Source: Candidatus Woesearchaeota archaeon (lineage in GTDB: Archaea; Nanobdellota; Nanobdellia; Woesearchaeales; WJIZ01). Taken from it: a stretch of 64,000 nt of DNA. This document shows positions 1 through 64,000 of this stretch, piece after piece. Made by a program: the position numbers and the translations under genes. Positions within the stretch are counted from its first letter, which is position 1, and the number at the start of each line of letters is the position of its first letter. Location of the stretch: assembly GCA_018303125.1 (NCBI GenBank), contig JAGVYS010000003.1:637-64636 (forward strand), read 5' to 3'. The notes beneath the pieces are model-generated. The model ran no database searches and was not told the origin of the DNA. It was given only the letters and a program-made list of their open reading frames with translations.

Positions 1-941
1 ACCGCTTCACACATGCTTGGGTTTATCTTGCCGGGCATTATGGATGAGCCTGGCTCAAGTGCAGGAAGAGTTATTTCATTCAATCCAGTCTTCGGCCCTG
101 ATGACATAAGCCTCAGGTCATTTGCAATCTTGTTTATATCCAGTGCAGCCAGCTTTAGTACTGATGACAATGCAGCTATATCTGTAAGGAATTGAGTGCT
201 TTCAATGCAGTCTTCTGCTGACATGAAGTCAAGTTTTGCATATTCGTTTATGTGCATTATAACCTTCATCCTGAACTCAGGATAGGTATTGAGGCCAGTT
301 CCGACAGCATTTCCGCCTATGCCAAGCTCCATCAGGAATTTTTTTGTATCTTCTACCCTCTCTATATGTTTTCCAATTGCAGTTGCGTATGCATTGAATT
401 CCTTGCCAAGTGTGATTGGCACAGCATCCTGAAGATGGGTCCTGGCAGATTTTAGTACATTCCTAAACTTTTCTCCCTTGCCTTTAAGCTCTTTTCTAAG
501 TAGGGAAAGTGAGACTATCAGCCTTTCAACAGCAAAACACGATGCTATCCTTATCGCAGAAGGTATGACATCATTGGTTGACTGCCCTTTGTTTACATCA
601 TCGTTCGGATGCAGCGATATTGCCATTATGCCAAAAGCCCTGTTAGCAATAACCTCATTCACATTCATGTTTGTTGATGTGCCTGAGCCGGACTGGAATA
701 TGTCAAGAGGAAACTCTGAGTCCAACTTCCCATCTATTATCTCTGTGCATGCCGCTATTATAGCTGACATTTTCTTATTGTCAATAAGCCCAAGCTCATT
801 ATTTGCTTTTGCACATGCAGCCTTTATTATGGCAATAGCCTTAATCAGCTCAGGATTCCATCTTAGATTGCTTATATGGAAATTGTTGAGTGAGCGCTGA
901 GTGTGCGCCCCATAGCAGGCATCAAAAGGAACATCCATCTC
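1..941 (-). CDS. fumC: class II fumarate hydratase (fumarase/aspartase family), partial; N-terminal ~313 aa, C-terminus runs off the window
   Basis: Minus-strand reading from the ATG at 941 gives MGEMDVPFDACYGAHTQRSLNNF... and ends at the window edge in GSSIMPGKINPSMCEA. That is the fumarase/aspartase GSSxMPxKxNP signature, and the CEA tail matches FumC better than AspA. The plus-strand ORFs over this region are antisense artefacts. Confidence 0.7.
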
Positions 942-1071
942 CCCCATCGTGTCTCTCTCTTTTCTTGTTTGCATCATTAATGGTATTCTTCAAACGTATT
1001 TAATTTTTTTCCAATTTCATGGCACAAACAAAAAACTATATAAAGGGGAGCAGCGCTGCAATTATCCCGGT

Positions 1072-2148
1072 ATGTTAAGAAAAAAACCGGCGGTAGGAAG
1101 TCTAATTCTTAAGGATGGCACTGTCTTCAAAGGCACTCCATTTGGCTCGCAAAATAGCACAGCAGGGGAGGTTGTTTTCAATACTGGAATGGTCGGATAT
1201 CCTGAAAGCATGACCGACCCCAGCTACAATGGCCAGATTCTTGTTTTCACATATCCTTTGATAGGAAACTATGGCGTAAGGCAGAACCCTGATTCTATTG
1301 CTGATTCACTTGAGTCCAGCAGGATACAGGTCAAGGGGATTATAGTATCTGACTACTCAGCAAATTACAGCCATTGGAGCGCTATAAAATCACTTGATGA
1401 ATGGATGAAGGAAGAAGGCATACCGGGCATCTATGGCATTGACACAAGGCAGCTTACAAAGAGGCTCAGGGAAAAAGGGGTAATGCTTGGGAAAATAATC
1501 AACAGGCAAGATACGGGCTTCTATGACCCAAACAAGGAAATCCTGCAGGAATATGTGAGCGTGAAATCCCCTGTTACATATGGGAGCGGAAAGCCCCACA
1601 TAGTGCTTGTTGACTGCGGTGTTAAAAACAGCATAATAAGGAGTCTTCTTAGGAGGAAAGTCAGGCTTACGCAAGTGCCTTATGATTACGATTTTACAAG
1701 GATGAAGTATGACGGATTGTTTATCTCCAATGGCCCGGGAGACCCTAAGAGCGTGACGCAGGCAATTGAAAATGTAAGGATTGCTATGGATAGTGAAAAG
1801 CCTGTTTTCGGGATATGCATGGGCAACCAGATAATGGCCCTTGCAGCAGGTGGCGCAACATACAAGCTTAAGTTTGGCCACAGAAGCCAGAACCAGCCGT
1901 GCATTGAGCAGGGCACGAAGAGATGCTACATCACTTCCCAAAATCATGGTTATGCTGTAAATGATAAAAAATTGCCTTCAGGATGGAAGCCGTGGTTCAG
2001 GAATGCAAATGACGGCACAAATGAGGGAATAATCCATAAGACAGGCCTGTTCAGGGCAATACAATTCCATGCAGAGCACAATCCCGGGCCTCGAGATACA
2101 GAGTTCATGTTCGATAATTTCATAAGAATGGTAAGGGAAGGAAGATGA
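1072..2148 (+). CDS. carA: carbamoyl-phosphate synthase small (glutamine amidotransferase) subunit
   Basis: From MLRKKPAVGSLILKDGTVFKG onward the product matches CarA: N-terminal domain then a class I GATase domain with the CMGNQ nucleophile motif and a FHAEH-type C-terminus. A TATA-like ctatataaa lies ~40 bp upstream. The 949 start in the ORF track adds a non-conserved leader and is rejected. Confidence 0.9.
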   Translation: MLRKKPAVGSLILKDGTVFKGTPFGSQNSTAGEVVFNTGMVGYPESMTDPSYNGQILVFTYPLIGNYGVRQNPDSIADSLESSRIQVKGIIVSDYSANYSHWSAIKSLDEWMKEEGIPGIYGIDTRQLTKRLREKGVMLGKIINRQDTGFYDPNKEILQEYVSVKSPVTYGSGKPHIVLVDCGVKNSIIRSLLRRKVRLTQVPYDYDFTRMKYDGLFISNGPGDPKSVTQAIENVRIAMDSEKPVFGICMGNQIMALAAGGATYKLKFGHRSQNQPCIEQGTKRCYITSQNHGYAVNDKKLPSGWKPWFRNANDGTNEGIIHKTGLFRAIQFHAEHNPGPRDTEFMFDNFIRMVREGR

Positions 2149-2660
2149 CAGAAGAGATGTTGGATGTGGTGGACGAAGATGACAGAGTAATTAAGGTAAC
2201 ATCAAGGGATGATGCTCGTAGGAGAAATCTAAGGACAAGGGCAAGCCACATAATTATCATGGATAGGAAAGGCAATTTACTCATTCAAAAAAGGGCGGCC
2301 GGAAAGAAGATATACCCGAGCCTTTGGGACATAGGTGTAGGAGAAACAATCCAGACAGGGGAGAGCTATGAAAGTGCTGCAATAAGGGGAATGAGTGAAG
2401 AGCTCAACTTGACAATCAGCATGAAAAATATTAAGTTTCTATGCGATTACAAATTTGAGGATGAGATAACAAAGAGGATATGGAAGATATACTCTTGCAT
2501 ATTGCCAAGCCATGATGTAACAATGCAGGAAGATGAAATTTCAGAAATTAAATGGATATCTGCAATAGAAGCTGCAAATGCAGTGAAAACAAAAAATTTT
2601 GCGCCCTGGTGGTCGGGCATATTTGAAGAGGCGATGAAAAAAATTGGAGGCAAGGTTTGA
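2145..2660 (+). CDS. NUDIX hydrolase
   Basis: Nudix box GVGETIQTGESYESAAIRGMSEELNL (GX5EX7REUXEEXGU). Start overlaps the carA stop (ATGA) and the stop overlaps the carB start. Confidence 0.8.
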   Translation: MTEEMLDVVDEDDRVIKVTSRDDARRRNLRTRASHIIIMDRKGNLLIQKRAAGKKIYPSLWDIGVGETIQTGESYESAAIRGMSEELNLTISMKNIKFLCDYKFEDEITKRIWKIYSCILPSHDVTMQEDEISEIKWISAIEAANAVKTKNFAPWWSGIFEEAMKKIGGKV

Positions 2661-5600
2661 ATCCAAAAAAAGTTCTTGTGCTAGGCTCAGGAGCGCTTAA
2701 GATAGGTCAGGGAGGAGAATTCGATTACTCTGGTTCACAATGCCTTAGGGCATTGAGAGAAGAGGGAATAAAAAGCGTTCTTGTAAACCCCAACATAGCT
2801 ACTGTGCAGTCTTCAGAGGAAATGGCAGACGAGATTTATTTCCTGCCGCTCACTCCTTATTTTATAGAGAAGGTCATTGAAAAGGAAAAGCCTGATGGCA
2901 TATTCTTGAGTTTTGGCGGCCAGACTGCATTGAACTGTGGCGTGGAATTGCACAGCAAAGGCATACTGAAAAAGCATAATGTCAGGGTGCTTGGCACACA
3001 GGTAAGTGCAATAATCGCAACAGAGGATAGGGGCATTTTTGTAAAGAAGCTCAAGGAAATAAATGTTAAGACACCGAGGGGCATTGCTGTCACAAACATA
3101 AGTGGAGCAATTAAGGCAGCAGACAAGATTAAGTATCCTGTAATGCTGAGGGTTGCCTATGCTCTTGGCGGGCTAGGCTCTGGAGTTTGCAACAACAATA
3201 AAGAGCTTGCAGAAAAAGCATCTAAGGCATTCTCGAGTGTTAAGCAGATTCTCATAGAGGAATACCTTGAGGGATGGAAGGAGATTGAGTATGAAGTTGT
3301 CAGGGACGGAAATGACAATTGCATAACAGTCTGCAACATGGAAAACTTTGACCCTATGGGAATCCATACAGGGGAAAGCATAGTTGTGGCACCTTCCCAG
3401 ACACTAACAAATGCAGAGTATCACAAGCTTAGGGAGATTTCAATTAAGGTGATAAGGCATCTCGGCATAATAGGGGAGTGCAACATACAGTTTGCATTCA
3501 GCCCAAGCTCTGATGATTACAGGGTAATAGAGGTAAATGCAAGGCTCTCAAGGAGCTCAGCATTGGCATCAAAGGCAACAGGCTATCCCTTGGCCTTTGT
3601 CGCAGCAAAACTTGGCCTTGGTTATTCCCTTACAGAAATAGACAACAGCATAACAAAGGCAACAAAAGCATGTTTTGAGCCTGCGCTCGACTATATAGTT
3701 GTGAAGATGCCAAGGTGGGACCTGCAGAAATTCAGGAGAGTGGAAAGAGAGATAGGCACTGAGATGAAATCTGTAGGAGAGGTAATGGCCATAGGTAGGA
3801 ACTTCGAGGAAGCAGTCCAAAAGGCAATAAGGATGCTAGGCACAGGCCTGAACGGGATTATAGGAGACAATATATCGTCAAAGGATATTGAAAAAGAGCT
3901 GCGAAAGCCAACTGACGAAAGGGTATTTGCAATTGCAAGTGCCATAGACAAAGGCATTTCAATAGAAAAGATACATTCCTTTTCAAAGATAGACAAATGG
4001 TTCCTTCACAGGATAGGTAATATAGTATCTGTTTACAGGAAGCTAAGGAAGGCAAGCATAAGGAGATTAAGCAAGGAACTTCTTTCAGAATGCAAGCGCA
4101 ATGGCTTCTCGGATGCCCAGATAGCAGCAATAATCTCATCTGATGAGCATGAGGTAAGGAAATTAAGGGAGAAATATTCCATATTCCCTTCTGTAAAGCA
4201 GATAGACACTCTTGCAGCTGAGTATCCTGCAAGGACAAATTACCTATACTTAACTTATAATGGAACCGAGGACGACATATCATTTGCTGACAAAAAGAAA
4301 GTAATGGTGCTAGGCTCAGGTGCGTACAGAATAGGCAGCTCAGTTGAGTTCGACTGGTGCTGCGTCAACAGCGCAATTGCATTAAGGAAACTTGGTTTCA
4401 GGACAATAATGCTGAACTATAATCCAGAGACAGTATCAACTGATTATGACATGTGCGACAAGCTTTATTTTGATGATATCAGCTTTGAAACAGTTATTGA
4501 TATATACAGGAAGGAAAAGCCGGATGGAGTCATAGTTTCAATGGGCGGCCAGATACCCAATAACCTGGCCTTGAAGCTGCACAGGAGCGGAATAAAAATA
4601 CTTGGCACTTCCCCTGTTTCTATTGACAAGGCAGAGGACAGGCATAAATTCTCAAAGCTTCTTGACTCTCTTGAAATCGACCAGCCTGAATGGAAGGAGC
4701 TTACAACAGTCAGGAATGCAAAAAAATTCGCGGAAAAAGTGAAATATCCTGTCCTTATAAGGCCAAGCTATGTGCTAAGCGGCGCAGCAATGTCTGTTGC
4801 TTTAAATGAGAAAAGCCTGGAAGAATATCTTGATAAGGCATCTTCAGTCAGCAAGGAGCATCCTGTTGTCGTCAGCAGCTTCATAACAGGCGCCAAGGAG
4901 ATAGAGATAGATGCAGTAGCCAATAAAGGCAATCTTGTATGCTGGGCCATATCTGAGCATATAGAAAATGCCGGAGTGCACAGTGGCGATGCAACAATAA
5001 TGCTTCCGCCGCAGAGGCTTTATTTCGAGACAACGAGGAGGGTAAAGAAGATTGCGGGCCAGCTTGCCAAGGCACTTGAAATAACTGGCCCATTCAATAT
5101 TCAGTTCCTTGCCAAGGATAATCATGTCAAAATAATCGAGCTTAATCTGAGGGCATCAAGGAGCTTCCCTTTTGTCTCAAAGGTTTTTGGTACGAATTTC
5201 ATTGATGTCGCAACAAAGGTTATAATGGGGCAGGACATAAAGAAGATAGGCATAAGCGTCTCTGACCTTGAGTATGTCGGAGTCAAAGCACCTCAGTTTT
5301 CATTCTCAAGATTGAAAGGCTCTGACCCGACATTGTCGGTTGAGATGGCATCAACTGGAGAGGTAGCATGCTTCGGCGATGATTTGGAAGAGGCATTCCT
5401 AAAGGCATTCTTATCTGTCGGCTATGTAATACCGAAAAAAACAGTGTTCCTGTCAACAGGCCCTGCAGAGAGCAAGGCTGAGCTGCTCGAAAGCTGCAGG
5501 CTGCTCAGGAAGATGAATTTCTCGCTTTTTGCAACTAAGGGAACGCATGATTATCTACGGCAGATGGGTGTCCCAAGCACAGTCCTTTACTGGCCTCTCG

Positions 5601-5851
5601 ACGGTAAAAAGCCAAATGCAGTAGATTATATAAAGGGCGGAAAGGTAGATATGGTCATCAACATACCTAAGTCATACCAAAGACAGGAGCTTTCAAACGG
5701 GTATATAATAAGGAGGGCAGCCGTGGATTATAATGTCCCGCTTATAACCAATACCCAGGTGGCAAAGCTGTTTGTATCTGCTATAAGCATGTATAGGCAG
5801 GATGGCCTTAAGATAAAATCGTGGAAGGAATACAAGGAGGTGCCAGGCTGA
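2657..5851 (+). CDS. carB: carbamoyl-phosphate synthase large subunit
   Basis: 1064 aa with two ATP-grasp halves (KVLVLGSGALKIGQGGEFDYSG and KVMVLGSGAYRIGSSVEFDW) and a C-terminal MGS-like domain. The apparent start is TTG at 2657, overlapping the NUDIX stop. Confidence 0.95.
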   Translation: MNPKKVLVLGSGALKIGQGGEFDYSGSQCLRALREEGIKSVLVNPNIATVQSSEEMADEIYFLPLTPYFIEKVIEKEKPDGIFLSFGGQTALNCGVELHSKGILKKHNVRVLGTQVSAIIATEDRGIFVKKLKEINVKTPRGIAVTNISGAIKAADKIKYPVMLRVAYALGGLGSGVCNNNKELAEKASKAFSSVKQILIEEYLEGWKEIEYEVVRDGNDNCITVCNMENFDPMGIHTGESIVVAPSQTLTNAEYHKLREISIKVIRHLGIIGECNIQFAFSPSSDDYRVIEVNARLSRSSALASKATGYPLAFVAAKLGLGYSLTEIDNSITKATKACFEPALDYIVVKMPRWDLQKFRRVEREIGTEMKSVGEVMAIGRNFEEAVQKAIRMLGTGLNGIIGDNISSKDIEKELRKPTDERVFAIASAIDKGISIEKIHSFSKIDKWFLHRIGNIVSVYRKLRKASIRRLSKELLSECKRNGFSDAQIAAIISSDEHEVRKLREKYSIFPSVKQIDTLAAEYPARTNYLYLTYNGTEDDISFADKKKVMVLGSGAYRIGSSVEFDWCCVNSAIALRKLGFRTIMLNYNPETVSTDYDMCDKLYFDDISFETVIDIYRKEKPDGVIVSMGGQIPNNLALKLHRSGIKILGTSPVSIDKAEDRHKFSKLLDSLEIDQPEWKELTTVRNAKKFAEKVKYPVLIRPSYVLSGAAMSVALNEKSLEEYLDKASSVSKEHPVVVSSFITGAKEIEIDAVANKGNLVCWAISEHIENAGVHSGDATIMLPPQRLYFETTRRVKKIAGQLAKALEITGPFNIQFLAKDNHVKIIELNLRASRSFPFVSKVFGTNFIDVATKVIMGQDIKKIGISVSDLEYVGVKAPQFSFSRLKGSDPTLSVEMASTGEVACFGDDLEEAFLKAFLSVGYVIPKKTVFLSTGPAESKAELLESCRLLRKMNFSLFATKGTHDYLRQMGVPSTVLYWPLDGKKPNAVDYIKGGKVDMVINIPKSYQRQELSNGYIIRRAAVDYNVPLITNTQVAKLFVSAISMYRQDGLKIKSWKEYKEVPG

Positions 5852-5874
5852 TTCCCTATGGGCAGCCTATTTTT

Positions 5875-7590
5875 ATGACAAAATACATCATTGTTGCGGG
5901 CGGCGTAATTTCTGGAGTGGGGAAAGGAGTTACAACAGCATCTATAGGCAAGATAATCAAGGAATACGGCTACAGCGTTACAGCCATAAAGATTGACCCT
6001 TACCTAAACTATGATGCAGGCACTCTCAGGCCAACAGAGCATGGCGAAGTATGGGTTACGGATGATGGTGGTGAGATTGACCAGGACCTTGGAAATTATG
6101 AAAGGTTTCTTGACATGGAAATACCTAAAATAAACAACATTACTTCCGGCCAGATTTACAAGACAGTCATAGACAGGGAAAGGAAAGGCGAATACTTAGG
6201 AGAAACAGTCCAGTTCATTCCCCATATACCGGACGAGATTAGGAGGAGAATAAAGGAGTCATCAAAGGGATATGAATTCGCAATAATAGAGATAGGCGGC
6301 ACAATTGGTGATTTTGAGAATCTTCCATTTCTCTTCGCCATGAAGGGGATGGAGCGCGAGATAGGCAAGGAAAATATCATCTATATACTTGTTTCTTACA
6401 TGCCTGTTCCAGAGCATATGGGCGAGATGAAGACAAAGCCGACCCAGCAGGCAATAAAGCTGCTTTCCGAATCAGGCATTTTCCCTGATTTCATAATATG
6501 CAGGTCGCTATCACCTCTTGATGATATAAGGAAGAAAAAAATAGAGACTTATGCCAACATACCAAGCGATTATGTAATCTCAGAGCCTGACATAGATACG
6601 ATTTACAGGATACCTCTTGACCTTGAGAAGGAAAGCCTCGGGTACAAGATTCTCTCTGAGCTCAGGATGAAGCTGAGGAAAAGGCCGACATTCAGGTCAT
6701 GGAAGGAGCTTGTAAAGAAGATAATAAGCCCATCAAAGAAAATCAGGATTGCCCTTGTTGGAAAATATCTTGACATAGGCAATTTCAGCCTAAAGGATTC
6801 TTACATTTCAGTAAATGAGTCGCTGCTCCATGCCGGCGCATCCCTTGATGTTGGCGTGGAAATAGAGTGGATAGACTCAAAGAAGCTTGAGAAGGAGAAT
6901 GCGGAAAAGATGCTTGAGGGATTTGACGGCATACTTATACCTGGGGGATTCGGCAATTCAGGAGTGGAAGGGAAGATAAGCGCGATAAAGTATGCAAGAG
7001 AAAACGGCATTCCATTCCTTGGCCTTTGCTATGGCCTTCAGCTTGCCATAGTTGAATATGCAAGGAATGTCTGCACGCTTAAGGATGCGCATACAACAGA
7101 AGTTGACAAGGACACAAAAAATCCTGTTATCTGTATCTTAAACTCACAGAAAAACATAATGGAGAACCATGATTATGGCGGCACGATGCGCCTTGGTGCA
7201 TATGCGGCAACCCTGAAGAAGGATACTAAAGTACTTTCATTATACAGGGAGACAGGAAGGCTGAAGGAAGACAGGGAAAAGCTCGGAAATTACAAGAAAT
7301 CAGAGCAGTTCAGGCTTGGAAAGATGGAGGATGACTCAAATGTTGTCCTTGAAAGGCACAGGCATAGGTATGAGGTGAATCCTGAATATGTAAGCAGGCT
7401 TGAGGAAAAGGGGATGGTTTTTTCTGGTTGCCATATTATGGAAGACGGCACAAGCCTTATGGAATACATTGAGTTGCCTCAGCATAATTTCTTTGTCGCA
7501 ACTCAAAGCCATCCTGAGTTCAAGAGTAGGCTAGGCAATCCCTCTCCATTGTTTTACGGCTTCATAAAGGCATGCTCTGAGAAGAAGTGA
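5875..7590 (+). CDS. pyrG: CTP synthase
   Basis: MTKYIIVAGGVISGVGKG N-terminus, C-terminal GATase domain (GLCYGLQ, HRHRYEVN). The upstream in-frame extension from 5821 overlaps carB and is rejected. Confidence 0.95.
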   Translation: MTKYIIVAGGVISGVGKGVTTASIGKIIKEYGYSVTAIKIDPYLNYDAGTLRPTEHGEVWVTDDGGEIDQDLGNYERFLDMEIPKINNITSGQIYKTVIDRERKGEYLGETVQFIPHIPDEIRRRIKESSKGYEFAIIEIGGTIGDFENLPFLFAMKGMEREIGKENIIYILVSYMPVPEHMGEMKTKPTQQAIKLLSESGIFPDFIICRSLSPLDDIRKKKIETYANIPSDYVISEPDIDTIYRIPLDLEKESLGYKILSELRMKLRKRPTFRSWKELVKKIISPSKKIRIALVGKYLDIGNFSLKDSYISVNESLLHAGASLDVGVEIEWIDSKKLEKENAEKMLEGFDGILIPGGFGNSGVEGKISAIKYARENGIPFLGLCYGLQLAIVEYARNVCTLKDAHTTEVDKDTKNPVICILNSQKNIMENHDYGGTMRLGAYAATLKKDTKVLSLYRETGRLKEDREKLGNYKKSEQFRLGKMEDDSNVVLERHRHRYEVNPEYVSRLEEKGMVFSGCHIMEDGTSLMEYIELPQHNFFVATQSHPEFKSRLGNPSPLFYGFIKACSEKK

Positions 7591-7672
7591 CGGAATCCCA
7601 GAACTAATGCTTTTCAGGCAATGCCCAATTTAGCGCAAACTATTTAAATTTGTTACAATGGCTGCAATATAG

Positions 7673-8454
7673 ATGAAAAAAGTGCTTGTTGTTTTCGGCT
7701 CTATTTCTGATGAGGCTGTTTTTTTGATGAAATAATTTCAGGCCTTAAAGAAGAAAAAGTGCCTTATGATGCAAGGATATGCTCTGCCCATCGTACACCA
7801 GATGAGCTTGATGCATTGCTTCGCGGGAATTATTCAGTCATAATAGCAGGCGCAGGGCTTGCAGCCCACCTGCCAGGAGTATGCGCCTCAAAATCAATCC
7901 TGCCTGTAATTGGGGTTCCTGTAAGCAACAATTACCAGGGCCTTGATTCACTGCTTTCAATAATGCAGATGCCTCCCGGCATTCCTGTCCTCAGCGTTGG
8001 AGTTGACAAAGGCAGGGAAGCAGCAAAGATGGCAGCATTGATGCATATGCAGTACAAGAATGTCCATCTTTTCCTAAATGAAAAAGACAAGGCTGCAAAA
8101 AAAGCCATTGACATTCTTAAAGAGTTCAATGTCCCTTATGAGATAAATCCGGAATTCAGGGCAAATAGCCTCAACATAAGCTTTGTAACGCTCAATGAAA
8201 GCGCAAAAGATGACTCTCTTTCAATTTATGTCCCTATTAATGATGGCTCAGGCATGGCGGAAGCGTCTCTTAACTTGCTTAGGATGACCTCAAATGGCTT
8301 GTGGGTCGGCCTTAACAGGGGGGAGAATGCGGCGCTTGCTGCTGTGGAGATACTTGCCATAACTGATATGTCGCTCAGGCAAAAGATTATTGCATACAGG
8401 AAAAAGCATGCTGAAAAAGTAAAGGATGACAACATGAAGGTGAAATCAAAATGA
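7673..8454 (+). pseudogene. purE: N5-CAIR mutase (PurE, class II-like) with two tandem PurE-like halves, interrupted by a 1-nt frameshift in a T7 run (7719-7725); could be a sequencing error
   Basis: Frame 0 from ATG 7673 gives [17 protein letters not shown] and then hits a stop. The shifted frame continues (F)[29 protein letters not shown]...[10 protein letters not shown], the PurE core. A second degenerate PurE-like half ending [18 protein letters not shown] follows. TATA-like ctatttaaat sits ~25 bp upstream of the ATG. Confidence 0.7.
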
Positions 8455-9392
8455 TTCTGGACAATAAGATAAGAGACCAAATGGAGTATACACTGAAGGA
8501 AACACGTTTCAATCTTGGCAAGAAATACCAGGGCAAGGTAAGGGATACTTACATGACCGATGATAAGATCTACATAATAACAACTGACAGGATCAGCGCA
8601 TTTGACCGTGTCCTCACAACAGTCCCTTTCAAGGGCCAGGTTTTGAATCAGATATCTGATTTCTGGTTCAGCATGACAAAGGACATAGTGAAGAACCACG
8701 TCATTTCTGTGCCTGACCCGAATGTAATGGTCACCAGGAAGCTGAATATACTCCCTATAGAGGTTGTAATAAGAGGATACTTGACAGGCTCTGCATGGCG
8801 AGATTACCAGAAAGGGAATGCTGTTTCAGGAATAAAGCTGCCTCCGGGCATGAGGAAGGACCAGAAGTTCGATAAGCCGTTATTCACTCCATCAACCAAG
8901 GCTAAGGAAGGGCATGACATGCCTCTCTCAGTGCATGATATTGTTGCGCAGGGAATGTTATCTAAAGAGCTTATCCAGAAGGTTGAGGAAATGGCACTAA
9001 AGGTTTTCAAGAGGGGCCAGGAAGTTGCGCTTAGCAATGGAATGATATTGGTTGATACAAAATACGAATTTGGCCTTGATGAAAACAATGAGATTTACCT
9101 TGCCGATGAACTGCATACTCCAGATTCCTCAAGATACTGGTATGCTGATACTTATGAGGAAAGGTTCAGGAATGGGCAGGAGCAAAGGATGCTTGACAAG
9201 GAATATCTTAGGCAGTGGCTGATAAAAGAGAGGAGCTTCATGGGCGACGGCCATATACCTGAGATACCAGCAGAAGTAATAATAGAAGTGGCAAAGAAAT
9301 ACATAAAGGCCTATGAGGAGATTACAGGCAAGAAGTTTGATGCTAAAGTCGGGGATGTCCTTGAAAGGGTTAAAAAGTGCCTCGGTGCATAG
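8451..9392 (+). CDS. purC: SAICAR synthetase (phosphoribosylaminoimidazole-succinocarboxamide synthase), long form
   Basis: TDRISAFD motif; 313 aa; overlaps the purE stop by 4 nt. Confidence 0.9.
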
Positions 9393-9437
9393 TTTAGTTG
9401 CAAAATATTTATAAATTTCTTTAATGACGGGTTAGCC

Positions 9438-9914
9438 ATGGGTTATGCGGCTCAGTTGATGTGTTCTTATCGTCACCTTACAGCTTCTGGAATGCATTTT
9501 GTTGTTATGAGGAACGGAGATTATGTTTTAACAGCAGAGGGAGCACCTGCAGTTGTGGATGATTTAGAATCTGCAATAAAACTACGGGAAGAACAGGATA
9601 TTCCTGCTAATATTTTTTCAGTCACTGCATCCCCAATAGGCAATACAGGAAAAATCATAAATAATGGAGAGGACATAACACGATTCCTAATCTCTTCTGG
9701 AGGTGCGGAGCCTTTTTGTAATTTGCCCGGCATTATACCAATATCGAAAGACGAGCCTGTTTATGTTGGCCGTAATGGGACAGGCTATTCAGGATTCTAT
9801 GCCGTGGATAGTGTAAAAATAGATAACGGCGCCCGTGATGTGAAAATACAGGAAGTCAGGCTAAAAAAATTGGATGAAAATCCGCCAGCAGGGAAATACC
9901 TTTTTCTTGCCTGA
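9438..9914 (+). CDS. hypothetical protein
   Basis: 158-aa ORF with a TATA-like atatttataaatt ~25-30 bp upstream; no recognisable family. Confidence 0.45.
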   Translation: MGYAAQLMCSYRHLTASGMHFVVMRNGDYVLTAEGAPAVVDDLESAIKLREEQDIPANIFSVTASPIGNTGKIINNGEDITRFLISSGGAEPFCNLPGIIPISKDEPVYVGRNGTGYSGFYAVDSVKIDNGARDVKIQEVRLKKLDENPPAGKYLFLA

Positions 9915-9923
9915 GCACATCTT

Positions 9924-10343
9924 TCATCCTTCGCAGGCATATTTTTGGTATTTTGCTATCATATTTTCTGCAGCGAAAATCAGCTGCTGCATTGCATAAG
10001 ATTCAAGCGCCTTTACCATATATTCCGCTTTGCCTGTTATAAGCGCAGTCCTGCTGTCCCGCTTAGCGTTAAGCGCATCTGCCCATACCTTGATTCCCTC
10101 CTCTAGGGAAAAGTTTCCTTTAAGAAATTTTGACATGTGGCATTGTGTTCTTTCTGCAGAAACTACAGCACCTGTGTTGTCATGGCAAATAACAGTTGGC
10201 CCATAGACGCTTATGTCCCCTGCCATTACACGATGGCTGCTGCCATGTTCAAAAAGGAAAATGTAATCCAGGGAAAAATCGCGGAATGGAAAAAATGGTT
10301 TCGAATTTGCCCTTATTACCCTCCAGTCTCTATTTTCACGCAT
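9924..10343 (-). CDS. hypothetical protein
   Basis: 139-aa ORF that does not overlap its neighbours; its AT-rich upstream region is shared with the suhB-like gene; no recognisable family. Confidence 0.35.
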   Translation of the reverse strand: MRENRDWRVIRANSKPFFPFRDFSLDYIFLFEHGSSHRVMAGDISVYGPTVICHDNTGAVVSAERTQCHMSKFLKGNFSLEEGIKVWADALNAKRDSRTALITGKAEYMVKALESYAMQQLIFAAENMIAKYQKYACEG

Positions 10344-10415
10344 ACTGAAAAGAATGTTATATTATTTATAAACCAATTCCAAAAGATTTACAAAGAGCGG
10401 CAATAGGAAAAAGTT

Positions 10416-11186
10416 ATGGGTTTCAGGGAAACAGCTATAAGGGCTGCCAAGGAAGCAGGCAAGATTCATCTTAAGTATTTCAGGAAAAAATTTGAGATAA
10501 GATATAAGGCATACAAGCATAATAGGGTAACTATCGCAGATACGGAAGCAGAGAAAAAGATTGTTTCAGAAATAAGGAAAGAGTACCCTTCGCATAATAT
10601 CCTGGCAGAAGAGGCAGAATATCCAAGGACAGGCTCAGAATACCTCTGGGTGATAGACCCTCTTGACGGCACGAACAATTTCAGCAAGGGCATTCCTGTT
10701 TTTTGCGTTTCAATAGCGCTTGCTAAAGATAATGAGCTGATTCTCGGTGTTATCTATGACCCGACAAGAAATGAGCTTTTTGTTGCTGAGAAGGGCAAAG
10801 GCGCATTCCTGAACGGCAAAAGAATAAAGGTTTCAGGAAGCTCACAGCTGCATGACAGCATTCTTCTGACAGGTTTTTACTATGACAGGGGAAAGCCAAT
10901 GTTCTCTACGCTTGCAAGCATGCAGGAATTTTTCCTGAAGGATGTAATAGGCATAAGGTGCACAGGCAGCGCAGCCCTTGATCTCTGCAGCGTAGCTTCC
11001 GGTAGGGTAGATGGCTTCTGGGAATTCAAGCTTAACGCATGGGACTTTGCTGCCGGAAAGCTTCTTGTGGAAGAAGCAAATGGAAAGGTTACCGGCAGGA
11101 AAGGGGAAGGAATTGCAATTGGTGAGTCTTACATAGTCGCATCAAATAAAAAAATCCATGGCAAAATGCTTGATATTCTCAAATAA
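10416..11186 (+). CDS. suhB: inositol monophosphatase / fructose-1,6-bisphosphatase family protein
   Basis: WVIDPLDGTNNF metal-binding motif and the EE...DP.DGT architecture of the IMPase/FBPase family. Confidence 0.85.
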   Translation: MGFRETAIRAAKEAGKIHLKYFRKKFEIRYKAYKHNRVTIADTEAEKKIVSEIRKEYPSHNILAEEAEYPRTGSEYLWVIDPLDGTNNFSKGIPVFCVSIALAKDNELILGVIYDPTRNELFVAEKGKGAFLNGKRIKVSGSSQLHDSILLTGFYYDRGKPMFSTLASMQEFFLKDVIGIRCTGSAALDLCSVASGRVDGFWEFKLNAWDFAAGKLLVEEANGKVTGRKGEGIAIGESYIVASNKKIHGKMLDILK

Positions 11187-11189
11187 TAT

Positions 11190-11230
11190 GCTATTTATTT
11201 TCTATATTAAAAATAATTAAGGAAAAAATA
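11190..11230 (+). repeat. copy 1 of a ~40-bp AT-rich direct repeat (GCTATTTATTTTCTATATTAAAAATAATTAAGGAAAAAA)
   Basis: Near-identical copies at 11730-11770 and 12805-12845, all in the same orientation. Confidence 0.85.
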
Positions 11231-11237
11231 AGAAAAA

Positions 11238-11495
11238 TCAATAAACTCTATCCCTTTTGTCTATCTTGAAGACGATTATCTTATTCTCTGGATAGTTTAT
11301 TCGATAGAGTGCTCTATAATCACCAATCCTTAGCCTGAATACATTATGCTCGCCAACAATTCTTTTCGCATCGTGTGGCACGGCATTATTTTGCAATTGC
11401 TCATCAATCCTGTCAAGAATTCTCTTAACGGAATTTTTATCAAGCTTCTTCAGAAATTTTACTGGCTGCTTATCGTAATTAATCTCAAAACTCAT
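11238..11495 (-). CDS. relE: RelE/ParE-family type II toxin
   Basis: 85 aa with a C-terminal ...FRLRIGDYRALYRINYPENKIIVFKIDKRDRVY pattern typical of RelE/StbE; overlaps the upstream small gene by 4 nt. Confidence 0.7.
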   Translation of the reverse strand: MSFEINYDKQPVKFLKKLDKNSVKRILDRIDEQLQNNAVPHDAKRIVGEHNVFRLRIGDYRALYRINYPENKIIVFKIDKRDRVY

Positions 11496-11710
11496 AATCC
11501 GAGCGCCTTTCGCAGATTCTTGGCTGAAGTAAGCTTTGATTGTTTTTCATTTATTCGGCTTTCCTGTAGAAGCTCAGACTCTTCAATACTCAAGAACATA
11601 TCTTTATCCGGCATATTTTCCTTTATTGCATGAATCTCGGATTTTATAAGGTTGATATCATGCATTATTTGTTTTATTTCGGCTTCCATGCTTTTAGAAG
11701 TGTATTTCAT
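11492..11710 (-). CDS. putative antitoxin partner of RelE/ParE
   Basis: 72-aa ORF immediately upstream of the toxin with a 4-nt overlap (ATGA), the classic toxin-antitoxin arrangement. Confidence 0.55.
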   Translation of the reverse strand: MKYTSKSMEAEIKQIMHDINLIKSEIHAIKENMPDKDMFLSIEESELLQESRINEKQSKLTSAKNLRKALGL

Positions 11711-11729
11711 GTATTTATATTTATTGTGC

Positions 11730-11770
11730 TGCTATTTACTTTCTATATTGAAAATAATTAAGGAAAAAAA
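11730..11770 (+). repeat. copy 2 of the ~40-bp direct repeat
   Basis: GCTATTTACTTTCTATATTGAAAATAATTAAGGAAAAAAA; lies between the toxin-antitoxin pair and the nucleotidyltransferase/HEPN-like pair. Confidence 0.85.
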
Positions 11771-11845
11771 CTTGCTTATGTATGGCTGAAATATTTTTAA
11801 GAATACAGATAGATTTAAATATCAGTTGTCATTTTTATCTATCAA

Positions 11846-12364
11846 ATGATAAAAAAATCTACCATAGAAGAGATATTGGGCATTTTCTTCATGCATCCTA
11901 CCAGAGAATTCCACATCAGGGAATTTTCCAGGGTAAGCGGCTTTTCAATGCCAACTATAGTTTCAGCTATGAATGAGCTTGCTCGAAATAAGCTTATCAC
12001 GAAAATAAGCCAGCGTGGCCTTACCCTGGTTAAGGCAAATAGGGAATATGCTGTCTTTACAAGGCTGAAGCTTGTTTCAAACCTTGAACGAGTCTACCTA
12101 TCGGGGATTATTGACTACCTATCCCGGATTTATTCACACCCTCAGCTCATAATACTCTTCGGAAGCTATGCAAGGGGAGAAGACATTGAAAGCTCTGATG
12201 TGGACATAGCCATAAAGTCATCAAGGCATATTGACGCTGATTTTTCAAAATACGACAAATATCTCGGCAGGAAAATAGCAATCCATGAGTTCGATGAGAA
12301 AATCCTCTCAGTGGAATTTCTTGCAAACTTGCACAACGGCAAGGTGCTGGAGGGCACATGGTAA
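11846..12364 (+). CDS. winged-HTH plus minimal nucleotidyltransferase (MNT, Pol-beta superfamily) protein
   Basis: LFGSYARGEDIESSDVDIAI is a clean hG[GS]x9-13DhD nucleotidyltransferase motif. It is a paralog of 48480..49076. Confidence 0.8.
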   Translation: MIKKSTIEEILGIFFMHPTREFHIREFSRVSGFSMPTIVSAMNELARNKLITKISQRGLTLVKANREYAVFTRLKLVSNLERVYLSGIIDYLSRIYSHPQLIILFGSYARGEDIESSDVDIAIKSSRHIDADFSKYDKYLGRKIAIHEFDEKILSVEFLANLHNGKVLEGTW

Positions 12365-12789
12365 AAGAATTTGGACATTTTATCCGAAGAGGCGACGTGA
12401 AGAAGCAGTCTGTAGATATCAGGTTATCCCAAGCCACTTTCAGGGAAAGCGCGGAAAGGATAGTCCTCGCAGCACACTTGCTTCGCATATCAAAGCCGAA
12501 ATATGCGCTGGAGAATGCATATGAATTAATGAGGGAGGCAGCGGATGCGCTCTTATATGCTGATGGCTATAAGTCTTACTCTCATGAGGCTTCCATAATC
12601 TACCTTCTTGAAAATGATTTTTCTGAGCATGATGTTCTTGAGTTTGACAGGTACAGGAAAATCCGGAACAGCATCAAATAATATGGTGAAAACTGTGGTA
12701 AAGAGGATGCTGAGGCATGCATTACACTTGCAAGAAAAGTCATCTCTAAAATACAGGTTCTTTTGCAGGGCAAAAACAAGCAGGAATAG
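12358..12789 (+). pseudogene. HEPN/KNTase-C-like substrate-binding partner of the MNT, interrupted by an in-frame TAA at 12679-12681
   Basis: The ORF ends ...FDRYRKIRNSIK*. Reading on in frame gives YGENCGKEDAEACITLARKVISKIQVLLQGKNKQE*, which aligns with the C-terminus of the paralog at 49073..49468 (RRLRHNINYYGYKPSLEEVKEVKAIAKSLFEKIK). Confidence 0.55.
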
Positions 12790-12804
12790 GTTGTACATTT
12801 TATT

Positions 12805-12845
12805 GCTATTTTCTTTCTATATTGAAAATAATTAAGGAAAAAAAT
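12805..12845 (+). repeat. copy 3 of the ~40-bp direct repeat
   Basis: GCTATTTTCTTTCTATATTGAAAATAATTAAGGAAAAAAA; sits at the junction with the GC-rich block. Confidence 0.85.
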
Positions 12846-12918
12846 ATTTTTAGAGAAAGATAAAGCATTCAGGAGCTAACCATGTAAGATTAGCTCCTCA
12901 CAAACATCACTGAGTTTT

Positions 12919-13284
12919 TTAGGTGGCGCTTTCGTCCTTAACTAAGCGAATTTCTTCGACTTCCGGAGATGGCGCTGTGTCATCCTGCCAAGTAGCAATG
13001 CAGCCTGCCTCTGCAAATAGAGTAATCCTGCACTCCTCCCCTGTAGCCTTAAACCCGTGCCACACCTCTGCAGGGATAACTAAGACCTGTCCAGCCATAA
13101 TCTTTTCATTCGTTCCGCTCTCTTTAAGGAGATTACATGTTCCTTTCTGCACGGCGAATATTTTGACGCCGTTGTTCTTATGCAGCTCTATCCTCTGCTC
13201 AGGAGTGAGAGTTATGACCTTTACATCAAACCCAGTAAGGCGTGATAACATCTCTGAAACGATTTTCGTTAGTTTGAAACTCAT
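12919..13284 (-). CDS. cupin-domain protein
   Basis: The two-His/Glu cupin region (...GQVLVIPAEVWHGFKATGEE...); GC-rich, first gene of the compositionally distinct block. Confidence 0.6.
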   Translation of the reverse strand: MSFKLTKIVSEMLSRLTGFDVKVITLTPEQRIELHKNNGVKIFAVQKGTCNLLKESGTNEKIMAGQVLVIPAEVWHGFKATGEECRITLFAEAGCIATWQDDTAPSPEVEEIRLVKDESAT

Positions 13285-13561
13285 AAGTACCTCGTTAGGT
13301 TAATCAGCCAGTAACACAAGGTATTCTGGCCAATCGTTTAATGTTGTTGAGCTCATTCCTCCTTGTCCGCCTGTCTTTTTGCCTTTCGGCAAGCATTTTC
13401 AGCCTTTTTCGGCGTGGTGGTTTTTTGAGCCTTTTGTGATTACCATTTCTTTTCCATCTCTCTTTTTTTTCGTGATTTTTCATTGCTTTTTTGTATCCGA
13501 CCCGCACAAGGATGCTACCTCACTGGATAGCAATTAATCCTTGCTGGGGCTGGAGAATTGG

Positions 13562-14464
13562 TTAGACGTCGCAGAGCTTGATTGCCTGTGCGAGTCCCTT
13601 CTTTGCGTCTCCTGTCGGGATGAACTCGTGGCCGACGAAGCCTTTGTAACCGACATCCACAAGGGCTCGCATCACCGCAGGGTAGCTAATCTCTTGTGCA
13701 TTTGGATCCAGTTCCCCTCTTCCCGGGCATCCCGCAGTGTGGACATGGCCAAGCAAGGCAGCGCATTGGCGTATGCGCCGGATGACATCTCCATGCATGA
13801 CTTGGACATGGTAGATGTCAAACAGTAACCGAACCCAAGGGGAATTTACATAGGTGACAATCTCGGCGCAGACAGCAAGATCGTTTCCCCAATATCCTGG
13901 GTGGCCTTTCATTGGGTGAGTGTTGTCACGCGTGTTCAGATGCTCCAAGCACACTACCACCTTTTTTTGCTCAGCGAGAGACACCAGTTTTTTCAAGCCA
14001 ACTACGCACGTTTTGATGCCTTCGGCGACACCGATTTCGTCACCAAGCGGTTCTGTCGGGGAAGTCTCGCTCCCATCGAACTTGCGTCCGTATCCAGTGA
14101 ACACCACCGTAGCCGGAAATCCAGCATCTCCAAGGGATTTGATGTTCTCACCGACCTTCGCGATGAGCGCTTCATGGTTCGCACGGTCGTTCCACCCGCG
14201 CACGAAAGGAGGCTCTTTGTCCTTGATGGCAACAGGCAAACCAATGGCGCAGATCAAGCCATGCTTCTCGAGCACAGGAAAATCCGCAGGCGAAACCAGT
14301 TCTACGCTCTTTGCCCCAAGTCGCTTTGCGTTCTGGCAGAGCTCATCAAGGGTCATTTTTCCATCCCCGGTGAAGCACCACCCAGCAACTGAGTGGTTTA
14401 TCCTGTCTTTGAGTTTTGTTTTTTTATTCATGATGTTTAATGATTTGATTTTTCTCCCAAGCAC
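13562..14464 (-). CDS. xylose-isomerase-like TIM-barrel sugar-phosphate isomerase/epimerase (hydroxypyruvate-isomerase-like)
   Basis: 300-aa TIM-barrel pattern (VCLEHLN, HVHTAGCPGRGELD...GHEFIP); GC ~55-58%. The start could instead be the internal Met at 14431. Confidence 0.7.
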   Translation of the reverse strand: MLGRKIKSLNIMNKKTKLKDRINHSVAGWCFTGDGKMTLDELCQNAKRLGAKSVELVSPADFPVLEKHGLICAIGLPVAIKDKEPPFVRGWNDRANHEALIAKVGENIKSLGDAGFPATVVFTGYGRKFDGSETSPTEPLGDEIGVAEGIKTCVVGLKKLVSLAEQKKVVVCLEHLNTRDNTHPMKGHPGYWGNDLAVCAEIVTYVNSPWVRLLFDIYHVQVMHGDVIRRIRQCAALLGHVHTAGCPGRGELDPNAQEISYPAVMRALVDVGYKGFVGHEFIPTGDAKKGLAQAIKLCDV

Positions 14465-14855
14465 CTTAGCTATTGATGCCTGAGTCTTGGAAAGCCCAAA
14501 CTGATTTGTCCAAGCTATCCGCTTGCCCTCACGCGAATGAGAACAAGTGAGTTGTTAGCAACTCATGGCAACGCCCACTCATGCAGACTTGGGCGTTGTT
14601 GATGAACTGCTTTTGGGTTACCAGCCCGAATAGGTAATATATCTATTGAAACTCTTTTACGAGAATTTTCTGTTGCATTTCTGACATTTTACTTCTGTTG
14701 TGCCTTCCGAGTCACCTTTTAGAGAGACCACAAGGAATTGCGCAGTCAAGCAGCAATCGCACCTGCCGTCTCCCGAAAGGATGTGAATAGTACCATTTCC
14801 ACAGATAAGAATTGGACTAGGTTTTTCGTTCATAACCTCTCCTTTGATACACAGG

Positions 14856-16313
14856 TTATTGTTTTCCGAGACTCTTTCTTATGGCTGTCCAGCCGTCGAA
14901 TCTTTCAACGACCTGAGTGGGAATCCAAGAGGGTTTGATGGGCTTCAGCCTGCAGAGATGCTCCTGAATTTCCCCTACTCCTCTCTTAGTTGCGCTGGCA
15001 AGTGCGGCAATGAGCGCACCCTTGGCACAATTGAAGCCGCTGCCTTCTGCCTTGAGCACCTCTAATTTTCTGCCATTCGCCAGTTGGTATATCAAGCCCT
15101 GGATGATGGAAGAGTTAGCCAAGTCACCTGTAAGGCAGACTTTGGTGATGCCTGCGTCCAGCATAGGGATAGCCCTCTCCCACATCCCGAAGGTAATGGA
15201 CTGAAGGACGCTGATTGCCCAGTCGTTGAGTGCTGCATCCGAAGGCGCGTTGTGGACAGTGAACCCAGTATTAGTGGGCAAAAACCGCTCGAGAAGGGTA
15301 TCATCCAGATAGAAGAATGGCTTGCCACTCATTGCTAGCCTGTCGAGCGTCTTGTCCACATTATCATTGGATTTAGTTTTTGCCTTGATAGCGACTCGCA
15401 TGCACCCCTTGAAGGATGTCCACGCCAAGCCACTGTTGACAAGGATAGTGAGCAGGAAGACCTTGCCGAAGTCGTCGAAACGGTGATACTGGCCATCATG
15501 CGTCCACGAGTCATTGGTTGCAGTGCCAGTTCCTGACGAGCCAAAAGATAGGGTTACGGCATCATTCGGAGAGCCAAGCCCTGTTTTGCCGGAATGGTTG
15601 TCTGCCAGAGGAGAGTGATAAACGCATTGGCTTCCCAATCCAAGTGATCCTGCAAATTCCGTGTTGCAGTTTCCAACAACATTTCCCGTAGCCACCACTT
15701 CTGGAATGATTTCGGGGTTTAGGCCTAGCGCCCTAAAGACCTCTACAGCCACTTTCCCATCCCTGGTGAGGATGTTATTGCACATTCCGTCTGACCTGCT
15801 GAGCACCAACTTGCCTGTCAGCAGATACCCAAGATAGTCCGCAAGAGTGCATATCCATCTGACTTTTTTCCAGACATCCGGCATTTTTTTCGAGAACCAG
15901 TATGCCTTTGCCAGGATCAAGCCAGAATAGACATCGTTTCCTGTAATCCCCCTGATATCTGCTTTTCCCTTAATCTCATCAACCATGTCGGCAGCACGTT
16001 CATCACACCAGAGGACTGCCCCAGCATGCACAGGTGCATAATCGACGTCCAAGAGAACAAGGGAATGTTGAAACTGTCCAACGCACAGGTGTGTTACTGC
16101 CTTGGCTTTTTCCCCAAGAATGCCACGAAGAGTCTCAGCCAATTTTGAGATGTCAAATTCATGTCGCTTCTCAGGGAGGTTTCCCACTTTAGGCGTTGCG
16201 ATTGAAGCGCCATTTGTGAGACCGGTTGTGCTGTCATAGAAGACAGCTGCACAGGATGTTGTGCCGAAATCTATCCCGGCAACAACTCCACTTACATTTA
16301 TTTTCTTTTTCAT
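14856..16313 (-). CDS. FGGY-family carbohydrate kinase (xylulokinase/rhamnulokinase-like)
   Basis: N-terminal VVAGIDFGTTSCAAVFYD (the DxGTT ASKHA motif), 485 aa. Confidence 0.8.
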   Translation of the reverse strand: MKKKINVSGVVAGIDFGTTSCAAVFYDSTTGLTNGASIATPKVGNLPEKRHEFDISKLAETLRGILGEKAKAVTHLCVGQFQHSLVLLDVDYAPVHAGAVLWCDERAADMVDEIKGKADIRGITGNDVYSGLILAKAYWFSKKMPDVWKKVRWICTLADYLGYLLTGKLVLSRSDGMCNNILTRDGKVAVEVFRALGLNPEIIPEVVATGNVVGNCNTEFAGSLGLGSQCVYHSPLADNHSGKTGLGSPNDAVTLSFGSSGTGTATNDSWTHDGQYHRFDDFGKVFLLTILVNSGLAWTSFKGCMRVAIKAKTKSNDNVDKTLDRLAMSGKPFFYLDDTLLERFLPTNTGFTVHNAPSDAALNDWAISVLQSITFGMWERAIPMLDAGITKVCLTGDLANSSIIQGLIYQLANGRKLEVLKAEGSGFNCAKGALIAALASATKRGVGEIQEHLCRLKPIKPSWIPTQVVERFDGWTAIRKSLGKQ

Positions 16314-16413
16314 TTTTATTTTATTTGTTTAAACTGAAGTCCAATCCCTTCCCAGAGGAAAATCTCCCCAGAAGAAATTCCAATGGAAATGGAAAGGGCT
16401 TGGAGGTAATGAT

Positions 16414-17601
16414 TCAATTGATGCTGGAGATGTCCACTTTGGCGCCGCCCTGCTCTGCACTCAACAAGGATGCTTGCAGAACACGTTGAGTGTGCATTGT
16501 GGACTGGATCGTTGCAAAAGTGTCCGTATGCAATGGTTTCTGTCCAGCCACTTTGAGGAGGAATTCCAGCAGCAGGAAGATGAAGGTGTGCTCATACCCG
16601 ATGTTGTGTCCCTCTGGCCAGCAATTACTCACGTAGGGGTGACCCTTTTGAGAAACGTCGATTGTTTTCCAGCCTCGTGTCAGCTTGTTCTCGGTGTAGT
16701 CCACCCAATGCAATTCAGTGAGGCTTTCGAGACTCCATGTCAATCTCCCTTTGGTGCCGTCAATCTCGATGAGATTATCGTTGTTGCTTCCAGCGGACGT
16801 TCGTGTTGCCTCGAACGTGGCAATGAGACCCTTCTTCGATCGGCCATTGAACAACGAGATGTCATCGACATCGCTCGCAAGCGTCTTTGGGACATCTGCT
16901 GATTTTTCGTTCCATTCAGGGTTTGGTCGTTGCTGCCAGACAGTTTGCGTGTAGCCACCGCTCACCGACTCCAACTCGTCCTGACAGAGCAACACGAACA
17001 GGTCGATGATGTGCGCATTGAGATCACCATGCGCACCAGATCCGCAGATGTCTTTCAAGAACCGCCACACCCTTGGGCAACTTTCGTCACCCCATTGCTG
17101 GAGATATTTAGCGCGGAAGCGCAGGATTTTCCCAATCAATGTGATGAACTGCAACAGGGCGAATACCACTGCAGGGGTAAAGCGGTAATTGTGCCAGACC
17201 GCATTATGCACTCCTTTATCGGAGGCAGTTTTCGCTGCCTGAACCATCCGGCTAGCCCCTTGCAGGGTGTTTGAGAGGGGCTTCTCTGTCAATGTGTGCT
17301 TTCCTACCTCCAAAGCACTCACAGCGATGTCTGCGTGGCTGTCGTTGGAGGTTGCAACGTCCACCAGATGAATTTCAGCGTTGTCGAAGACATACTTCGG
17401 ATCGGTTGTCCAATTCTGCCATCCCTGTTCTCTAGCGAACTTTTCAACCGCATCTTCTCTTCGTCCCACCACCGTGTGGAGGACTACTTCGAATGGCGTT
17501 TCTTCTGGGAAAAAATACCCGACTTGCCGAAGCGCATTACTATGCGCCCGTCCCATAAAACCGTGACCATACATGGCCACATTTAGTTTAGGTTTACTCA
17601 T
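16414..17601 (-). CDS. Gfo/Idh/MocA-family NAD(P)-dependent oxidoreductase
   Basis: N-terminal Rossmann region (LNVAMYGHGFMGRAHSNAL) plus a C-terminal alpha/beta domain, 395 aa. Confidence 0.75.
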   Translation of the reverse strand: MSKPKLNVAMYGHGFMGRAHSNALRQVGYFFPEETPFEVVLHTVVGRREDAVEKFAREQGWQNWTTDPKYVFDNAEIHLVDVATSNDSHADIAVSALEVGKHTLTEKPLSNTLQGASRMVQAAKTASDKGVHNAVWHNYRFTPAVVFALLQFITLIGKILRFRAKYLQQWGDESCPRVWRFLKDICGSGAHGDLNAHIIDLFVLLCQDELESVSGGYTQTVWQQRPNPEWNEKSADVPKTLASDVDDISLFNGRSKKGLIATFEATRTSAGSNNDNLIEIDGTKGRLTWSLESLTELHWVDYTENKLTRGWKTIDVSQKGHPYVSNCWPEGHNIGYEHTFIFLLLEFLLKVAGQKPLHTDTFATIQSTMHTQRVLQASLLSAEQGGAKVDISSIN

Positions 17602-17956
17602 GGATTAGTTGTCTTTCTTCCCGGAATTGTTTTTTCTGAGAAGCCCATCACGTGTTTGGGCCTTAATTGCTTTCCAAGATGTTCCGGGTTGCCATCAAGA
17701 AAAGCAATCATATCCTCCTTCAAACAGGAAGGAGAAATTTCAGCATAGCTGCTGAAGGCAGCACACTCCAATGAAGCAAGTGGGCTGTTATTCAACATCT
17801 AATTGCCAGCCATGGGACGCACTCACAGCCTGTAAGTGCACGACCATCCCAAAACAATATGGTCTATCCCATGCTGGCAAAGTTAATGCTCGCCATATTC
17901 ATCCCTTTGCCTTATGGCAGCGTTTGGCTTAGGGAATCCTATGGCTGGCCGATTGT

Positions 17957-19042
17957 TCAGTTATTCTTGGCCATGGCCTCTTGATGTGAGATACCAGAAG
18001 TGAAGAGGATGTTGCTTCTGGCATGGCGTCCTGCGACCACGGCGGCGTTATCTTCGTCTTTGTCACTTGTTAAATGCAACGCTAGCATTTTTCCGTCCTC
18101 GTGCTCAAGCGCAACTTCATCGAAACTGAACTCTCCTTCTCTGAGAGCGACCTGGACGTCTCGATAATCTCCGTCACTCCAATGCAGAGAGATGTACTCG
18201 TCACCCCTTCTTCCACTCGGGTCGTCCAAGTGATGAGGAGAGTGTGTCGAACGAACACCGCCGTGCTGGCACTTCGCACCCTTTAGGTGTTCAGCATCGA
18301 TTGACCCGGGCGCTTCCTCGTTGATGAACCGTACACCATCGCCATTCAGCATGCCCTGTTTGATGAAATGAGAGTGGTCATAGAGGTACCCAAACCCATC
18401 ATCTGCCACAGCTTTGTGCAACTCAACTGCACTGTAGGGTTCCCACGCAGATTCTCCCTTATGAATTTCCAACCTGGCCTTCTTGATTCCGTGGGCCTTG
18501 AAGATACCAACAGCTTGCCGAATGCGGCCAGCTTCCCAATCCAAGCGAGACTTCCGTTCATCATCTGGCAGACCAGGGAACTCACGAAGTGAATCTTCGT
18601 AGATGGACGAGCCGCAGAACCAATTGATCTTGGTGATTCCAGCGGCCTGACAGCCAGCGGCGATGAGCTGGATTTCATCCATGGTAGCAGCCTGAATGGC
18701 TTGGGCATCAGGCTTTCCATTGGCCTCTTTCCACATGTGGACAGGCAGAAATTGCTTGAAGCCACTGTGAATCGATGTCGCATTCAGGCACATCGTGATA
18801 GGGTGTACGCTGACGCTGAGAACAGCAAGCTCGCCAACAGTTCCTTTCCATTCGTCTAGGCATTCCTTTCCACTCCTCTGGCCATTACCATTGACGAAAT
18901 GGTGGTATGGGAAGTGATCCCGTCCAGGTTGGATGCCATCAAAAACCAAGTTGCCGTCCGGCATCTTTGTTCGCCTGAGCTTGCTAACTAACTCAGCGAG
19001 AGTCCATGCAGCGAACTGCAATGATACTAGTGTGAATTTCAT
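17957..19042 (-). CDS. xylose-isomerase-like TIM-barrel protein (putative), possibly secreted
   Basis: 361 aa, GC-rich, hydrophobic N-terminus (MKFTLVSLQFAAWTLA); resembles sugar-phosphate isomerase/epimerase family proteins. Confidence 0.5.
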   Translation of the reverse strand: MKFTLVSLQFAAWTLAELVSKLRRTKMPDGNLVFDGIQPGRDHFPYHHFVNGNGQRSGKECLDEWKGTVGELAVLSVSVHPITMCLNATSIHSGFKQFLPVHMWKEANGKPDAQAIQAATMDEIQLIAAGCQAAGITKINWFCGSSIYEDSLREFPGLPDDERKSRLDWEAGRIRQAVGIFKAHGIKKARLEIHKGESAWEPYSAVELHKAVADDGFGYLYDHSHFIKQGMLNGDGVRFINEEAPGSIDAEHLKGAKCQHGGVRSTHSPHHLDDPSGRRGDEYISLHWSDGDYRDVQVALREGEFSFDEVALEHEDGKMLALHLTSDKDEDNAAVVAGRHARSNILFTSGISHQEAMAKNN

Positions 19043-19425
19043 AGTTTTGCTTTCCTTCTAGACAATATTGCAGACAACCTTTAGCCTTTTTCCTTTTTTA
19101 GCTTTAGTTGCCCCTACAAACTCTTTTCAGAGAACCGCCAGTTGTCTCTTCAGGCAGTTTTTGATCCACTCCCACATGCATAATGGGACTGGTAATTTTT
19201 CCGAGTGATTTCTCGAATTTTGCGAGTTTATTCTCGACGCCTTCAAACAAAGACGATTTTATCCATCTCATTCGAGACAGACTTTTTCAGTGTGTAACCA
19301 CTGAAGGCAGCCCTCAGATAATAGAGGCCAAGTAGGCATACTTTCTAAGGGCTGTTGTTCGGGGGTTAATTTAGTTACTTCTCCGAGCACCATTTCTGGT
19401 GAGTGGACTTATTATCGGATGTGGA

Positions 19426-20568
19426 TCAGGCAGCAACCTTCCACATTGCCTCGATGTTGGTGATGGAGAATCTGGCGTAGCCGATCGGATCCGCCCCAAA
19501 ATGGTGCAGATCATGTTCGGCGAACACCGTTTCACCATCCCATTGCCGCAAGATTTTGACAGCTTTTGCCAGATCCTCGGTGATCGTTGGTGAACCATCA
19601 CCTACTGCGAGGTCCCAATCCATCAGGACGGGCACATCAGCGGCGTGGACTTCTTTGCCGAGCAGTTGCTCCAGATTGACTGGCAGCATCTGACCTGAGT
19701 TGACATGCACGAACCCATCGAACAGACCTGCCTCATTGGTTCGCCTGGTGCCGTCCTCGACAGTTATGCCAGATGCCAACAGATGAGCCCATTCGTTATT
19801 GAGCCACAGACCCTTCCAGCCAAGCTCCTTGTTAACCTCGTTGCAGAACTTGATTGCCAACGCCAGCGTCGGGATGATATCGAGGACAGGGTCTCCAGGT
19901 TTGAACTCAATGTGCATCTTCCGTTCATGGCCTGTTTCGGTCTTCACCCGGCGCAGGACATTGACGATTCCGTCTCTTAGTTGACCCCACTTCTTCGATT
20001 TTGGAATCAATTCATTGGAAACCATGAGGTCCTTAGGGATGTTTTTGATGGGATTCCCATCTCCTGCCGGCCAGATGATGGTTTTTCCCTCTCCAAGCCC
20101 CTTCTCCTCGAACTCCAGTGCCAATGACACGGCCTCCACATGAAGATCCTCCGCCATCTGCCGACGATTGGCGTCAGGATGGAAGAACGCACCGAGCTCC
20201 GTCCCTGGATAGCCAAATGCAGGCGCAGTGAACGCCAACACTTTCGGGAAACGCCCAGAACGGATTCCCTTGACTAGGTTATCCTTGCCGATCGCGCCGG
20301 GCTTGTCAATGAGCTCGGAATACTGTGGTTGAGATGTTCTGATTTCCAATCCGATATGGAAGCTTGATCTCAGTTCGAGGCCAAGCTCTTCTCCAAGCGA
20401 CTTCACCTCCTTCAGACGGTCACTTACCTTGACGTAACCAGCTTTTGGATCACCTCCGCCGAACTTGAAGTTTGCAGGTCGTGGGTTTACGACCCATGAG
20501 GGCACTGAATGAATGATTTGCTTTGACATTGCTTTATCTCCTAAAGGAGCTCTTTTCCAGCCCTTCAT
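19426..20568 (-). CDS. xylose-isomerase / L-rhamnose-isomerase-like TIM-barrel sugar isomerase
   Basis: 380 aa; HIEFKPGDP resembles the xylose isomerase FAIEPKPNEP metal-site motif. Confidence 0.65.
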   Translation of the reverse strand: MKGWKRAPLGDKAMSKQIIHSVPSWVVNPRPANFKFGGGDPKAGYVKVSDRLKEVKSLGEELGLELRSSFHIGLEIRTSQPQYSELIDKPGAIGKDNLVKGIRSGRFPKVLAFTAPAFGYPGTELGAFFHPDANRRQMAEDLHVEAVSLALEFEEKGLGEGKTIIWPAGDGNPIKNIPKDLMVSNELIPKSKKWGQLRDGIVNVLRRVKTETGHERKMHIEFKPGDPVLDIIPTLALAIKFCNEVNKELGWKGLWLNNEWAHLLASGITVEDGTRRTNEAGLFDGFVHVNSGQMLPVNLEQLLGKEVHAADVPVLMDWDLAVGDGSPTITEDLAKAVKILRQWDGETVFAEHDLHHFGADPIGYARFSITNIEAMWKVAA

Positions 20569-20848
20569 ATGTTAAGGCCGTTCTGATCCAGCTCCACATA
20601 AGACCAGAGAGATTTATCGATAACCTCTTTAGAGGGAATGATGCCAAATCCCACAAAGCATCATTTTTTCACAGCAGCTCTCGAGTTGAGGCTGTCTTAG
20701 AAGAACATTCCAATGTTCTTCCGTTGTGCTTACAAGCACACGTCCTCCCACCTTGGTAGATAGGAGGAAGCGTGACTGCAAACGAAACAAAGGTAGCTCT
20801 CCGAACTAACTTTCAAAGAGAAAATCCTTTGTTTTACGTTACCGCCAA

Positions 20849-21847
20849 TCACGTAGCCAGCGGGAACTTCCTGTTGAACTTCCGCATAGCTTTGACGCAA
20901 GTCTCCGATTGCTCACGGGCATTTGGATTGAAGCACAAATCCATTGCTCGCCAGTCATAACCCTCGGGCAGACCAGTGAAGAACTCTTCGGCAGCCGGAA
21001 ACAACTTGTCGAATTTCAGAATGCCTGCGCCGAATTCATCGTGAGTAGAGGTTCCTGGACCATTCGGAGACTCTCGGTGTAGTTCCCCCTTGGTGTCAAT
21101 CCAGTGGACGTGCTTCACAAACGGACCGATTTCACGCATGAACCCAATCTGTTCCTCGCCTTTTGTGTTGGTGTGATCTTTTGCGAAGGTGTCGATTTCG
21201 CCGATCTGTTCTGCACCCATGCAACCTACGGTGTGGCCGTGACAAGTGTCATACAGTGAACCAACATTTTTGACGCCGGCATCTGAGAGGGCCTTGTGAA
21301 ACCTCACCACATCACGTGGTTTATTGATACCAAACATTGGCTCAAACTCAATGACGATTGTGAGGCCTTCGTTTCCGGCAATTTCCCCAAAGCGCTTGAA
21401 TCTTTTGACATAGACCTCAATTGCACCTTCGACACCAATACCTTGCGGGCCATAGATACGGCTCGGAGGATCGATGAAGTCCATGCGCATACGCGGCGTA
21501 TTTAATCCGCCTTTGCCGCACCATTTGGCGTTTTTGATCACTGCGCTCTCGAGACGGTCAGTGTCGCTGAAGAAGCTGAGATCCTGATTCCAGAAATCAC
21601 CGGCGACCCCGCTTATTGTCATGCCGTGTTCTTCCAGCAAGGCCAAGAACAAAGCAATGGATGTAGTGCTTCCGCAGTTATTCGGATCTGGGTGTGGACC
21701 CTTCCCAAAGAGTTCAACCCCGTCGAACCCGAGCCCGTGCTTTTTCCCGAGGAACTTGATTATGGAAACAATGTCCATTTGTTGGGTCTTCAAGAACAAA
21801 AAGGCCCATAGCCCCATAGATATGCGATAGTTAGGCTTTTTAGCCAT
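20849..21847 (-). CDS. sugar-phosphate isomerase/epimerase (xylose-isomerase-like TIM barrel)
   Basis: 332 aa with the GxELF, IEFEP and HWID features of the family. Confidence 0.65.
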   Translation of the reverse strand: MAKKPNYRISMGLWAFLFLKTQQMDIVSIIKFLGKKHGLGFDGVELFGKGPHPDPNNCGSTTSIALFLALLEEHGMTISGVAGDFWNQDLSFFSDTDRLESAVIKNAKWCGKGGLNTPRMRMDFIDPPSRIYGPQGIGVEGAIEVYVKRFKRFGEIAGNEGLTIVIEFEPMFGINKPRDVVRFHKALSDAGVKNVGSLYDTCHGHTVGCMGAEQIGEIDTFAKDHTNTKGEEQIGFMREIGPFVKHVHWIDTKGELHRESPNGPGTSTHDEFGAGILKFDKLFPAAEEFFTGLPEGYDWRAMDLCFNPNAREQSETCVKAMRKFNRKFPLAT

Positions 21848-22284
21848 AGTTTACCTCATTTATTACGTTGTTTTTTTCTTTCCCAGATTTTTAGTTATTA
21901 ACTCATTATGTACTTGAGCCTTTCATTGCCCTGACCCAGGAAGTTAAACAGGGCAAGAAATTGAATTTGGAGCCGCCGCCTAAACAGTTAACCCCCAAAG
22001 GTTAATCAATGCACATATGTCAGGGGCGGCTCCAAAGCTGGTGAGGGGCGAGCACAAAACACCTCATTGAACGGGGTGCTTTAGTAACCTATGTGCCCGC
22101 CGCCTCGAAATTAGTGGAGTCACAACCAAGCCTTACTCATAAGTTCCCGTGTATGGTTCAGCCTAGCTATGACCCCAAAAAAGAGTGAGGAGCCGCGTGG
22201 CTTAGCCGCCTTCATCATTCTTCCTTTGGGGAACTGGTAAGAAGAACGAATTCTGCTCTAATGGAGAGCACGGCTCCTCGAAAA

Positions 22285-22362
22285 TGGTGCACCCGGCGAG
22301 GCTCGAACTCGCAACCAGCTCGCTTAAAAGGCGGCTGCTCTTCTAAATTGAGCTACGGGCGC
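22285..22362 (-). tRNA. bacterial-type tRNA-Lys(UUU)-like gene with encoded CCA and a 1-nt bulge in the anticodon stem (possible pseudo-tRNA)
   Basis: Reverse complement: GCGCCCG TA GCTC AATTTAGAA GAGC A GCCGC CTTTTAA GCG(A)GC TGGTT GCGAG TTCGAGC CTCGC CGGGTGC A CCA. Acceptor stem, D-arm and T-arm pair cleanly; the variable loop TGGTT resembles bacterial tRNA-Lys; an extra A disrupts the 3' anticodon stem. GC-rich, unlike the host tRNAs. Confidence 0.6.
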
Positions 22363-23828
22363 ATTAAAAATGGAGGGATGTAGGTCTAATAGACGCACTT
22401 CAAAAGCAATTCGTGCTTGAGCAACGCAATTGCCTTTTTAGCTCGCGGATGAGTACATCCCTCAAAAGGGCAAAGGAAAAACAGGGGAGATACAGGCGAC
22501 AAGTGCCTTCAGAGGAATCTGGGCTCCGACCTCCAGATAACTCCTTCGCTTTACCAGCACAACCCCCAGAAAGCCAAAAAGTGGAACCGTAGTGTGAGGC
22601 TGGTCAAAGAAGCATACTGGGGATATGCTCTTATTCCATTAACACCACGGCTCCACAGAAAGTAAATTGCCGGCCGCAGCTTATTTTCCAAAATAAGCGT
22701 GGATTTTTATGGTGTGGAACCATGAAAGTATCCACTTCTGCGACCGACAAAATGAAGGTAGCCCACCTGTCCACGTTTCTTATCCCCATGTTAAAGATAT
22801 CCTCGTCGGACAGTGGGCTACTAGAAAACAGCTAGCCAATATCCCCCAGTTACGCCGATCTCGGAGACGGCTGCAAAAGTAAAACCCGCATGACTTTTTC
22901 CCTCTCCTTGGTTGCCCCTAGCACCTGTCATGCGGGTTGTGGATTGATGGCAGCCTGGCCAGCCCTTACACCAAACCAAGGATATGGCTTTACCTCGATT
23001 TTTAAGAGCCGGCACAGGCTGCAAATTGACAGTCTGCATGAGTTTGCTGAGCCCTCTTCCTGAGCCTCATGCAGACTGTAGGTAGCCAAGCCATGTCTCC
23101 CTTTTGCATCGCCCATGATATCCTCCTATTTGGAGAAATGGCCGGCTGCCATAAATTCAAATTGTAGCCTAAATGATCCTGCCTCCTTTCCAAAAAGCAG
23201 CATATCACCCTACCATTTAGGCTACGTGGAAGCAACACCACTAGCGCCCGCGCAGAGAACTTCCCTTGCAAGGGCAGTGCTGCCGAATTCTAGAACCTCC
23301 TTAAGAGTTCTGAGACTATTAATACCCGCCCCCTACTGCCACAACAGAATCTAGGGTGTTCCTAGTTGTCTCCTTTACACCCTTTCTGTTTGTGATATGC
23401 ACTGCTGAAAGCAGTACCCATATGACGATTATTATGGTCACAATTTCTTCTCCAAGGGTTGATTCTTGAAGCTATGCCTCCCACCCGTTAAAAAAGCACA
23501 GCCATGAACCTCCAGCTCCTTCCATGAGAAATTTTGGAGAAGTAGGAAATTCATTTGTTCTGAAAGAAAGCTACAGCTACACAAATTGATAGTTTTTGCT
23601 TCCTGAAAAACAGCAACTTGCCATTTTTCGCCCTTTTCCGCTTCTATGCTCTAAAAATCAAGGTTGCGTGGAAACACGTTTCTTTTCGAAAACAACCTTT
23701 TGTTTTTGAGCTAGCGTATCAGAATTCCCATTCCATAAAATTCCCTATATTAAGTGGAATCACAGGATGAAAATCCCGAAGGGTAGGTTATCAAACCATC
23801 AAGGCGATAGCCAAATCAAAAAATAAAT

Positions 23829-25637
23829 TTATGAACATGATATCAAGTCAAGCAGCTTCTTTCCTTTCTCTGTTAGGAAAATTACCTTTCTTATTCCGTT
23901 GCTGCTCTTCTCAGTCTCAACCCCTATTAGCTCCATTACGATGAAGTCATTTCTATATTGGTTGCATTTCCTTATGGAAATATCGCGAAGCTTTGAATAA
24001 AGCTCTGTTGTTGCCATCTTTCCTTTTTTCAGCTTCTTCAGGAAATCAAGGCTTCCGTCATTGTATTCTATGTAATTCTTTATGTTTTCTGTCTTGCGGG
24101 CATCCTCAATCTCCTTTTTCATCCTCTCATCATAGGGCAGGTCGGAGTAATCCTCCAAAGTATGCACTCCTGATGCATTTACAGTTGCTTTCAGCTTTGC
24201 AACCTCTATGCTCAATTTTCTTACCTTTACAGAATCATTGAATATCTTCAGCCTCTTGCCATCCTTCAGCTTTGACTCCATTCTTGCCTTTATGGCCTCA
24301 TCTTCTACATGGACATCCGAACGAGCAAGCGGCACCTTCACAAGGAAAGGCAGGTAATGCCTTTCTGAAAGCCTTACTATTGCCTGCCCGACAGGTATCA
24401 TGGAGAAATACTTGCTGTTTTCCCTTATCTGCATCAGCCTTGATATGGTCTCTACATCATTCGGCAAAATCTGCTGGAAAGCAATTGTTGTTGCGGAATT
24501 TCCGATAACAGTTTCTGATAATTTGGAGATATGCTGGTCAAGGCATATCATGCCTATGCCATATTCCCTTATTTCACGGTAAATCATGTCCGTTACAGAC
24601 TCATTGAGAAAATTTGTCCTGTTCCTTAGGAATATGTTATGCGCCTCATCCACCATTATCGCGCTGCTGAAACCAGAGGAAGATGGAGAGGATTTTTTCA
24701 TCTTGTATATGTAAGCAAGCAGGAATTCGCAGAAAAACTTCTTTTCAGGATTGTTCAGGCTGTGAAGCTCGAACAGCACTCTTTTGGAAAGCAACTCATC
24801 TATGCTTACCTCATACTGGCCACGGTAATTTATCGTTTCACCGAAATGTCCGAAAGTAAGAACATGCGCTATCCTTATGGCAGATGTCACCCATTCTGCC
24901 TCCCTTCCATGCTTAAGCCTCTGCCCCTCTGCCCTGCCCTCAAGCCTGTCCATTATGTTATACCATGTCGGGTAATTATCAGAGCCCTTATACACTCCAA
25001 AGTCACGGAAGGCCTCGTTAAGGACATCAGAAAGCAGCTTATGCACACCATAGCTCGCAAAGAAGCTTTCGGTTATCAAGTCACAAAGCATGTTAAGCCA
25101 TTCTTTTGGGTCAATCCCTTTCGGAGGCCTGTTTATGTTTATCCTGAAAAGATTCGCAATTTTTGAGTTTCCGACGGTAAAGCACAGCATTTCCTCATCC
25201 TCAAGCAAAAGCGGCCTGAAGCTCTTCTTCCAGTCAAAAATCCAGAAATTCTTCCCCTTCTCCATGAACTGCCTCGCTATTACGAAGCCAAGATTGGTTT
25301 TTCCTGAGCCTGACATGCCTGAAATGCATACGTGCCTTATCCATTCTTTCTCCCTGAGCCCGAATGGGTAGAACTCCTTGTCTGCATAAGTAACAGTTCC
25401 AAGTCTGTATTCTCCAGCAACAGCGCTTTTCTCAGGTGGCTCAAGCAGGACTTTTTCAGAAAGAAGGTGAGTATTGAGATGTTTTTCATAAAGAATCTTG
25501 AGGGCATGTTCCATCTCCAGCCTTTCATCATTGCTCTGGGAAAGGGCAAACTTTAGGTAAATCCTGTCTATTTTCTCGCCCAATACAGGACGCAGCCTTC
25601 TGCATATCTCTTCAGCGGTAAGTTCTCTCATATTCAC
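23829..25637 (-). CDS. HerA/FtsK-like P-loop ATPase (DUF87-type) with a C-terminal winged-helix region
   Basis: Walker A GMSGSGKTNL and Walker B IMVDEAHNIF; 602 aa; low GC, host-like. Confidence 0.7.
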   Translation of the reverse strand: MNMRELTAEEICRRLRPVLGEKIDRIYLKFALSQSNDERLEMEHALKILYEKHLNTHLLSEKVLLEPPEKSAVAGEYRLGTVTYADKEFYPFGLREKEWIRHVCISGMSGSGKTNLGFVIARQFMEKGKNFWIFDWKKSFRPLLLEDEEMLCFTVGNSKIANLFRININRPPKGIDPKEWLNMLCDLITESFFASYGVHKLLSDVLNEAFRDFGVYKGSDNYPTWYNIMDRLEGRAEGQRLKHGREAEWVTSAIRIAHVLTFGHFGETINYRGQYEVSIDELLSKRVLFELHSLNNPEKKFFCEFLLAYIYKMKKSSPSSSGFSSAIMVDEAHNIFLRNRTNFLNESVTDMIYREIREYGIGMICLDQHISKLSETVIGNSATTIAFQQILPNDVETISRLMQIRENSKYFSMIPVGQAIVRLSERHYLPFLVKVPLARSDVHVEDEAIKARMESKLKDGKRLKIFNDSVKVRKLSIEVAKLKATVNASGVHTLEDYSDLPYDERMKKEIEDARKTENIKNYIEYNDGSLDFLKKLKKGKMATTELYSKLRDISIRKCNQYRNDFIVMELIGVETEKSSNGIRKVIFLTEKGKKLLDLISCS

Positions 25638-26059
25638 TTAGAAAGTATGTCGCCCAGCAATGAAGCCCTGCTTTCCTTCTCCCTCATTTCCTGGATAATC
25701 TCTCTCATCTCTTTTTTAAGCAGTGCTATGTCCCTGAAGCAATTCAGTTTTTCCTGTACCTTGATCTCCTCTGCGTCTATGAGCTTCTTCCTGAACTCAA
25801 CAATCGCCCTCTGCAATTCCGCTGATGCATAATTATCAGGCGGCATCATGTTGCTTATGGCGTTTTTCATCTTCTCAATGTCAGAAAGCATCTCAGAATG
25901 AAGCTTTTCCCTTACCTTTATCTGCTCACTTATCTCATCAACAGCTTCCCTTAAGGAAGCCATCTTTGTTTCAGATATGCTGTCAAGGAGCATTTCTGCG
26001 GAATTGCCTTTATTCTCAAGCTCATCCAGCATATTTTTGAATAGTTTTGACTCTTCCAA
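25634..26059 (-). CDS. coiled-coil protein, co-operonic partner of the HerA-like ATPase
   Basis: 141 aa rich in E/K/L heptads; 4-nt overlap with the ATPase start. Confidence 0.5.
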   Translation of the reverse strand: MEESKLFKNMLDELENKGNSAEMLLDSISETKMASLREAVDEISEQIKVREKLHSEMLSDIEKMKNAISNMMPPDNYASAELQRAIVEFRKKLIDAEEIKVQEKLNCFRDIALLKKEMREIIQEMREKESRASLLGDILSK

Positions 26060-26159
26060 TCTTTCTACCCCAAATTTTTTACTAATAAGTAGTAGAAATT
26101 ATTTAGATTTATAAAGCTTTCGTCGCTAATTGGGAAAGATTTAAAACCTTCATTTCTAC

Positions 26160-27560
26160 ATGTTTTTTATGGCAAAACCCGCGATTTTTGACTTCATATC
26201 ACCGCTTGATTACAGGTACTATGGCAGCATACCTGAAATAAAGGATTACCTTTCAGAATCCTCTTTTATTGTATACCTTGGAAAATTTGAGGCCTCGCTT
26301 GCAAAATGCCTGGCAAGAAGGAAGCTCTGCCCTGATTCTGTTGCCGCAGAGATAGAAAAGGCATCCAGAGCAGTATCTGCAGAGGAAGTGTATGAGGAAG
26401 AAGAAAGGATAAGGCATAACATAAGGGCCTTGGCTAACACAATAAGAAAGAAGGTAAGCGATGAAGCAAAGCCATATGTTCATCTTTCTGCAACGAGCCA
26501 TGACGCAATATGCTCTGCCGATGCTGCAAGGTTCAGGGATTTTGCAAATAAGTCACTAATAAAGGTCCTTCTTTCCCTTGAATCAACTCTGATAAAGATA
26601 GCGATGCAGGAAAAAGCTACATTGCAGATAGGCAGGACCCATGGCCAGCATGCAGAGCCTATAACATTCGGCTTTGCTGTTGCGCAGTATGTCTCAAGGC
26701 TTGGAAAAAGGATATTGCTGATACAAAAAACAGCAAATGACCTTAGGGGCAAGCTTGCTGGTGCGGTCGGCGCCTATAATGCGCCTTCCCTGATTATCAA
26801 GGACTCTGAGGCATTTGAGGAAGAAGTTTTGGCTGAGCTTGGAATAAAGCCATCCCCCATATCAACGCAGGTTGTTGAAGCCGAGTACATGGCTGATTTT
26901 GTACATGCGGTGATAAGCTGCTTTGGAGTTCTTGCAAACATTTCAGATGACATGCGCCACCTGCAAAGGTCGGAAATCTCAGAAATAAGGGAGCAGTTCG
27001 GGAATGACCAGGTTGGCAGTTCCACAATGCCACACAAGATGAACCCCATAAATTTTGAGAACGTCAAATCAATGTGGAAGGAGTTCATGCCAAGGATGTC
27101 TACGCTCTACCTTGACCAGATATCCGAGCACCAAAGAGATTTAACAAATTCAGCATCTTCAAGATTTGTGCCTGAGATTCTTGCTGCCCTTTACCTTTCC
27201 GCAGCAAGGCTTGACAAGACTTTGTCAAAAATCGAAGTAAATTCCTCTGCCTTGAAGAAAAACTTTGATTCAGGAAAGGACATGATTACCGCAGAGCCTC
27301 TCTATGTGCTTCTTTCCTCAAAGGGCCATCCTGATGCGCATGAGCACGCAAGAAAATTATCCTTGAAATCAAGGGAAATCAAGGAAAGCATCTATTCTCT
27401 TGCAATGAAGGACAAGGAGCTTGAGCCTTACATGAAAAAGCTAACAAAAGAACAGCTGGAAATATTGAAGAGTCCTGAAAAATATACTGGCATTGCCGAG
27501 AAAAAAACTGTTTCCATATGCGAGGAATGGGAAGAGAAGATTAAGGATATTTCTGTATAG
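26160..27560 (+). CDS. purB: adenylosuccinate lyase
   Basis: Lyase signature SSTMPHKMNPINFEN and an N-terminal ISPLDYRYYG; 466 aa. The real start may be the Met at 26169. Confidence 0.9.
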   Translation: MFFMAKPAIFDFISPLDYRYYGSIPEIKDYLSESSFIVYLGKFEASLAKCLARRKLCPDSVAAEIEKASRAVSAEEVYEEEERIRHNIRALANTIRKKVSDEAKPYVHLSATSHDAICSADAARFRDFANKSLIKVLLSLESTLIKIAMQEKATLQIGRTHGQHAEPITFGFAVAQYVSRLGKRILLIQKTANDLRGKLAGAVGAYNAPSLIIKDSEAFEEEVLAELGIKPSPISTQVVEAEYMADFVHAVISCFGVLANISDDMRHLQRSEISEIREQFGNDQVGSSTMPHKMNPINFENVKSMWKEFMPRMSTLYLDQISEHQRDLTNSASSRFVPEILAALYLSAARLDKTLSKIEVNSSALKKNFDSGKDMITAEPLYVLLSSKGHPDAHEHARKLSLKSREIKESIYSLAMKDKELEPYMKKLTKEQLEILKSPEKYTGIAEKKTVSICEEWEEKIKDISV

Positions 27561-27561
27561 A

Positions 27562-28800
27562 TTAAACTGCTCGGGTTAATAGTGGTCTGTCCGGTATATC
27601 TAAGAGTGGCCTATAAGGTATGCCCTTTTTCAAGCGAGATTGTCTAGTACTAACAATTTTATCACCCTCTCCTTGATACATATTAAAAACTTCTGAGTTA
27701 TGCACATTTACACCTCTATTTATGCCATCCAGCAATCCTCTCAATGCCATTATTGATTCCATATACAGTGAGCCTGTGAAGCCACCATATTTTCCCTGGT
27801 GCTGTCTATGCGGCTCAAGTACTAAAGGTACAAGGCCATCCAATCCTAATCCTTTTAACTTTCTTCTTATCCTAGGGATTATCTGCGTGAACTCTGCAAG
27901 AATGACCTGGTAGTTGCTATCTCCTTGTCCTGCAGGAGAATGCGGCCACTCTGCAGTCTCGATACTTTCTCCATTTTTAATAGCATAATCAGATGGTGCA
28001 TCCTTTATGTGAAGCCCAGCTAAAAATTGTTTTAGTTCACGAAAACTTTGCAATGCAGCATTTTCACGTTTATTCTGCCTGACATCATTTGCACCATCAT
28101 GATACGCAAAAAACTTTAAGCCATCAGGATTACCAGTAATATCCTCTATAATCTGCCTCAAGGTATATCCAGTATTCCCGAACAATCCTGTTTCATTCTC
28201 AAGAAATCCGACCAAGCCGGCTCTTTTTAAGTCTCGCCCGACATACCTTAAGAGAGCAATAGCATCCCTGTACTGTTCATTTCTATTGGCAGCCATAGGA
28301 TTTTCTCTCGTTCCTGGATAAAACGAGAACATTCTTATTATTCTTGTATCCAGTGCATTTGCTGCCCTCACAACTCCGTTCGTAACTTTAGCAATATCTG
28401 AAACTGATGCCGCTCCAATCCATTGTTTTCCTAATGGGGAACCAACATCATTAGCTTTCACGCCATAATCCTTTGCCATGTCTGCATACCTTTGAAGACT
28501 TTTTTTGGGTGCATTAGAAACATTATACACAACTTGAGAATCACTAAGCTCACCGAGCTTTTTTCTATACTCTTCTGTCGGTAAATTATCAAAATGCTCT
28601 AATTTTGCCCTATCAACAAAGCTGAAAAATCTCGCAGAAAGCTCAAGGCCATGTTTAGCAAGAAATTCAAAGTGCTCTTTTGCATGCAGAGAATACTCAT
28701 CACCAAAAGCAACTATCTTCACTACAGGTTCTGGCTGATATGTCATTTTCCAGAAAACGCATCCGAGCGTGTATAAATACTTTTTCAAAATAACTACCAT
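27562..28800 (-). CDS. hypothetical protein, possibly a xylose-isomerase-like TIM-barrel fold
   Basis: 412-aa ORF with low host-like GC; KIVAFGDEY...EHFEFLAKHGLE resembles TIM-barrel isomerase N-termini. The start may be the internal MTYQPEP at 28746. Confidence 0.45.
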   Translation of the reverse strand: MVVILKKYLYTLGCVFWKMTYQPEPVVKIVAFGDEYSLHAKEHFEFLAKHGLELSARFFSFVDRAKLEHFDNLPTEEYRKKLGELSDSQVVYNVSNAPKKSLQRYADMAKDYGVKANDVGSPLGKQWIGAASVSDIAKVTNGVVRAANALDTRIIRMFSFYPGTRENPMAANRNEQYRDAIALLRYVGRDLKRAGLVGFLENETGLFGNTGYTLRQIIEDITGNPDGLKFFAYHDGANDVRQNKRENAALQSFRELKQFLAGLHIKDAPSDYAIKNGESIETAEWPHSPAGQGDSNYQVILAEFTQIIPRIRRKLKGLGLDGLVPLVLEPHRQHQGKYGGFTGSLYMESIMALRGLLDGINRGVNVHNSEVFNMYQGEGDKIVSTRQSRLKKGIPYRPLLDIPDRPLLTRAV

Positions 28801-28863
28801 AAATTAGCGACATGTCAGTGACGAAACCAGCACCAAAAATTTATTATACATCTCAGCTTAAGC

Positions 28864-29490
28864 ATGATAATGATAACTAAAAGCCAGCTGAAAAAAGTCG
28901 AGGAATTTGCAGAGAAGGAATATTCTGACTTGAACTGGATGCATGTCTGCGGCATAAGGAAGATAGCGAAAATAATTTCAGAAAAGGAGAATGCAGATTC
29001 TTCAATAGTCGACCTTGCCGTGCTTTTCCATGACATAGCAAAAAAAGATTTTAAGCGTGAGATTTACCACCATATAGAGGGCAGCAAGGTAGCAGAGAAA
29101 TTCTTAAGCGAAATCGGTGTTGGCAATGCTACCATAGGAAAAGTCTGCCATTGTGTAATATCTCACTCAACGCCATTGGAATATTTTAAAGAAAAGGCAA
29201 GGAAGCTTAATTTGCCAAAGTCATTCCTGCCTGAGCCAAAGACTATCGAAGCCAAGGTCCTATTCGACTCTGACATGCTGCAGCAATTAAGCCCCTATGG
29301 CATAACAAAGAGCCTTTACATGAATTACACAACATACAATTTTGGCTTCGTTGAAGGGTTCAAAAAGACAGGCAATACATTGGTTAATGATGCATGCAAG
29401 GCGCTGTTCACCAAAACAGCAAGGGAAATGGCAAAGGAAAGGATTGCTTTCCTTAAGAAATTCTTTGGCTGGCTTGAAAGGTGTGACTAG
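28864..29490 (+). CDS. HD-domain phosphohydrolase
   Basis: H...HD...H...D pattern (HVCGIRK...VLFHDIAK...ISHS...D). Confidence 0.7.
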   Translation: MIMITKSQLKKVEEFAEKEYSDLNWMHVCGIRKIAKIISEKENADSSIVDLAVLFHDIAKKDFKREIYHHIEGSKVAEKFLSEIGVGNATIGKVCHCVISHSTPLEYFKEKARKLNLPKSFLPEPKTIEAKVLFDSDMLQQLSPYGITKSLYMNYTTYNFGFVEGFKKTGNTLVNDACKALFTKTAREMAKERIAFLKKFFGWLERCD

Positions 29491-29585
29491 CTCTGCCTTT
29501 GGTGTTGCCAGGGCATTAATTTGGGTGATATGCTTTAATTCTGGCAATTTTAAAAGCGCCAAAATTGTTTTGTGCTGTTCAGATA

Positions 29586-29596
29586 CCTTTATATAC
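29586..29596 (+). promoter_or_regulatory. archaeal TATA-box candidate upstream of aIF-1A
   Basis: ctttatatacg lies ~25-30 bp upstream of the ATG at 29619, consistent with a leaderless or short-leader transcript. Confidence 0.4.
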
Positions 29597-29618
29597 GCTC
29601 TATTGTTCTTGACGAGGG

Positions 29619-29981
29619 ATGAAGCCGGGCCATAAATCCAATGGAAGAGGGAAGGAGCTTACCGCAGAGGAGCAGGCGCAGTCAGAGATATCCAGGATTA
29701 AGCTTCCGTGGAAGGACCAGAGTTTCGGCATTGTTGACCAGAGGCTTGGCGGCTCAAGGATGCGCGTAAGATGCCTGGATGGCAAGACAAGGATATGCAG
29801 GATTCCTGGCAGGCTAAAGAGAACGCTTTGGGTGAAGGAAGGCAATCTTGTTGTTATACAGCCATGGGAATTAGGCGGCGATGAGAAAGGGGATGTCGTT
29901 TACAAGTACACAAATGCACAGGTCAATTATCTGAAGGGCAAGAGTTACCTCAAGGCACTTGAGGGCACAGAAGAATTCTGA
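29619..29981 (+). CDS. eif1a: translation initiation factor 1A (aIF-1A)
   Basis: S1-like OB-fold pattern GRGKELTAEEQ...MRVRCLDGKTRICRIPGRLKRTLWVKEGNLVVIQPWE, typical of e/aIF-1A. Confidence 0.85.
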   Translation: MKPGHKSNGRGKELTAEEQAQSEISRIKLPWKDQSFGIVDQRLGGSRMRVRCLDGKTRICRIPGRLKRTLWVKEGNLVVIQPWELGGDEKGDVVYKYTNAQVNYLKGKSYLKALEGTEEF

Positions 29982-30012
29982 GAGATAAGTTTATTAAACA
30001 ATTAAAGAGATT

Positions 30013-30618
30013 TTGCATTCCATGCTAATATCCCAGGGGGCAGAGGCAAGGCTCTATAAGGAAGGCACTCTGCTAATAAAAGACAGGATAAGGAAGAATT
30101 ACAGGCACAGCAGCATAGATTCTTATTTGAGAAAATCCAGGACAAGGAGGGAAGCTTTGGTTTTGGAAAAGGCATCAAAGCTTGGCATACCTGTGCCTGC
30201 GCTCAGGCATTCTGATGGCATATCAATCCTGAAAGAAGATTTCATAGAAGGGGGCAAGCTTAGTGATGTTATAGAGAAAATAAATTATGCTGATGTCGCA
30301 TTCAGGCTCGGCAGCATAATATCTAAGCTGCACAGCAACAACATTATCCATGGCGATTTGACAACCAGCAACATTATTGTTTCGGGCAAGGAATTATTTC
30401 TCATTGATTTCGGGCTCAGCTTCTTTTCGCGCAGGATTGAAGACAAGGTAGTTGATGTCAACCTTTTCAGGCAAGCGTTGGAAGCAAGGCATCCTTCAAT
30501 ATGGGAGGACTGCTTTAGCTCGTTCATTAAAGGCTATCTCGGGAAAAATGATTCTAAGGAATTTCTCAGCAGGCTGGATGTAGTAAGCTCAAGGGGCAGG
30601 AACAAAAGGAAGGTTTAA
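30013..30618 (+). CDS. bud32: Kae1-associated Ser/Thr kinase Bud32 (KEOPS subunit, RIO-like small kinase)
   Basis: GAEARLYKEG..., catalytic IIHGDLTTSNIIV and FLIDFGLS. Confidence 0.8.
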   Translation: MHSMLISQGAEARLYKEGTLLIKDRIRKNYRHSSIDSYLRKSRTRREALVLEKASKLGIPVPALRHSDGISILKEDFIEGGKLSDVIEKINYADVAFRLGSIISKLHSNNIIHGDLTTSNIIVSGKELFLIDFGLSFFSRRIEDKVVDVNLFRQALEARHPSIWEDCFSSFIKGYLGKNDSKEFLSRLDVVSSRGRNKRKV

Positions 30619-30643
30619 ATAGAAAAATGCCAATGATGAGCAA

Positions 30644-31198
30644 GTGAAAAACGAGACACTCATAAAATATATACTGTGGTTGTTCTCAGTCATATTCGTT
30701 GCACTTGAGTTTGTTGCCCTTGGCATTGACAGCCATTATAAGTTCGACTTCATCTTTGTGATGGCACTATTGTGGTCCCTATACCTTGGAAGGGAAAAGC
30801 TGCATCTTCACTGGCTGCATTACCTTTCATTTGCATTTTTCCTACTGCTGCATGACATAGGGATGTTCAGGCTTTATGAGCTATTTATACTTGGCATAGA
30901 ATATGATTATATAATCCACTTCATTTTCGGATACATATCATCCCTAATAATCTTCAGGTTCTACTCACTCAATGCATATCCAAATGTGTATTTAACAACG
31001 ATACTGCTTGTCCTTGGCCTTTCTGCGGTGCATGAGCTTTATGAGTTTGCAGGAGCCTTGGTTCTGGGTGAGGGGGAGGGAGTGCTTTTCATAGGTGCAG
31101 GCGACCTTGACCAGTGGGACACGCAGAAGGATATGGCGAATAACCTTATAGGTGGCATTGTAGCAGTTGCATACCATTTGATAACGAGGAAGAAATAG
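30644..31198 (+). CDS. integral membrane protein, function unknown
   Basis: Multiple hydrophobic helices, 184 aa. Confidence 0.5.
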   Translation: MKNETLIKYILWLFSVIFVALEFVALGIDSHYKFDFIFVMALLWSLYLGREKLHLHWLHYLSFAFFLLLHDIGMFRLYELFILGIEYDYIIHFIFGYISSLIIFRFYSLNAYPNVYLTTILLVLGLSAVHELYEFAGALVLGEGEGVLFIGAGDLDQWDTQKDMANNLIGGIVAVAYHLITRKK

Positions 31199-31199
31199 C

Positions 31200-32774
31200 A
31201 TGAAAATTTTACTTATCTTGGCAATGCTCGCTTTATGCCTTCCAGCAGTTTTTTCTGACATCTCCGGCTTTATCATGCTAGGGGAGGAGAAGTCATACAT
31301 AATTCCGGAAAAGAATTTTACCATATCCCTTCTCGACTTTAATCCTCTTACAGAGAGGCTCTCCTTCAGAATTGATGGCATGCTCCTTGATGTGCTCCCC
31401 TCACAGAAGAGAAATGTCACGTTTGCCAATTTTGAGGTCATAGGCTATTCAGGCCAGTCAAAGTCAGATTTCAGCGTATCTTTCACTTTCTCCAATATTG
31501 GACATTTTGAGTGCGTGAAGAAATGCAAGGAAAACATGTTTATAGATTTCATGAGGTATTTTGACCCTGAATTCAACATTTGCACAGAGGACTGCAATGC
31601 CGGCTGCAAGCTTTATATGGAGGACAGGTGTGTAGCAGGTGAGGAATGGATAATGAGCAATTGCGGTGAAAAGCTCAGCCTTTTATCTGACAATTGCACG
31701 AGCCCTAGGAAAAAGCACACGCTTCAGTGCATTTCTGACTCTGATTGCAAATCACTATCATGCCATTTTGGAATGTGCATTAACAGTACATTTTCAATCG
31801 GAGATGCATTGTGCGAGCTTCCGTCAGAGCCATGCTCCTCCCCAGACTGCACATGCGGCTCAATTCCTGTCCCTAAAAAGATAGAAGGGCCAATAATTCT
31901 TTTCCACGGATTCACGAGTTCTCCTGATAAGATGAAAAACCTTCAGAGGAGGCTGTCGATTGATTTGCACTATGCTGATGGTGGAGAGCTAACACTTGAA
32001 AAGGGGTGCAAGAAAACTGATAGGAACACTGTTTACACCGCTTCCTACTATATAGGTGATGAGAATAAGAGGCCGCTGGAGATACTTGTGGGAGCAAGCT
32101 ATTACCAGACTTATTCCAATCTTAAATCAACAGACGCAAGCCTTACTTTCCGTGATACCTTCTCAAGGATAATAGAGAAGGCAAGGCAGTGCTCTAACTC
32201 AGATAAGGTAACCATAATAGCACACAGCATGGGAGGCATTATAGCAAGATCATACATTCTTGAAGGCAATAACGCAGGAAAGGTACATAAGCTTGTTTTG
32301 CTTGCCTCACCAAATAAAGGGGGAGTGTACGGCAACCAGAAATATGAGCTGGTCAAGGGGCTCGAGGCAGAGCTTGGCGACAGGAAGGATTTGCTAAGCA
32401 AGTGTGCAAGTGCAGGGCTTCCTTCGGTTGTGCTTTCACTGATGGATGGCAGGGATGTTACAGGAGAGTGCCAGCAGATGCAGCAGGCAAACACAATTTC
32501 TAATCCCATACTTGAGCATGATGAAACTCCAGGCATTGTAGAATACTATACAATTGCAGGAAATGTAGATGGCAAGGGTGATGGTGTTGTAACAATGGAA
32601 AGCGCTGCGCTTGATGGCGCTGACAATAGGATAGTTGAGTGCGACCACTTCTCTCTTAGGGACCCATTGAAATGCAGGGCATCATACCTTGAAGTAATAA
32701 AATCCTTGGGCTACAGTGAGGACGATCTTAAGAAGCCGAACATCATAGACAGGATTCTTGGTATTTTTCCTTAG
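31200..32774 (+). CDS. secreted Cys-rich protein with a C-terminal alpha/beta-hydrolase (lipase/esterase, PGAP1-like) domain
   Basis: N-terminal signal peptide, many Cys in the N-terminal half, ILFHGFTSSPDK and the nucleophile elbow IIAHSMGG (GxSxG). Confidence 0.6.
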   Translation: MKILLILAMLALCLPAVFSDISGFIMLGEEKSYIIPEKNFTISLLDFNPLTERLSFRIDGMLLDVLPSQKRNVTFANFEVIGYSGQSKSDFSVSFTFSNIGHFECVKKCKENMFIDFMRYFDPEFNICTEDCNAGCKLYMEDRCVAGEEWIMSNCGEKLSLLSDNCTSPRKKHTLQCISDSDCKSLSCHFGMCINSTFSIGDALCELPSEPCSSPDCTCGSIPVPKKIEGPIILFHGFTSSPDKMKNLQRRLSIDLHYADGGELTLEKGCKKTDRNTVYTASYYIGDENKRPLEILVGASYYQTYSNLKSTDASLTFRDTFSRIIEKARQCSNSDKVTIIAHSMGGIIARSYILEGNNAGKVHKLVLLASPNKGGVYGNQKYELVKGLEAELGDRKDLLSKCASAGLPSVVLSLMDGRDVTGECQQMQQANTISNPILEHDETPGIVEYYTIAGNVDGKGDGVVTMESAALDGADNRIVECDHFSLRDPLKCRASYLEVIKSLGYSEDDLKKPNIIDRILGIFP

Positions 32775-33043
32775 TCCTTTTTCATTTCTTTCAGGGATTT
32801 CTCCATCATGGGCATTACAGCTTCAGCCTCTTCCCTTATCATCCTGCCTAGCTTTGCAAATGTCCATTCTGCAGTATTAGGGTTCCTGTTTTCCCTGCTT
32901 ATCTGCAGTTTCTTCTCCCCGTCGTTGTAGGAGTAAACTCCCACAGTTATTTTTGTTGTCTCAAATTCCTTTGTTTCCGAGAAAAGCTTCTTGTCAAGGT
33001 TCTTGTCAAATGCCATTATATCACCATTTTTTGGAAAATTCAA
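32771..33043 (-). CDS. small hypothetical protein (possibly PC4/YdbC-like ssDNA-binding fold)
   Basis: 90-aa ORF; weak resemblance to PC4-like proteins (...KLQISRENRNPNTAEWTFAKLGRMIREE). Confidence 0.35.
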   Translation of the reverse strand: MNFPKNGDIMAFDKNLDKKLFSETKEFETTKITVGVYSYNDGEKKLQISRENRNPNTAEWTFAKLGRMIREEAEAVMPMMEKSLKEMKKD

Positions 33044-33161
33044 TGGTTTTTAATGCTTTGGGCAAATTTTGATCCCATTTGTCGCAGATACTTAACTTCT
33101 TGAGAGGGGAATAAATCATTCTTTGGCAAACTTTTTAACCTGAAGCAATGAGCCATCAGCC

Positions 33162-33755
33162 ATGATAAGGGCAATACTCTTCGACATGGATGGCGTTCTT
33201 GTTGACTCAATCAAGGCATGGTTTACAACGTTCAACATGACCCTGAAGAAATTCGAGGGGAAAGAGATAACCCTTAAAGAGTTCGAAAGCGATGTATGGG
33301 CACAGGATTTCAACATAACAAGGACAAAATATTTTTCTGCTGATAAATCCCTAGTTGATTCTTACTTCTATTCTCTCCAGCCAAAGCTTCTGGATATGAT
33401 GGAAAGAGATGAAAAGGTATGCAGTGCACTGAAGTTATTGAAGGAAAAATATGTGCTTGCTGTTGTTACAAATACGCAGACATCTTTGGCAGAAAAGGTG
33501 CTTTCCAAGCTTGAAATAATTGGTTTTTTCAGCAAAGTCATAGGCATAGGCAAGGACATGAAAGGCAAGCCAGAGCCTGATATTGTATTGCTGGCGCTGG
33601 AAAAGCTTGGCCTGAAAAGCAATGAGGCTGTCTTCGTAGGAGACACTATCTGGGACAGGATGGCTGCAGGAAAAGCAAAGGTAAAGTTCATCGGCTACAG
33701 GATTAAAGGCGACGAAAGGATTGGATCTTTGGAAGAACTAAATAGTTTATTGTAG
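33162..33755 (+). CDS. HAD-superfamily hydrolase (beta-phosphoglucomutase/phosphatase-like)
   Basis: Motif I ILFDMDGVLVDS, motif III K...VVTN, motif IV VGDTIWD. Confidence 0.8.
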   Translation: MIRAILFDMDGVLVDSIKAWFTTFNMTLKKFEGKEITLKEFESDVWAQDFNITRTKYFSADKSLVDSYFYSLQPKLLDMMERDEKVCSALKLLKEKYVLAVVTNTQTSLAEKVLSKLEIIGFFSKVIGIGKDMKGKPEPDIVLLALEKLGLKSNEAVFVGDTIWDRMAAGKAKVKFIGYRIKGDERIGSLEELNSLL

Positions 33756-33763
33756 AATTTTGC

Positions 33764-36493
33764 TCACTGGGATGGCAAAGTCAAGTTATAAAAAGCAAAT
33801 AGCTGTTCTGCAAGAGGCTCAAGTATCTCACTAGGAAAGCAGAATCTAAGTTCTGTGAACTGTCTGCGGAATTTGGTAATTTCACCAGCAACATTTTTTC
33901 CTTTCAATGCTTCGGCAGTATAGCCGGCAAGTGTTTCAAAGTCTCCATTGTTCATTCCCCATCTTGTCATCTCCTGTGTGCCCGTCCTTATGCACGAGCC
34001 ATCTGAAAAGCCAGCATCCCTGTCAATGCCTTGGGAACTTGTGATGATGTTATTATCTTCAAGCACTCTTGCAAAATAAGGCCCCCGATTTTTTCCCACA
34101 TTGATAATCACCTGATGTGATTGTGTATAGCCAACACTTGGGTTGCCTTCTACTTTTACACCCTCTTCAATTAATCCCCTGGCATAAGCTTTCGCATTGC
34201 TTAGTACCAGTGGCTGGTATCCTGCACGGAAAGCAAGCATCTCCTGTGCTGCAACATAGGCCCCCAAAAGAGTTCCGGGGTGGTGGTTGCTGCTGCTTCC
34301 TGGGAAAGCGCCCTTCTCAACAGCGCTCCATAATGGGCTTAGGTAGTCTCCTTCAACTATATTGCTTGCGACAATTCCCCTTTGTGTACCAAAGAAAGTT
34401 TTGTGTATTGAGCCGGTTACAAAATCTATTCCTTCATTAAATGGCTCCTGGAAATTCGAGCCAAAAAGCCCCATCACATGTGAGCCGTCATACATCACAA
34501 CAGGCCTGTGCTTAAGCCCTGAAACTATCTCTATTATCTGTCTCACAGGCTCAGGGCCAAGAGTCATGCTTTTTCCAAGTATTATCAGGTCCAGCCATGA
34601 TATGGAAGCTAGTTCATGTATCAGGTCAGAGGTTTTATCGAGGTCAATCTCGAAAGGATTGTCTTTTCTAACAGGGAACGCATCAATGCAGTATCTTCCT
34701 GATGCAGGATCTCTTGCAATGAAATTCTTAAGCTCGCCTCTGAGCTGTGCGCTGAGATGCCCCCCCATCATCAGGTCGTGAGCAAGTGCCCTAAGCCTTC
34801 TTGCCTCGCCTTTCTCTCCTCGGTTGACATATTCAGTAAGAGCTTTGTAAAGCACAAGGTTGGCTTGCTGCCCTGAAATTGGCCTTGCCTCCACATTTCT
34901 GCATCCAAGATATTCCCTCATTGATGCTTCAAATTTAGCTTGGACTTCAAGTATAAAATCAGTACCCTGATAGTATGCTACTGGCTGGTTGCGGTCAAAT
35001 GCCAGAATCCTTGAATTCTCTGCATATCTTCCAGGGTCGGCAATTGAAAGTAGCGCAGCATGAGGTGAAAGCATGCTCTCGGAAGCTATGAGATTGAATG
35101 TCTCAGTGTGCCTTCTATTTCTCTCATTGGCTGCTTGTGTGATGACCGTTTTCACGGCTTCTAGCCTATCAGAAGAGGATAACATATGATAATTTCTATG
35201 TACCTCAGGATGTATTACAGGCCTTACATAAGGTGCAGCCACTCTCATGTTAGGCACACCCACAACAGCAGGCACTTTATTGTTCCTTATCTCAATATCC
35301 ACATTTACACCATAATCCCTTGGGTCTATTGCAGGGTCAACAAGGGCAAGCCCTATTGCACGCGTATTATTATTTTCGGTAATTTCAGAAATCATCCCTC
35401 TTGTAGTTATTTCCCAGAAAGGCACACATGTACCGCTTGTAACGTATCCTATATGGCTACTGCCATTCCATACTTTGTATCCATTCCTGGGCGGATTTCT
35501 TCCAGGGCCATCTTTGTTTTGGTTTAAGATAGCAATAGGCATTAGCGCATAAGGCACTGCTCTCTCTTCCATGCCCTTAAAAACACCCCTCTTCCAGCCC
35601 TGCACCTCGAGATACTGTTCCCAGAGTGCTTCCCTCCCGATAAAATCGCCTTTGCTGTTCTCGAACCTGGTTGCCATCCTGCCTATAGGGACAGAAAAAA
35701 CAGGAATATCTTTTCCGTCAGGGCCTTTTCCGAATTCATGCCCATATAACGGCAACGCTGATTCAAGCCTTAATGTGTCTCTTGCGCCAAGCCCTACAGC
35801 AACAAAGCCATGTTGTTCTCCTATTTCATAAATCATATCCCAGAGACTTGCTGCCTTTGCCCTGTCCATAAAAAGCTCGAAGCATACAGGCTCTCCTGTA
35901 TAGCCTGTCCTTGCGATTACTAGCTCAGTTCCTTCAAAACTTGCAGTTGATACCATGTTCCTTTTGTTTTCAGGCAACTCTCCTGAGGATACAATCTGCT
36001 CAAGGACTCGCTGGGAATTCGGCCCCTGGAGTGCAAACATCTGCACTTCCTCACTCCTGTCAACTAGGCCAACATCAAATTTTTTTGCATTCTCTCTTAG
36101 CCAGCCGAGGTCTTTTGCCCTATTGGATGCATTGACTACAAGAAGAAATTGCTTTTTGTCAAGCCTGTAAAGATATGCATCATCAATAGCATTGCCCTTC
36201 TCATCAGGTATTACAGTGTATTGGGCTTCTCCCTTGCGGAGAGCTAGTGCATTGTTTGTAAGAACATGATTAAGAAAAGGAACAGCACCTTCTCCGGAAA
36301 CAAAAAACCTTCCCATGTGCGAGATGTCAAACAATCCCGCATTTTTTCTTGTTGAGCGGTGCTCGAATAAAGTTCCTGTGCCGCCCCTTTGTTCATTGTA
36401 AGAAATAGGCATTTCAAAGCCGCCAAAAGGAGACATAGTGGCTCTGGCCTTGTGCCATTCATGCAAGACAGTTTCGGAAAGACCTTCTGGCAT
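33764..36493 (-). CDS. apparent fusion protein: N-terminal aminomethyltransferase (GcvT-like folate-binding) plus C-terminal serine hydroxymethyltransferase-like PLP domain
   Basis: One 909-aa ORF. N-terminus: FGGFEMPISY, LFDISHMG (GcvT signatures). C-terminus: FNLIASESMLSPHAALLS (SHMT LIASEN-like), GSIHKTFFGTQRGIV (SHMT PLP-lysine region THKT..GPRGG). Confidence 0.65.
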   Translation of the reverse strand: MPEGLSETVLHEWHKARATMSPFGGFEMPISYNEQRGGTGTLFEHRSTRKNAGLFDISHMGRFFVSGEGAVPFLNHVLTNNALALRKGEAQYTVIPDEKGNAIDDAYLYRLDKKQFLLVVNASNRAKDLGWLRENAKKFDVGLVDRSEEVQMFALQGPNSQRVLEQIVSSGELPENKRNMVSTASFEGTELVIARTGYTGEPVCFELFMDRAKAASLWDMIYEIGEQHGFVAVGLGARDTLRLESALPLYGHEFGKGPDGKDIPVFSVPIGRMATRFENSKGDFIGREALWEQYLEVQGWKRGVFKGMEERAVPYALMPIAILNQNKDGPGRNPPRNGYKVWNGSSHIGYVTSGTCVPFWEITTRGMISEITENNNTRAIGLALVDPAIDPRDYGVNVDIEIRNNKVPAVVGVPNMRVAAPYVRPVIHPEVHRNYHMLSSSDRLEAVKTVITQAANERNRRHTETFNLIASESMLSPHAALLSIADPGRYAENSRILAFDRNQPVAYYQGTDFILEVQAKFEASMREYLGCRNVEARPISGQQANLVLYKALTEYVNRGEKGEARRLRALAHDLMMGGHLSAQLRGELKNFIARDPASGRYCIDAFPVRKDNPFEIDLDKTSDLIHELASISWLDLIILGKSMTLGPEPVRQIIEIVSGLKHRPVVMYDGSHVMGLFGSNFQEPFNEGIDFVTGSIHKTFFGTQRGIVASNIVEGDYLSPLWSAVEKGAFPGSSSNHHPGTLLGAYVAAQEMLAFRAGYQPLVLSNAKAYARGLIEEGVKVEGNPSVGYTQSHQVIINVGKNRGPYFARVLEDNNIITSSQGIDRDAGFSDGSCIRTGTQEMTRWGMNNGDFETLAGYTAEALKGKNVAGEITKFRRQFTELRFCFPSEILEPLAEQLFAFYNLTLPSQ

Positions 36494-36937
36494 TATTTCT
36501 ACCCCTCTACTCCAGAGTGGTGCTTATTTATATATATTTCTTCTTATCGGGTTTTAAAGGCATAATCATGGCTTAGAATTGTCTCTGAAACAAATAATCA
36601 GCCTAAATCAAACGCCATACTCCATAGCGGCATTTATACCAGGAAAAGAAGATTTCAGACTTGCTAAAATGCCTTCAAGTTCTTTTCCATCCATTCTCCT
36701 TGCCTCATGCAAAGGATTAGGTTCTATCCTGACGCTTATTTTTATGTCCAAGGTCCGGTTAAAGTATTCAGAGAACGCTTCCTTCAATTGTCCGAGGCCA
36801 TTAATTGTACCTAAAACTGAGCCACCAATTTCATTGGGCAATCTGCCACTGTATCCAATTAGTTTTCCCGGTATATGATAAAAACTTATAAAATAATTGT
36901 CCATGCAGATATAGATATCAATATTTGCTTAAAAATT

Positions 36938-37531
36938 TTACCTTGAGGCATCAGCCTGTCTTTCTACTTCCAATTTCTTGGAGATTGCATGCGAGGTATT
37001 GCTCATGCCGTATGCATTTATTATCTCTTCTGCTATGCAGTTCTCTATGCTCTTCTTTGAGTTGAAGCTTTTCCAGAAACTTCCCTGTACGAAATGCCGC
37101 AAGGCAAGATCAATTCTTCTTTGTGGAGAGCATTCCACGGCCTTGGGGTATCTTGCTCCTCCGTATTCTATGGTTATTATCTCTTCCCTCTGCGCGGCAT
37201 TCTCAAGCGCCTGCACGTAAACTTTGATAGGATTCTGCTTCAGCTTGCTCTCTATTATTTCAAATGCCTTCTCTATTATCCTGTAAGCATTGTCTGCCTT
37301 GCCTGTGACATGGCCTGATGATTTGAAATGCTCTTTGCCCTTATGGCCTGGCACCATCACCTTGTTTATCAATCTCTCGACGATAAATATCTTGCTCTTG
37401 TGGAATCTGTTGCCCGCATATCTGGAACCGGTCTTGGGCACTACTTTTGGCTCAAGCGTGATATATCTGGTAAGTCCCGGATCACTGACCTTAACATCAG
37501 AAACATCCCACCTGTTGAATGCAAGTATCAT
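36938..37531 (-). CDS. rps7: 30S ribosomal protein S7 (uS7)
   Basis: Archaeal S7 architecture ([20 protein letters not shown]...); last gene of the rpo-S12-S7 operon. Confidence 0.9.
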
Positions 37532-37965
37532 TTTCTAGCCTTCTCCAGCTTGCCCTTCCTGAGCGCATCAAGGCTCTGGTCATTTACTTGTATAACTTGC
37601 CATCTTATGCCTGGCAAATCTCCCTTGGCTTTTCCCATGGAGCCGCCTATGCACTCAACAAGCACTTCATCGTGCTCGTCAACGAGCTTCGTTGCGCCGT
37701 CTCCTGGAAGAAATGCGCTTATCTGCCTGCCATTCTTTATGAGCTGGACCCTTACGGCCTTCCTCATGCCTGAATTTGGTTGCTTAGCCTCTACCTGTAT
37801 CTTCTCAAGGACAAGTGCCTTTGCCTGTGAAGAACCCTCTAGCGGGTCGGACTTTGACTTCAGGTCAAGTGTCTTTCTTACGAACCACTTATCCTTCCAT
37901 TTGGATACCGCCCTTCTCTTCATCAGCTTCTTTGCCGAATTTATTCCCCTTGATTTGTGTCCCAT
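37528..37965 (-). CDS. rps12: 30S ribosomal protein S12 (uS12)
   Basis: [29 protein letters not shown] conserved core. Confidence 0.9.
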
Positions 37966-38002
37966 TTTATTTCGTGTACAGCGAGCATATTTAAACCTTT
38001 TC

Positions 38003-38407
38003 TCAGGCTACGCTCACATCCTCCACATTAAAGTGCCTCTTTACTATTGAGCTTATCCTGCCTAAGTTTGACCTGTCCCTTCCTATCAATCTTGCCCTTG
38101 TCTCCCTGTCTCCTCCTTTTATTATCAGATTCTTTCCCTCAAGCTTGGCCTCAGCCACGAGAGGGTGTATGATGTTTGAGACGAATTTTTCAACATTTTC
38201 ATCGAATTCAAGCACCTTGACATGCTTCCTGAGTGCAGACTCAACGCTTTTCAGGTTTCTCATGTTTCTGCCCATGGCAAGGCCCATGTCGCCCTTCTCG
38301 ACTATGAACATGGCCAAATCAGGAATACAATCCTTTACTCTTGCCCCGGTCATTGATTCGAAGAATGTGATGAGCCCGAGGGTGGATAAATCATACACCT
38401 TCCTCAA
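38003..38407 (-). CDS. nusA: archaeal NusA-like transcription factor (tandem KH domains)
   Basis: 134 aa with two KH-like GxxG regions ([20 protein letters not shown]); conserved position between L30e and S12. Confidence 0.8.
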
Positions 38408-38674
38408 TCAGCCCCTCACCTTTCCTATTGCAGATATGGAAAATTGCCTCTTGCACAGTATCCCGAACTCATTCCCGTCTACGGCAAGCTCAGTCACAGG
38501 CACGTTTGATATGGCAGCATATCTAAGTATGTCTGCCTTTGCCTTCTGTGAAACAGTGGAGGAAAGCCATATTGCTTCTATGCTCCTGCCTGATAATCCA
38601 TTCAGTACGCTGTTCACTCCAACAACTAGCTTTTTCTGCTTTGCCAGCTTTTTTATCTCAGTATCGTCGCTCAT
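38408..38674 (-). CDS. rpl30e: 50S ribosomal protein L30e (eL30)
   Basis: 88 aa at the conserved position between rpoA'' and nusA; L30e-like pattern (KLVVGVNSVLNGLSGRS...). Confidence 0.75.
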   Translation of the reverse strand: MSDDTEIKKLAKQKKLVVGVNSVLNGLSGRSIEAIWLSSTVSQKAKADILRYAAISNVPVTELAVDGNEFGILCKRQFSISAIGKVRG

Positions 38675-38675
38675 T

Positions 38676-39809
38676 TCACTTCTTTACCTTTGTTACCAGA
38701 CTTGGCAAGCCTGTTCCTATTGGCACTGGCTGGTTTATCATGACATTTTCTACAACAGATTCAAGATAGTCTATCTCTCCCACGAGTGCTGCGTTTATTA
38801 TGTGCTTAAGCGGGGTCTCGAAAGACGCCCTTGCAAGAACAGATGACTTTTCTGATACTACCCCATACCTCGTTATCCCCCTTACATACCCTGAGTTGCA
38901 CATAACATCCGCAACAAGCATTATGTGCCTTATGTCCACGTTGAGGCCCTGGCTCTCTATTACGCCATACACTTCATTTATGACAGCTTGTCTAGCAGCC
39001 TCTATTCCCAGAACAGATGCTATCTCGAATATGTTGTTTGTTTTTGTCCTTTCGGGCTCAACAAATTCAAGCTTTAGCACATCTTTGAGGTTGGAACCTG
39101 CTGTTATTATGATATATTCATCTCCTCTCTTTACAGGAAGCACATGGCTTATTCCCTTTACGCCCTTCATGTGCGTGGCCTTGATTTTCTCCTTTACCTT
39201 GTACAGGTCATTGAGGTTGATGTCCTTTGACCTGCTCTTGAGCTCCATGCTGTCATCATCGACCTTTATGTTGAAACCTTTAGTTTGCGCCTTGAGGCTG
39301 TTTACAACAGTAGCAACAGTGAAGCTTGCATTTCTCATTAGCTCCCTATCAAGCTTTATCAGTATGGATAGGTCAACTATGTTTATCTCAAATCCTAAGG
39401 AGATGTCATCAAGCGTTGTTTCCTTTATTGACAATGCCAGCTTTTTTATGTCCTTGCCCTCTGAATATGGCTTATTCAGATAAATCTCCATGCTTGGCGT
39501 GCTAAGCTCTTTTCTTCCGTCAAGTATCTCTATAATTCTTGGCAGCCCAACAGTAACGTTCATCTCTGCCACACCCGCAAAGTGGAAAGTATTTAGGGTC
39601 ATTTGGGTGCTTGGCTCTCCTATTGATTCAGCAGATATGTTGCCGATGCATTCTCCTGGGTCAGCCTTGGATTCGTTATACTCTGCTACGGTCTGCTCAA
39701 GTATCTGTTTTAGCTTTGCCTGGCTTATGCTTGCAGGTATGTTTTCCCTAAGGCTGTCAATTATGCTCTTTGGCAGCTTGTCCTCATATTCTTTTATTGC
39801 GTCTGTCAT
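38676..39809 (-). CDS. rpoA2: DNA-directed RNA polymerase subunit A''
   Basis: 377-aa homolog of the C-terminal part of Rpb1/beta' (...[19 protein letters not shown]...); operon context. Confidence 0.9.
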
Positions 39810-39810
39810 T

Positions 39811-42411
39811 TTAAAGGTTTGACTTTATTATTCTCTTCACGTTTACTATTCCTTTTTCGGACTTTGAAACATCTATGCCGTCCTCACCATACTCAAACTG
39901 GACTATCCTTCCGGATGCGTTCCTTACTGTGTAATCATATTCTATTTTCAAGTCTTGCATCGCATTGGCAAGCCTCCTGTATAGGTATCCTGATTTTGGT
40001 GTTCTCAGGGCGGTATCCATCAAGGAGTCTCTTCCTGTCATTGAGCCGAAGAAAAATTCTGCAGGAGTGAGGCCTGTCTTGAACCCGTTTGTTATGAATC
40101 CTCGTGCAATCGGCGTCAAATCTTGCTCTCTGAAGCATGAAAGTGTCCTTTTGTTATAACCTTTGTCTATTCTTTTTCCGCGCAGTGCCTGCTGCCCGAC
40201 GCAAGTAGCCATCTGGGCGAGGTTTATCAGGTTGCCTCTTGCTCCTGACACTGCCATTATCATGGTATGGCTTTCCTTGTCGGCATAATTCGCAACAAGC
40301 TCACCTGCCTTGTTTCTTGCGCTGTTAAGCAATTCCAGTATCTTCAGCTCAAGGCTTTCCTCAATGCTCTTTCCAGGGAAGGCATCAAAGTTGCCCTGCC
40401 TGTAGGTGACTATAAGCTCGTCTACTTCTTTCCTTACGTTTTCCATGACCTCGTTTATCTTTGCCTTTGCATCTGAAGGCAGGTCAGTGTCTGATATCGC
40501 AGTTGAGAATCCATACCTTATAAGCACCTGTATTCCTAGCTTGAATATATCCCCTATAAGCTTGATTGCGTATTCTTTTCCGTACTTCTTGTGAATATTT
40601 CTTAGCAGTAAACCAGAGCCTTCTCCAAGGTTGTTCTTGTCCATGACACCCTCTGTAAGCTTGCCATTGGATATTACAACCTTGTCGCTTCCCTTCTCAT
40701 CCTTGCTCCTTGAATGCCCTGTAAAATTGAAGTCCTTTGGCAGGATTGCGGAAAATATCTCCTTGCCAGTTATCTTTTCCTTGTTTGGAAGGGAAAAATC
40801 CTTTATTCCTGCGGAATAAAGCACGTCAAATGCCTCTTCCTTGGGAAATGTCAGCCCTTTGGTCAGTATGTAATTCCCTGATATGGCATCCTGTATGCAG
40901 CCTATGACGCTCAATCCATACCTTGGTGATATGAGCTGCGTCTGTACTTCCATCAGTATCTCTGCTTCAGCCCTTGCTTCCTCTGTCTGGGGTATGTGCA
41001 GGTTCATCTCATCCCCGTCAAAGTCAGCGTTATATGGATTGCATACGCTTGGGTTCAGCCTTAGGGTCCTTCCTGGCAGCACCCTTACCCTGTGGCACAT
41101 CATTGACATCCTGTGCAATGAAGGCTGCCTGTTGAAAATGGCAATGTCGCCATCAAGAAGGTGCCTCTCTACTGTATAGCCAGGCTGCAACTCTTCAAGT
41201 GACGCTTCTTTAGTCTCGTCAGTTATTTTCTTTTTCTTGCCATCAGGCCTTACTATGTAATTTGCACCAGGGTACTTTTCAGGCCCCTTTTCCACGAATT
41301 TCTTTAAGTATGAAACATTCCAGTCGTTCACTCTTTCAGGAACAGTGAGCTTCATTGCAATAACCAAAGGCACTCCGACTTCATTGAGGCCGATCATCGG
41401 GTCAGGAGAGATTACTGTCCTCGCTGAAAAGTTGGTCCTCTTTCCTGCCAGATTATGCCTTATTCTTCCTTCCTTGCTCTTTATCCTCTCTGATATTGTC
41501 CTTAATGCTTGGCCTGAGCGGTGCCTTGCGGGAGGCAGTTGTGCAACAGAATTGTCAAAGAAAGTAGTGATATGATATTGCAGTAAATCCCATAAGTCCT
41601 CTATGATTATCTCAGGCGCACCAGCGTTTATGTTTTCAAACAGCCTCTGGTTTATCCTTACTATGTCGCCTAGCTTGTGCGTAAGGTCATCCTCGCTCCT
41701 CTCGCCTGATTCAAGCGTTATTGACGGCCTCATTGTTACAGGCGGTATGGCCATTATTGTGAGGACCATCCATTCTGGCCTTATGTGAATAGGATTCATG
41801 CCAAAAAGGAATACATCGTCATCAGGTATTTTTTCAAGCCTTACCCTAATCTCTATCGGGCTAAGCCTCTTCTCCTCTTCAAGGAATGTTGTTGGCTTCT
41901 CAAGGGAAATCTTATGCTGCTTGGCCTTGCAGTGCGGGCATTTGTTTACAGTCTTCATGCTCGATATTACTTTCCTTATCTCCAGCCTTCTCGACTCTAT
42001 CCCAGATTCCTCTTCTATCTTGTCGAGATCAGCCTTTGCCTTCGCAATCTTGGCTTGGGGTATAAGGACCCTTCCACATTCCCTGCATGTAGACATCAGC
42101 ATATTGTATATCAGGTTTACAAACTTTATGTGTATGACAGGCCTTGCCAGCTCTATGTATCCAAAATGCCCTACGCATTCCTTCAGCTTTGAGCCGCATG
42201 TCTTGCATTTCAATCCTGGGTCAATTACGCCAAGCCTAATGTCCATCAGGCCGCCATCCACAGGATACCCTTCCTTATCATAAAGCTCAGGCGTGACAAC
42301 TTTAGCAGCGGACATCTTCTTTATCATCTTCGGGGAGAAAACAGAAAACTGTATGCTACCTATCCTCTTGCTTACCGAAGGTTCCGGTTCCTCAATTCTT
42401 TCTTCAGGCAT
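39811..42411 (-). CDS. rpoA1: DNA-directed RNA polymerase subunit A'
   Basis: 866 aa with Zn-binding [21 protein letters not shown] and the catalytic [10 protein letters not shown] motif. Confidence 0.95.
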
Positions 42412-42412
42412 T

Positions 42413-44215
42413 TTAGTACTTTGACTCCAGATTCAGCCTTGGATATATTCCCAGGCTCTTAAACTCATCAAGTATCAGCTTGAAAGCATAGCTTATCTCT
42501 ATGTCGCTTATATTTACATTATCTCCGCATATTGGGCAGTATCTCCTGTTCCTGTACTCATCATTTACTGCTATAAGCCCGCATTCTTCGCATACAGGAA
42601 CTATTGTGTTGTCAGAGCTGAACCTTTCTTTGAGGAGCAGCGATGCACCATGTGCTATGAAAGTGTCCTTTTCCATTTCTCCCAGCCTCAGGCCCCCTTC
42701 CTTTGCCCTTCCTTCGGTTGGTTGCCTTGTCAGGAGCTGTATAGGCCCTCTTGCCCTTGCGTGGAGCTTGTTGGCAACCATGTGCTTGAGCTTAAGGTAA
42801 TACATGTCTCCCACGAATATCTTTGCCTGCATCCTATTTCCAGTCTCTCCATTATAGAATGTTTCAGTTCCATTTTCCCTGAAACCTCTCTGCAGCAGCT
42901 CTTTCCTCAGCTGCTCTTCCGGCTCAGCATCAAATGTGGTTCCATCTATATATCTCCCGCTGAGTGCTCCCACTTTTCCTCCTACCATTTCTATGAGGTG
43001 TGCTATTGTCATTCTTGAAGGTATTCCGTGAGGTGAGAATATTATGTCTGGCACAATTCCTGATGATGAAAATGGCATGTCAGCAGGCGGCACTATTATC
43101 CCGACTATTCCTTTTTGCCCGTGCCTGGAGGTAAATTTATCGCCTATTTCAGGAATCCTTGAATCCCTGACTCTTACCTGTATCAGCCTGTTGCCTTCTT
43201 CGTTCTCTGTAATAAGAACAATGTCAACGGTTCCTTTTTCACCGTGCTTGAGGCTTAGAGAGCTTTCCCTTCTTGTCGCCGAAGCTATATTGTACTCATC
43301 AAGTGAGCTCAGGAACCTTGGCGGGGAAGTCTTGCCTATAATGACATCTCCTTCATCTACCCCTGCCTCAGGGTAAATTATGCCGTCTTCCTCGAGGAAC
43401 CTGTAATCCTTCTCTGTCTTGTATCCTTTTACATCCTTATCAGGAATGGATATCTCGTCAATTAGGCCACCTGCATACCTTAGCTCTTCAGCCACGCTTG
43501 GCCTGAAATAAGTGCTCCTTCCGAAGCCCCTGTCTATGGATCCCCTGTTTATGACTATGGCGTCTTCCATGTTATAACCCTTGTAGCTCATTATCGCGAT
43601 TACTATGTTCTGCCCGTTAGGGTGGGAGTCATAATTCCATACATCATTCATTAGGGTCTGGACTATCGGCTTTTGAGGTGAATGCAATATATTGACATCC
43701 ATGTCAAGCCTTACAGGATAATTTGATGCATAAATGCCAACGGCTTGCTTCTGGTTCTTTGAGCCTGCATTCAGCCTCGTTGACTGGTTGAAATTGCCAT
43801 AAGGTACAAGAGCTGAGCATAAGCCAAGCATTGTCAAAGGGGAAATCTCAAGATGGGTATGCGTGCTGGTAAGCTCATTAGCCCTGAAAGCTATGAGGCA
43901 GTTTTCCTCTTCGGCAGCATCAACGTACTCTATGATGCCTTCCTTAATCAGGTCATGCCATGCCATTTCTCCCCTGTTTAGCCGGTCATAATGCTGCTGC
44001 GTGATTGAGGGCTTGCCTTCCTTTGCTACTATGAGCGGCCTTCTTGTCCTTCCTGCATCTGTTTCTATGAAGACATCTCCAGTTATGCTCTCACGGTAGA
44101 CATTCACATTGTTATGTAATGCGCCACTTCTTCTCTCTTCCTTTAGCCTGCTGACAAAAGAGGAAGAATCATCAACCTCCCCTATAAGCTTACTGTTTAT
44201 GAATACTTCTACCAT
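42413..44215 (-). CDS. rpoB1: DNA-directed RNA polymerase subunit B' (C-terminal part of split B)
   Basis: 600 aa with ...GDKFTSRHGQKGIVG... and a C-terminal Zn-ribbon (CEECG...CPICG). Confidence 0.95.
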   Translation of the reverse strand: MVEVFINSKLIGEVDDSSSFVSRLKEERRSGALHNNVNVYRESITGDVFIETDAGRTRRPLIVAKEGKPSITQQHYDRLNRGEMAWHDLIKEGIIEYVDAAEEENCLIAFRANELTSTHTHLEISPLTMLGLCSALVPYGNFNQSTRLNAGSKNQKQAVGIYASNYPVRLDMDVNILHSPQKPIVQTLMNDVWNYDSHPNGQNIVIAIMSYKGYNMEDAIVINRGSIDRGFGRSTYFRPSVAEELRYAGGLIDEISIPDKDVKGYKTEKDYRFLEEDGIIYPEAGVDEGDVIIGKTSPPRFLSSLDEYNIASATRRESSLSLKHGEKGTVDIVLITENEEGNRLIQVRVRDSRIPEIGDKFTSRHGQKGIVGIIVPPADMPFSSSGIVPDIIFSPHGIPSRMTIAHLIEMVGGKVGALSGRYIDGTTFDAEPEEQLRKELLQRGFRENGTETFYNGETGNRMQAKIFVGDMYYLKLKHMVANKLHARARGPIQLLTRQPTEGRAKEGGLRLGEMEKDTFIAHGASLLLKERFSSDNTIVPVCEECGLIAVNDEYRNRRYCPICGDNVNISDIEISYAFKLILDEFKSLGIYPRLNLESKY

Positions 44216-44216
44216 T

Positions 44217-45704
44217 TTACCACAATGTCCTCATTCCACAATCCTTCATTATTTTTATGGCATCCTCTTCTGAGCCTGCCTTTGATACCGATGCCAAAAG
44301 GGAGAGATTTTTCCTCAGCCCTATGTTTGTTCCTTCAGGTGTCTCTATAGGGCATAGCCTCCCCAGATGAGTTGCATGCAATGCCCTTGCCTCGAAATTC
44401 TCCTGGGATGCACTAAGAGGGCTGACAACTCTCTGGAGATGGGATATTGTTTCAAGGAAATTAAGCCTTTGAATTCTCTGGCATACTCCTTTCCTTCCTC
44501 CAACCCAGTTTCCTGTTGCCATTGCTGAATCTATTCTCTGTGTGAGCAGCTTTTCCCTTATTATCGCCCTTATTGATGGGAATTTGCCTCTCTTTACTAT
44601 CCTCTGGAAATTATAAAGCAAATCGCCAACAAGAACCTTGAAATTGACCCTCAATAAGTCGGAGAGAAGGTCGCCGCTTAGCTTAAGCTTCTTGTTCATG
44701 TAATGGTCCTTGTCATTAACAGGCACAACGCCATTGGATACAATCAGGTATCTTTTCAGGAATTTGCAGAGATTGTAAGCCTTGTATACCCTGTCCTTTT
44801 CCTCTATGCCTAGATGTGGCAGCAGGTACTTGTCAAGAATCTCTTTCATCCTCTCCACCCTTACTTCCTTTGTCTGGGTTATCCCTATTTTTCTTGCTAT
44901 GTAATCTATGGCCTCTTCCTCGGTTTTTATTGATACGAACTCATAGAGGTTTATGAGCATCTCATCATATGATTTTTCAGCGCTTATGAACTTCATTATC
45001 TCCTCATCTTTGAGGAGTCCAAGCGCCTTTATCAGGACAACAATAGGTATCCTTTTTACCCTCGTGAAAGTCAGGTAAAATATTCCATCGCTGAGCCTCT
45101 CCAATGTATGCGGGATCTTGAATGAGCCTCTTTCAGAGAATATTTTTCCAACATATTTGCTTGGCCCTACTGCGCCTTTTTCTATCAGGATATGGTTGGG
45201 TGCAAGGTCTTCTATGTGGACCAGTACCTTTTCAGTTCCGTTGATTATGAAATATCCTCCCGGGTCATCAGGGTCCTCTCCTTTCTCGATAAGCTCCTGC
45301 CTTCCCATTTTATCCAAGTGGCAGTTCTTGCTCTTGAGCATTATCGGAAGATTTCCTATTTGGGTTGTCAATGATTCCCTCTGCACATCGTTGATGTATG
45401 CAGAAACGTCCACGAATATGGGGGCAGAATAAGTTATTTTCCTGAGCCTTGCCTCGAATGGATAAATGTTCCTCTTTGATCCATCAGCCTCTGTTATCTC
45501 AGGCTTTGTCACCCATATCTTGTCAAACCTTATCTTGAAGCTGTCTATGTTCTGCGGTATTATTGTCGGCTCTATTATCCTGTTCTCGAGGATTATATCA
45601 TTGAGCTCCTTCTCTATGAGATTGTTGAAGGACTCTATATCAGAACCTACAAAACTATGTTCCTTGAAATAGCTCTTTATGAGAACTTCTGATTCCTTAT
45701 ACAT
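44217..45704 (-). CDS. rpoB2: DNA-directed RNA polymerase subunit B'' (N-terminal part of split B)
   Basis: 495 aa homologous to the N-terminal lobe and protrusion regions of Rpb2/beta. Confidence 0.9.
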   Translation of the reverse strand: MYKESEVLIKSYFKEHSFVGSDIESFNNLIEKELNDIILENRIIEPTIIPQNIDSFKIRFDKIWVTKPEITEADGSKRNIYPFEARLRKITYSAPIFVDVSAYINDVQRESLTTQIGNLPIMLKSKNCHLDKMGRQELIEKGEDPDDPGGYFIINGTEKVLVHIEDLAPNHILIEKGAVGPSKYVGKIFSERGSFKIPHTLERLSDGIFYLTFTRVKRIPIVVLIKALGLLKDEEIMKFISAEKSYDEMLINLYEFVSIKTEEEAIDYIARKIGITQTKEVRVERMKEILDKYLLPHLGIEEKDRVYKAYNLCKFLKRYLIVSNGVVPVNDKDHYMNKKLKLSGDLLSDLLRVNFKVLVGDLLYNFQRIVKRGKFPSIRAIIREKLLTQRIDSAMATGNWVGGRKGVCQRIQRLNFLETISHLQRVVSPLSASQENFEARALHATHLGRLCPIETPEGTNIGLRKNLSLLASVSKAGSEEDAIKIMKDCGMRTLW

Positions 45705-45942
45705 TTATTACGCACCTGTAAAACACAGCCTCTCCTGCAGTTGGGCTTTTCCTTAGTATCTTGACAACATCCCCTGGCTTGACATCCAGCTCTTTTATCG
45801 CCGGGTCATTCTTTACTATCAAAGGGAGGTCATATACTGAAATGTGGTATTTCTCCAACACTTCACTTTTCTCCTTTTCACTTACCTTGGTATGCTTCGG
45901 CACAAGGAAGTGCTTTTTTATGTCAAATCCGCTTTTGGTCAT
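45697..45942 (-). CDS. rpoH: DNA-directed RNA polymerase subunit H (Rpb5 homolog)
   Basis: 81 aa (VPKHTKVSEKEKSEVLEKY...PGDVVKI); first gene of the rpo operon. Confidence 0.85.
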   Translation of the reverse strand: MTKSGFDIKKHFLVPKHTKVSEKEKSEVLEKYHISVYDLPLIVKNDPAIKELDVKPGDVVKILRKSPTAGEAVFYRCVINV

Positions 45943-45956
45943 TCTTATTCCTTTAC

Positions 45957-46041
45957 GGGCCGTACGAGATTCGAACTCGCGACCCCCTGATTGCTTCTGC
46001 CTTAAAAGTCAGGTGCTCTAGCCAGGCTGAGCTAACGGCCC
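45957..46041 (-). tRNA. tRNA-Lys(UUU) with an ~11-nt intron in the anticodon loop
   Basis: Reverse complement: GGGCCGT TA GCTC AGCCTGGCTA GAGC A CCTGA CTTTTA[AGGCAGAAGCA]A TCAGG GGGTC GCGAG TTCGAAT CTCGT ACGGCCC. Confidence 0.75.
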
Positions 46042-46044
46042 AAA

Positions 46045-46164
46045 CGCCCCGGCCGGGACTTTCATCCCAACGGGAATCCGTTAGGGTATTGAACCCGGGT
46101 CGGAGCCTTTTTGCGACGCTCAGTCACGACAGGGCTCCATGATAGGCCACTACACTACCAGGGC
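46045..46164 (-). tRNA. tRNA-Asp(GUC)-like with two putative introns (anticodon loop and T-arm)
   Basis: Reverse complement: GCCCTGG TA GTGTAGTGGCCTATCATG GAGCC CTGTCG[...]GGCTCC, then a T-arm CCGGG TTCAATA CC[~28 nt]CGG, then acceptor 3' CCGGGGC. 120 nt in total. The D-arm is typical of archaeal tRNA-Asp/Gly. Confidence 0.55.
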
Positions 46165-46195
46165 ATTCCTACAACTATTAGTCATACTCGTTTTG

Positions 46196-46208
46196 TGTAT
46201 TAATATAG
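46196..46208 (-). promoter_or_regulatory. TATA-box candidate upstream of the tRNA-Asp/tRNA-Lys/rpoH transcription unit
   Basis: Minus-strand gctatattaatac lies ~35-45 bp upstream of the tRNA-Asp 5' end. There is no room for a promoter between the tRNAs and rpoH. Confidence 0.3.
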
Positions 46209-46322
46209 CTAATAGAAGCATGAAAGGCCATCTTATCAGGTATTTTGACCTCATTTTTAAAGCTTTCTGTTTTTCCTTTTGGCGTGCTTAAATGCATGTT
46301 TTTTGCCATTGATAAGGCAAAA

Positions 46323-46967
46323 TCAGCTGCTCTTTGCTGCATGTTTATGTTTCAAATATTCAATTACAGGCGGAATGAAAGAGATAACGATTATAATCAT
46401 GATTACAAGTGTCAGGTTTTCCTTAACCCAGTGGAAGTTCCCAAAAAAGTATCCTCCGAGGAGGAATATAAATATCCAGAGGAAGCCTCCTGCTACGTTG
46501 AAAGTAAGGAATTTCGGATATTTCATCCTGCCTATGCCTGCCACGAAGGGTGCAAAAGTCCTTATTATCGGTATGAATCTCGCGAATATTATTGTCTTCC
46601 CTCCGTGCTTGTCATAAAACTTCTTTGTCTTTTCAAGGTACTCTGCCTTGAACAGCTTGCTCTTCGCAAACACTCTTTCTCCGAAGTAATTGCCTATCCA
46701 GTAATTTAAAGTGTCTCCGAGAATAGCAGCAGCAAAAAGCAGCACGAACAGGATAAAAATATTGAGCTGGCCTGCAGCTGCAAGAGTGCCTGTTACAAAT
46801 AAGAGTGAGTCGCCCGGCAGGAATGGGGTTATTACTAAACCAGTCTCGCAGAAGATTATGAGGAAAAGCAAAAGATATACCCAAAGCCCGTAATCTCTTA
46901 TGAGTACAATAAGATATTCATCAAGATTAAGTATTATGTCCAAGAACTTTGTTGCTATCTCAATCAT
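46323..46967 (-). CDS. DedA-family (TVP38/TMEM64) membrane protein
   Basis: ...CETGLVITPFLPGDSLLFVTG... is the DedA signature region; 214 aa, multi-pass membrane. Confidence 0.8.
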   Translation of the reverse strand: MIEIATKFLDIILNLDEYLIVLIRDYGLWVYLLLFLIIFCETGLVITPFLPGDSLLFVTGTLAAAGQLNIFILFVLLFAAAILGDTLNYWIGNYFGERVFAKSKLFKAEYLEKTKKFYDKHGGKTIIFARFIPIIRTFAPFVAGIGRMKYPKFLTFNVAGGFLWIFIFLLGGYFFGNFHWVKENLTLVIMIIIVISFIPPVIEYLKHKHAAKSS

Positions 46968-47009
46968 GAAATTGATTTATGGCATTGGTTTATAAATCCT
47001 GCGAGAATG

Positions 47010-47324
47010 TTAATCCTTCCCTGTGCTGTATACTCCCTCTTTTTCGTCCACATCCACTATCTTACCCTTAATTATTTTCTTTTTGCTCGGCTTCTCCTTT
47101 TTCCTGAAGCTATTTCCTATGCCATGGAACAATCCAGACAGGAGCATTCTCAAGAAGGCAAAAATCCCGGTAAGAAGCATGAGCAGCCCTATTATAATCA
47201 ATGGCAGGCCTATGAAAATCAATATTATGCTTATGCTCAGTATAATGCCGAGCATTATGATTATTATGGATACTACAATAAGAATGAGAGGCAGAATTAT
47301 CGGCCTTATGACAATCGCTTTCAT
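47010..47324 (-). CDS. small membrane protein
   Basis: 104 aa with two long Ile/Leu-rich helices and a charged C-terminus. The overlapping plus-strand Q/Y/N-rich ORFs are antisense artefacts. Confidence 0.4.
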   Translation of the reverse strand: MKAIVIRPIILPLILIVVSIIIIMLGIILSISIILIFIGLPLIIIGLLMLLTGIFAFLRMLLSGLFHGIGNSFRKKEKPSKKKIIKGKIVDVDEKEGVYSTGKD

Positions 47325-47374
47325 TTATGCATCTAAAAAATAGAAGTTTAAAATATTTTTCAAATATGGAAGGC

Positions 47375-48094
47375 TTAATCTATGGAAGTTGGTTCCCCAA
47401 TAAAAGAATAAAAGTCTTCCTTCTCAAATTTCCATGAGCAGATTATATTGAACTCATCGTCAAAATAAACAATCGCTTCTTGCTTATAATCGCCTGAGGT
47501 TATGTCTGGGGCATATATGGTATAGAAGCTAATTGCATATGATTCTTCCTGTTTTGATTGAATTTTCTGGATACTGTCTTTAACTCTATCTGGGCAGCTT
47601 TTAATTTCTTCAGTTGCGCAATAATCACCCTTCATATCCTCTATTGCTTGCATATCTTCTTCAGATATGGCTCCTGCCAAATAAAACTCTTTAGGGCAGT
47701 TATTTCTTATTACATCCATGACTTCTTCACTCGTGTTACTGTATAGCTTATCTAGTGATGGCAGTTGCGGGCCTCCTTTAAATGCAGAATCTCCTTTCCT
47801 TCCCAACCCTTTTGATTTTAAATAATTAAGTGCTAAACGTTCTCTTACTAGGCTTGCAAATTCTTTTCCCTTTGAAAACTCCTTAAATATGCCAATCTCT
47901 TCAGCCAATTTTGATTTTTCCTCTGTTAAAGAAGCTACCTTAGTTGATAATTTAAAATTCTCTTCTGAGAAAGAGTTTAAATCATATTTTAATTCCTTAA
48001 TATCATTATTCCTCTGGATTATCAGAAAAGTTGCTATCCCTAACAAGGTAAGGACCAAAACAGCAAAGCCAATTATTACATACTTATTATCCAT
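47375..48094 (-). CDS. membrane-anchored hypothetical protein with a coiled-coil region
   Basis: N-terminal TM helix (YVIIGFAVLVLTLLGIATFLII) followed by coiled coil; 239 aa. Confidence 0.5.
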   Translation of the reverse strand: MDNKYVIIGFAVLVLTLLGIATFLIIQRNNDIKELKYDLNSFSEENFKLSTKVASLTEEKSKLAEEIGIFKEFSKGKEFASLVRERLALNYLKSKGLGRKGDSAFKGGPQLPSLDKLYSNTSEEVMDVIRNNCPKEFYLAGAISEEDMQAIEDMKGDYCATEEIKSCPDRVKDSIQKIQSKQEESYAISFYTIYAPDITSGDYKQEAIVYFDDEFNIICSWKFEKEDFYSFIGEPTSID

Positions 48095-48248
48095 TAACAG
48101 TACCTCCCTTTATTTGTATAAATAACTTTCTTTGTTTTTCCAAAACAATAATCACTAGTAGCCAGCATGTGTTATGACATCTCAATAATCATAGTTTGCC
48201 AATATATCGATTATATGCAAAGTCTATTTTGTTGCTGAGAATAAAAGA

Positions 48249-48320
48249 GCCCCTGGAGGAACTTGAATCCTCGACCTTTACCTTACCAAGGTAACGCTCT
48301 ACCAGCTGAGCTACAGGGGC
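48249..48320 (-). tRNA. tRNA-Thr(GGU)
   Basis: Reverse complement: GCCCCTG TA GCTC AGCTGGTA GAGC G TTACC TTGGTAA GGTAA AGGTC GAGGA TTCAAGT TCCTC CAGGGGC. Confidence 0.8.
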
Positions 48321-48479
48321 GATACGCATGGGAAACTCCAAGAGTTCTTTAAATAGATTATCATGATACATTTTTTTGCCTGGTAATCATTTTAAGTTCT
48401 TAAAAAATTCATTTAGTCCTATTAGTTACCAGACGGTTACCAAAAAATTTATATAGTTCTATTTGTTACCACGTCTCAT

Positions 48480-49076
48480 ATGATCAAAGAGAATAAAATA
48501 CCCTTAAAAGTGTGTCTAATTGACTTGAATGAAGCATATCAAAAGGTATTGTATTGGTTCTTTTCATTTCCTGGCAGGAATATAGGCCTCAATGAATTGT
48601 CATCAGCTTTGCGGATTTCTAAAACAACTGCAAAAAAGGTTGTTGTAGATCTTGAAAAGGAAGGTTTTCTGAAAAGGAAGGTTTATGGAAAAACCTGGGT
48701 AATCTCGTGCGATGTCAGCCATAATTTCAATTTCACAAAAAAAGTGGCTTTCAATTTAGCCATGGTTTTTGGGGCCTACCGGTCGGGCTTGAAAGGCCGC
48801 ATCAATGACTTTGTCGGCAATGCCCAAGCAGTAATCCTTTTTGGCTCCTACAGGAAAGGAGATGACACCGAGAAGAGCGACATTGACATTGCAGTTGAGG
48901 TAGTTGGCAACGCAGATTTGAAAATAATCCAGCTCGGAATAATGCAGCAATTCGGCTACAGGAAAGATGTGCCAATCAACCTACACGTCTTTTCCAGGAA
49001 TAAGGTTGACATAAACATGTTTTCGAATATTGCCAATGGGATTGTATTGGAAGGTTTTCTGGAGGTAAAAGCATGA
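48480..49076 (+). CDS. winged-HTH plus minimal nucleotidyltransferase (MNT) protein, second copy
   Basis: ILFGSYRKGDDTEKSDIDIAV nucleotidyltransferase motif; paralog of 11846..12364. Confidence 0.8.
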   Translation: MIKENKIPLKVCLIDLNEAYQKVLYWFFSFPGRNIGLNELSSALRISKTTAKKVVVDLEKEGFLKRKVYGKTWVISCDVSHNFNFTKKVAFNLAMVFGAYRSGLKGRINDFVGNAQAVILFGSYRKGDDTEKSDIDIAVEVVGNADLKIIQLGIMQQFGYRKDVPINLHVFSRNKVDINMFSNIANGIVLEGFLEVKA

Positions 49077-49468
49077 GATACAAGTGCCCTGATAAGAAAA
49101 GCGCCATAAGCATTCTTGAGGCATCGCAGAGGGAGATGAAGTATACTGAGTCACTTGAGGTATCTGAAGACTCTGGTTCCACAATTGTTAGGAATACATA
49201 TGAATGTTTCAGGATGCTGGGCGATTCCTTGCTGGTTTCTGAAGGGATAGAGTCTGAAGACCACATAGCGCCGATTAAAGAGCTGATGAAATTGAAGATA
49301 GCCACAGATAGGCCTATCAATCTCGTTGATAATCTGCGCAGGTTAAGGCATAATATCAACTATTATGGTTACAAGCCTTCTCTTGAGGAAGTAAAGGAAG
49401 TAAAGGCCATAGCCAAAAGTCTTTTTGAAAAGATTAAAAATGAGGTTCTGAGAAAGATTAAACAATAG
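49073..49468 (+). CDS. HEPN/KNTase-C-like partner of the MNT, intact copy
   Basis: 131 aa; 4-nt overlap with the MNT gene; C-terminal RRLRHNINYYGYKPSLEEVKEVKAIAKSLFEKIK matches the read-through sequence of 12358..12789. Confidence 0.7.
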   Translation: MRYKCPDKKSAISILEASQREMKYTESLEVSEDSGSTIVRNTYECFRMLGDSLLVSEGIESEDHIAPIKELMKLKIATDRPINLVDNLRRLRHNINYYGYKPSLEEVKEVKAIAKSLFEKIKNEVLRKIKQ

Positions 49469-49574
49469 CTATTTGTGTTCTCTGTACAGCTGAAACATCG
49501 CTCGAAAGTCTGGGTTTTTCGGCATTCTGTTTTTCAGGCGCCATTCCTTGTTAATCATCTTGCTTGAAAATAAT

Positions 49575-49657
49575 GCAGGGTAGCGGATTCGAACCGCTGA
49601 ACGCACTAAGCGACAAGGCCCTGAACCTTGCAGGTTTGACCGCTTCCTTAACCCTGC
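49575..49657 (-). tRNA. tRNA-Leu(CAG), class II
   Basis: Reverse complement: GCAGGGT TA AGG AAGCGGTCAAA CCT G CAAGG TTCAGGG CCTTG, long variable arm, then AGCGG TTCGAAT CCGCT ACCCTGC. Confidence 0.75.
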
Positions 49658-49698
49658 GTTGCGCTTTTTTCATTTCCACATTAAACTATGAAGGGAAT

Positions 49699-49794
49699 GC
49701 GAGGGGAGGGATTTGAACCCACGGACCCACTAAGGGACAGGATTTCCTGATTTACTTAAGTCCTGCGCGTTTGGCCAGGCTTCGCTACCCTCGC
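49699..49794 (-). tRNA. tRNA-Leu(UAA)-like, class II, with a ~11-12 nt anticodon-loop intron
   Basis: Reverse complement: GCGAGGG TA GCG AAGCCTGGCCAAA CGC G CAGGA CTTAAG[TAAATCAGGAA]A TCCTG, long variable arm, then GTGGG TTCAAAT CCCTC CCCTCGC. There is one U-U mismatch in the T-stem. Confidence 0.6.
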
Positions 49795-49960
49795 GCAAAG
49801 GCAAAAAAGCCATAGGCAGTTTATATATTTTCTTAGGCAGGTTTTGCGTGAATATGCAAAATATGCAATGGAGGTTGTGCTCATAATACCAGATTTAGAC
49901 AAAAAAACTTTATAAAATAGAGGGCATTTCATTCGGATAAACCAATACGGGGCAAGAAAG

Positions 49961-50452
49961 ATGGATTACGCAAGAATAGTTGTTGCTCAGATGAACATAG
50001 CAGATATTAACCCAATCGTGCAGGCGGCAACAAACCCAAATGTTTTTTATACTCGCAGCCCGCTAGCGGCTTTAGGCTATGTTAGGGATAGGGAAGTAGA
50101 TGTTGCTGTTGTCGGGCAGGTTTTTTCACGCTTAAACCATGATGATCCTTATTGGGTAAGTGATGGGACAAAGCTGGCCAAAAATATGGAAGAGGTTAGC
50201 CCAAACCTTGTTGTGGCAAGATATAGCTTTGTGCCAGATGAAGGTGACTCATGTGTTTTTCACGCAGATATTCCAAAAAGAAACGCAGATATTGATAAGG
50301 TAGTGGAATTTATAGATTTTGATGGACTTGCCAGTCTATTGAAGGGTAGAGATACTGAAGAAATAATGAGAAGATTCCCGGCATTTACATGGCATAAAAT
50401 GAATTTTAACAGAAATGCTCTTCATTATCAACGAGAATTTTCACTGAGCTGA
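49961..50452 (+). CDS. hypothetical protein (possible degenerate receiver-like fold, related to 62128 and 62672)
   Basis: 163-aa ORF; VAVVGQVFSRLNHDD and NLVVARYSFVPDEGD echo the VYVIDANLGRPGEVD and VVVIPISGNPDL blocks of the proteins at 62128..62577 and 62672..63127. Confidence 0.4.
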   Translation: MDYARIVVAQMNIADINPIVQAATNPNVFYTRSPLAALGYVRDREVDVAVVGQVFSRLNHDDPYWVSDGTKLAKNMEEVSPNLVVARYSFVPDEGDSCVFHADIPKRNADIDKVVEFIDFDGLASLLKGRDTEEIMRRFPAFTWHKMNFNRNALHYQREFSLS

Positions 50453-50511
50453 AATCCTTTTAATTTTGTTGCCCACACCGATAATGATACACTCGGCAGA
50501 ATGAAATAAAA

Positions 50512-51012
50512 TCATACCTTGTATCTTTTGCAATAGCTGTAGAGCTTGTTATACAATTTGTAAGATGCCGCAGAAACTATGCCATCGTATCTGCTCATCC
50601 AGTATCTCCAGACGAGCTTGTCCCACAATGTCCTGACAAATATGTACCATGCCTTCTGCTCCCACCTGTGCTCAAGGTCGGTTTCAAGGAAGCCATCAAT
50701 TATGACGAGGATGTGTCCCTTCTGCATGTTTCTTCTTGAATCGCCCCTCTCAAGCGTGAAATCGATCACGTCCTTCATCAGCGCCCTTATCCTGATGACT
50801 GACCTGGAGTCTTCTGTTATGTCCTTCCATAGCTCGAATATGTAGTCAATCTTCTTTCCATCCTGCTCTACATGCTGGAGCTTTTTTTTCGTATCCCTTT
50901 CATAGCCGTTTTCTTTTGTCCAGTCTGCAATCTCCTTGAAGAACTCTTCAATGTCAAACATGCCAGTGTAATTGAATCTAAGGGCATCGATGACTAATTT
51001 TTTCTCTACCAT
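50512..51012 (-). CDS. tandem paralog 4 of an uncharacterised aromatic/basic-rich small-protein family
   Basis: 166 aa; shares ...ILVIIDGFLETDLEHRW... with the paralog at 51014. Confidence 0.55.
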   Translation of the reverse strand: MVEKKLVIDALRFNYTGMFDIEEFFKEIADWTKENGYERDTKKKLQHVEQDGKKIDYIFELWKDITEDSRSVIRIRALMKDVIDFTLERGDSRRNMQKGHILVIIDGFLETDLEHRWEQKAWYIFVRTLWDKLVWRYWMSRYDGIVSAASYKLYNKLYSYCKRYKV

Positions 51013-51013
51013 C

Positions 51014-51544
51014 TTAGAAGTAAGGCGCCTCCTTTACAGGCACATAGCTCTTGTACATGTTGAAAAATGTCTCGAAGTGGGTATACAGCCCATTGCAATC
51101 ATCCACTATGACTTTCTCGAAGAATTTTGTGTACCTTTTGTATATGAACTTCGCATACAGCGTCCTTATGAATATAAGCATGGGAGCATTGCCCCACCTA
51201 TGCTCATAGTCAGTTTCCATGAATCCGTCGATGTATATTATTATCTTTGCATGGTCCATTGTTTTCTTCCTGCCATCGACAACAATATCGACCTTCTTCA
51301 GGTCATAAATGAGTATCCTTATCTTCATGTATTTCCTCATGAAGTCAGATAGCTTGTACCATGGCCAATATACATACTCTATGCATTTGCCGTGGCTTGT
51401 GTGCTGCTCGGATATGTAATCCGCACCTTTTTCGAAAGGGTTCTCCTTGAACCACCTGGTGAACATCCTGAACATCTCCCTTGTGCTGAATATTCCCTTG
51501 TACTCAAGCTTCATGTGGTCCACAACAAGCCTTACCTCTCCCAT
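51014..51544 (-). CDS. tandem paralog 3 of the same family
   Basis: 176 aa; ...IIIYIDGFMETDYEHRW..., N-terminal LEYKGIFSTREMFRMFTRWFKENPF; 1-nt spacing to its neighbours. Confidence 0.55.
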   Translation of the reverse strand: MGEVRLVVDHMKLEYKGIFSTREMFRMFTRWFKENPFEKGADYISEQHTSHGKCIEYVYWPWYKLSDFMRKYMKIRILIYDLKKVDIVVDGRKKTMDHAKIIIYIDGFMETDYEHRWGNAPMLIFIRTLYAKFIYKRYTKFFEKVIVDDCNGLYTHFETFFNMYKSYVPVKEAPYF

Positions 51545-52140
51545 TAGTTGTGGACCCCCATCCAGTTCTTCATTTCGTATTCGTCATACTCCATCTTGAG
51601 CCTTCTTCTTGTCAGCCATACTGCTTTCTGCACTTCCCTATACATCATAACATCCCATGTGTGCCATCCATGTTTTTTCCTCACGACGAAATTGTTCAGG
51701 AACATCCTCATGCTTGCAAGTGTCCTGTTTGAGGACCATCTCCTGCTGCTGCCTTCATGGCTGTGTTCGTCATCAAAGTACATGTCAATGTAGCTCCCGA
51801 ACTCTATCCATATCCTCCCTTTGGTGTAAATTTTCATGTTTCCGTTCGGCAGCCTCACTTCAATGTCATGCGCGTCATATGTGTGTATGTATATATCTAT
51901 ATGGAAATGGTGCATCTCGTCTATCATTCTTTCAGCATGCCATATGTATTGCCTCTCAACGCCGAATGGCGATGGTGCCTTGTGCTTGTATATCTTCTCA
52001 TGGAATTTGTACTTTCTGTCCCTGAAATAGCTTATGAGGAACTCATACAGGTCCTGCATGTCCCACACACCCTTAAACCTTATATGAGGCTTAGGGTGAG
52101 CCATATTTTGTGTAGATTCCCAGTATTCAAGCTTTCTCAT
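51544..52140 (-). CDS. tandem paralog 2 of the same family
   Basis: 198 aa; IRFKGVWDMQDLYEF...KYKFHEKIYKHKAPSPFGVERQYIW...YIHTYDAHDIEV; long stretches of near-identical DNA shared with paralog 1. Confidence 0.6.
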   Translation of the reverse strand: MRKLEYWESTQNMAHPKPHIRFKGVWDMQDLYEFLISYFRDRKYKFHEKIYKHKAPSPFGVERQYIWHAERMIDEMHHFHIDIYIHTYDAHDIEVRLPNGNMKIYTKGRIWIEFGSYIDMYFDDEHSHEGSSRRWSSNRTLASMRMFLNNFVVRKKHGWHTWDVMMYREVQKAVWLTRRRLKMEYDEYEMKNWMGVHN

Positions 52141-52712
52141 GCTCTAATATGCACTCCCTGCTGGTATGCATCCTCGAAATCCCTTCTCTCGGATTTTAGC
52201 GTTCTAAGCATAACCTGGTAAAGCCCTGACTGCTCTGTCCTGAATCTCCTGTGAAATCCCCCCTCTAGAAGTCTCCTCCTGTAAATGTAGTTCATGTAAA
52301 ATGCCTTCAGCTGCCCGAAGAAAGAGTTCCTGTCAAAATCCTTCTTTGGGTCCCAGGAGCTCGTGAGCCTTATGACAACCCAGATCTTTCCCTTGGTAAG
52401 GGTCTTTTTCTCTCCATTATTGTCATGCACATCTATGTCATGCGCGTCATATGTGTGTATGTATATGTTGAATGTTACCTCCATCCAATCATCAATCAGT
52501 TGCTCGGCCTCCCATATGTACTGCCTCTCAACGCCGAATGGCGATGGTGCCTTGTGCTTGTATATCTTTTCATGGAATTTGTACTTTCTGTCCCTTAGGT
52601 AGTTTATTGCTGCATCATACAACTCCTGCATATCCCACACGCCCTTGAACCTTATGTGCAAGTCTCCTGGCAGAGGCATTCCTTTCTGGGGTATATCCTT
52701 GTATCTAGCCAT
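52137..52712 (-). CDS. tandem paralog 1 of the same family
   Basis: 191 aa; IRFKGVWDMQELYDAAINYLRDRKYKFHEKIYKHKAPSPFGVERQYIW...YIHTYDAHDIDV; 4-nt overlap with paralog 2. Confidence 0.6.
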   Translation of the reverse strand: MARYKDIPQKGMPLPGDLHIRFKGVWDMQELYDAAINYLRDRKYKFHEKIYKHKAPSPFGVERQYIWEAEQLIDDWMEVTFNIYIHTYDAHDIDVHDNNGEKKTLTKGKIWVVIRLTSSWDPKKDFDRNSFFGQLKAFYMNYIYRRRLLEGGFHRRFRTEQSGLYQVMLRTLKSERRDFEDAYQQGVHIRA

Positions 52713-52787
52713 GGCTTCAAATGCGTTATCTTTCTATATAAAACTTTCTTTTTTATATATTAGTATACAAAAAAGGGAATTAGCAAA

Positions 52788-54626
52788 TCAGTATCTAAGA
52801 AGTATCTCCACGTTCTTCCCGAACAATTCCCTTAAATTCTCGAATATGGCTTCCTTTATAAGGACGTTTTCAGGTATGCTTACCTTGGAAAGCGCCTTCT
52901 CATATTCCTCAAGCGAGCTCTTCTCTATGCTCTCCAGGCCTCCATTATCATTGAGCCTTCCCTTTGAGATGTCCTTCTCTTGGCCATCTATGTCATGGAT
53001 TATGAATGCGTTCTTGCCTGCAAGGAGCACCTCTCCATACTTGTTCCCGTATTTGAACCTTATCTTAGCCTTCTCTATCTCCCTTCCCCTTTTCCTCTGT
53101 ATATATTCGACAAGGAATTTCACGAGGTTATGCGAGTCCTTCTTGGCATTCTCAACTTCCTGCTTTGTCAGCTTGTTAGCCTCATAATCCTTTCTTGCTT
53201 TTATTATGCAGTTGAGAATCCTTAGGTATTTGGCAGGCACAAGTCCCTTGGATATAAGCTCGTCTTCGAAAACAGTAACTATTTCTGAGTCAGCAGCTTT
53301 TGATATGCCTTCTATCCTTAGCACATCCCTTATGGCAGTTATGGAATTTTCATATACCTGCACAACATCTTCCTTCTCCTTAATCTTCTCGATTTCCGAG
53401 AATAATCTCTTAATCCTCTTGAGGTACTTGTCAGCATCCTCAAGCAGCTGGTCGACTTCCTTGCCAGATAACTCCTTCTTAGTGCCATGCTCTATGTCTT
53501 TTCTTACATTTATGTTCCTATCAAGTATCTCTACATATTTGCTTTCAAGGAGCTTCTCCTTCTTTACGAATATATCCCTCATAAGCTCCGCTGTTTCACG
53601 CGGCGCAGGAGGTGGCACACCATACATCATAAGGGCAGCCTGCGATGGCGTCAGGATGGCATAATATATGTCCTCCATCCCTATGTTCTTGAGTGAATAC
53701 CTTACGCGCTGGAGCATCTGCTCTCCGGAGTTCATGAACATGTCTATTGCCTCTGTGCTTGGCTTTATCTTGCCCATCCTTAGCAGCTGCTTCCAGGGCA
53801 TGAACATTCCCCTGTCATAGAACGGTACTCCGTCTCTTAGCAGGGTGAATATTATCGGGTTTGCCTCTTTCAGGCTGTCCCAGAAATCAGTCAGTATGTA
53901 GACTTGGATGTTGAGCTTGTTTTTTATTCCTGTGGCCTCTCCTGCCTCTATGCCCATTCCTATTATGATTGCCCTTAGCTTGTCCTTCAGCTCTGCTCGG
54001 GACATTTTCTTTACGTCAGTATCATCTATTACAATCCATACATCTATGTCAGATGACTTTGTTGCCCTTCCCTGGACAAGGGAGCCGGCAAGGACATAGC
54101 TCACTATATACTTCTCGAACTTCTTGAGCACCATTGTTTTGTGCACTTCAGCTATCTTTATGGCCTGCAGCATTCCGTTGTCATGGACAGGCGCGCTTAC
54201 AGAAATAAGCTGGAGCAGGTCATACTTTGCGTCATAGCAGTTCTGCCACAACTCAGACAGGATTATAGTATCCGCTACCAGGTTTTTGTCTATCTCCTTG
54301 GCTATGCTGCCCATTATTGTATGCAGCTTTGTTCCGAGCTCATACTTGGTCATCTTCTTTGAGTCAGAATCATCAACAAGCACGAGGATAGATATGGCAT
54401 CCTTGTTCTGCTCCTCGCCCTCCTTTGGCTTTGGGGGAGGTAGAAGCGTTATTCCCATTACATACTTGTCAAATTTCTCAAGAACTTTTTCCTTGAACTT
54501 CTCAAGCTTCGACTTTATCTCCTTGAGCTTTTCCTCAGCCTCTTTAGGCAGGTTTGCAGGAAAGCTGGGCATCTGTACGTCTTTCAGCTCGCTCTCGAAA
54601 TCCTTGCCGCTTTTCTTCTTTGACAT
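52788..54626 (-). CDS. large nucleotidyltransferase-domain protein (Pol-beta/minimal nucleotidyltransferase superfamily), coiled-coil N-terminus
   Basis: 612 aa. A clean nucleotidyltransferase motif VLAGSLVQGRATKSSDIDVWIVIDDTD, plus an upstream degenerate nucleotidyltransferase-like segment (ISILVLVDDSD). First gene upstream of the four-paralog array on the same strand. Confidence 0.6.
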   Translation of the reverse strand: MSKKKSGKDFESELKDVQMPSFPANLPKEAEEKLKEIKSKLEKFKEKVLEKFDKYVMGITLLPPPKPKEGEEQNKDAISILVLVDDSDSKKMTKYELGTKLHTIMGSIAKEIDKNLVADTIILSELWQNCYDAKYDLLQLISVSAPVHDNGMLQAIKIAEVHKTMVLKKFEKYIVSYVLAGSLVQGRATKSSDIDVWIVIDDTDVKKMSRAELKDKLRAIIIGMGIEAGEATGIKNKLNIQVYILTDFWDSLKEANPIIFTLLRDGVPFYDRGMFMPWKQLLRMGKIKPSTEAIDMFMNSGEQMLQRVRYSLKNIGMEDIYYAILTPSQAALMMYGVPPPAPRETAELMRDIFVKKEKLLESKYVEILDRNINVRKDIEHGTKKELSGKEVDQLLEDADKYLKRIKRLFSEIEKIKEKEDVVQVYENSITAIRDVLRIEGISKAADSEIVTVFEDELISKGLVPAKYLRILNCIIKARKDYEANKLTKQEVENAKKDSHNLVKFLVEYIQRKRGREIEKAKIRFKYGNKYGEVLLAGKNAFIIHDIDGQEKDISKGRLNDNGGLESIEKSSLEEYEKALSKVSIPENVLIKEAIFENLRELFGKNVEILLRY

Positions 54627-54669
54627 TCAACCACAAATTCACAGGCATATTTAAAAATATTGCGCCATG

Positions 54670-55740
54670 CTAGCATGGCACTATATCATCCCTTCTTACA
54701 ATCTCGCTTACCTTCCTGCCAAGGGCAGCAGAAGCTTCCTTGCTCTTCAGCCCTTTTACCTTTCTCATCTCGGAAGCGCTTAGCAGCGATATGCCCTTCG
54801 CGAAGCTTCCTATCTTTACAACATCGCCCTGAGAAAAATTTCCCTCAACATTTACTACGCCGACAGGCAGAAGGCTTGACTTGCCGTCCTTCATTATCTC
54901 AATTGCGCATTCATTTATGGATATTTTTCCCTTTGGCTTGGCCGCTAGTATCCACCTTTTTCTAGCGTTAAGCTTTTCAGACGGGAGAAATATTGTTCCT
55001 GGGTTTTCCCCTTCTATAATCCTGCTTATTACCTTCTTTTCCCTTCCTTCAGCTATCGCCATAGTGCTGCCTGATTTCATGACTATTGATGCAGCTCTTA
55101 TCTTTGACTTCATCCCGCCAACGGAGAAAAATGAGCCGGCCTTACCTGCATAGCTCTCTATCTCATTGTCAATCTTGCTGACAACCTTTATCTTTCTAGC
55201 ATCCGAGTTCTTCTTTGGGTTGTCATCGTAAAGGCCGTCTATGTCGCTTAGTATTATCAGCAAATCCGCGTCAATCTTTGTGCTTACCAGCGCAGACATT
55301 ACATCATTGTCGCCGAAAGCAGTACCGATTTCATCTATGCTTACAACATCATTCTCATTTATTATTGGCACTACCTTATTTTTCAGGAGCATCTCCATGC
55401 AGTTCTTCAGGTTAAGGTAGGACTTCCTGTTGGAAAGTACGTCATAAGTAAGGAGTATCTGCGCAATGTCAATGCCCTGCACGCTGAAGGCTTTCTCATA
55501 TTCCTTCATGAGTATTATCTGCCCGATTGCGGCAAGGGATTGCCTTTTTACTATGCCCCTTGTGTCCTTTATTCCGCTCTTCATTGCACCGAATCCTATC
55601 GCCCCGGAACTTACAATGACTATCTCTTTTCCATTCCTTACTAATCCAGCGACTTCTTCTGATATCCCTTTTATGTACTCTGTATCTATCTTGCCTGATT
55701 TTGTCAGGGTGCTTGTGCCTATCTTAACAACTACTCTCAT
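54670..55740 (-). CDS. proB: glutamate 5-kinase with a C-terminal PUA domain
   Basis: MRVVVKIGTSTLT... amino-acid kinase fold plus PUA; 356 aa. Confidence 0.9.
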   Translation of the reverse strand: MRVVVKIGTSTLTKSGKIDTEYIKGISEEVAGLVRNGKEIVIVSSGAIGFGAMKSGIKDTRGIVKRQSLAAIGQIILMKEYEKAFSVQGIDIAQILLTYDVLSNRKSYLNLKNCMEMLLKNKVVPIINENDVVSIDEIGTAFGDNDVMSALVSTKIDADLLIILSDIDGLYDDNPKKNSDARKIKVVSKIDNEIESYAGKAGSFFSVGGMKSKIRAASIVMKSGSTMAIAEGREKKVISRIIEGENPGTIFLPSEKLNARKRWILAAKPKGKISINECAIEIMKDGKSSLLPVGVVNVEGNFSQGDVVKIGSFAKGISLLSASEMRKVKGLKSKEASAALGRKVSEIVRRDDIVPC

Positions 55741-57026
55741 TGTAGCGGAAATTCCCTCCTTAGCATCTTGTGGCTGTAACTCTTTCCATTGCTGAACTCA
55801 GCAACAGTGTGCCCTTTTCCGATAAGCTTCCATTTGTATGTCATCAGTCCATCAACTCCCACAGGCCCCCTTGCATGCACCTTGGATGTAGAAATACCAA
55901 GCTCAGCACCGAGCCCATATCGGTAGCCGTCGGAAAACCTGGTTGAGCAGTTCCAGAAGACATTTGCGGAATCGACCTTGCTCATGAATTTCTCTGCCTT
56001 TTCACTGCTATTCGTTATTATAGAGTCAGTGTGCCTGCTTCCGTGGATATTTATGTGTTCTATTGCCTCTTCCATATCCTGCACAGTCTTTATAGACACA
56101 ACAAGATTGTTGTACTCTGTATCCCAATCAGCATTTTTTGCATTCTCCACATCTATGAATTTTCTTGTTCCCTCATCTCCGAGAATCTTCACTCCAGCTC
56201 CTTCAAGGTCTGCCTTCAGGGCAGGCAGGAATTTTTCTGCAATTTTGCTGTGCACAAGTATCGTTTCAACAGCATTGCATGCTGCAGGATACTGGCATTT
56301 TGAGTCATGGCATATCTTCAAGGCCATGCTTACATCAGCGTCCTCATCAACATAGGCATGGCATATCCCGCTGCTGTGGCCCAGCACAGGGATGCTTGTG
56401 TTCTCCATAACATGCCTTACAAGCTCATTTGAGCCCCTCGGTACGATAAGGTCTATGTAATTATCAAGAGCAAGCATCTCATTTGCCTCTTCCCTTTTTT
56501 CCAGCAGGCTTATCCACCCAACAGGCAGGATTTTTCCACACGCATCTTTTATTATCCTGAAAAGTATGCTGTTCGTCCTTATGGCTTCTCTGCCGCCCTT
56601 AAGCAAGACAGAGTTTCCTGATTTCAGGCAGAGCGCAGCTATCTGCACTAATGCATCTGGCCTTGACTCAAATATCACTCCTATCACGCCTATAGGGCAA
56701 CTGACCTTGTAAAGTTCAAGCCCGTTGCTAAGCTCCATGGCACTGAGCGTTCTTCCGACAGGGTCAGGCATCTTTGATATATCACTTAATCCCCTGACAA
56801 GCTCCTCAATCTTCTCTTTTCCCAGGCCAAGCCTCTTCCTCATTGCATCCTGCATTCCTTTGCTGTCTGATATATCCTTCCTGTTTTCCTCTGATATCCT
56901 ATTTACTTCAGAAAGCAGCGCTTTTTCTATGCTTTTCAGTGCATGATTCCTGGCATCTCCATTTAGTGTTGCCATTAGGTAAGAAGCTTTTCTAGCATTT
57001 CTTGCCTTTTCCTCAGTTTGTGTCAT
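55737..57026 (-). CDS. proA: gamma-glutamyl phosphate reductase
   Basis: 429-aa aldehyde-dehydrogenase-family ProA pattern (...VIFESRPDALVQIA..., catalytic Cys region GLGAELGISTSKVHARGPVG). Confidence 0.9.
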   Translation of the reverse strand: MTQTEEKARNARKASYLMATLNGDARNHALKSIEKALLSEVNRISEENRKDISDSKGMQDAMRKRLGLGKEKIEELVRGLSDISKMPDPVGRTLSAMELSNGLELYKVSCPIGVIGVIFESRPDALVQIAALCLKSGNSVLLKGGREAIRTNSILFRIIKDACGKILPVGWISLLEKREEANEMLALDNYIDLIVPRGSNELVRHVMENTSIPVLGHSSGICHAYVDEDADVSMALKICHDSKCQYPAACNAVETILVHSKIAEKFLPALKADLEGAGVKILGDEGTRKFIDVENAKNADWDTEYNNLVVSIKTVQDMEEAIEHINIHGSRHTDSIITNSSEKAEKFMSKVDSANVFWNCSTRFSDGYRYGLGAELGISTSKVHARGPVGVDGLMTYKWKLIGKGHTVAEFSNGKSYSHKMLRREFPLQ

Positions 57027-57799
57027 TTTCCGAGTTCTATGCTCCTTTCTGTCGCCTTTTTTACTGTTTCTGATATAATTTTTTTTATCTCTGATTTTTC
57101 AAGGATTTTTCTTCCTGCTTCTGTTGTCCCGCCCTTGCTTGATACCCTTGCTATAAGTTCATCAGGCCTAATTCCTTGCTCTTCCAGCAGCTTAGCCGTG
57201 CCAAGGAAACTTTTCAGGGCAAGCCTGTAAGCCACTTTTTCATCCAATCCGTTTTCCCTTCCAGCTGAAGCAAAGCATTCTATCAAGTAGGCAATGAATG
57301 CAGGTCCTGAGCCTGATAGGCCAGTTACTGCATCAAGGAGATTTTCAGGCATCCTGTGCGCCTCTCCCATGGATGAGAGAATCTTTGCGACATCATTCAG
57401 CTCTTTTTCTGAAACCTGCTTATTTCCAGAATAGCCGGCAGCCATCTCTCCAACCAGACATGGCGTGTTTGGCATGACCCTTACAATCTTCTTTTTACCG
57501 ATTATCGATTCCATTCGCGATATTTTTATGCCTGCTGCTATAGAGACTAGTATCCTGTTGCCAATTTCAGGCTTTATCTCTTTAAGGACAGCCTCAATAT
57601 CAGAAGGCTTCACGCATATGAAAACCATTTCTGATTTGCTTACGACATCGCTGTTGCTTTTTGCTGCTCTTATACAGAGCCCATCAAGCTTGCCAATGTC
57701 CCTGTCAAAGGAAATGATTTCCTTATACCCTTTTGACTTGAGCGAGCCTATCATGGCCCTTCCCATGTTCCCCGTGCCTATGAAGCCTATGCATGCCAT
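57023..57799 (-). CDS. proC: pyrroline-5-carboxylate reductase
   Basis: N-terminal Rossmann IGFIGTGNMGRAM and a C-terminal P5CR dimerisation domain; 258 aa. Confidence 0.9.
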   Translation of the reverse strand: MACIGFIGTGNMGRAMIGSLKSKGYKEIISFDRDIGKLDGLCIRAAKSNSDVVSKSEMVFICVKPSDIEAVLKEIKPEIGNRILVSIAAGIKISRMESIIGKKKIVRVMPNTPCLVGEMAAGYSGNKQVSEKELNDVAKILSSMGEAHRMPENLLDAVTGLSGSGPAFIAYLIECFASAGRENGLDEKVAYRLALKSFLGTAKLLEEQGIRPDELIARVSSKGGTTEAGRKILEKSEIKKIISETVKKATERSIELGK

Positions 57800-57841
57800 A
57801 AAGCCAAACCAAAGAATTGAGATTAATAAATCTTTAGGGGA

Positions 57842-58033
57842 TTAATCATCAATATTCAGCCGGAAATTCTCATCATCAAGGCGCTTCTTCAGATTTTTCA
57901 TGTCATTGTCTATCTTGACAAGCAATGAAACATCCCCGAACTGCATTGACGCACACTCGAGGCAATAGTGCTCTGACCCGCCCTTAATGCGGAACTCCGC
58001 ATCCTCACCGCATAATGTACACTTCCTTGTCAT
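57842..58033 (-). CDS. small Zn-ribbon protein
   Basis: 63 aa with CTLCG...CLEC (CxxC-x17-CxxC). Confidence 0.45.
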   Translation of the reverse strand: MTRKCTLCGEDAEFRIKGGSEHYCLECASMQFGDVSLLVKIDNDMKNLKKRLDDENFRLNIDD

Positions 58034-58158
58034 AGTGCATTAAGAAACTGAAGAGATACCCACTCCCTTCTAAGCAATCCGCCCATGCTATCTTTTCTGT
58101 TATCTTATTATTTAAAATTTTTTATTTGCGTGTATCTAAACCCTATACTAGGGTATTT

Positions 58159-58482
58159 TCAATGCCTATTGCGCCCAAGTATAAGAATAGCTACCTGCGC
58201 CAGCAGGAAAACAATTGTGGCATACATTGTTACTTCCAGGACAGCAAACCTGGCAAGCATATTGTACTTGAATCCTGAAATCAATGGGATGGTTGCAGCA
58301 GCCAGACACACTAAGTAAATAGCAACATTCCTTGGCTCCCTCAAGTCATGGAAGCTCCTTAGCGTTATAACCCAGAAAAATGCTCCATTGACTAATGCAG
58401 CAACAAATATGTTGTAGAAAGAAAACCCAATCCAGAGGAAAAACAGGACAATGCAGATGATTGCCAGCACTATTATTAGCAT
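58159..58482 (-). CDS. small membrane protein
   Basis: 107 aa with three to four hydrophobic helices. Confidence 0.4.
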   Translation of the reverse strand: MLIIVLAIICIVLFFLWIGFSFYNIFVAALVNGAFFWVITLRSFHDLREPRNVAIYLVCLAAATIPLISGFKYNMLARFAVLEVTMYATIVFLLAQVAILILGRNRH

Positions 58483-58516
58483 AGCTTCTTTGTTTTTCTT
58501 AAGTTTAAAATCCTTT

Positions 58517-59335
58517 TCATATTCTCCACGTAAGCCTGTCGATTAATCCTGAAGGAAGAATCCTTTTCAGTACTGCTACAGCATAAGTAGGGAAGGTCAC
58601 ATAGTACCTTCTCCTCGGCTTCCTGCTCTCAATTGCCTTTATCAGTTTCCTTAGCACGGCTTCAGGTGGCAAGGTGAACGCATTAAGCGCTCCTTTCTTT
58701 TCAAGCCCTTTCTTCATCCTCTCATATGTTTCCCTGTGCACGCTATTTTTTTCATCAATATTTTTCTTGAAAGCAATATAGGCATTATGCCTCAGCTTTG
58801 TTAATATCGGGCCAGGCTCAATCAGTATGGACTTTATTCTCGTTCCCATTAGCTCTATCCTGAGTGCATCTGAGAAAGCCTCCATGGCAAACTTTGTTGC
58901 GCAGTATGCGCTCCTGTAAGGCATTGACAAGAGCCCGACAACAGAGCTGTTCCATACTATCCTTCCGCCGCCTTGCTTTCTCATAATCCTGACTGTTTTT
59001 GCAGCAAGCTCCACAGCGCCAAAGAGGTTTGTTTCGAACTGCCCAGAGATAGATTTTCTTGTCAGGTCCTCCACAGCGCCAGGCTGGACATAGCCGGCAT
59101 TGTTGAACAGGAAGTCTATCCTTCCCACTTTCATAAGAATCTCTCCAAGGGCTTTGTCTATTAACTCAGAGCTGGCAACGTCAAGCAGGAATGAATCAAA
59201 TCCCATGCCCTTAAGCATCTTAACATCTTTCTTCTTCCTCGCAGTTGCAAGGACCCTGTAACCTCTCTTTTTCAGGCCAATTGCACAATGAAGCCCTATT
59301 CCGGAAGAACATCCAGTTATTAGAATTGTTTTCAT
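58517..59335 (-). CDS. short-chain dehydrogenase/reductase (SDR)
   Basis: TGCSSGIG cofactor motif, NNAG, and the YxxxK catalytic region (YCATKFAMEAF). Confidence 0.85.
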   Translation of the reverse strand: MKTILITGCSSGIGLHCAIGLKKRGYRVLATARKKKDVKMLKGMGFDSFLLDVASSELIDKALGEILMKVGRIDFLFNNAGYVQPGAVEDLTRKSISGQFETNLFGAVELAAKTVRIMRKQGGGRIVWNSSVVGLLSMPYRSAYCATKFAMEAFSDALRIELMGTRIKSILIEPGPILTKLRHNAYIAFKKNIDEKNSVHRETYERMKKGLEKKGALNAFTLPPEAVLRKLIKAIESRKPRRRYYVTFPTYAVAVLKRILPSGLIDRLTWRI

Positions 59336-59364
59336 TTTTTTCTTTGGCTGTTATATGAAAAGAT

Positions 59365-59508
59365 GCGGGGAGTAGGATTTGAACCCACGTAGGCACTAAG
59401 CCAACAGGTGTCTTCCAGTCACAGCAAAAAGCTCCTAACACCTTTCTCCGAAACGACCTAAGCTTAGACATTAATTACTGTCCCGTTTGACCGCTCCGGC
59501 ATCCCCGC
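59365..59508 (-). tRNA. class II tRNA (Ser/Leu-like) with at least one long (~60 nt) intron; anticodon ambiguous (possibly GGA)
   Basis: Reverse complement begins GCGGGGA TG CCG GAGCGGTCAAA CGG... and ends ...GTGGG TTCAAAT CCTAC TCCCCGC with a paired acceptor stem; ~65 extra nt internally. Confidence 0.5.
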
Positions 59509-59642
59509 ATGCGTTTATGAATCCTCAGGATATTTAAAAAGTTACCTGTCAGCTTTTTCTCTACTTGGCTTCGCTCCTATTCATATCTAGACTGAAGCCA
59601 ATGTATTCAGCAAAATCTATATAAATCTCATCTTACCTCATC

Positions 59643-60302
59643 TTGCGTATGAGATATATTCTTTTTTTGGCAGCCATCATGGCGATAATACTTGCAATAG
59701 TCCTAGCAGGATGCGCACAGGATGAATGCAAGGGCGAGGGGAATTGCTATTTTGACAAGGCACTCTCAGAAAAAAATGATTTCTACTGTTCCAAAATAAA
59801 ATCAGAAACACTTAGGAAGTCATGCTATGCTGAAAGGGCAATAGACTCTGACAACATGCAGCTTTGCCTTGAGATAAACAGCAGTTATTGCATTGTGTCA
59901 GTTGCCGAGAATAGGCAAGATGCGGGTTTGTGCAGGACAATATCTGACAGCCATTGGGGCGACACTTGCTACAAGAACTTGGCATCTATGACTGCAAACG
60001 CATCGCTCTGCAGAAGCATAATTAGCACGGATAATAGGGATGGCTGCCACATGGAGCTTGCACAAAATACCAGCCAAACATCTTCCTGCTTTTTCATTAC
60101 CGCTCCATTGGTCAGGGATGTTTGCATTGGCAGCGTGGCTATCCAAAATCTTGACTCAAACGAATGTTACAACATACAGGATATAATGGTCAAGTCAAAG
60201 TGCTACAACAAGATTGCTGTTGCAGCAGGAAAGGCAAAAATATGCGACAGCATAACTATCCCTTCAGTTAGAGAAGAATGCATAAAAGGCATTAAAGCGT
60301 AA
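59643..60302 (+). CDS. secreted/lipoprotein-like Cys-rich repeat protein
   Basis: Signal peptide ending LAGCAQ (lipobox-like), then ~30-aa periodic Cys-containing repeats (C...C...C...). Confidence 0.5.
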   Translation: MRMRYILFLAAIMAIILAIVLAGCAQDECKGEGNCYFDKALSEKNDFYCSKIKSETLRKSCYAERAIDSDNMQLCLEINSSYCIVSVAENRQDAGLCRTISDSHWGDTCYKNLASMTANASLCRSIISTDNRDGCHMELAQNTSQTSSCFFITAPLVRDVCIGSVAIQNLDSNECYNIQDIMVKSKCYNKIAVAAGKAKICDSITIPSVREECIKGIKA

Positions 60303-60326
60303 ATTCTTTAGAAATTACTTGCCAGC

Positions 60327-60488
60327 TTAATTTACTTGCCAGCTGTATTTTCTCATTCTCGGGCTTGCGCCGTATCCGCAGCTCGAGCATTTCTTCTTCC
60401 TGACGTGGAAAGTCCTTTTGCCGCACCTTCTGCAGAATACGAAATTCTTCTTTCCTGATTTCTTTCCATGGGAAGCTGTTCCTTTCAT
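60327..60488 (-). CDS. rpl37e: 50S ribosomal protein L37e (eL37); below the 60-aa cutoff of the ORF track
   Basis: Minus-strand translation MKGTASHGKKSGKKNFVFCRRCGKRTFHVRKKKCSSCGYGASPRMRKYSWQVN with the C4 zinc-ribbon CRRCG...CSSCG; adjacent to LSm as in the conserved archaeal LSm-L37e pair. Confidence 0.8.
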   Translation of the reverse strand: MKGTASHGKKSGKKNFVFCRRCGKRTFHVRKKKCSSCGYGASPRMRKYSWQVN

Positions 60489-60489
60489 T

Positions 60490-60783
60490 TTACTCCGGAG
60501 AAATAATTGTTATTGTGTCCCCTCTTATGAAGACTACTCCCAATTTTCTCTTGACCTGCCCATCTTCCCACTCCTCAGCGTTCCTTAGCACTACATTTAT
60601 GTGCATGTCAAAAGCTTCAAGGTTTCCTAAATATTGCTTCTTATTCTTTAGCTCTACTATTACCCTTTTGTCTCTCGCCCTGTTGAGGGCATCAAGCGGT
60701 CTTGCCTGTTCCATAAACCCCACCAAAATAGATAGCAAAGGATAAGACTCCTTTTTATAAATCTTTAGTTTTTGTTTCATCAT
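60490..60783 (-). CDS. Sm-like archaeal protein (LSm/SmAP)
   Basis: Sm1/Sm2 motifs (...VIVELKNKKQYLGNLEAFDMHINVVLRNAEE...GVVFIRGDTITIISP). The true start is probably the internal Met near 60714. Confidence 0.8.
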   Translation of the reverse strand: MMKQKLKIYKKESYPLLSILVGFMEQARPLDALNRARDKRVIVELKNKKQYLGNLEAFDMHINVVLRNAEEWEDGQVKRKLGVVFIRGDTITIISPE

Positions 60784-60835
60784 ATCTTATGAGGCATCAA
60801 AAAATTTATATAATCACTTGATTCATATTTTCATT

Positions 60836-61120
60836 ATGTCTAACAAAATTGAGAAGATAAGGGCGCAGATTGACAGGATAGACAAGGTGATAATAACTGC
60901 ACTTGCCGAGAGGATGTCCCTGATGCCTGACATAGGCCAATTCAAGAAGGAGCACAACATACCTATATTTCAGGAAAAAAGGGAGCAGCAGATAATGGCA
61001 AGGCTGAAGGAAGCCGCCAAGGAGCAGGATTTGGACGAGAAATTTGTTGAAGAGATTTTCCTGAGCATTTTCAATGAGGCAAAAAGAATACAGCAAGATA
61101 TAATCAATAATCCTGATTAA
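60836..61120 (+). CDS. chorismate mutase (AroQ class)
   Basis: IEKIRAQIDRIDKVIITALAERMSL... is the AroQ helix-1 pattern (R..ID.ID..I..LL.ER); ~94 aa from MSNKIEK. Confidence 0.7.
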   Translation: MSNKIEKIRAQIDRIDKVIITALAERMSLMPDIGQFKKEHNIPIFQEKREQQIMARLKEAAKEQDLDEKFVEEIFLSIFNEAKRIQQDIINNPD

Positions 61121-62079
61121 GAGTATGTGCCTTCTTTCATGAATACTTTTTCTGTGATTACCGCTATTCCATTGCTTTTTTCAAGAATTCCTGCAGAGGT
61201 CATTTGCGCTGGCCCTATTGCCACAAGCTCTTCCTTAAGGCTCATGATTCCTACTATATCGCCTTGGTTTATTCCTTTATGCATCTTTGCAATGCCTGGT
61301 ATGCCTAAATTCCTTCCATGACATAATGATTCTATGGAAGAGTCAAGGACATAGACTTTCTGGAGGTGCCTTATGGCATATTCTATAGGCATTATGATTT
61401 TCCTTATGAATGCCTCATTCTTCTCTTCTTTCCAGTAATGGTATGCATCCGCAAGCTCCTGCAATGAGAAAGACTCATCAATGGAAAAGCAGCCAGCCTT
61501 TGTCCTTACGAGCTCAGCCATGTGGGCTCCGCCCAGTTTTTCCCCTATCTGGTGGCATAGCTTCCTTATGTACGTACCTGCCTCGCACCCGACAACAAAA
61601 AGCACATCCTTTTCTTGAATTTCAAGTATATCAAGATAGTATATGCTCCTCTCCCTTTCCTGCCTTTTCACAGCTGACTTTATTGGTGGGATTTGCTTTA
61701 TCTTCCCTATGAATTGCTTGCACGTATTTTTAATATCGCTCTCGCTCGTTTCCTTATGCAAGTGCATTACGCATACATACTCTTTGCCAGCAGGAAGAAG
61801 GGTCTGCACTATCCTCGTTGCCCTTCCAAGCGCAACAGGCAATACTCCTGTGACAGCCGGGTCTAAAGTACCGGAATGACCAGATTTTTTTATTCCTAAT
61901 ATCCTCTGCACATAATCAGAAACCTGATGTGACGTCGGTCCCTTAGGCTTGTTTATGTTTATGACTCCAAAGCCGATTAGCTCCTCAACACCCCTTTTGT
62001 TCGGGTCAATACCTGCGCTAGGGTTTGTTGAAGATTCCTGCTTGACAATAATGTCAGCTTTTACTTCTTGCATTATCAT
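61117..62079 (-). CDS. cbf5: H/ACA RNP pseudouridine synthase Cbf5 (TruB family plus PUA)
   Basis: ...INKPKGPTSHQVSDYVQRILGIKKSGHSGTLDPAVTGVLPVALGRATRI... (TruB catalytic-Asp motif GTLDP) and a C-terminal PUA domain. Confidence 0.9.
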   Translation of the reverse strand: MIMQEVKADIIVKQESSTNPSAGIDPNKRGVEELIGFGVININKPKGPTSHQVSDYVQRILGIKKSGHSGTLDPAVTGVLPVALGRATRIVQTLLPAGKEYVCVMHLHKETSESDIKNTCKQFIGKIKQIPPIKSAVKRQERERSIYYLDILEIQEKDVLFVVGCEAGTYIRKLCHQIGEKLGGAHMAELVRTKAGCFSIDESFSLQELADAYHYWKEEKNEAFIRKIIMPIEYAIRHLQKVYVLDSSIESLCHGRNLGIPGIAKMHKGINQGDIVGIMSLKEELVAIGPAQMTSAGILEKSNGIAVITEKVFMKEGTYS

Positions 62080-62127
62080 AAATCTAAGAAATCAGGCAAG
62101 TAATTAAAACACTTTTGCTTGCAGCTA

Positions 62128-62577
62128 TCATCTAATCCCATTTTCACTTAATGCATCCCTTAACTCTGTGTTCAGGTAACATTTAATCCCGTATTTCTCG
62201 AATTGCCCTGTCGCAAGCGCAACCAAATCAGGGTTTCCTGATATAGGGATGACAACAACTCTCCCATCAGGAAGATTGCTTCCCGCTTTTACATCATCTG
62301 CTATATACTCCAAAACAGTTTTAAGGGGGGAACAATCTACCTCACCAGGGCGTCCTAAATTGGCATCAATAACATATACGTCAAATGGCCTGTGGGCTAA
62401 TGTTCCTGTAGGAGCAGTTATGCCTGTTCCACTGGTCATTTCTGCTACCATCTCTTCAACACTGGCCACACTGGTTGGAGAATAACAGGTAGGCAGTAAA
62501 CCAGGCATAAATTGAGCTATGGCTGCATTATGCAATCCTAAAAGTGCTCTCTTTTGACCTTGTTCTTGTTCTGCCAT
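62128..62577 (-). CDS. hypothetical protein; paralog of 62672..63127, possible divergent receiver-like fold
   Basis: 149 aa; shared blocks VYVIDANLGRPGEVD and VVVIPISGNPDLVALATGQFEKYGIKC. Confidence 0.5.
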   Translation of the reverse strand: MAEQEQGQKRALLGLHNAAIAQFMPGLLPTCYSPTSVASVEEMVAEMTSGTGITAPTGTLAHRPFDVYVIDANLGRPGEVDCSPLKTVLEYIADDVKAGSNLPDGRVVVIPISGNPDLVALATGQFEKYGIKCYLNTELRDALSENGIR

Positions 62578-62671
62578 GACTATTAGAGTATTATTGTGAT
62601 ATTTAAGCCTTTCTAAATTGTAACTACTTAGAAGTAATCATTAAATTAAATATCTCTGATTCAGCCCAAAT

Positions 62672-63127
62672 TTATTGTGATGGTTTATTGAGATAGTCAC
62701 TAATAGCTGCCTGTACCTGATTCTTGAAGAGGCATTGAATTCCGAACTCCGTGATTATACTTTCCTGAAGATTAGGATTGTTGGATATAGGTATGATGCC
62801 TACCTTTTCTGAATGATAGTCAACCCATACAAAACGATAGAATCTCTTAAAAGGGTCAATATCAACTTTACCTTCCCTACCAAGATTTGCATCCAAGACA
62901 TAAAGCCCGAATGGATTGTGGTAAAGAGAGCCGGTTGGATTATCAGTGGTTATAGTTGATCCCTCAAGCATTCTCCTTATCATATCATCTAGAGTCGGAA
63001 CAAATACCGAATCCATATTTGCGAACAGCGCAGGAAATATGCAAGCCAAATTTTCTCGTAAATTATCATCATGAATCCCAAAAAGGGCCTTCAATTTTTC
63101 AGGTTCTGCCATAGATGTCGGAATCAA
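62672..63127 (-). CDS. hypothetical protein; paralog of 62128..62577
   Basis: 151 aa; LYVLDANLGREGKVD and GIIPISNNPNLQESIITEFGIQC. Confidence 0.5.
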   Translation of the reverse strand: MIPTSMAEPEKLKALFGIHDDNLRENLACIFPALFANMDSVFVPTLDDMIRRMLEGSTITTDNPTGSLYHNPFGLYVLDANLGREGKVDIDPFKRFYRFVWVDYHSEKVGIIPISNNPNLQESIITEFGIQCLFKNQVQAAISDYLNKPSQ

Positions 63128-63245
63128 ATACTGGTATTTAAGCCTTTCTATTTATAACCACTTATAAGTGGCAACTAAATTGCCATCTAAATAAATCGCA
63201 TAATTTGCACTATACTTTTTGAAGCAGAAATATGCATCCAGATAA

Positions 63246-63848
63246 TTGCATCAACTATTTAAATCTGGCAGATGCTGCTCTGGCATGCTTGAAAAAATAA
63301 AGGGAATCATGGCGGTAAGCGGGGAAGTGGCTGCCATAAATGCTAAGTTGGAAGAAACAAAAAAAGCCATTGAAGCCCTTAACTCATCTGTTTATGGCGT
63401 GAAGGAAGAGCTTAATTCTTTTAAGGAAGCACAAAATAAGCTGAAAGTTACTTTCCTCGCTGACTCCGTAAGCATAGGAACATGCAGGGAGGAGCTCATG
63501 GAGCAGATTTCCGATTTCAAGCTCATGAAGTCAAGGATGGAGAAGAAAATGCTTGAAAGCTTCGAAAGCGCTGTAATGGCATGGCTTTCAAGGGAATTTG
63601 AAAGGCTTGGAAAGTGCGTGAAGGATTTTGAAATTCTCTCAAGCGGAGCAGATGAATTCCTGAAAGAGGTTTCAGCTGTAAGGCAGGAAATAGCTAAGTT
63701 GGTTTCATTATCAGAAAAGATAAAGGAAAAGGATTTTGAGCTTACTAAATATGCATCAAGGATAGACTCAGCGGACAAGGAGAAGCTTGAGCTGATGAGA
63801 AGAATTGATACACTTGAGAAGCTTGTTTCAAAGCTAAGAAGAGGATAG
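63246..63848 (+). CDS. coiled-coil protein, function unknown
   Basis: 200 aa dominated by heptad-like E/K/L repeats; the start is uncertain (several in-frame Met). Confidence 0.4.
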   Translation: MHQLFKSGRCCSGMLEKIKGIMAVSGEVAAINAKLEETKKAIEALNSSVYGVKEELNSFKEAQNKLKVTFLADSVSIGTCREELMEQISDFKLMKSRMEKKMLESFESAVMAWLSREFERLGKCVKDFEILSSGADEFLKEVSAVRQEIAKLVSLSEKIKEKDFELTKYASRIDSADKEKLELMRRIDTLEKLVSKLRRG

Positions 63849-63942
63849 ATTTTTAAAAATAGCAATGAAACTTTCTCTGCGGGTCATTGGTCTGGCAGTT
63901 ATGATGCCACCTTGGCATTGTAAGCAACCATGAGTTCCATAT

Positions 63943-64000
63943 GGGGTCGTAGTTCAGTGGCTAGAATGCTGCCTTGACATGGCAGAGGTCGCCGGTTCGA
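63943..64000 (+). tRNA. tRNA-Val(GAC), 5' portion (truncated by the window end)
   Basis: GGGGTCG TA GTTC AGTGGCTA GAAT G CTGCC TTGACAT GGCAG AGGTC GCCGG TTCGA... Confidence 0.65.

Follow-up and report, generated by a model that had tools for sequence, protein, structure and literature searches.

Several described ATPase systems invite comparison with the gene pair reported here. In HerA, the N-terminal part is a HAS barrel and the partner is the NurA nuclease. FtsK/SpoIIIE and Streptomyces TraB carry a winged helix which reads orienting DNA motifs, the FtsK-like EccC/EssC ATPases have WXG100 hairpins as substrates, and packaging ATPases of the A32/PRD1 type are proteins of about 200-350 residues encoded beside jelly-roll capsid genes. 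CedD and TedD are archaeal HerA/FtsK-superfamily ATPases acting on DNA; Sulfolobales need CedD for DNA import, orthologues without a transmembrane domain are known, and cedD is encoded apart from the other ced genes (PMC11868833, PMC11823120). The MADS system is an eight-gene operon (bioRxiv 10.1101/2023.03.30.534895), and HerA-like ATPases (arCOG00280) are among the commonest families in archaeal dark-matter islands (PMC4158269). We found no description of a paired coiled-coil protein and ATPase of the present kind in the literature on DUF8104, arCOG00280 or DPANN HerA/FtsK.

A sequence-only reading of the window, by which we mean the whole 64-kb stretch of DNA that was analysed, had proposed a two-gene operon with a 4-nt overlap. 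Both open reading frames are present on the minus strand, with the gene for the small coiled-coil protein directly upstream of the ATPase gene (Table 1). The overlap (GTGA) exists if the ATPase begins at GTG and has 602 residues; with the ATG two codons further on, where an identical NCBI protein (P0001) starts, it has 600 residues and is separated from the partner gene by a gap of 2 nt. The TTG start of the partner is supported by alignment to the ATG start of the homologue at locus L001 and by a GGGG 10 nt upstream. Protein searches returned hundreds of ATPase homologues at E<1e-188 and 13 direct homologues of the small coiled-coil protein.

Table 1. Features of the locus, in window coordinates.
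Feature	Position	Strand	Basis
Coiled-coil partner gene, 141 aa	25634..26059	-	ORF, TTG start
FtsK-HerA-superfamily ATPase gene (DUF87, C-terminal winged helix)	23829..25637	-	ORF, Pfam and AF2
N-terminal helical domain, aa 1-75, ending in conserved LLEPP	25413..25637	-	AF2 and alignment
Walker A GMSGSGKT, aa 107-114	25296..25319	-	Sequence and alignment
All-alpha insertion in ATPase core, aa 177-283	24789..25109	-	AF2
Walker B AIMVDEAHN, aa 326-334	24636..24662	-	Sequence and alignment
YREIREYG...CLDQH, aa 353-369	24531..24581	-	Alignment to 4d2i
C-terminal winged helix-turn-helix, aa 529-601	23835..24053	-	AF2 topology and weak profile matches
Divergent intergenic region, 100 nt, common to the pair and the adenylosuccinate lyase gene	26060..26159	.	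Sequence read
TATA-like TTTATAAAT	26107-26115	-	Sequence read within divergent intergenic region
tRNA-Leu(TAA)	22285-22362		

The pairing of the two genes is conserved. A motif scan that required exact motifs and covered incomplete metagenome-assembled genomes detected the ATPase in the genomes of at least 190 species, which save for a few doubtful bins carried the labels Woese-, Pace- or Nanoarchaeota, and clustering at 50% identity gave 305 representatives at E<=1e-30. The loci examined were the best 80 of these 190 matches. A member of the coiled-coil family was found upstream of the ATPase, in the same orientation, in 77 of 81 DPANN loci; the two genes adjoin directly in about 55 of these, and an unrelated small ORF separates them in about 22. 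Given the hundreds of ATPase homologues and the partner copies recovered by profile beside the ATPase in these loci, both genes are real. No other neighbour is conserved in this set, where no further gene family occurred in more than 8 of 79 loci; in particular, NurA, mre11, rad50, integrases, relaxases and defence effectors are not conserved beside the pair in these 79 loci. Compared with L001, a relative with about 70% identity, the ATPase is 69.8%, adenylosuccinate lyase 67.1% and inositol monophosphatase 60.4% identical, and by these values the pair diverges at about the rate of the flanking purine-synthesis and housekeeping genes.

The ATPase combines a P-loop motor with further structural elements. 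Its N-terminal domain is modelled by AF2 as a monomer with helices at residues 8-19, 21-31 and 36-54, and L15, P17, G20, L65, P67 and P68 are invariant across 30 homologues. It has no Pfam match and matches no known family. In Walker A, G107, M108, G110, S111, G112, K113 and T114 are invariant and S109 is conserved at 90% or above, and within the Walker B core MVDEAHN (residues 328-334) D330, E331, A332 and H333 are invariant in the same 30 homologues. Between core strands of the AF2 model sit the insertion helices 177-191, 196-212, 225-238, 245-261 and 263-269. The segment following Walker B aligns with RIAREGRKFG...SQR of Sulfolobus HerA (4d2i), and R354, E355, R357, E358, G360, D367, Q368 and H369 are invariant (30 homologues); by analogy with the FtsK-HerA literature, it may hold a candidate arginine finger and a sensor-1 Gln. 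A long helical linker is also part of the architecture. The C-terminal winged helix that had been proposed from sequence is borne out by the AF2 topology of three helices followed by a beta hairpin (H-H-H-beta-beta), together with weak matches to HTH_45 (E=0.005) and to a PHROG transcription regulator (E=8e-4). Its recognition helix has invariant S554 and R556 and a K557 conserved at 90% or above, while G581 and K584 of the wing are invariant (30 homologues); an invariant basic residue is retained in each of these two elements. Hydropathy analysis indicated no membrane segment in the partner and no transmembrane segment in the ATPase, whose maximum Kyte-Doolittle hydropathy is 0.95.

The placement of the motor in the HerA/VirB4/FtsK clade proved correct. 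It has invariant Walker A and B motifs, an Arg-rich segment, a polar sensor and a RecA-like core, its top Pfam match is DUF87 (30.3 bits against a cut-off of 23.2), and Foldseek matches its model to HerA, VirB4, TrwB and DndH with a probability of 1.00. Since it scores below the curated thresholds of HerA, CedD, VirB4/VirD4 and FtsK, the ATPase is, judged by these models, a separate and uncharacterised family of the FtsK-HerA superfamily. HerA provides the best PDB match both by sequence (E=2.5e-9) and by Foldseek E-value (E=2e-13, 4d2i), the closest HerA structures being 4d2i from Sulfolobus solfataricus and the Thermococcus HerA-NurA complexes 9x1l/9x1m, and the Walker B, Arg-rich and sensor segments of the two proteins align. 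However, the alignment covers only the C-terminal half of the ATPase core, from Walker B to the sensor, and the NCBIfam HerA scores are 20-40 times under their cut-offs (NF040937, 36.7 bits against 800; NF040819, 19.2 bits against 970). The ATPase further differs from HerA in its N-terminal helical domain, alpha-helical insertion and winged helix, and in having a coiled-coil protein as partner instead of a nuclease. Of the two observations which the sequence-only reading took as counting against its proposal, conservation of the pair across relatives was found, while orthology to HerA was not (19-37 bits against 800-970).

The remaining members of the superfamily show a similar mixture of likeness and difference. 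CedD is the best-scoring curated family (NCBIfam NF053655, 68.7 bits, E=3.8e-19), but this lies far under the equivalog cut-off of 600 bits. As for CedD/TedD, DNA would be the substrate of the ATPase; CedD/TedD are from Thermoproteota, whereas the present ATPase is from DPANN archaea, has no transmembrane helix and possesses a winged helix and a coiled-coil partner. Ced/Ted genes are not conserved among its neighbours in 79 loci. The closest structural superpositions are those with VirB4, VirD4 (TrwB) and DndH-C, where the target-normalised TM-score is 0.72 for DndH-C (7es4), 0.69 for VirB4 (4ag6) and about 0.6 for TrwB. These proteins also have an alpha-helical insertion in the nucleotide-binding domain, yet their sequence identity to the ATPase is 12-15%. 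TrwB_AAD_bind (17 bits against 20.5) and P-loop_TraG stay under their Pfam cut-offs, TraC/TraD models match at E of about 1e-3, and no T4SS, relaxase or dnd/phosphorothioation genes are conserved nearby in the 79 loci. FtsK/SpoIIIE and Streptomyces TraB likewise place a C-terminal winged helix behind an FtsK-HerA motor. Unlike FtsK/SpoIIIE, the ATPase has no membrane anchor and the window protein has no Pfam FtsK_SpoIIIE match; its motor core is nearer to HerA and VirB4 than to FtsK by Foldseek, and the likeness of the winged helix to the gamma domain is one of architecture. In comparison with A32/PRD1-type packaging ATPases, query-normalised TM-scores reach only 0.16-0.27. A viral origin of the pair was rejected, as there are no relatives of either clade in IMG/VR and none in GenBank phages, and PHROG/BFVD matches are partial or generic. 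Relatives on bacterial plasmids are 23-27% identical, much larger and adjoin nucleases, and thus say little about this family.

The partner is a small coiled-coil protein rather than a NurA-type nuclease, as had been suggested. Its AF2 model, a monomer predicted without an alignment, consists of two long helices at residues 2-71 and 77-140 (pLDDT 81, pTM 0.35). The C-terminal helix carries the conserved motif EK-x3-(W/F)-x-D-x3-LK-x-E(L/M)RE, in which E102, D109, L113, E116 and R118 are invariant among 78 sequences. This sharply conserved, charged motif points to a specific binding surface as opposed to a generic coiled coil. A fold search with the model gave no significant or specific match, and comparison with Pfam, NCBIfam and PADLOC yielded only low-complexity coiled-coil noise. 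Three relatives of the family carry a weak precomputed PF26406 (DUF8104) tag; in our local Pfam, PF26406 matched neither the window partner nor these three proteins.

A profile built from the window partner recovered partners not only of the DPANN ATPases but also of a more diverse sister clade, in which the same partner gene accompanies an ATPase carrying a winged helix and, fused to its C-terminus, a PD-(D/E)xK nuclease. The partners are homologous (E of 1e-10 to 1e-13 for three tested examples), and the partner gene lies upstream in 59 of the 63 sister-clade loci that have room upstream. The motors share 29-39% identity, the N-terminal domain occurs in both clades (sister-protein matches begin at query residue 7-10), and a profile of the sister-clade winged helix matched 200 of 200 DPANN-type proteins tested. 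In contrast, the nuclease domain is present in 117 of 118 sister proteins and in 0 of the 200 DPANN-type proteins. Of 67 sister loci, 26 have Orc1/Cdc6 and 20 have an integrase. By this gene content the sister clade clearly resides in integrated elements of archaea, alongside Orc1/Cdc6 and tyrosine integrases; the DPANN form has neither these neighbours nor the nuclease. It is probably part of what arCOG00280 ('HerA-like helicase') covers. In a midpoint-rooted neighbor-joining tree without outgroup, the DPANN clade is monophyletic and lies 7 nodes deep within nuclease-bearing lineages; because of the method and rooting, the direction of change, nuclease loss in DPANN or gain elsewhere, is tentative. 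As the DPANN pair represents a nuclease-less branch of a wider, element-borne module, it was probably captured from a mobile element and domesticated for host use.

The locus itself looks different. The pair does abut, as noted before, an ORF-free stretch of about 2 kb with tRNA-Leu(TAA) and a structured part at 22400-23390, followed by a GC-richer block, and the sequence-only reading had considered a defence role or membership of an integrated or conjugative element. For the locus in the window this idea found no support, whereas membership of a mobile element fits the sister clade with its fused nuclease, Orc1/Cdc6 and integrases. On one flank of the pair the backbone holds carA, NUDIX, carB, pyrG, purE, purC and a suhB-like gene, on the other flank purB (adenylosuccinate lyase), and this gene order is shared with L001. 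Synteny of adenylosuccinate lyase with the pair is kept in L001, L004 and L005, and its identity tracks that of the ATPase. The GC content of the pair is about 0.43-0.44, as in the rest of the window, compared with 0.48-0.52 in the block, which encodes xylose-isomerase-like TIM barrels, an FGGY kinase, a GFO/IDH/MocA oxidoreductase and a cupin. The block has neither an integrase nor a replication gene, and nowhere in the 64-kb window is there an ORF resembling Orc1/Cdc6 or an integrase. Judged by its genes, the block is an island for sugar metabolism that was inserted at a variable site. By gene order and composition, the pair belongs to the native chromosome. An assignment of the pair to the block was rejected on account of the sugar-metabolism genes, the missing mobility genes and the syntenic backbone on both sides, and no defence effector or mad gene neighbours the pair. 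Several genomes differ in what lies immediately downstream of the ATPase, and L001 and L002 have runs of small unannotated ORFs there; the pair could mark a hot spot for insertion or the margin of an old element. No attachment-site repeats of the tRNA-Leu were found around the island, where the only repeats are three 48-nt AT-rich copies at the far edge.

Taken as a whole, we consider it fairly probable that the pair is a native DPANN operon for a double-stranded DNA translocase and its adaptor, captured from an element for chromosome maintenance. The ATPase is most likely a soluble hexameric translocase, which the winged helix would aim at DNA and the partner would regulate or tether. By analogy with solved relatives, it would form a ring, the AF2 models being of monomers only, and this ring would pump or remodel double-stranded DNA. 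The winged helix may load and orient the motor on DNA in the manner of the FtsK/SpoIIIE gamma domain and the C-terminal winged helix of Streptomyces TraB, and the coiled-coil protein would be an obligate adaptor or regulator, either tethering the motor or controlling when it is active. After capture from an integrated element, the module was probably kept for maintenance of the host chromosome, with segregation, processing of recombination or replication intermediates and DNA uptake as candidate roles. A bolder version, which we regard as possible but doubtful, is that an ancestor of Woese- and Pacearchaeota took over the DNA pump of an element, lost the nuclease and adapted the pump to an essential task of the host, as either a counterpart of FtsK or a motor for DNA transfer between cells.

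Several other explanations have to be weighed against a captured translocase. DNA import by a functional analogue of CedD/TedD, drawing DNA from the host or from neighbouring cells, would suit DPANN cells, which depend on other cells; CedD is the best NCBIfam model for the ATPase, and its orthologues may likewise be without a transmembrane domain and unlinked from other ced genes. This is nevertheless unlikely given the low score, the missing transmembrane segment and the fact that no CedA-, CedB- or pilin-like gene is conserved nearby, while neither a winged helix nor a coiled-coil partner has been reported for CedD (PMC11868833, PMC11823120). Slightly less probable again is a HerA-type module against phages or plasmids with the coiled-coil protein as sensor or effector adaptor. 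The PADLOC comparison that had been suggested gave weak matches (mad8, E=2.9e-12; several defence HerA models, E of 1e-5 to 1e-10), SIR2-HerA, DUF4297-HerA, TdpAB and DndH are among the solved structural relatives and have a HerA-like motor fold, the fused nuclease of the sister clade is a typical defence layout, and one sister locus lies among methyltransferases. On the other hand, the DPANN form has neither the nuclease nor a conserved effector neighbour, one of eight MADS genes is matched, weakly and with no mad neighbours, and lineage-wide retention with housekeeping-like divergence is unlike the patchy occurrence of defence systems.

The location of the sister clade in elements, the variable region downstream of the ATPase (small ORFs in L001/L002, island and tRNA-Leu in the window) and the frequency of arCOG00280 in dark-matter islands (PMC4158269) would be consistent with a pair that is a component of some integrated or conjugative element, be it the GC-rich block or a cryptic one, and serves its DNA transfer, partition or replication. 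We hold this to be improbable, and more so than a defence role, considering the sugar genes of the island, the absence of integrase, replication and Orc1/Cdc6-like genes from the window, the syntenic backbone, the housekeeping-like GC content and divergence rate, the lack of a conserved mobile-element gene over 79 loci and of relatives in IMG/VR or GenBank phages. It is very improbable that the ATPase is the canonical HerA of the lineage, resecting double-strand breaks with NurA, Mre11 and Rad50 encoded elsewhere: its closest solved sequence and Foldseek matches are indeed archaeal HerA, but similarity is limited to the Walker B-to-sensor half, the N-terminal part is modelled as helices and a single beta hairpin with no HAS barrel, and a HerA working with NurA was rejected on model scores and gene context, no nurA, mre11 or rad50 lying nearby in 79 loci. 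The least credible explanation is a motor that acts on protein, for instance by exporting or unfolding its helical-hairpin partner by analogy with EccC/EssC and WXG100. A small two-helix protein encoded directly upstream of an FtsK-HerA-type ATPase would fit such a role; neither protein, however, has a membrane segment, no channel genes are conserved nearby, and the conserved winged helix and the fused nuclease of the sister clade favour DNA as the substrate.

A captured DNA translocase with its adaptor would have consequences beyond this locus. The genomes of Woese- and Pacearchaeota are tiny and most of these archaea are uncultured; established knowledge of their DNA segregation, repair and acquisition is scant. 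Since the motor is conserved like nucleotide-biosynthesis enzymes, keeps the same partner and has no assigned function, it is a concrete candidate for these processes. If the bolder version were true, it could represent the long-missing archaeal counterpart of FtsK, a chromosome translocase guided by its winged helix and tethered via its coiled-coil partner, or alternatively a motor moving DNA between ultra-small symbionts and other cells. The pair defines an uncharacterised two-component branch of the FtsK-HerA superfamily, currently annotated only as 'DUF87' or 'ATP-binding protein', and the link to the sister module offers a testable case of a host recruiting a gene pair from a mobile element. 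Regarding expression of the pair, the TATA-like sequence in the divergent region shared with the adenylosuccinate lyase gene is a putative promoter.

Both genes proposed by the sequence-only reading, a small coiled-coil partner and an ATPase of the DUF87/HerA-FtsK type, were recovered on the minus strand at the positions listed in the table. The NCBI protein identical to the window ATPase (P0001, labelled 'ATP-binding protein, Candidatus Woesearchaeota archaeon') is 600 aa long and starts at an ATG two codons after the window GTG. At the junction of the two genes (...AAGTGAATATG...), the 4-nt overlap claimed earlier holds for the GTG start and turns into a 2-nt gap for the ATG start; translational coupling is compatible with either arrangement. 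The partner TTG aligns with the ATG start of its closest homologue, with GGGG located 10 nt and a TATA-like TTTATAAAT ca. 50 nt 5' of it.

Features of the window
Feature	Position	Strand	Remarks
Coiled-coil partner ORF	25634-26059	minus	141 aa, TTG start
ATPase ORF	23829-25637	minus	602 aa from GTG
GC-rich block	12919-21847		ca. 13-22 kb
ORF-free stretch	21848-23828		between ATPase and island
Folded segment	22400-23390		ca. 1 kb, no ORFs, ca. 50% GC; folding z -7.9 (minus strand), -9.1 (plus strand)
Inverted repeat	22883-22938		perfect, 12-14 bp, 23-47-nt loops (range of all four)
Inverted repeat	23029-23079		as above
Inverted repeat	23164-23225		as above
Further inverted repeat	21966-22036		as above; just below folded segment
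48-nt direct repeat, copy	11182-11229		AT-rich, copies 83-100% identical
48-nt direct repeat, copy	11723-11770		as above
48-nt direct repeat, copy	12797-12844		as above
tRNA	45955-46042		ARAGORN: anticodon undetermined; Rfam tRNA: 57 bits
tRNA-Leu(CAG)	49574-49657		ARAGORN call within 49574-49794
tRNA	49698-49794		Rfam call within 49574-49794

The Walker A (GMSGSGKT) and Walker B (MVDEAHN) motifs named in that reading are present and their core residues are invariant in an alignment of 30 sequences. A YREIREYG...DQH segment, aligned with the Arg-rich and sensor region of Sulfolobus HerA, and many further positions are likewise invariant. Structure prediction, which had been recommended for both proteins, yielded AF2 models that match the architecture described from sequence. 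The ATPase model (pLDDT 81.8, pTM 0.66) starts with an N-terminal helical domain, followed by a beta hairpin, a P-loop core with a five-helix insertion, two long linker helices and, at the C-terminus, a helix-helix-helix-hairpin winged helix. Besides this topology, the winged helix is indicated by weak matches to HTH_45 and phage regulators and by conserved residues in the 30-sequence alignment, where S554 and R556 of the recognition helix and G581 and K584 of the wing are invariant and K557 is found in at least 90%. The partner model (pLDDT 81, pTM 0.35) shows two long helices (residues 2-71 and 77-140). E102, D109, L113, E116 and R118 are kept in 78 of 78 partner sequences, and for R49 and L52 the figure is at least 95%, a pattern more in keeping with a specific binding surface than with a coiled coil of generic type. 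Some partner proteins carry a weak precomputed PF26406/DUF8104 tag, which a local Pfam search did not reproduce. No hydrophobic segment was found in either protein.

Using model scores and Foldseek, we could place the ATPase in the FtsK-HerA superfamily yet, by their membership tests, outside all of its named families. DUF87 was the only Pfam family over its cut-off, and Foldseek assigned a probability of 1.0 to HerA, VirB4, TrwB, DndH-C and defence HerAs, in good agreement with the HerA/VirB4/FtsK-clade placement suggested earlier. The best superpositions by target-normalised TM-score were DndH-C (0.72), VirB4 (0.69) and TrwB (ca. 0.6), all of which share an alpha-helical insertion with the window ATPase. 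Matches in PHROG and BFVD were generic.

Close homologues of the ATPase number in the hundreds (47-73% identity, E<1e-188), those named all being Woesearchaeota or Nanoarchaeota. When one genome per GTDB species was scanned with motifs as seeds, at least 190 genomes proved to encode it; loci were fetched for the best 80 of the 190 matching genomes, and their labels are all Woese-, Pace- or Nanoarchaeota save for a few doubtful bin labels. Pairing was surveyed with a profile from the window partner on ORFs called in these 80 loci, three loci fetched earlier and the window, the denominator being the 81 sources that yielded a full ATPase ORF (including two duplicates of locus L002). In 77 of 81 sources, exactly one coiled-coil family member precedes the ATPase gene in the same orientation (E-values mostly 1e-36 to 1e-47), which answers the co-occurrence check proposed in the sequence-only reading. 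The remaining four comprise two at a contig edge and two with DnaJ upstream. All-against-all clustering of every ORF gave no other neighbour family that exceeded 8 of 79 loci, be it the integrases, relaxases or nucleases that had been suggested or any other. The pair is a lineage-wide module. Partner and ATPase directly adjoin in ca. 55 loci (gap -20 to +16 nt). In ca. 22 DPANN loci (e.g. L009, L013, L020, L030 and L033) one small ORF of 55-350 aa lies between them, and these inserted ORFs are mutually unrelated.

An exhaustive search of representatives at 50%-identity clustering returned 3315 relatives at E<=1e-3 and 305 at E<=1e-30. Following the DPANN group in this search is a sister clade of much greater diversity (29-39% identity, about 650-700 aa). 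Both share the N-terminal domain, motor and winged helix, whereas the sister ATPases extend into a C-terminal PD-(D/E)xK nuclease domain, which can be read from the sequences and is weakly matched by PDDEXK_9 and MTES_1575. A custom profile of this domain matched 117 of 118 sister and 0 of 200 DPANN-type proteins; the sister winged-helix profile matched 200 of 200 DPANN-type proteins. The gene directly upstream of the sister ATPase is homologous to the DPANN partner (E 1e-10 to 1e-13, three tested), and a partner homologue is present in 59 of 63 sister loci with room upstream. Orc1/Cdc6 genes occur in 26 of 67 sister loci, often just downstream, and tyrosine integrases in 20 of 67, while a conserved protein of 119 aa is encoded upstream in 21 of 55. 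With such neighbours the sister loci look like integrated archaeal elements of a family that has no name yet, in line with the common occurrence of HerA-like ATPases and Orc/Cdc6 genes in the 'dark matter' islands of archaea (PMC4158269). Sister examples among metagenome and genome contigs (L084-L166) include one labelled Lokiarchaeia and two labelled as bacterial bins; neither clade was found in IMG/VR. The motor region gave a midpoint-rooted NJ tree, built without an outgroup, in which DPANN-type proteins form one clade (20/20) seven nodes inside nuclease-bearing lineages, with a much lower internal diversity (0.38 versus 0.65). This suggests, tentatively because of the missing outgroup, that the DPANN module may have been captured from an element and then lost its nuclease.

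Each of five rival readings was checked by context, model scores or distribution. That the pair belongs to a mobile element, as the sister loci and the adjoining GC-rich block might lead one to expect, is given low weight. The block (GC 0.48-0.52 vs ca. 0.43 elsewhere in the window) is a sugar-metabolism island encoding four xylose-isomerase-like TIM-barrel proteins, an FGGY sugar kinase, a GFO/IDH/MocA oxidoreductase and a cupin, with no integrase or other mobility gene among its genes. It is absent at the syntenic position in L001, the relative with a 70%-identical ATPase, where a ca. 3-kb spacer stands in place of 11.2-23.8 kb of the window. Beyond the block, the window carries inositol monophosphatase, purC, purE, pyrG, carB, a NUDIX gene and carA, in the order also seen downstream of the pair in L001, and the divergent adenylosuccinate lyase (ASL) gene upstream is kept in L001, L004 and L005. 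Given this synteny on both sides, the pair is on the native backbone rather than in the adjoining block. Identities between window and L001 are 69.8% for the ATPase, 67.1% for ASL, 60.4% for inositol monophosphatase and 59.8% for the partner; ASL identity tracks ATPase identity across L001, L004 and L005, which has the look of vertical co-inheritance under strong constraint. Profiles of the 119-aa protein, Orc1/Cdc6 and integrase built from the sister clade had no match in the window and, in the DPANN loci, detected only a XerA-sized tyrosine recombinase (ca. 277 aa) in five related loci (L066, L071, L079, L080 and L081, two of them labelled Pacearchaeota), ca. 3 kb upstream of the pair on the same strand. 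An FtsK-Xer link exists in bacteria, and this proximity is suggestive, at 5 of 79 loci only.

The other rivals likewise carry low weight. Canonical HerA, part of the refuting outcome named in the sequence-only reading, draws on the fold similarity and on a PDB sequence search whose targets were HerA proteins, with alignments limited to the Walker B-to-sensor half; NCBIfam HerA equivalogs gave 36.7 bits against a cut-off of 800 and 19.2 against 970. A Ced-like DNA import motor would draw on CedD being the top NCBIfam model, whose 68.7 bits fall far short of its cut-off of 600. For an anti-phage defence module, the PADLOC run suggested earlier returned a weak mad8 match and several weak defence-HerA matches only. 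That the motor might act on a protein substrate is conceivable by analogy to type VII secretion. The solved relatives HerA, VirB4, TrwB, DndH and TdpA are every one a ring translocase on DNA.

Based on these DNA-translocating relatives, the nuclease fusion of the sister clade and the basic residues kept in the recognition helix and wing, we propose that the ATPase would act as a soluble hexameric dsDNA translocase or remodeller. FtsK, SpoIIIE and Streptomyces TraB show the same layout of FtsK-HerA motor and C-terminal winged helix, which in these proteins reads orienting DNA motifs; they are membrane-anchored whereas the window ATPase is not. Tethering or gating of the motor would naturally fall to its N-terminal helical domain and to the obligate coiled-coil partner. 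The motor may serve segregation or dimer resolution, the processing of intermediates of recombination or replication or, by analogy, DNA uptake in the manner of the uptake ATPase CedD (PMC11868833, PMC11823120). Public records label these ATPases only as 'DUF87 domain-containing' or 'ATP-binding', and our literature searches found no description of the pair. The pair forms a two-component branch of its own within a well-known superfamily, less a surprise than a solid lead into DPANN cell biology.

Strings of small same-strand ORFs without Pfam matches lie directly downstream of the ATPase in L002 (11982-21902) and L001 (7488-9614), and this position looks like one that repeatedly varies or takes up insertions. 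The three 48-nt repeats lie between genes at the low-coordinate edge of the insertion and may represent a repeated promoter or leader, or border repeats. Within the ORF-free stretch, which has no similarity to the equivalent spacer of the closest relatives and no Rfam family apart from the adjacent tRNA-Leu, the folded segment gives much stronger predicted folding than shuffled sequence, whichever strand is taken; it could represent one large structured RNA or several clustered hairpin repeats. Further along the window, ARAGORN and Rfam differ in their tRNA calls at two places, which are probably intron-containing or atypical archaeal tRNAs.

Follow-up and report, generated by a model that had tools for sequence, protein, structure and literature searches.

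Two reactions, that of the glycine-cleavage T-protein (aminomethyltransferase, GcvT; EC 2.1.2.10) and that of serine hydroxymethyltransferase (SHMT, GlyA; EC 2.1.2.1), share 5,10-methylene-tetrahydrofolate (methylene-THF) in the glycine decarboxylase (GDC)-SHMT couple of plant photorespiration and in the reductive glycine pathway, as in Desulfovibrio desulfuricans. Whether plant glycine decarboxylase and SHMT are coupled is a question of long standing; to our knowledge, T-protein and SHMT are separate polypeptides in all coupled systems described. T-proteins such as those of B. subtilis (PDB 1yx2), T. maritima (1woo) and E. coli (3a8i) have a three-domain fold, and the archaeal type of SHMT is represented by the M. 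jannaschii enzyme (MjSHMT; 4uqv and 4bhd), whose carrier is tetrahydromethanopterin. Covalent designs of a different kind are found in dimethylglycine dehydrogenase/oxidase (DMGDH), sarcosine oxidase alpha (SoxA) and TMAO demethylase (Tdm), which combine a C1-releasing catalytic domain and a GcvT-fold THF domain in one polypeptide, the latter being C-terminal and making no use of H-protein. Channelling of C1 units is known for such fusions of a catalytic domain with a GcvT-like domain.

Here we describe a gene from a Woesearchaeote, found in a 64-kb window (the whole stretch of DNA that was analysed), whose product joins a GcvT-type N-terminal half to an SHMT-type C-terminal half. From sequence and structural models, we consider it about 75% probable that this protein is a bifunctional T-protein/SHMT, in which the cleavage or synthesis of glycine is coupled, via methylene-THF, to the interconversion of glycine and serine.

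Gene structure and genomic context

The gene lies on the minus strand at 33764..36493 and encodes 909 aa, running uninterrupted from an ATG to a stop codon at 33764-33766, so that the single ORF of the first-pass annotation was correctly delimited; the plus-strand translation of the same interval is riddled with stops. GenBank has the identical protein as MBS3135577.1 ('glycine cleavage system protein T [Candidatus Woesearchaeota archaeon]'), and several independent sources (NCBI, Logan and ENA) record it. A Shine-Dalgarno-like GAGGGG (36502..36507, minus strand) lies 8 nt upstream of the ATG, and a TATA-box-like AT-rich element read by eye, AAATATATATAAATAA (36524..36539, minus strand), lies approximately 31-46 nt upstream, which suggests a separate archaeal promoter for this gene. 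The gene stands alone in the window with these promoter-like signals; the nucleotide-synthesis genes purE, purC, purB, carAB and pyrG are found elsewhere in the same 64 kb. A phmmer search of the window with GcvH, GcvPA, GcvPB, LplA, GcvT and GlyA seeds (E<=10) matched the fusion ORF only, bearing out the earlier remark that separate gcvH, gcvP and glyA genes are absent from these 64 kb.

The AlphaFold model of the fusion is confident (pLDDT 87, pTM 0.85), with pLDDT dropping to 58-66 around residues 430-490. Alignments place a sequence-variable interdomain linker at residues ~426-442 (35168..35218, minus strand), preceded by a conserved A-P-P-Y-x-R-P motif in which P421 is invariant and Y422 is present in at least 90% of family members. 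The junction had been estimated to fall near 35200, with a frameshift, missed stop or assembly error as possible explanations of the fusion; the linker lies where it was expected and holds neither stop nor frameshift. More than 120 homologues run colinearly through it, and hundreds of genomes keep the fusion as one ORF.

A widespread family of fusion proteins

Colinear homologues of 880-920 aa occur in 80 species-level genomes and, at 90% identity, fall into more than 120 clusters, so that the ortholog survey proposed by the first-pass annotation found the fusion to recur well beyond this locus. The hosts belong to at least 11 bacterial phyla, with another Woesearchaeote besides; carriers include gut Clostridia, Desulfobacterota and DPANN archaea, and several homologues lie on complete chromosomes (for example, Ca. 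Formimonas warabiya, OY764017 and OZ244909). The window protein is approximately equidistant from all its relatives (45-50% identity), including that of the other Woesearchaeote (47%). A residue map against E. coli GcvT and SHMT was drawn from a mafft L-INS-i alignment of 121 family members, among which every catalytic or cofactor residue checked in either half is invariant, including the counterparts of SHMT E57, Y65, G125 and L127.

These data confirm that the fusion is real and widespread, since colinear homologues in more than 120 clusters and 80 genomes are not the product of a frameshift or misassembly. One locus (L042) that resembled a naturally split GcvT and SHMT pair proved to be a single gene with an in-frame TAG, and was rejected as such a pair. 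That TAG does show the family not to be free of sequencing errors or pseudogenes, and is what might be said for regarding the fusion as an artefact (a frameshift, missed stop or chimeric assembly) or its C-half as a decayed, inactive appendage. Such a view retains a negligible probability and we regard it as refuted, given the uninterrupted ORF, the same protein in NCBI, Logan and ENA, the colinear homologues on complete chromosomes and, as regards decay, the invariance of all PLP-binding residues across the family.

Full-text literature searches returned no paper on a GcvT-SHMT fusion, and a paper on Dehalobacteriia deals with GcvT and GlyA as two distinct functions and mentions no fusion; the arrangement seems never to have been studied. 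It was first noted as non-standard, which holds for the literature but not for the sequence databases, where it is not rare and where its members are named only 'GcvT' or 'aminomethyltransferase'.

The N-terminal half resembles canonical T-proteins

Residues 1-425 (35219..36493, minus strand) comprise a complete three-domain T-protein (aminomethyltransferase) fold. The GcvT signatures first recognised by eye lie at residues 23-32 (FGGFEMPISY) and 54-61 (LFDISHMG), and the Pfam scan recommended at that stage gave a strong match to GCV_T over residues 10-255 (247.8 bits against a gathering cutoff of 25.6) and a weak one to GCV_T_C (27.8 bits against 25.9). By sequence, the T-protein 1yx2 in PDB is matched at 179 bits, and Foldseek returned target-normalised TM-scores of 0.91 (1woo/1wos) and 0.88 (1yx2/3a8i), the alignments spanning approximately 415-430 columns. 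Shared with GcvT are the catalytic Asp, Asn and Arg, at D104/D105 (E. coli D97), N121 (N113) and R238 (R223), and the TGYTGE motif at residues 196-201, with E206 (E195/TGYTGE in E. coli); D105, N121, T196-E201, E206 and R238 are invariant across the 121 aligned members. The D105 codon, the counterpart of E. coli Asp97 (mature numbering) on the residue map, lies at 36179..36181 on the minus strand. Besides the attached SHMT domain of ~470 aa, the fusion differs from GcvT in barrel-domain insertions, of which one of ~16 residues (approximately residues 362-377) in the C-terminal barrel domain is family-wide relative to E. coli GcvT. The N-half falls slightly under the NCBIfam equivalog cutoffs (TIGR00528, 220.4 against 235.85; PRK00389, 281 against 300), a small shortfall in keeping with the third-domain insertions.

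The gene neighbourhoods of homologues point the same way. gcvH-gcvPA-gcvPB adjoin the fusion in 34 of 79 loci, and in 27 of these 34 it takes the gcvT slot and shares their strand; at the gcv-linked loci, neither a separate gcvT nor a separate glyA was found within 10 kb of the fusion. Also recurrent close by are lpdA, lipA, lplA and a gene resembling threonine dehydrogenase. With gcv genes adjoining and no other gcvT inside 10 kb, it is most likely the fusion that acts as T-protein at the gcv-linked loci, and its occupation of the gcvT slot in many bacteria supports a role in glycine cleavage for the N-half.

The Woesearchaeote loci differ from these in part: the window lacks both gcvH and gcvP, and the second Woesearchaeote has the order fusion-gcvPA-gcvPB, which favours the bifunctional reading, with no gcvH within 10 kb. 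These absences would be expected if the N-half had no H-protein role in this archaeon and instead trapped formaldehyde or iminium from the PLP domain as methylene-THF, in the manner of the GcvT-like folate domains of dimethylglycine oxidase, sarcosine oxidase and TMAO demethylase, for a GcvT-like domain beside another catalytic domain is a known design (PDB 4pab, 1pj5, 2gag and 9q59). We think this very improbable. The N-half scores 179 bits against true T-proteins and 62-77 bits against the fused folate domains, and the fusion is far under the cutoffs of the Tdm and SoxA models. The domain order is also reversed relative to those enzymes, the GcvT part being N-terminal, close to canonical T-proteins, linked to gcvH/gcvP and partnered by a PLP domain; the fusion replaces gcvT in gcv operons at 34 loci, and an SHMT fold already has a folate site of its own.

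The C-terminal half is a divergent SHMT-type domain

Residues 443-909 (33767..35167, minus strand) comprise a complete SHMT-fold PLP domain of archaeal type. The SHMT-like signatures of the first-pass annotation are found at residues 466-474 (FNLIASESM) and 694-708 (GSIHKTFFGTQRGIV), and residues 450-858 match positions 7-398 of the 399-position Pfam SHMT model at 73.2 bits (cutoff 27). By HMM and by fold comparison alike, the domain falls in the SHMT family and not in another fold-type I family; the latter outcome would have undone the original proposal. Among PDB sequences it scores 122 bits with MjSHMT (4uqv) and 55 bits with the E. coli enzyme (1dfo), and Foldseek gives a TM-score of ~0.78 to MjSHMT at ~27-28% identity. 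It shares with MjSHMT the fold, the motifs S-T-H-K-T-F-F-G-x-Q and F-P-G-x-x-S-N-H-H and the equivalents of E57, Y65, H126, D200, H203 and R363, and differs in its low identity, two insertions, the N347Q change and the attached T-protein. It lies under the cutoff of the NCBIfam SHMT model PRK00011 (182.1 against 335 bits), and its sequence sets it apart as a divergent branch whose nearest neighbour is SHMT of the archaeal type. Stand-alone proteins 46-47% identical to the C-half, among them a homologue of 457 aa (P0150), mark it as an enzyme lineage of its own; one stand-alone relative adjoins formate-dehydrogenase-like genes and a GDC-P fragment.

The residues kept, in E. coli SHMT numbering, are S35, E36, Y55, E57, Y64, Y65, G98, L121, G124-G125-H126-L127, S175, D200, H203, H228, K229, P258 and R363. 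Ten positions are 100% conserved in the family, namely K698, D669, H579, S642 and H672 (E. coli K229, D200, H126, S175 and H203) and H697, Y490, E492, Y508 and R836 (H228, Y55, E57, Y65 and R363). K698, whose codon lies at 34400..34402 on the minus strand, is from the residue map the predicted PLP Schiff-base lysine, and stands in the motif S-I-H-K-T in the window protein and S-T-H-K-T in the family. Folate-binding residues are likewise kept at Y507, L574, G578 and L580 (E. coli Y64, L121, G125 and L127). Family-specific changes comprise S99Q, R235Q (+R), GGP262-264 to SNH and N347Q, with two insertions, one after SGQxAN and one after GGHLS. Over the whole fusion, the insertions fall at residues ~358-378, 556-572 and 584-604. 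The folate-pterin contact N347 is Gln in all family members and the neighbouring K346 is unconserved; in this loop the window protein departs from its own family (N345S, P350D), with S819, S820 and D824 in place of the family's N, Y and P, and it does so too at T227I and A202S.

The replacement of N347, like the score under the NCBIfam SHMT cutoff, leaves room for the C-half to be a different SHMT-fold PLP enzyme, such as a threonine or beta-hydroxy-amino-acid aldolase or a transaldolase, that feeds glycine to the cleavage system. Threonine cleavage is known among SHMT-family enzymes, ObiH (7k34), an L-threonine transaldolase, ranks third among the PDB matches at 80 bits, and threonine-dehydrogenase-like genes lie close to the fusion in five loci. 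The retention of the residues of the folate step (E57, Y64, Y65, L121, G125 and L127) speaks against such an enzyme, as do the best sequence and fold matches, which are true SHMTs (MjSHMT at 122 bits, ahead of ObiH), and the fluorothreonine transaldolase model TIGR04506, which scores 95.2 bits against a cutoff of 650. We consider this reading improbable, at odds of several to one against.

Discussion

As a bifunctional T-protein/SHMT, the fusion would combine two reversible steps. At the N-half, the aminomethyl group carried by the lipoyl arm of H-protein would react with tetrahydrofolate to give NH3 and methylene-THF, or the reverse; the C-half would carry out the PLP-dependent, SHMT-type interconversion of serine plus THF with glycine plus methylene-THF. 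THF is the presumed carrier, from the T-domain and the bacterial hosts. Since the active sites of SHMT span the dimer interface, the fusion would be at least a dimer, joined by its C-halves and bearing two T-domains, and the covalent link would hold both methylene-THF-handling enzymes close together at a fixed 1:1 ratio. In the degradative direction, serine would yield glycine and then two C1 units, CO2 and NH3; the opposite direction, that of the reductive glycine route, would build glycine and then serine from C1 units, CO2 and NH3. Anaerobes are numerous among the hosts of the fusion, and for these a C1 metabolism based on glycine is plausible, as in the reductive glycine pathway. We infer both activities, the dimerisation and any direct hand-over of methylene-THF between the sites, the channelling that the first-pass annotation put forward.

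In the Woesearchaeote, the likely role is to supply C1 units and glycine or serine for nucleotide synthesis, given the purE, purC, purB, carAB and pyrG genes of the window, and its P- and H-proteins would need to be encoded elsewhere in the genome. A more ambitious version, which we consider unlikely, is that of a channelling machine in which folate is held at an interface or tunnel made by both halves and the C1 unit is shuttled directly between H-protein-bound aminomethyl-lipoate and glycine or serine, perhaps with the help of the conserved APPY junction and of the insertions peculiar to the family, so that two glycines and serine would be interconverted without release of methylene-THF. If true, folate-scavenging DPANN archaea would benefit, as would anaerobes with a pathway of the reductive-glycine type, and pathway engineering would gain a ready-made natural part.

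The bifunctional reading has consequences for annotation and beyond. Where carriers are named 'GcvT' only, metabolic reconstructions may miss an SHMT activity or miscount glycine and serine pathways. That T-protein and SHMT are covalently joined in nature would be direct evolutionary evidence that coupling the two methylene-THF enzymes pays; it bears on the reductive glycine pathway, and makes the fusion a candidate part for synthetic formate or CO2 assimilation routes in which the two activities must be balanced. For the biology of DPANN archaea, it would mean that a Woesearchaeote with a small genome keeps C1, glycine and serine metabolism beside its nucleotide biosynthesis genes.

Domain architecture of the fusion protein

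The fusion gene is a single open reading frame of 909 codons with an ATG start, on the minus strand at window 33764..36493 (window ORF list); translation of the plus strand over the same interval is interrupted by many stops. The first-pass annotation had described a 909-aa ORF joining GcvT- and SHMT-like signatures, leaving the strand unstated, and every motif that it quoted was found in the minus-strand translation: FGGFEMPISY (residues 23–32), LFDISHMG (54–61), FNLIASESM (466–474) and GSIHKTFFGTQRGIV (694–708). All three Pfam domains that it named were matched, GCV_T at residues 10–255 (247.8 bits), GCV_T_C weakly (27.8 bits) and SHMT at residues 450–858 (73.2 bits, cutoff 27; profile positions 7–398 of 399). 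The NCBIfam matches fell below the curated cutoffs, both for the GcvT models (residues 5–412; 281 against 300 and 220 against 236) and for the SHMT model PRK00011 (residues 450–887; 182 against 335).

In a PDB sequence search, residues 8–360 were nearest to the T-proteins of B. subtilis and T. maritima (179 and 159 bits). An AlphaFold2 model of the fusion, built on 72 family sequences (mean pLDDT 87.1, pTM 0.85), was compared with the PDB by Foldseek; its N-terminal half superposes on T-proteins with TM 0.88–0.91 and its C-terminal half on the M. jannaschii SHMT with TM of about 0.78, and no solved chain spans both halves (query-normalised TM at most 0.39). Functional residues of the E. coli enzymes were transferred via an L-INS-i alignment onto the 121-member family alignment. 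In the T-protein half, D97 (mature numbering), N113 and E196 (E. coli numbers) are 100% conserved, as are the Tyr-Thr-Gly-Glu of TGYTGE and R223 of GLGARD. The SHMT half is invariant at S35, E36, Y55, E57, Y65, G98, G124-G125-H126-L127, S175, D200, H203, H228, K229, P258 and R363.

Residues ~507–887 are nearest in the PDB to the M. jannaschii SHMT (119–122 bits), followed by the L-threonine transaldolase ObiH (~80 bits) and E. coli SHMT (~52–55 bits). That the C-terminal half has another activity of the SHMT fold, as a threonine aldolase or transaldolase, is less likely, given that the folate-step residues are conserved and that the M. jannaschii SHMT outranks ObiH. The C-terminal half being nearest to SHMTs in sequence and fold, the reading as a GcvT-SHMT fusion is supported. 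Relative to E. coli SHMT, the family has S99Q, R235Q with an Arg one position later, SNH for GGP262-264, N347Q, R372F and two insertions; the M. jannaschii enzyme likewise has the SNH and the Gln at R235. The window protein further deviates from its own family by A202S, T227I, N345S, Ser for the family Tyr at 346, and P350D. The changes at 345, 346 and 350 fall in the pterin-contacting loop of E. coli SHMT, a caveat on folate binding by this copy.

When residues 441–909 were compared with 1.84 billion 50%-identity representatives (HMMER), only 93 clusters were recovered at E<=1e-30. These comprised about eleven full-length fusions, a few stand-alone proteins of 416–485 aa at 39–47% identity (such as P0150 and P0151) and, next at ~32–35% identity, ordinary archaeal-type SHMTs of ~420–450 aa. 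By sequence similarity, the SHMT part thus belongs to a separate branch of archaeal type that also has stand-alone members, an enzyme lineage of its own. P0151 (485 aa, 46% identity; locus L093, 1056–6750, on a contig of low, 3x, coverage) comes immediately after NuoF-like and molybdopterin formate-dehydrogenase-like genes; behind it are genes for an epimerase, aminotransferase, PALP enzyme and NAD kinase, and a GDC-P fragment. The setting is one of one-carbon metabolism, and the locus may be a formate-to-glycine/serine gene cluster.

Distribution of the family

The identical protein is present in GenBank as MBS3135577.1 ('glycine cleavage system protein T [Candidatus Woesearchaeota archaeon]', 65-kb contig), and the exact sequence also occurs in Logan and ENA assemblies. 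The best 120 clusters in a search of 5.8 billion proteins were all 853–941 aa long, at 45–50% identity and 97–99% query coverage, each containing both PF01571 and PF00464. Scanning one genome per GTDB species gave 80 loci at 40–47% identity, almost all full length, in Thermodesulfobacteriota/Syntrophobacteria/Desulfobacterales, Planctomycetota, Chloroflexota, Acidobacteriota, Gamma- and Alphaproteobacteria, Armatimonadota, Actinomycetota (Thermoleophilia), Spirochaetota and many Bacillota, among them Oscillospiraceae, Christensenellaceae, Lachnospiraceae and Ca. Formimonas warabiya (complete genome). The protein-cluster search added Gemmatimonadota, Latescibacterota and a second Woesearchaeote. 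The fusion is therefore a widespread, conserved family. Its alignment is colinear across the domain junction, where an A-P-P-Y-x-R-P motif is conserved and P421 is invariant. A frameshift or assembly error at the junction, raised in the first-pass annotation, is excluded by these colinear homologues and by the same protein in three databases. One Deltaproteobacteria MAG copy (L042, 1–2526) carries an in-frame TAG in the C-terminal domain of the T-protein (…VLEV*IRKK…); sequencing error, pseudogenisation or read-through may each be the cause.

Gene neighbourhoods

ORFs called in the fetched loci were searched with GcvH, GcvPA, GcvPB, LplA, GcvT and GlyA seeds. The fusion directly adjoins gcvH, gcvPA or gcvPB in 34 of 79 loci, on the same strand in 27 (fusion-gcvH-gcvPA-gcvPB or gcvH-gcvPA-gcvPB-fusion) and on the opposite strand in seven (six upstream, one downstream), several with lplA. 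No stand-alone gcvT or glyA was found within 10 kb in any of the 79; many of the 45 loci lacking gcv neighbours are short, and just 13 of them have 8 kb or more on each side. When all neighbouring ORFs were clustered, the genes added were those for dihydrolipoamide dehydrogenase (11 loci), lipoyl synthase (7), lipoate ligases (6 and 5) and a threonine-dehydrogenase-like gene (5). Contig gene tables agree with this: in a Thermodesulfobacteriota MAG, gcvH-gcvPA-gcvPB-lplA is on the opposite strand ~3.4 kb upstream, separated from the fusion by two unrelated genes, and gcvT is absent. The other Woesearchaeote has fusion-gcvPA-gcvPB (L001, 9365–15098) with no gcvH within 10 kb of the fusion, whereas in bacterial operons gcvH is almost never missing. 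In that genome proA and proC are found on the opposite strand, ~1.2 kb upstream of the fusion gene and separated from it by two small genes (L001, 5956–8123); our window has a proB-proA-proC (proline synthesis) cluster at 54670–57799.

Because it adjoins these genes with no separate gcvT nearby, the fusion, which occupies the gcvT slot, most likely serves as the glycine cleavage T-protein of organisms with gcv-linked loci. It is unlikely that the N-terminal half instead traps formaldehyde without H-protein, as in dimethylglycine oxidase: it is a near-canonical T-protein, the domain order is reversed relative to dimethylglycine oxidase-type proteins, and the fusion is located in gcv operons.

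The Woesearchaeote locus

The window is archaeal. Upstream of the fusion, on the same strand, lie split rpoB''/rpoB', rpoA'/A'', NusA, S12 and S7 (36938–45704). Archaeal str operons usually continue after S7 with elongation factor genes; that place is held here by a 98-codon minus-strand ORF lacking a Pfam match (36608–36904), at the end of which is a terminator-like hairpin (36629–36613). An AT-rich TATA-like element (36539–36524) and a ribosome-binding-like GAGGGG (36507–36502) precede the ATG and suggest that the fusion gene is independently transcribed. On the downstream side, a HAD hydrolase gene runs towards the fusion gene, with 8 bp between its end and the fusion stop. Seed searches even at E<=10 matched no gcvH, gcvP, lplA or glyA in the 64-kb window, as first noted for all but lplA, and this copy stands apart from any partner gene.

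Genes carA, carB, pyrG, purE, purC and purB are encoded at 949–9392 and 26160–27560, and the organism therefore makes nucleotides. Since nucleotide synthesis consumes glycine and C1 units, a demand for both is implied in this DPANN archaeon, which the fusion could supply.

Elsewhere in the window, a minus-strand cluster at 13562–21847 combines three to four AP_endonuc_2 proteins (xylose-isomerase-like TIM barrels) with an FGGY sugar kinase and a GFO/IDH/MocA oxidoreductase. At 0.49–0.50, the G+C of this cluster exceeds that of the flanks (0.42–0.44), and it may represent a sugar/inositol catabolic island acquired by transfer. An additional AP_endonuc_2 paralogue lies at 27562–28800. Three separate proteins have nucleotidyltransferase (NTP_transf_2/Pol-beta) domains (11846–12364, 48480–49076, 52788–54626), and four consecutive minus-strand ORFs of 166–198 aa have no Pfam match (50512–52712). 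A tRNA with its anticodon undetermined by ARAGORN (45955–46042; Rfam tRNA, 57 bits), a 97-nt Rfam tRNA match (49698–49794) adjoining an ARAGORN tRNA-Leu (49574–49657) and a tRNA truncated by the window end (63943–64000) were also found; archaeal introns may be present in those that are long or odd.

Proposed function and significance

Both catalytic domains are complete and under strong purifying selection; their order is fixed, the junction that joins them is conserved, and they have genetic ties to lipoylation genes and the H, P and L proteins. The N-terminal half would exchange the aminomethyl group between lipoyl-H-protein and THF, and the C-terminal half would interconvert serine and glycine using the same methylene-THF pool. 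SHMT active sites draw residues from both subunits (Y55, E57 and Y65 equivalents), so the fusion probably dimerises via its SHMT half. With the halves close together, the coupled conversion 2 Gly -> Ser + CO2 + NH3, or its reverse, may run more efficiently. Reductive-glycine-type use is plausible in some lineages, since many hosts are anaerobes and a stand-alone relative adjoins a formate dehydrogenase; in a fermentative DPANN archaeon the enzyme would more likely supply C1 units from serine and glycine, the direction of flux in vivo not being readable from sequence.

The GcvT and SHMT families are very well known and their reactions are textbook. Full-text searches across 8 million papers and preprints returned no description of the fusion, in keeping with the initial view of the arrangement as non-standard; mention beyond the searchable literature is possible. 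Foldseek found no PDB entry with this architecture, public annotation labels the protein 'GcvT' only, and InterPro may show the combination as a domain architecture. The covalent fusion is thus new relative to the searchable literature and not a new kind of biology. What our analysis adds to the first-pass annotation is a widespread family, its gcvT slot, a distinct SHMT branch and the unusual folate-loop substitutions of the Woesearchaeote copy. This natural fusion of two enzymes, so far uncharacterised, clearly matters to biochemistry, annotation and engineering.

Follow-up and report, generated by a model that had tools for sequence, protein, structure and literature searches.

Closest described systems

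The family cls.004259 (representative NEQ050) was described as a DPANN-specific 'MNT fused to HEPN', found typically in a housekeeping context, and was put on a list of priority unknowns, with remarks on its unusual conservation, by Makarova, Wolf and Koonin in 2019 (PMC6393860). The locus considered here occupies 50.5-54.6 kb of the window, i.e. the whole 64,000-nt stretch analysed, which comes from a Woesearchaeota MAG, and encodes a 612-aa enzyme, NT, followed by four small proteins, A1, A2, B and C. As far as a comparison by description allows, NT resembles cls.004259 in being a single-polypeptide MNT+HEPN protein, restricted to DPANN and widespread there, unusually conserved and surrounded by housekeeping neighbours. 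The searched portions of the text and supplement make no mention of an internal duplication, an invariant Rx4H motif, a C-terminal domain, an A-B-C triad or a CBS-ZnR partner.

FhepTA likewise joins a Pol-β-type minimal nucleotidyltransferase carrying GS…DxD to an R-x4-H HEPN domain, with the MNT N-terminal to the HEPN in both proteins. Unlike FhepTA (~276 aa), NT has both domains duplicated and possesses an extra C-terminal domain, lacks the tyrosine after the histidine, lies off mobile elements and prophages, and is found throughout its lineage at high conservation, with no patchy distribution. Kanamycin/aminoglycoside nucleotidyltransferases, GlnE/GlnD and DrrA also combine a nucleotidyltransferase with a helical HEPN-derived domain and, like NT, have a chromosomal, non-selfish role, GlnE even containing two nucleotidyltransferase modules, as NT does. 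In such domesticated enzymes the RNase residues have been lost from the HEPN domain (PMC3710099), whereas R375 and H380 are invariant in NT.

Domain architecture of NT

All five open reading frames proposed in an earlier sequence-only reading of the window were confirmed in their predicted positions. The NT gene (52788-54626, minus strand, as are all module features below) codes for an inactive MNT, an active MNT, a HEPN domain with Rx4H, a degenerate HEPN domain and a C-terminal domain, in that order. One intact and one degenerate nucleotidyltransferase motif had been recognised before, and both were found; instead of the coiled coil that had also been suggested, there are two HEPN-type helical bundles and the β-rich C-terminal domain.

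The inactive MNT copy, delimited by alignments and the structure model (residues ~55-150, 54177-54464), is devoid of GS and DxD and retains a duplicated VDDSDxKKM block. In the alignment of 86 orthologs its D85, D86 and D88 are conserved and G-S…DxD is absent, and in the model its secondary structure repeats the pattern of residues 165-270. The active-looking MNT (residues ~165-275, 53802-54134) contains G181 S182…D193-x-D195 and D247, the first four being invariant in 86/86 orthologs and D247 being present in 84/86. Across residues 161-300 of these orthologs the columns are conserved at 0.85-0.98 per 20-residue block, and residues 169-220 are matched by Pfam PF01909/PF18765.

The HEPN domain (residues ~288-415, 53382-53765) possesses an intact Rx4H motif, R375-K-D-I-E-H380, of which R375, K376, E379 and H380 are invariant in all 86 orthologs. 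It is followed by the second, degenerate HEPN-like helical bundle assigned from model and alignment (residues ~420-519, 53070-53369; modelled helices 388-438, 446-458, 466-482 and 488-519), which has a lysine at position 478 in 83 of the 86 orthologs, no R/H pair and no histidine among its tabulated conserved positions. In HEPN RNases the dimer interface usually has to bring two Rx4-6H motifs together; each NT chain supplies only one intact motif. The C-terminal domain (residues 520-612, 52791-53069), modelled with five strands and two helices, gave no profile match in PDB or Pfam. NT derives from an MNT/HEPN pair of the type VII toxin-antitoxin-like kind, joined into one chain and duplicated internally.

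In type VII systems a tyrosine two residues past the HEPN histidine is the AMP acceptor. This tyrosine is absent from NT, where the histidine is followed by G381 in 85/86 orthologs, so any self-regulation of NT would not be canonical. The observation weighs against regarding NT as a domesticated toxin-antitoxin-like growth switch, in which the MNT would silence the HEPN RNase in cis by nucleotidylation while ATP is plentiful, a CBS protein would report the energy charge, starvation would free the RNase and halt translation, and A, B and C would be accessory or unrelated. Such a switch is suggested by the invariance of both NT motifs, by the self-oligoAMPylation of fused MNT-HEPN proteins, which blocks HEPN toxicity (PMC13000451), by a CBS-ZnR protein encoded directly downstream in 46% of loci, and by the phrase 'most probably a toxin-antitoxin module' applied to the unusually conserved family in the 2019 survey (PMC6393860). 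In addition to the missing acceptor, it has to contend with a duplicated architecture of 612 aa, double the 276 aa of FhepTA, and with the extreme conservation of the whole MNT and the C-terminal domain, which suggests contact with a conserved macromolecule, beyond self-modification alone. We regard it as rather unlikely.

The small proteins A1, A2, B and C

Downstream of NT, after a 75-nt gap, there are the A-type gene A1 (52137-52712, 191 aa), a second A-type copy, A2 (51544-52140, 198 aa), sharing a 4-nt ATGA overlap with A1, the B-type gene B (51014-51544, 176 aa), overlapping A2 by 1 nt, and the C-type gene C (50512-51012, 166 aa), separated from B by 1 nt. A TATA-like box TTTTTAAATA (54647-54656), located in the 43-nt gap between proB and NT, ~25 nt before the NT start codon, fits the archaeal promoter consensus and may be the NT promoter element. 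Reading of the intergenic sequence also revealed a T6 run (52769-52774), 14 nt past the NT stop codon, which is a possible archaeal terminator, and a second TATA-like box, TTTATATA (52735-52742), ~26 nt before the A1 start codon, which may be a separate promoter for an A1-A2-B-C operon, consistent with the array being found without NT in other genomes.

A1 and A2 are 46% identical (E 3e-49), B and C 29% (E 6e-30), and A1 and B 19% (E 5e-5), and a profile built exclusively from A-type sequences matches both B (2e-15) and C (1e-12). By these comparisons the four proteins belong to one superfamily, their paralogy being far beyond chance, as had been noticed earlier. The earlier reading could not place them in a known family, and indeed no family match was obtained for them in Pfam, NCBIfam, PADLOC, PHROG or PDB, nor any PADLOC match for 98 members of the superfamily. 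There are 61 distinct orthologs of B, with the signature Y15-x-G17, E46, G52-K53, D106, D112, W117, R127, and 44 of C. All four proteins are basic (pI 8.8-9.3), contain 15-20% W/Y/F and are strongly hydrophilic (GRAVY -0.4 to -0.9); the conserved residues on their strands include charged or polar ones.

The superfamily is predicted to adopt a KA1/TBP-like α+β fold, with five strands in the model. RnlA and LsoA are HEPN RNases with TBP-like N-terminal domains; RnlA carries its domains in one chain and belongs to an anti-phage TA system, whereas A, B and C are encoded as three or four individual paralogs, and no sequence similarity to RnlA was found. KA1 domains, found for example in METTL16 and TUT1, have acidic lipids or U6 snRNA as ligands. 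A/B/C share their basic surface but differ in the extra strand, the long C-terminal helical hairpin and their existence as stand-alone proteins in a paralog triad, and no sequence-level relationship to KA1 domains was detected.

The basic character of A/B/C, together with the roughly one third of A-centred loci in which the array occurs without NT, could be taken to indicate lipid or membrane binders (KA1/START/PRELI-like) of a lipid-auxotrophic symbiont, adjacent to NT through inherited synteny with no functional link. This seems very improbable given the hydrophilicity and polar strand residues of these proteins, their mere five strands, too small for a START cavity, and an adjacency to NT that outlasts complete turnover of the flanks.

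A-type proteins contain a loop K-x-P-(S)-P-(F/Y)-G-x-E (residues 54-62), which is exposed and strongly conserved though modelled at pLDDT ~65. The loop in particular, and the many tyrosines of A, might make A/B/C the substrates of NT acting as a GlnE/GlnD/KNTase-like protein nucleotidyltransferase, with the HEPN domain binding the substrate; the NT-triad gene linkage is in agreement with this, and the typical fate of MNT-HEPN fusions is domestication into enzymes that modify proteins or small molecules (PMC3710099). However, the HEPN domains of such enzymes normally lack Rx4-6H (PMC3710099), which is invariant in NT, S57 of the loop is kept in no more than 60-90% of the A sequences, the loop is missing from B and C, and the proposed substrates are far less conserved than NT, all of which makes this assignment unlikely.

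Gene conversion between A1 and A2

The near-identical DNA previously reported in A1 and A2 is real, but the coordinate pairs quoted for it were misaligned by 2 and 8 nt; in register, with 572-nt spacing, it comprises one stretch of 39 nt (95% identity) and another of 119 nt (87%). The conversion tract in A2 (51856-52035) matches 52428-52607 in A1. In the cores of the two genes the same codon is used at 42/54 identical residues, compared to 23/45 and 30/53 for orthologs, and the C-terminal halves follow orthology, which supports gene conversion. Of the recent duplication or conversion proposed earlier, the codon test favours conversion, whereas the duplication itself is older than the point at which the L001, L004 and L088 lineages branched off, A2 being orthologous to the second A copy of these genomes (65, 56 and 61%, respectively).

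Genomic context and distribution

The sequence-only reading described the region as a tRNA-flanked accessory island housing a hitherto undescribed defence system of the nucleotide-signalling or NTase-effector type, with NT as sensor or synthase and the four paralogs as effectors. Variability is confined to 48.2-50.5 kb, a flank (48247-50452) which lies outside the module. It includes tRNA-Thr(GGU) (48247-48320, minus strand), the MNT/HEPN pair reported before at 48480-49468, consisting of a wHTH-MNT gene (48480-49076, plus strand) whose MNT passes Pfam thresholds and a HEPN-like gene (49073-49468, plus strand) with a sub-threshold Pfam match only, tRNA-Leu(CAG) (49574-49657, minus strand), tRNA-Ser(UGA) with an 11-nt intron (49698-49794, minus strand), mistaken for a second tRNA-Leu, and orf163 (49961-50452, plus strand), in which neither the receiver domain once suspected nor any other family was matched. 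No homolog of wHTH-MNT, HEPN-like or orf163 occurs in any related locus, and BLASTP detected no similarity between the small MNT/HEPN pair and NT.

NT has 3,785 homologs, the best 120 of which show 68-78% identity, and is present in at least 577 GTDB species genomes of Woesearchaeota/Nanoarchaeota, a lower bound; its identity range across these lineages is 61-78%, and the 86 orthologs share 61-76% with the window copy. The identity of proC, proA and proB at the window locus was confirmed, and the module is also adjacent to proCAB in L001 and L004. Identity to the L001 genome is 55% for ProC, 58% for ProA, 59% for ProB, 77% for NT, 65% for A2, 65% for B and 60% for C, and to L004 44% for ProA, 77% for NT and 64% for B. 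In the same genome pairs NT is therefore more conserved than ProA/B/C, and the module genes evolve more slowly than, or at the same pace as, these. The G+C content of 50.5-54.6 kb (0.42-0.46) equals that of neighbouring core genes, and no relatives of the module proteins were found in phage, plasmid, IMG/VR and BFVD collections.

The gene order A (1-2 copies)-B-C is fixed across loci, with the genes overlapping or abutting. Of the 56 NT-centred loci that extend at least 3 kb downstream, 19 (34%) have A-B-C downstream of NT on the same strand and in the same order; of the 20 A-centred loci that extend at least 4.5 kb upstream, 13 (65%) have NT upstream of the triad. In about two thirds of NT loci there is no triad within 6 kb, so NT may function without it. 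The second recurrent partner, a CBS-pair/zinc-ribbon (CBS-ZnR) protein, is encoded between or after NT in 26/56 loci (46%). The upstream flanks vary (proCAB, PolB, eRF1/histone/eIF5A or a giant surface protein), and NT-array adjacency persists despite complete turnover of flanking genes; as the loci are phylogenetically related, part of the NT-triad linkage could be inherited synteny.

A defence role is hinted at by the adjoining tRNA genes and small MNT/HEPN pair, by weak NT matches (E 3.5e-5 to 2.8e-4) to two candidate models of PADLOC, PDC-S09 and PDC-M05A, and by the fact that MNT/HEPN modules are mostly toxin-antitoxin or defence elements (PMC3710099). It is hardly credible for a set of genes which is this widespread and conserved, keeps housekeeping neighbours and proCAB synteny in relatives, has normal G+C, and has neither relatives in the phage, plasmid, IMG/VR and BFVD collections nor PADLOC matches among its small proteins. 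Conservation across relatives at the same locus is also what the sequence-only reading had itself named as speaking against it.

Proposed function

The earlier expectation that the locus holds an undescribed functional module is supported. We suggest, with a probability of roughly 0.6, that 50.5-54.6 kb holds a module which Woesearchaeota/Nanoarchaeota (DPANN) carry lineage-wide and inherit vertically, and whose mechanism is inferred. Its being a conserved core module and not a defence system is very probable; that it acts on RNA and that A/B/C physically partner the enzyme is a tentative proposal, less likely than not.

Characterised HepT toxins act on tRNA 3' ends. NT would be a domesticated HEPN-MNT module acting on a conserved cellular RNA, its HEPN domain being responsible for RNA cleavage and its MNT domain for nucleotide transfer, and A, B and C would form a hetero-oligomer of fixed stoichiometry binding either NT or its RNA substrate. 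Where present, the CBS protein may tie activity to adenine-nucleotide levels.

Gene layout of the locus

[quoted passage not shown] From NT to C, the genes are first 75 nt apart, then overlap at ATGA and at TAATG, and B and C are separated by 1 nt. The window belongs to a genome of Candidatus Woesearchaeota (DPANN), and A1 is 100% identical to a protein deposited as [quoted passage not shown]. One TATA-like box lies about 25 nt upstream of the NT start codon and another one at the same distance from the ATG of the triad, and a T6 run is present downstream of the NT stop codon, features of the window sequence which suggest two separate transcripts, predicted to be leaderless, in agreement with the separability of NT and the triad in other genomes. 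The rpoB and rpoA genes are located a few kb from the module, and the G+C content of the gene set (0.42–0.46) is that of the adjoining core genes.

ORF calling recovered the ORFs listed by the sequence-only reading of this region, the observations of which are largely correct, while its interpretation, a tRNA-flanked defence island, is not.

Variable flank at the tRNA genes

A small wHTH-MNT (198 aa) and HEPN-like (131 aa) pair (48480–49468, plus strand, 4-nt overlap), orf163 (a 163-aa ORF) and orf239 (47375–48094, minus strand) are specific to the window genome and have no homologs in any related locus, so the variable material is confined to about 47.4–50.5 kb around the tRNA genes. The pair matches two PADLOC candidate models that are themselves paired, PDC-M05A (6e-10) and PDC-M05B (1e-4), its HEPN-like protein has R91-x4-Y96 as in UPF0332 proteins, and it is plausibly a mobile toxin-antitoxin (TA) or defence pair adjoining tRNA genes. 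It shows no significant BLASTP similarity to NT and was rejected as a source or near relative of it. The receiver domain proposed for orf163 found no support in any family library searched, and the only family matches of orf239 are weak and sub-threshold, to an N-terminal FtsL/DivIC-like segment.

Between 46500 and 48500 the G+C content falls to 0.34–0.38 against 0.42–0.46 elsewhere, ORFs on both strands overlap each other at 47007–47343, and no ORF has a homolog in the related loci; this stretch is more likely to be the accessory one. The tRNA located at 49698–49794 (minus strand), previously read as a second tRNA-Leu, is a tRNA-Ser(UGA) with an 11-nt intron, and an intron of the same length is found in tRNA-Lys(UUU) (45955–46042, minus strand). 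With default settings ARAGORN missed the former and called the latter "tRNA-???", and both were recovered with Rfam and the ARAGORN intron option.

Distribution and domain architecture of NT

Sequence searches revealed 3,785 NT homologs, labelled by JGI as "UPF0332 family/predicted nucleotidyltransferase", and the best 120 of the homolog clusters all belong to Woesearchaeota/Nanoarchaeota, with 68–78% identity over the full length. When one genome of each GTDB species was scanned, at least 577 genomes were found to encode an NT relative. Many TPA metagenome-assembled genomes (MAGs) titled "uncultured Methanosarcinales archaeon" (L008–L012, L020, L021 and others) carry a Woesearchaeota-type MNT-HEPN with 65–73% identity and are probably taxonomically mislabelled.

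NT is a duplicated single chain, and its helical half, described earlier as a coiled coil, consists of two HEPN bundles. A degenerate MNT copy (residues ~55–150), devoid of GS and DxD, keeps the duplicated VDD(S/T)DxKKM block and is followed by an intact MNT (residues ~165–275) with G181-S182…D193-I-D195 and a PF01909 match above threshold, a HEPN domain (residues ~288–415) with R375-K-D-I-E-H380 in register with the AF0298 motif, a degenerate HEPN (residues ~420–519) and a β-rich domain (residues 520–612) with no relatives detectable in profile searches. Comparison of NT gave values of 11.7 for the HEPN of AF0298/UPF0332, 9.8 for the minimal nucleotidyltransferase 2rff, about 8 for HepT toxins and about 7–8 for MntA antitoxins, ANT/KNT, GlnE and DrrA. 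G181, S182, D193, D195, R375, K376, E379 and H380 are invariant in 86/86 orthologs, and conservation reaches 85–98% in columns 161–300. The residue following H380 is G381 in 85 of the 86, then x-K-K, and the Tyr which adjoins the HEPN histidine and accepts AMP in type VII systems is absent from NT.

The small-protein superfamily

The four small proteins are indeed paralogs: A1 and A2 are 46% identical (E 3e-49), B and C 29% (E 6e-30) and A1 and B 19% (E 5e-5), and an HMM built from A-type sequences alone finds B (2e-15) and C (1e-12). None of the four matches Pfam, NCBIfam, PADLOC or PHROGs, and they belong to no annotated family; 98 superfamily representatives gave no consistent match in Pfam or NCBIfam and nothing in PADLOC, and the superfamily profiles found no relative in the PDB (E ≥0.38). 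An exhaustive profile search yielded 1,117 cluster representatives, all of them single-domain proteins of about 160–220 aa.

A1, A2, B and C have pI values of 8.8–9.3, are hydrophilic and contain 15–20% W/Y/F. A-type proteins share G24, D27, Y32, E48, K54-x-P-x-P-x-G-x-E62, W67, H86, D89, T106 and G108, and B- and C-type proteins share Y-x-G, E46, D106…D/E…W117 and R127. Throughout the superfamily alignment, only G24, D27 and E48 show at least 90% conservation or full invariance, which makes a shared catalytic site unlikely. The fixed gene order, tight coupling and differentiation of the paralogs suggest a putative hetero-oligomer of A, B and C.

The predicted structure of A1, a confident model (pLDDT 86.9, pTM 0.81), has a β-α-β-β-β-β arrangement followed by two long helices. 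KA1, TBP-like and SRPBCC folds were considered for the α+β core of the small proteins, and the folds listed for this model are SRPBCC/Bet v 1, Ups1/SLMO, RnlA TBP-like domains and AdoMetDC. A role of A/B/C as lipid or membrane binders tied to NT by synteny alone is highly improbable given their hydrophilic character and a linkage which survives changing flanks, described below.

A1 and A2 each have a separate ortholog in three homologous loci from other genomes (L001, L004 and L088), so the duplication is old, and the recent duplication offered as one explanation of the A1/A2 DNA repeats is ruled out. The repeats themselves are real, with their register corrected to a 572-nt spacing, and gene conversion, offered as the other explanation, agrees with the codon pattern of the conserved core (N-terminal residues 20–93). 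In the window, A1 and A2 have 57/74 identical core residues, with identical codons at 42/54 of the identical positions scored, and only 22/96 identical residues in the C-terminal half; the corresponding values are 48/74, 23/45 and 38/97 for A1 and its L001 ortholog, and 56/74, 30/53 and 60/96 for A2 and its L001 ortholog. Judged from these sequences, this indicates gene conversion of the core. In L004 the A1 ortholog (9429–10004) has lost the conserved K-H-K-x-P-S-P-F-G loop (EIEQEPPTPYG) and the second copy retains it, suggesting relaxed constraint or subfunctionalisation after duplication.

Genomic partners of NT

When all ORFs of 87 NT-centred loci were clustered, two recurrent partners emerged downstream of NT, the small-protein superfamily and CBS-ZnR, a protein of ~183 aa with a CBS pair and a C-terminal CxxC…CxxC zinc ribbon. 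The partners are always on the same strand as NT, in the order NT-(CBS)-A-B-C. In 56 loci the sequence downstream of NT spans 3 kb or more; of these, the triad alone was found in 10, CBS-ZnR with the triad in nine, CBS-ZnR alone in 17 and neither in 20, and the superfamily HMM detected no further small-protein members in the NT-centred loci. On the closed chromosome OY970338.1 (L059), for example, NT and the triad do not adjoin each other. CBS-ZnR lies directly downstream of NT in 34/86 NT loci (L006, L011, L013, L017, L018, L023, L031 and others); in Woesearchaeota it is often located between NT and the A-B-C array, a position at which it is missing in the clade of the window.

In an independent A-centred sample (47 metagenome loci and three A-centred contigs, L088–L090), the order A (one or two copies)-B-C is kept wherever the genes were detected, with no C-type gene found after B in a few loci, e.g. 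L090, L121 and L125. Of the 20 A-centred loci with at least 4.5 kb upstream, 13 have NT there, on the same strand. The flanks on both sides of NT and the triad turn over completely between genomes, so that their adjacency is more than inherited synteny, although the loci lack phylogenetic independence. Arrays not preceded by NT show no recurrent alternative partner: a Sua5/YciO/YrdC-domain gene lies upstream in L090 (3709–4065), and divergent D-Ala-D-Ala-ligase/ATP-grasp genes in L002 (~8800–9836) and L003.

Some lineages carry additional genes in the neighbourhood, including a 320-aa ORF with no Pfam match between NT and A1 in L001 (8977–9939) and a LAGLIDADG homing-endonuclease-like gene right after C in L005 (12759–13616). 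In one clade (L005, L007, L032, L067, L080, L082) a giant Cys-rich predicted surface protein of more than 1,500 aa recurs upstream of NT, as do a membrane protein of ~270 aa and a divergent protein of ~400 aa with an acidic tail.

Conservation of the locus and the defence-island interpretation

The pairing of NT with the array, which the sequence-only reading had proposed to look for in other archaea, is found in relatives: L001 has the same arrangement as the window, proC-proA-proB-NT-A-A-B-C, and L004 has proA-NT-A-A-B-C. Identity between the window genome and L001 is 55% for ProC, 58% for ProA and 59% for ProB, compared to 77% for NT, 50% for A1, 65% for A2, 65% for B and 60% for C; with L004 it is 44% for ProA (no value for ProC and ProB), 77% for NT, 48% for A1, 56% for A2, 64% for B and 56% for C. 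Thus, NT evolves more slowly than the enzymes of amino-acid biosynthesis, whose rate the small proteins roughly share. In other genomes NT neighbours PolB, eRF1/histone/eIF5A or pyrB/pyrI/pyrD, PGI and thioredoxin reductase genes.

Searches of 50,697 phage records (BLASTN/TBLASTN) and of 2.9 million IMG/VR viral contigs gave no relative of either NT or A, and BLASTN/TBLASTN against 72,556 plasmids gave none for A. The A1 model had no match among the BFVD viral structures at E ≤0.001. On these searches, together with the PADLOC and PHROGs results, a defence or mobile origin of the module was rejected. A CD-NTase/CBASS-like system, with a known-class effector in a variable defence island, is not what was found either, as NT falls outside the CD-NTase family and the small proteins, which PADLOC does not match, sit in a conserved housekeeping locus. 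The island proposed from the combination of an NTase, paralogs and tRNA genes is therefore refuted by conservation, kept position, housekeeping context and absence from mobile elements, and is extremely improbable.

Comparison with known systems

Conserved, lineage-specific genes are very scarce in DPANN archaea. Makarova, Wolf & Koonin 2019 (PMC6393860) name four uncharacterised DPANN-specific families as top-priority targets, including an MNT-HEPN fusion, and note the unusual conservation of this fusion. In every feature compared, NT matches the description of that cluster, cls.004259 (representative NEQ050), as a DPANN-specific, broadly conserved fusion of MNT and HEPN in housekeeping context. 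The literature search found nothing on the NT family beyond this 2019 listing and no description of the triad, its linkage with NT or the CBS-ZnR partner. NT is a duplicated MNT-HEPN enzyme, domesticated and probably the one previously marked out as a DPANN "known unknown", and what is new is its partner genes from an unannotated family.

Among characterised systems, type VII HepT/MntA and the fused FhepTA (PMC13000451) come closest; in these, oligoAMPylation catalysed by MNT neutralises HEPN toxicity. NT shares with them the hG[GS]…Dx[DE] motif of MNT and the Rx4-6H RNase motif of HEPN. Unlike type VII proteins, in which the Tyr of RφxxxHxY is the AMPylation acceptor (PMC13000451), NT has Gly in place of the adjacent Tyr, and a self-AMPylating growth switch is distinctly unlikely with this residue missing. 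Furthermore, type VII systems are patchy and occur in prophages, islands and plasmids, whereas NT is present in the genomes of hundreds of species, among housekeeping neighbours, and was not found in phages or IMG/VR.

Like domesticated NTases of the KNTase/GlnE type, NT joins an NTase to a HEPN-like helical domain. However, HEPN domains fused to MNT usually lose the RNase residues on domestication, e.g. in GlnE and KNTase (Anantharaman et al., PMC3710099), whereas R375 and H380 are invariant in NT, which sets the family apart from such fusions. The intact MNT might also modify proteins, with A/B/C as the substrates of a protein nucleotidyltransferase; since Rx4H is retained and Ser is weakly conserved, this is improbable.

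Proposed role of the module

NT is lineage-wide, slow-evolving and embedded among housekeeping genes, has intact NTase and HEPN signatures and is genomically linked to the triad and CBS-ZnR. We propose, with a probability of roughly one in three for the whole, that the domesticated HEPN-MNT enzyme acts on conserved cellular RNA, that A/B/C would form its basic, aromatic-rich, hetero-oligomeric partner and that the CBS protein would sense adenine nucleotides. Characterised HepT toxins target tRNA 3′ ends. The more specific suggestion that the NT sites, the triad and CBS-ZnR may constitute a DPANN-specific, essential RNA-surveillance or maturation machine, for instance trimming and re-extending tRNA 3′ ends, is speculative and on balance unlikely; if true, core housekeeping machinery would have arisen from a TA module, and a protein family not seen before would serve as its RNA-binding platform.

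The proximity of tRNA genes, an NTase and unknown paralogs is not enough to call a defence island, and the module is no new defence system. With a duplicated single chain, invariant signatures, slow evolution and two recurrent partners defined, one of the DPANN unknowns becomes testable and a long-standing question of DPANN dark matter is now open to experiment. Should cellular RNA prove to be what NT acts on, the enzyme would clearly exemplify the recruitment of a TA module for a core function by symbionts with reduced genomes.
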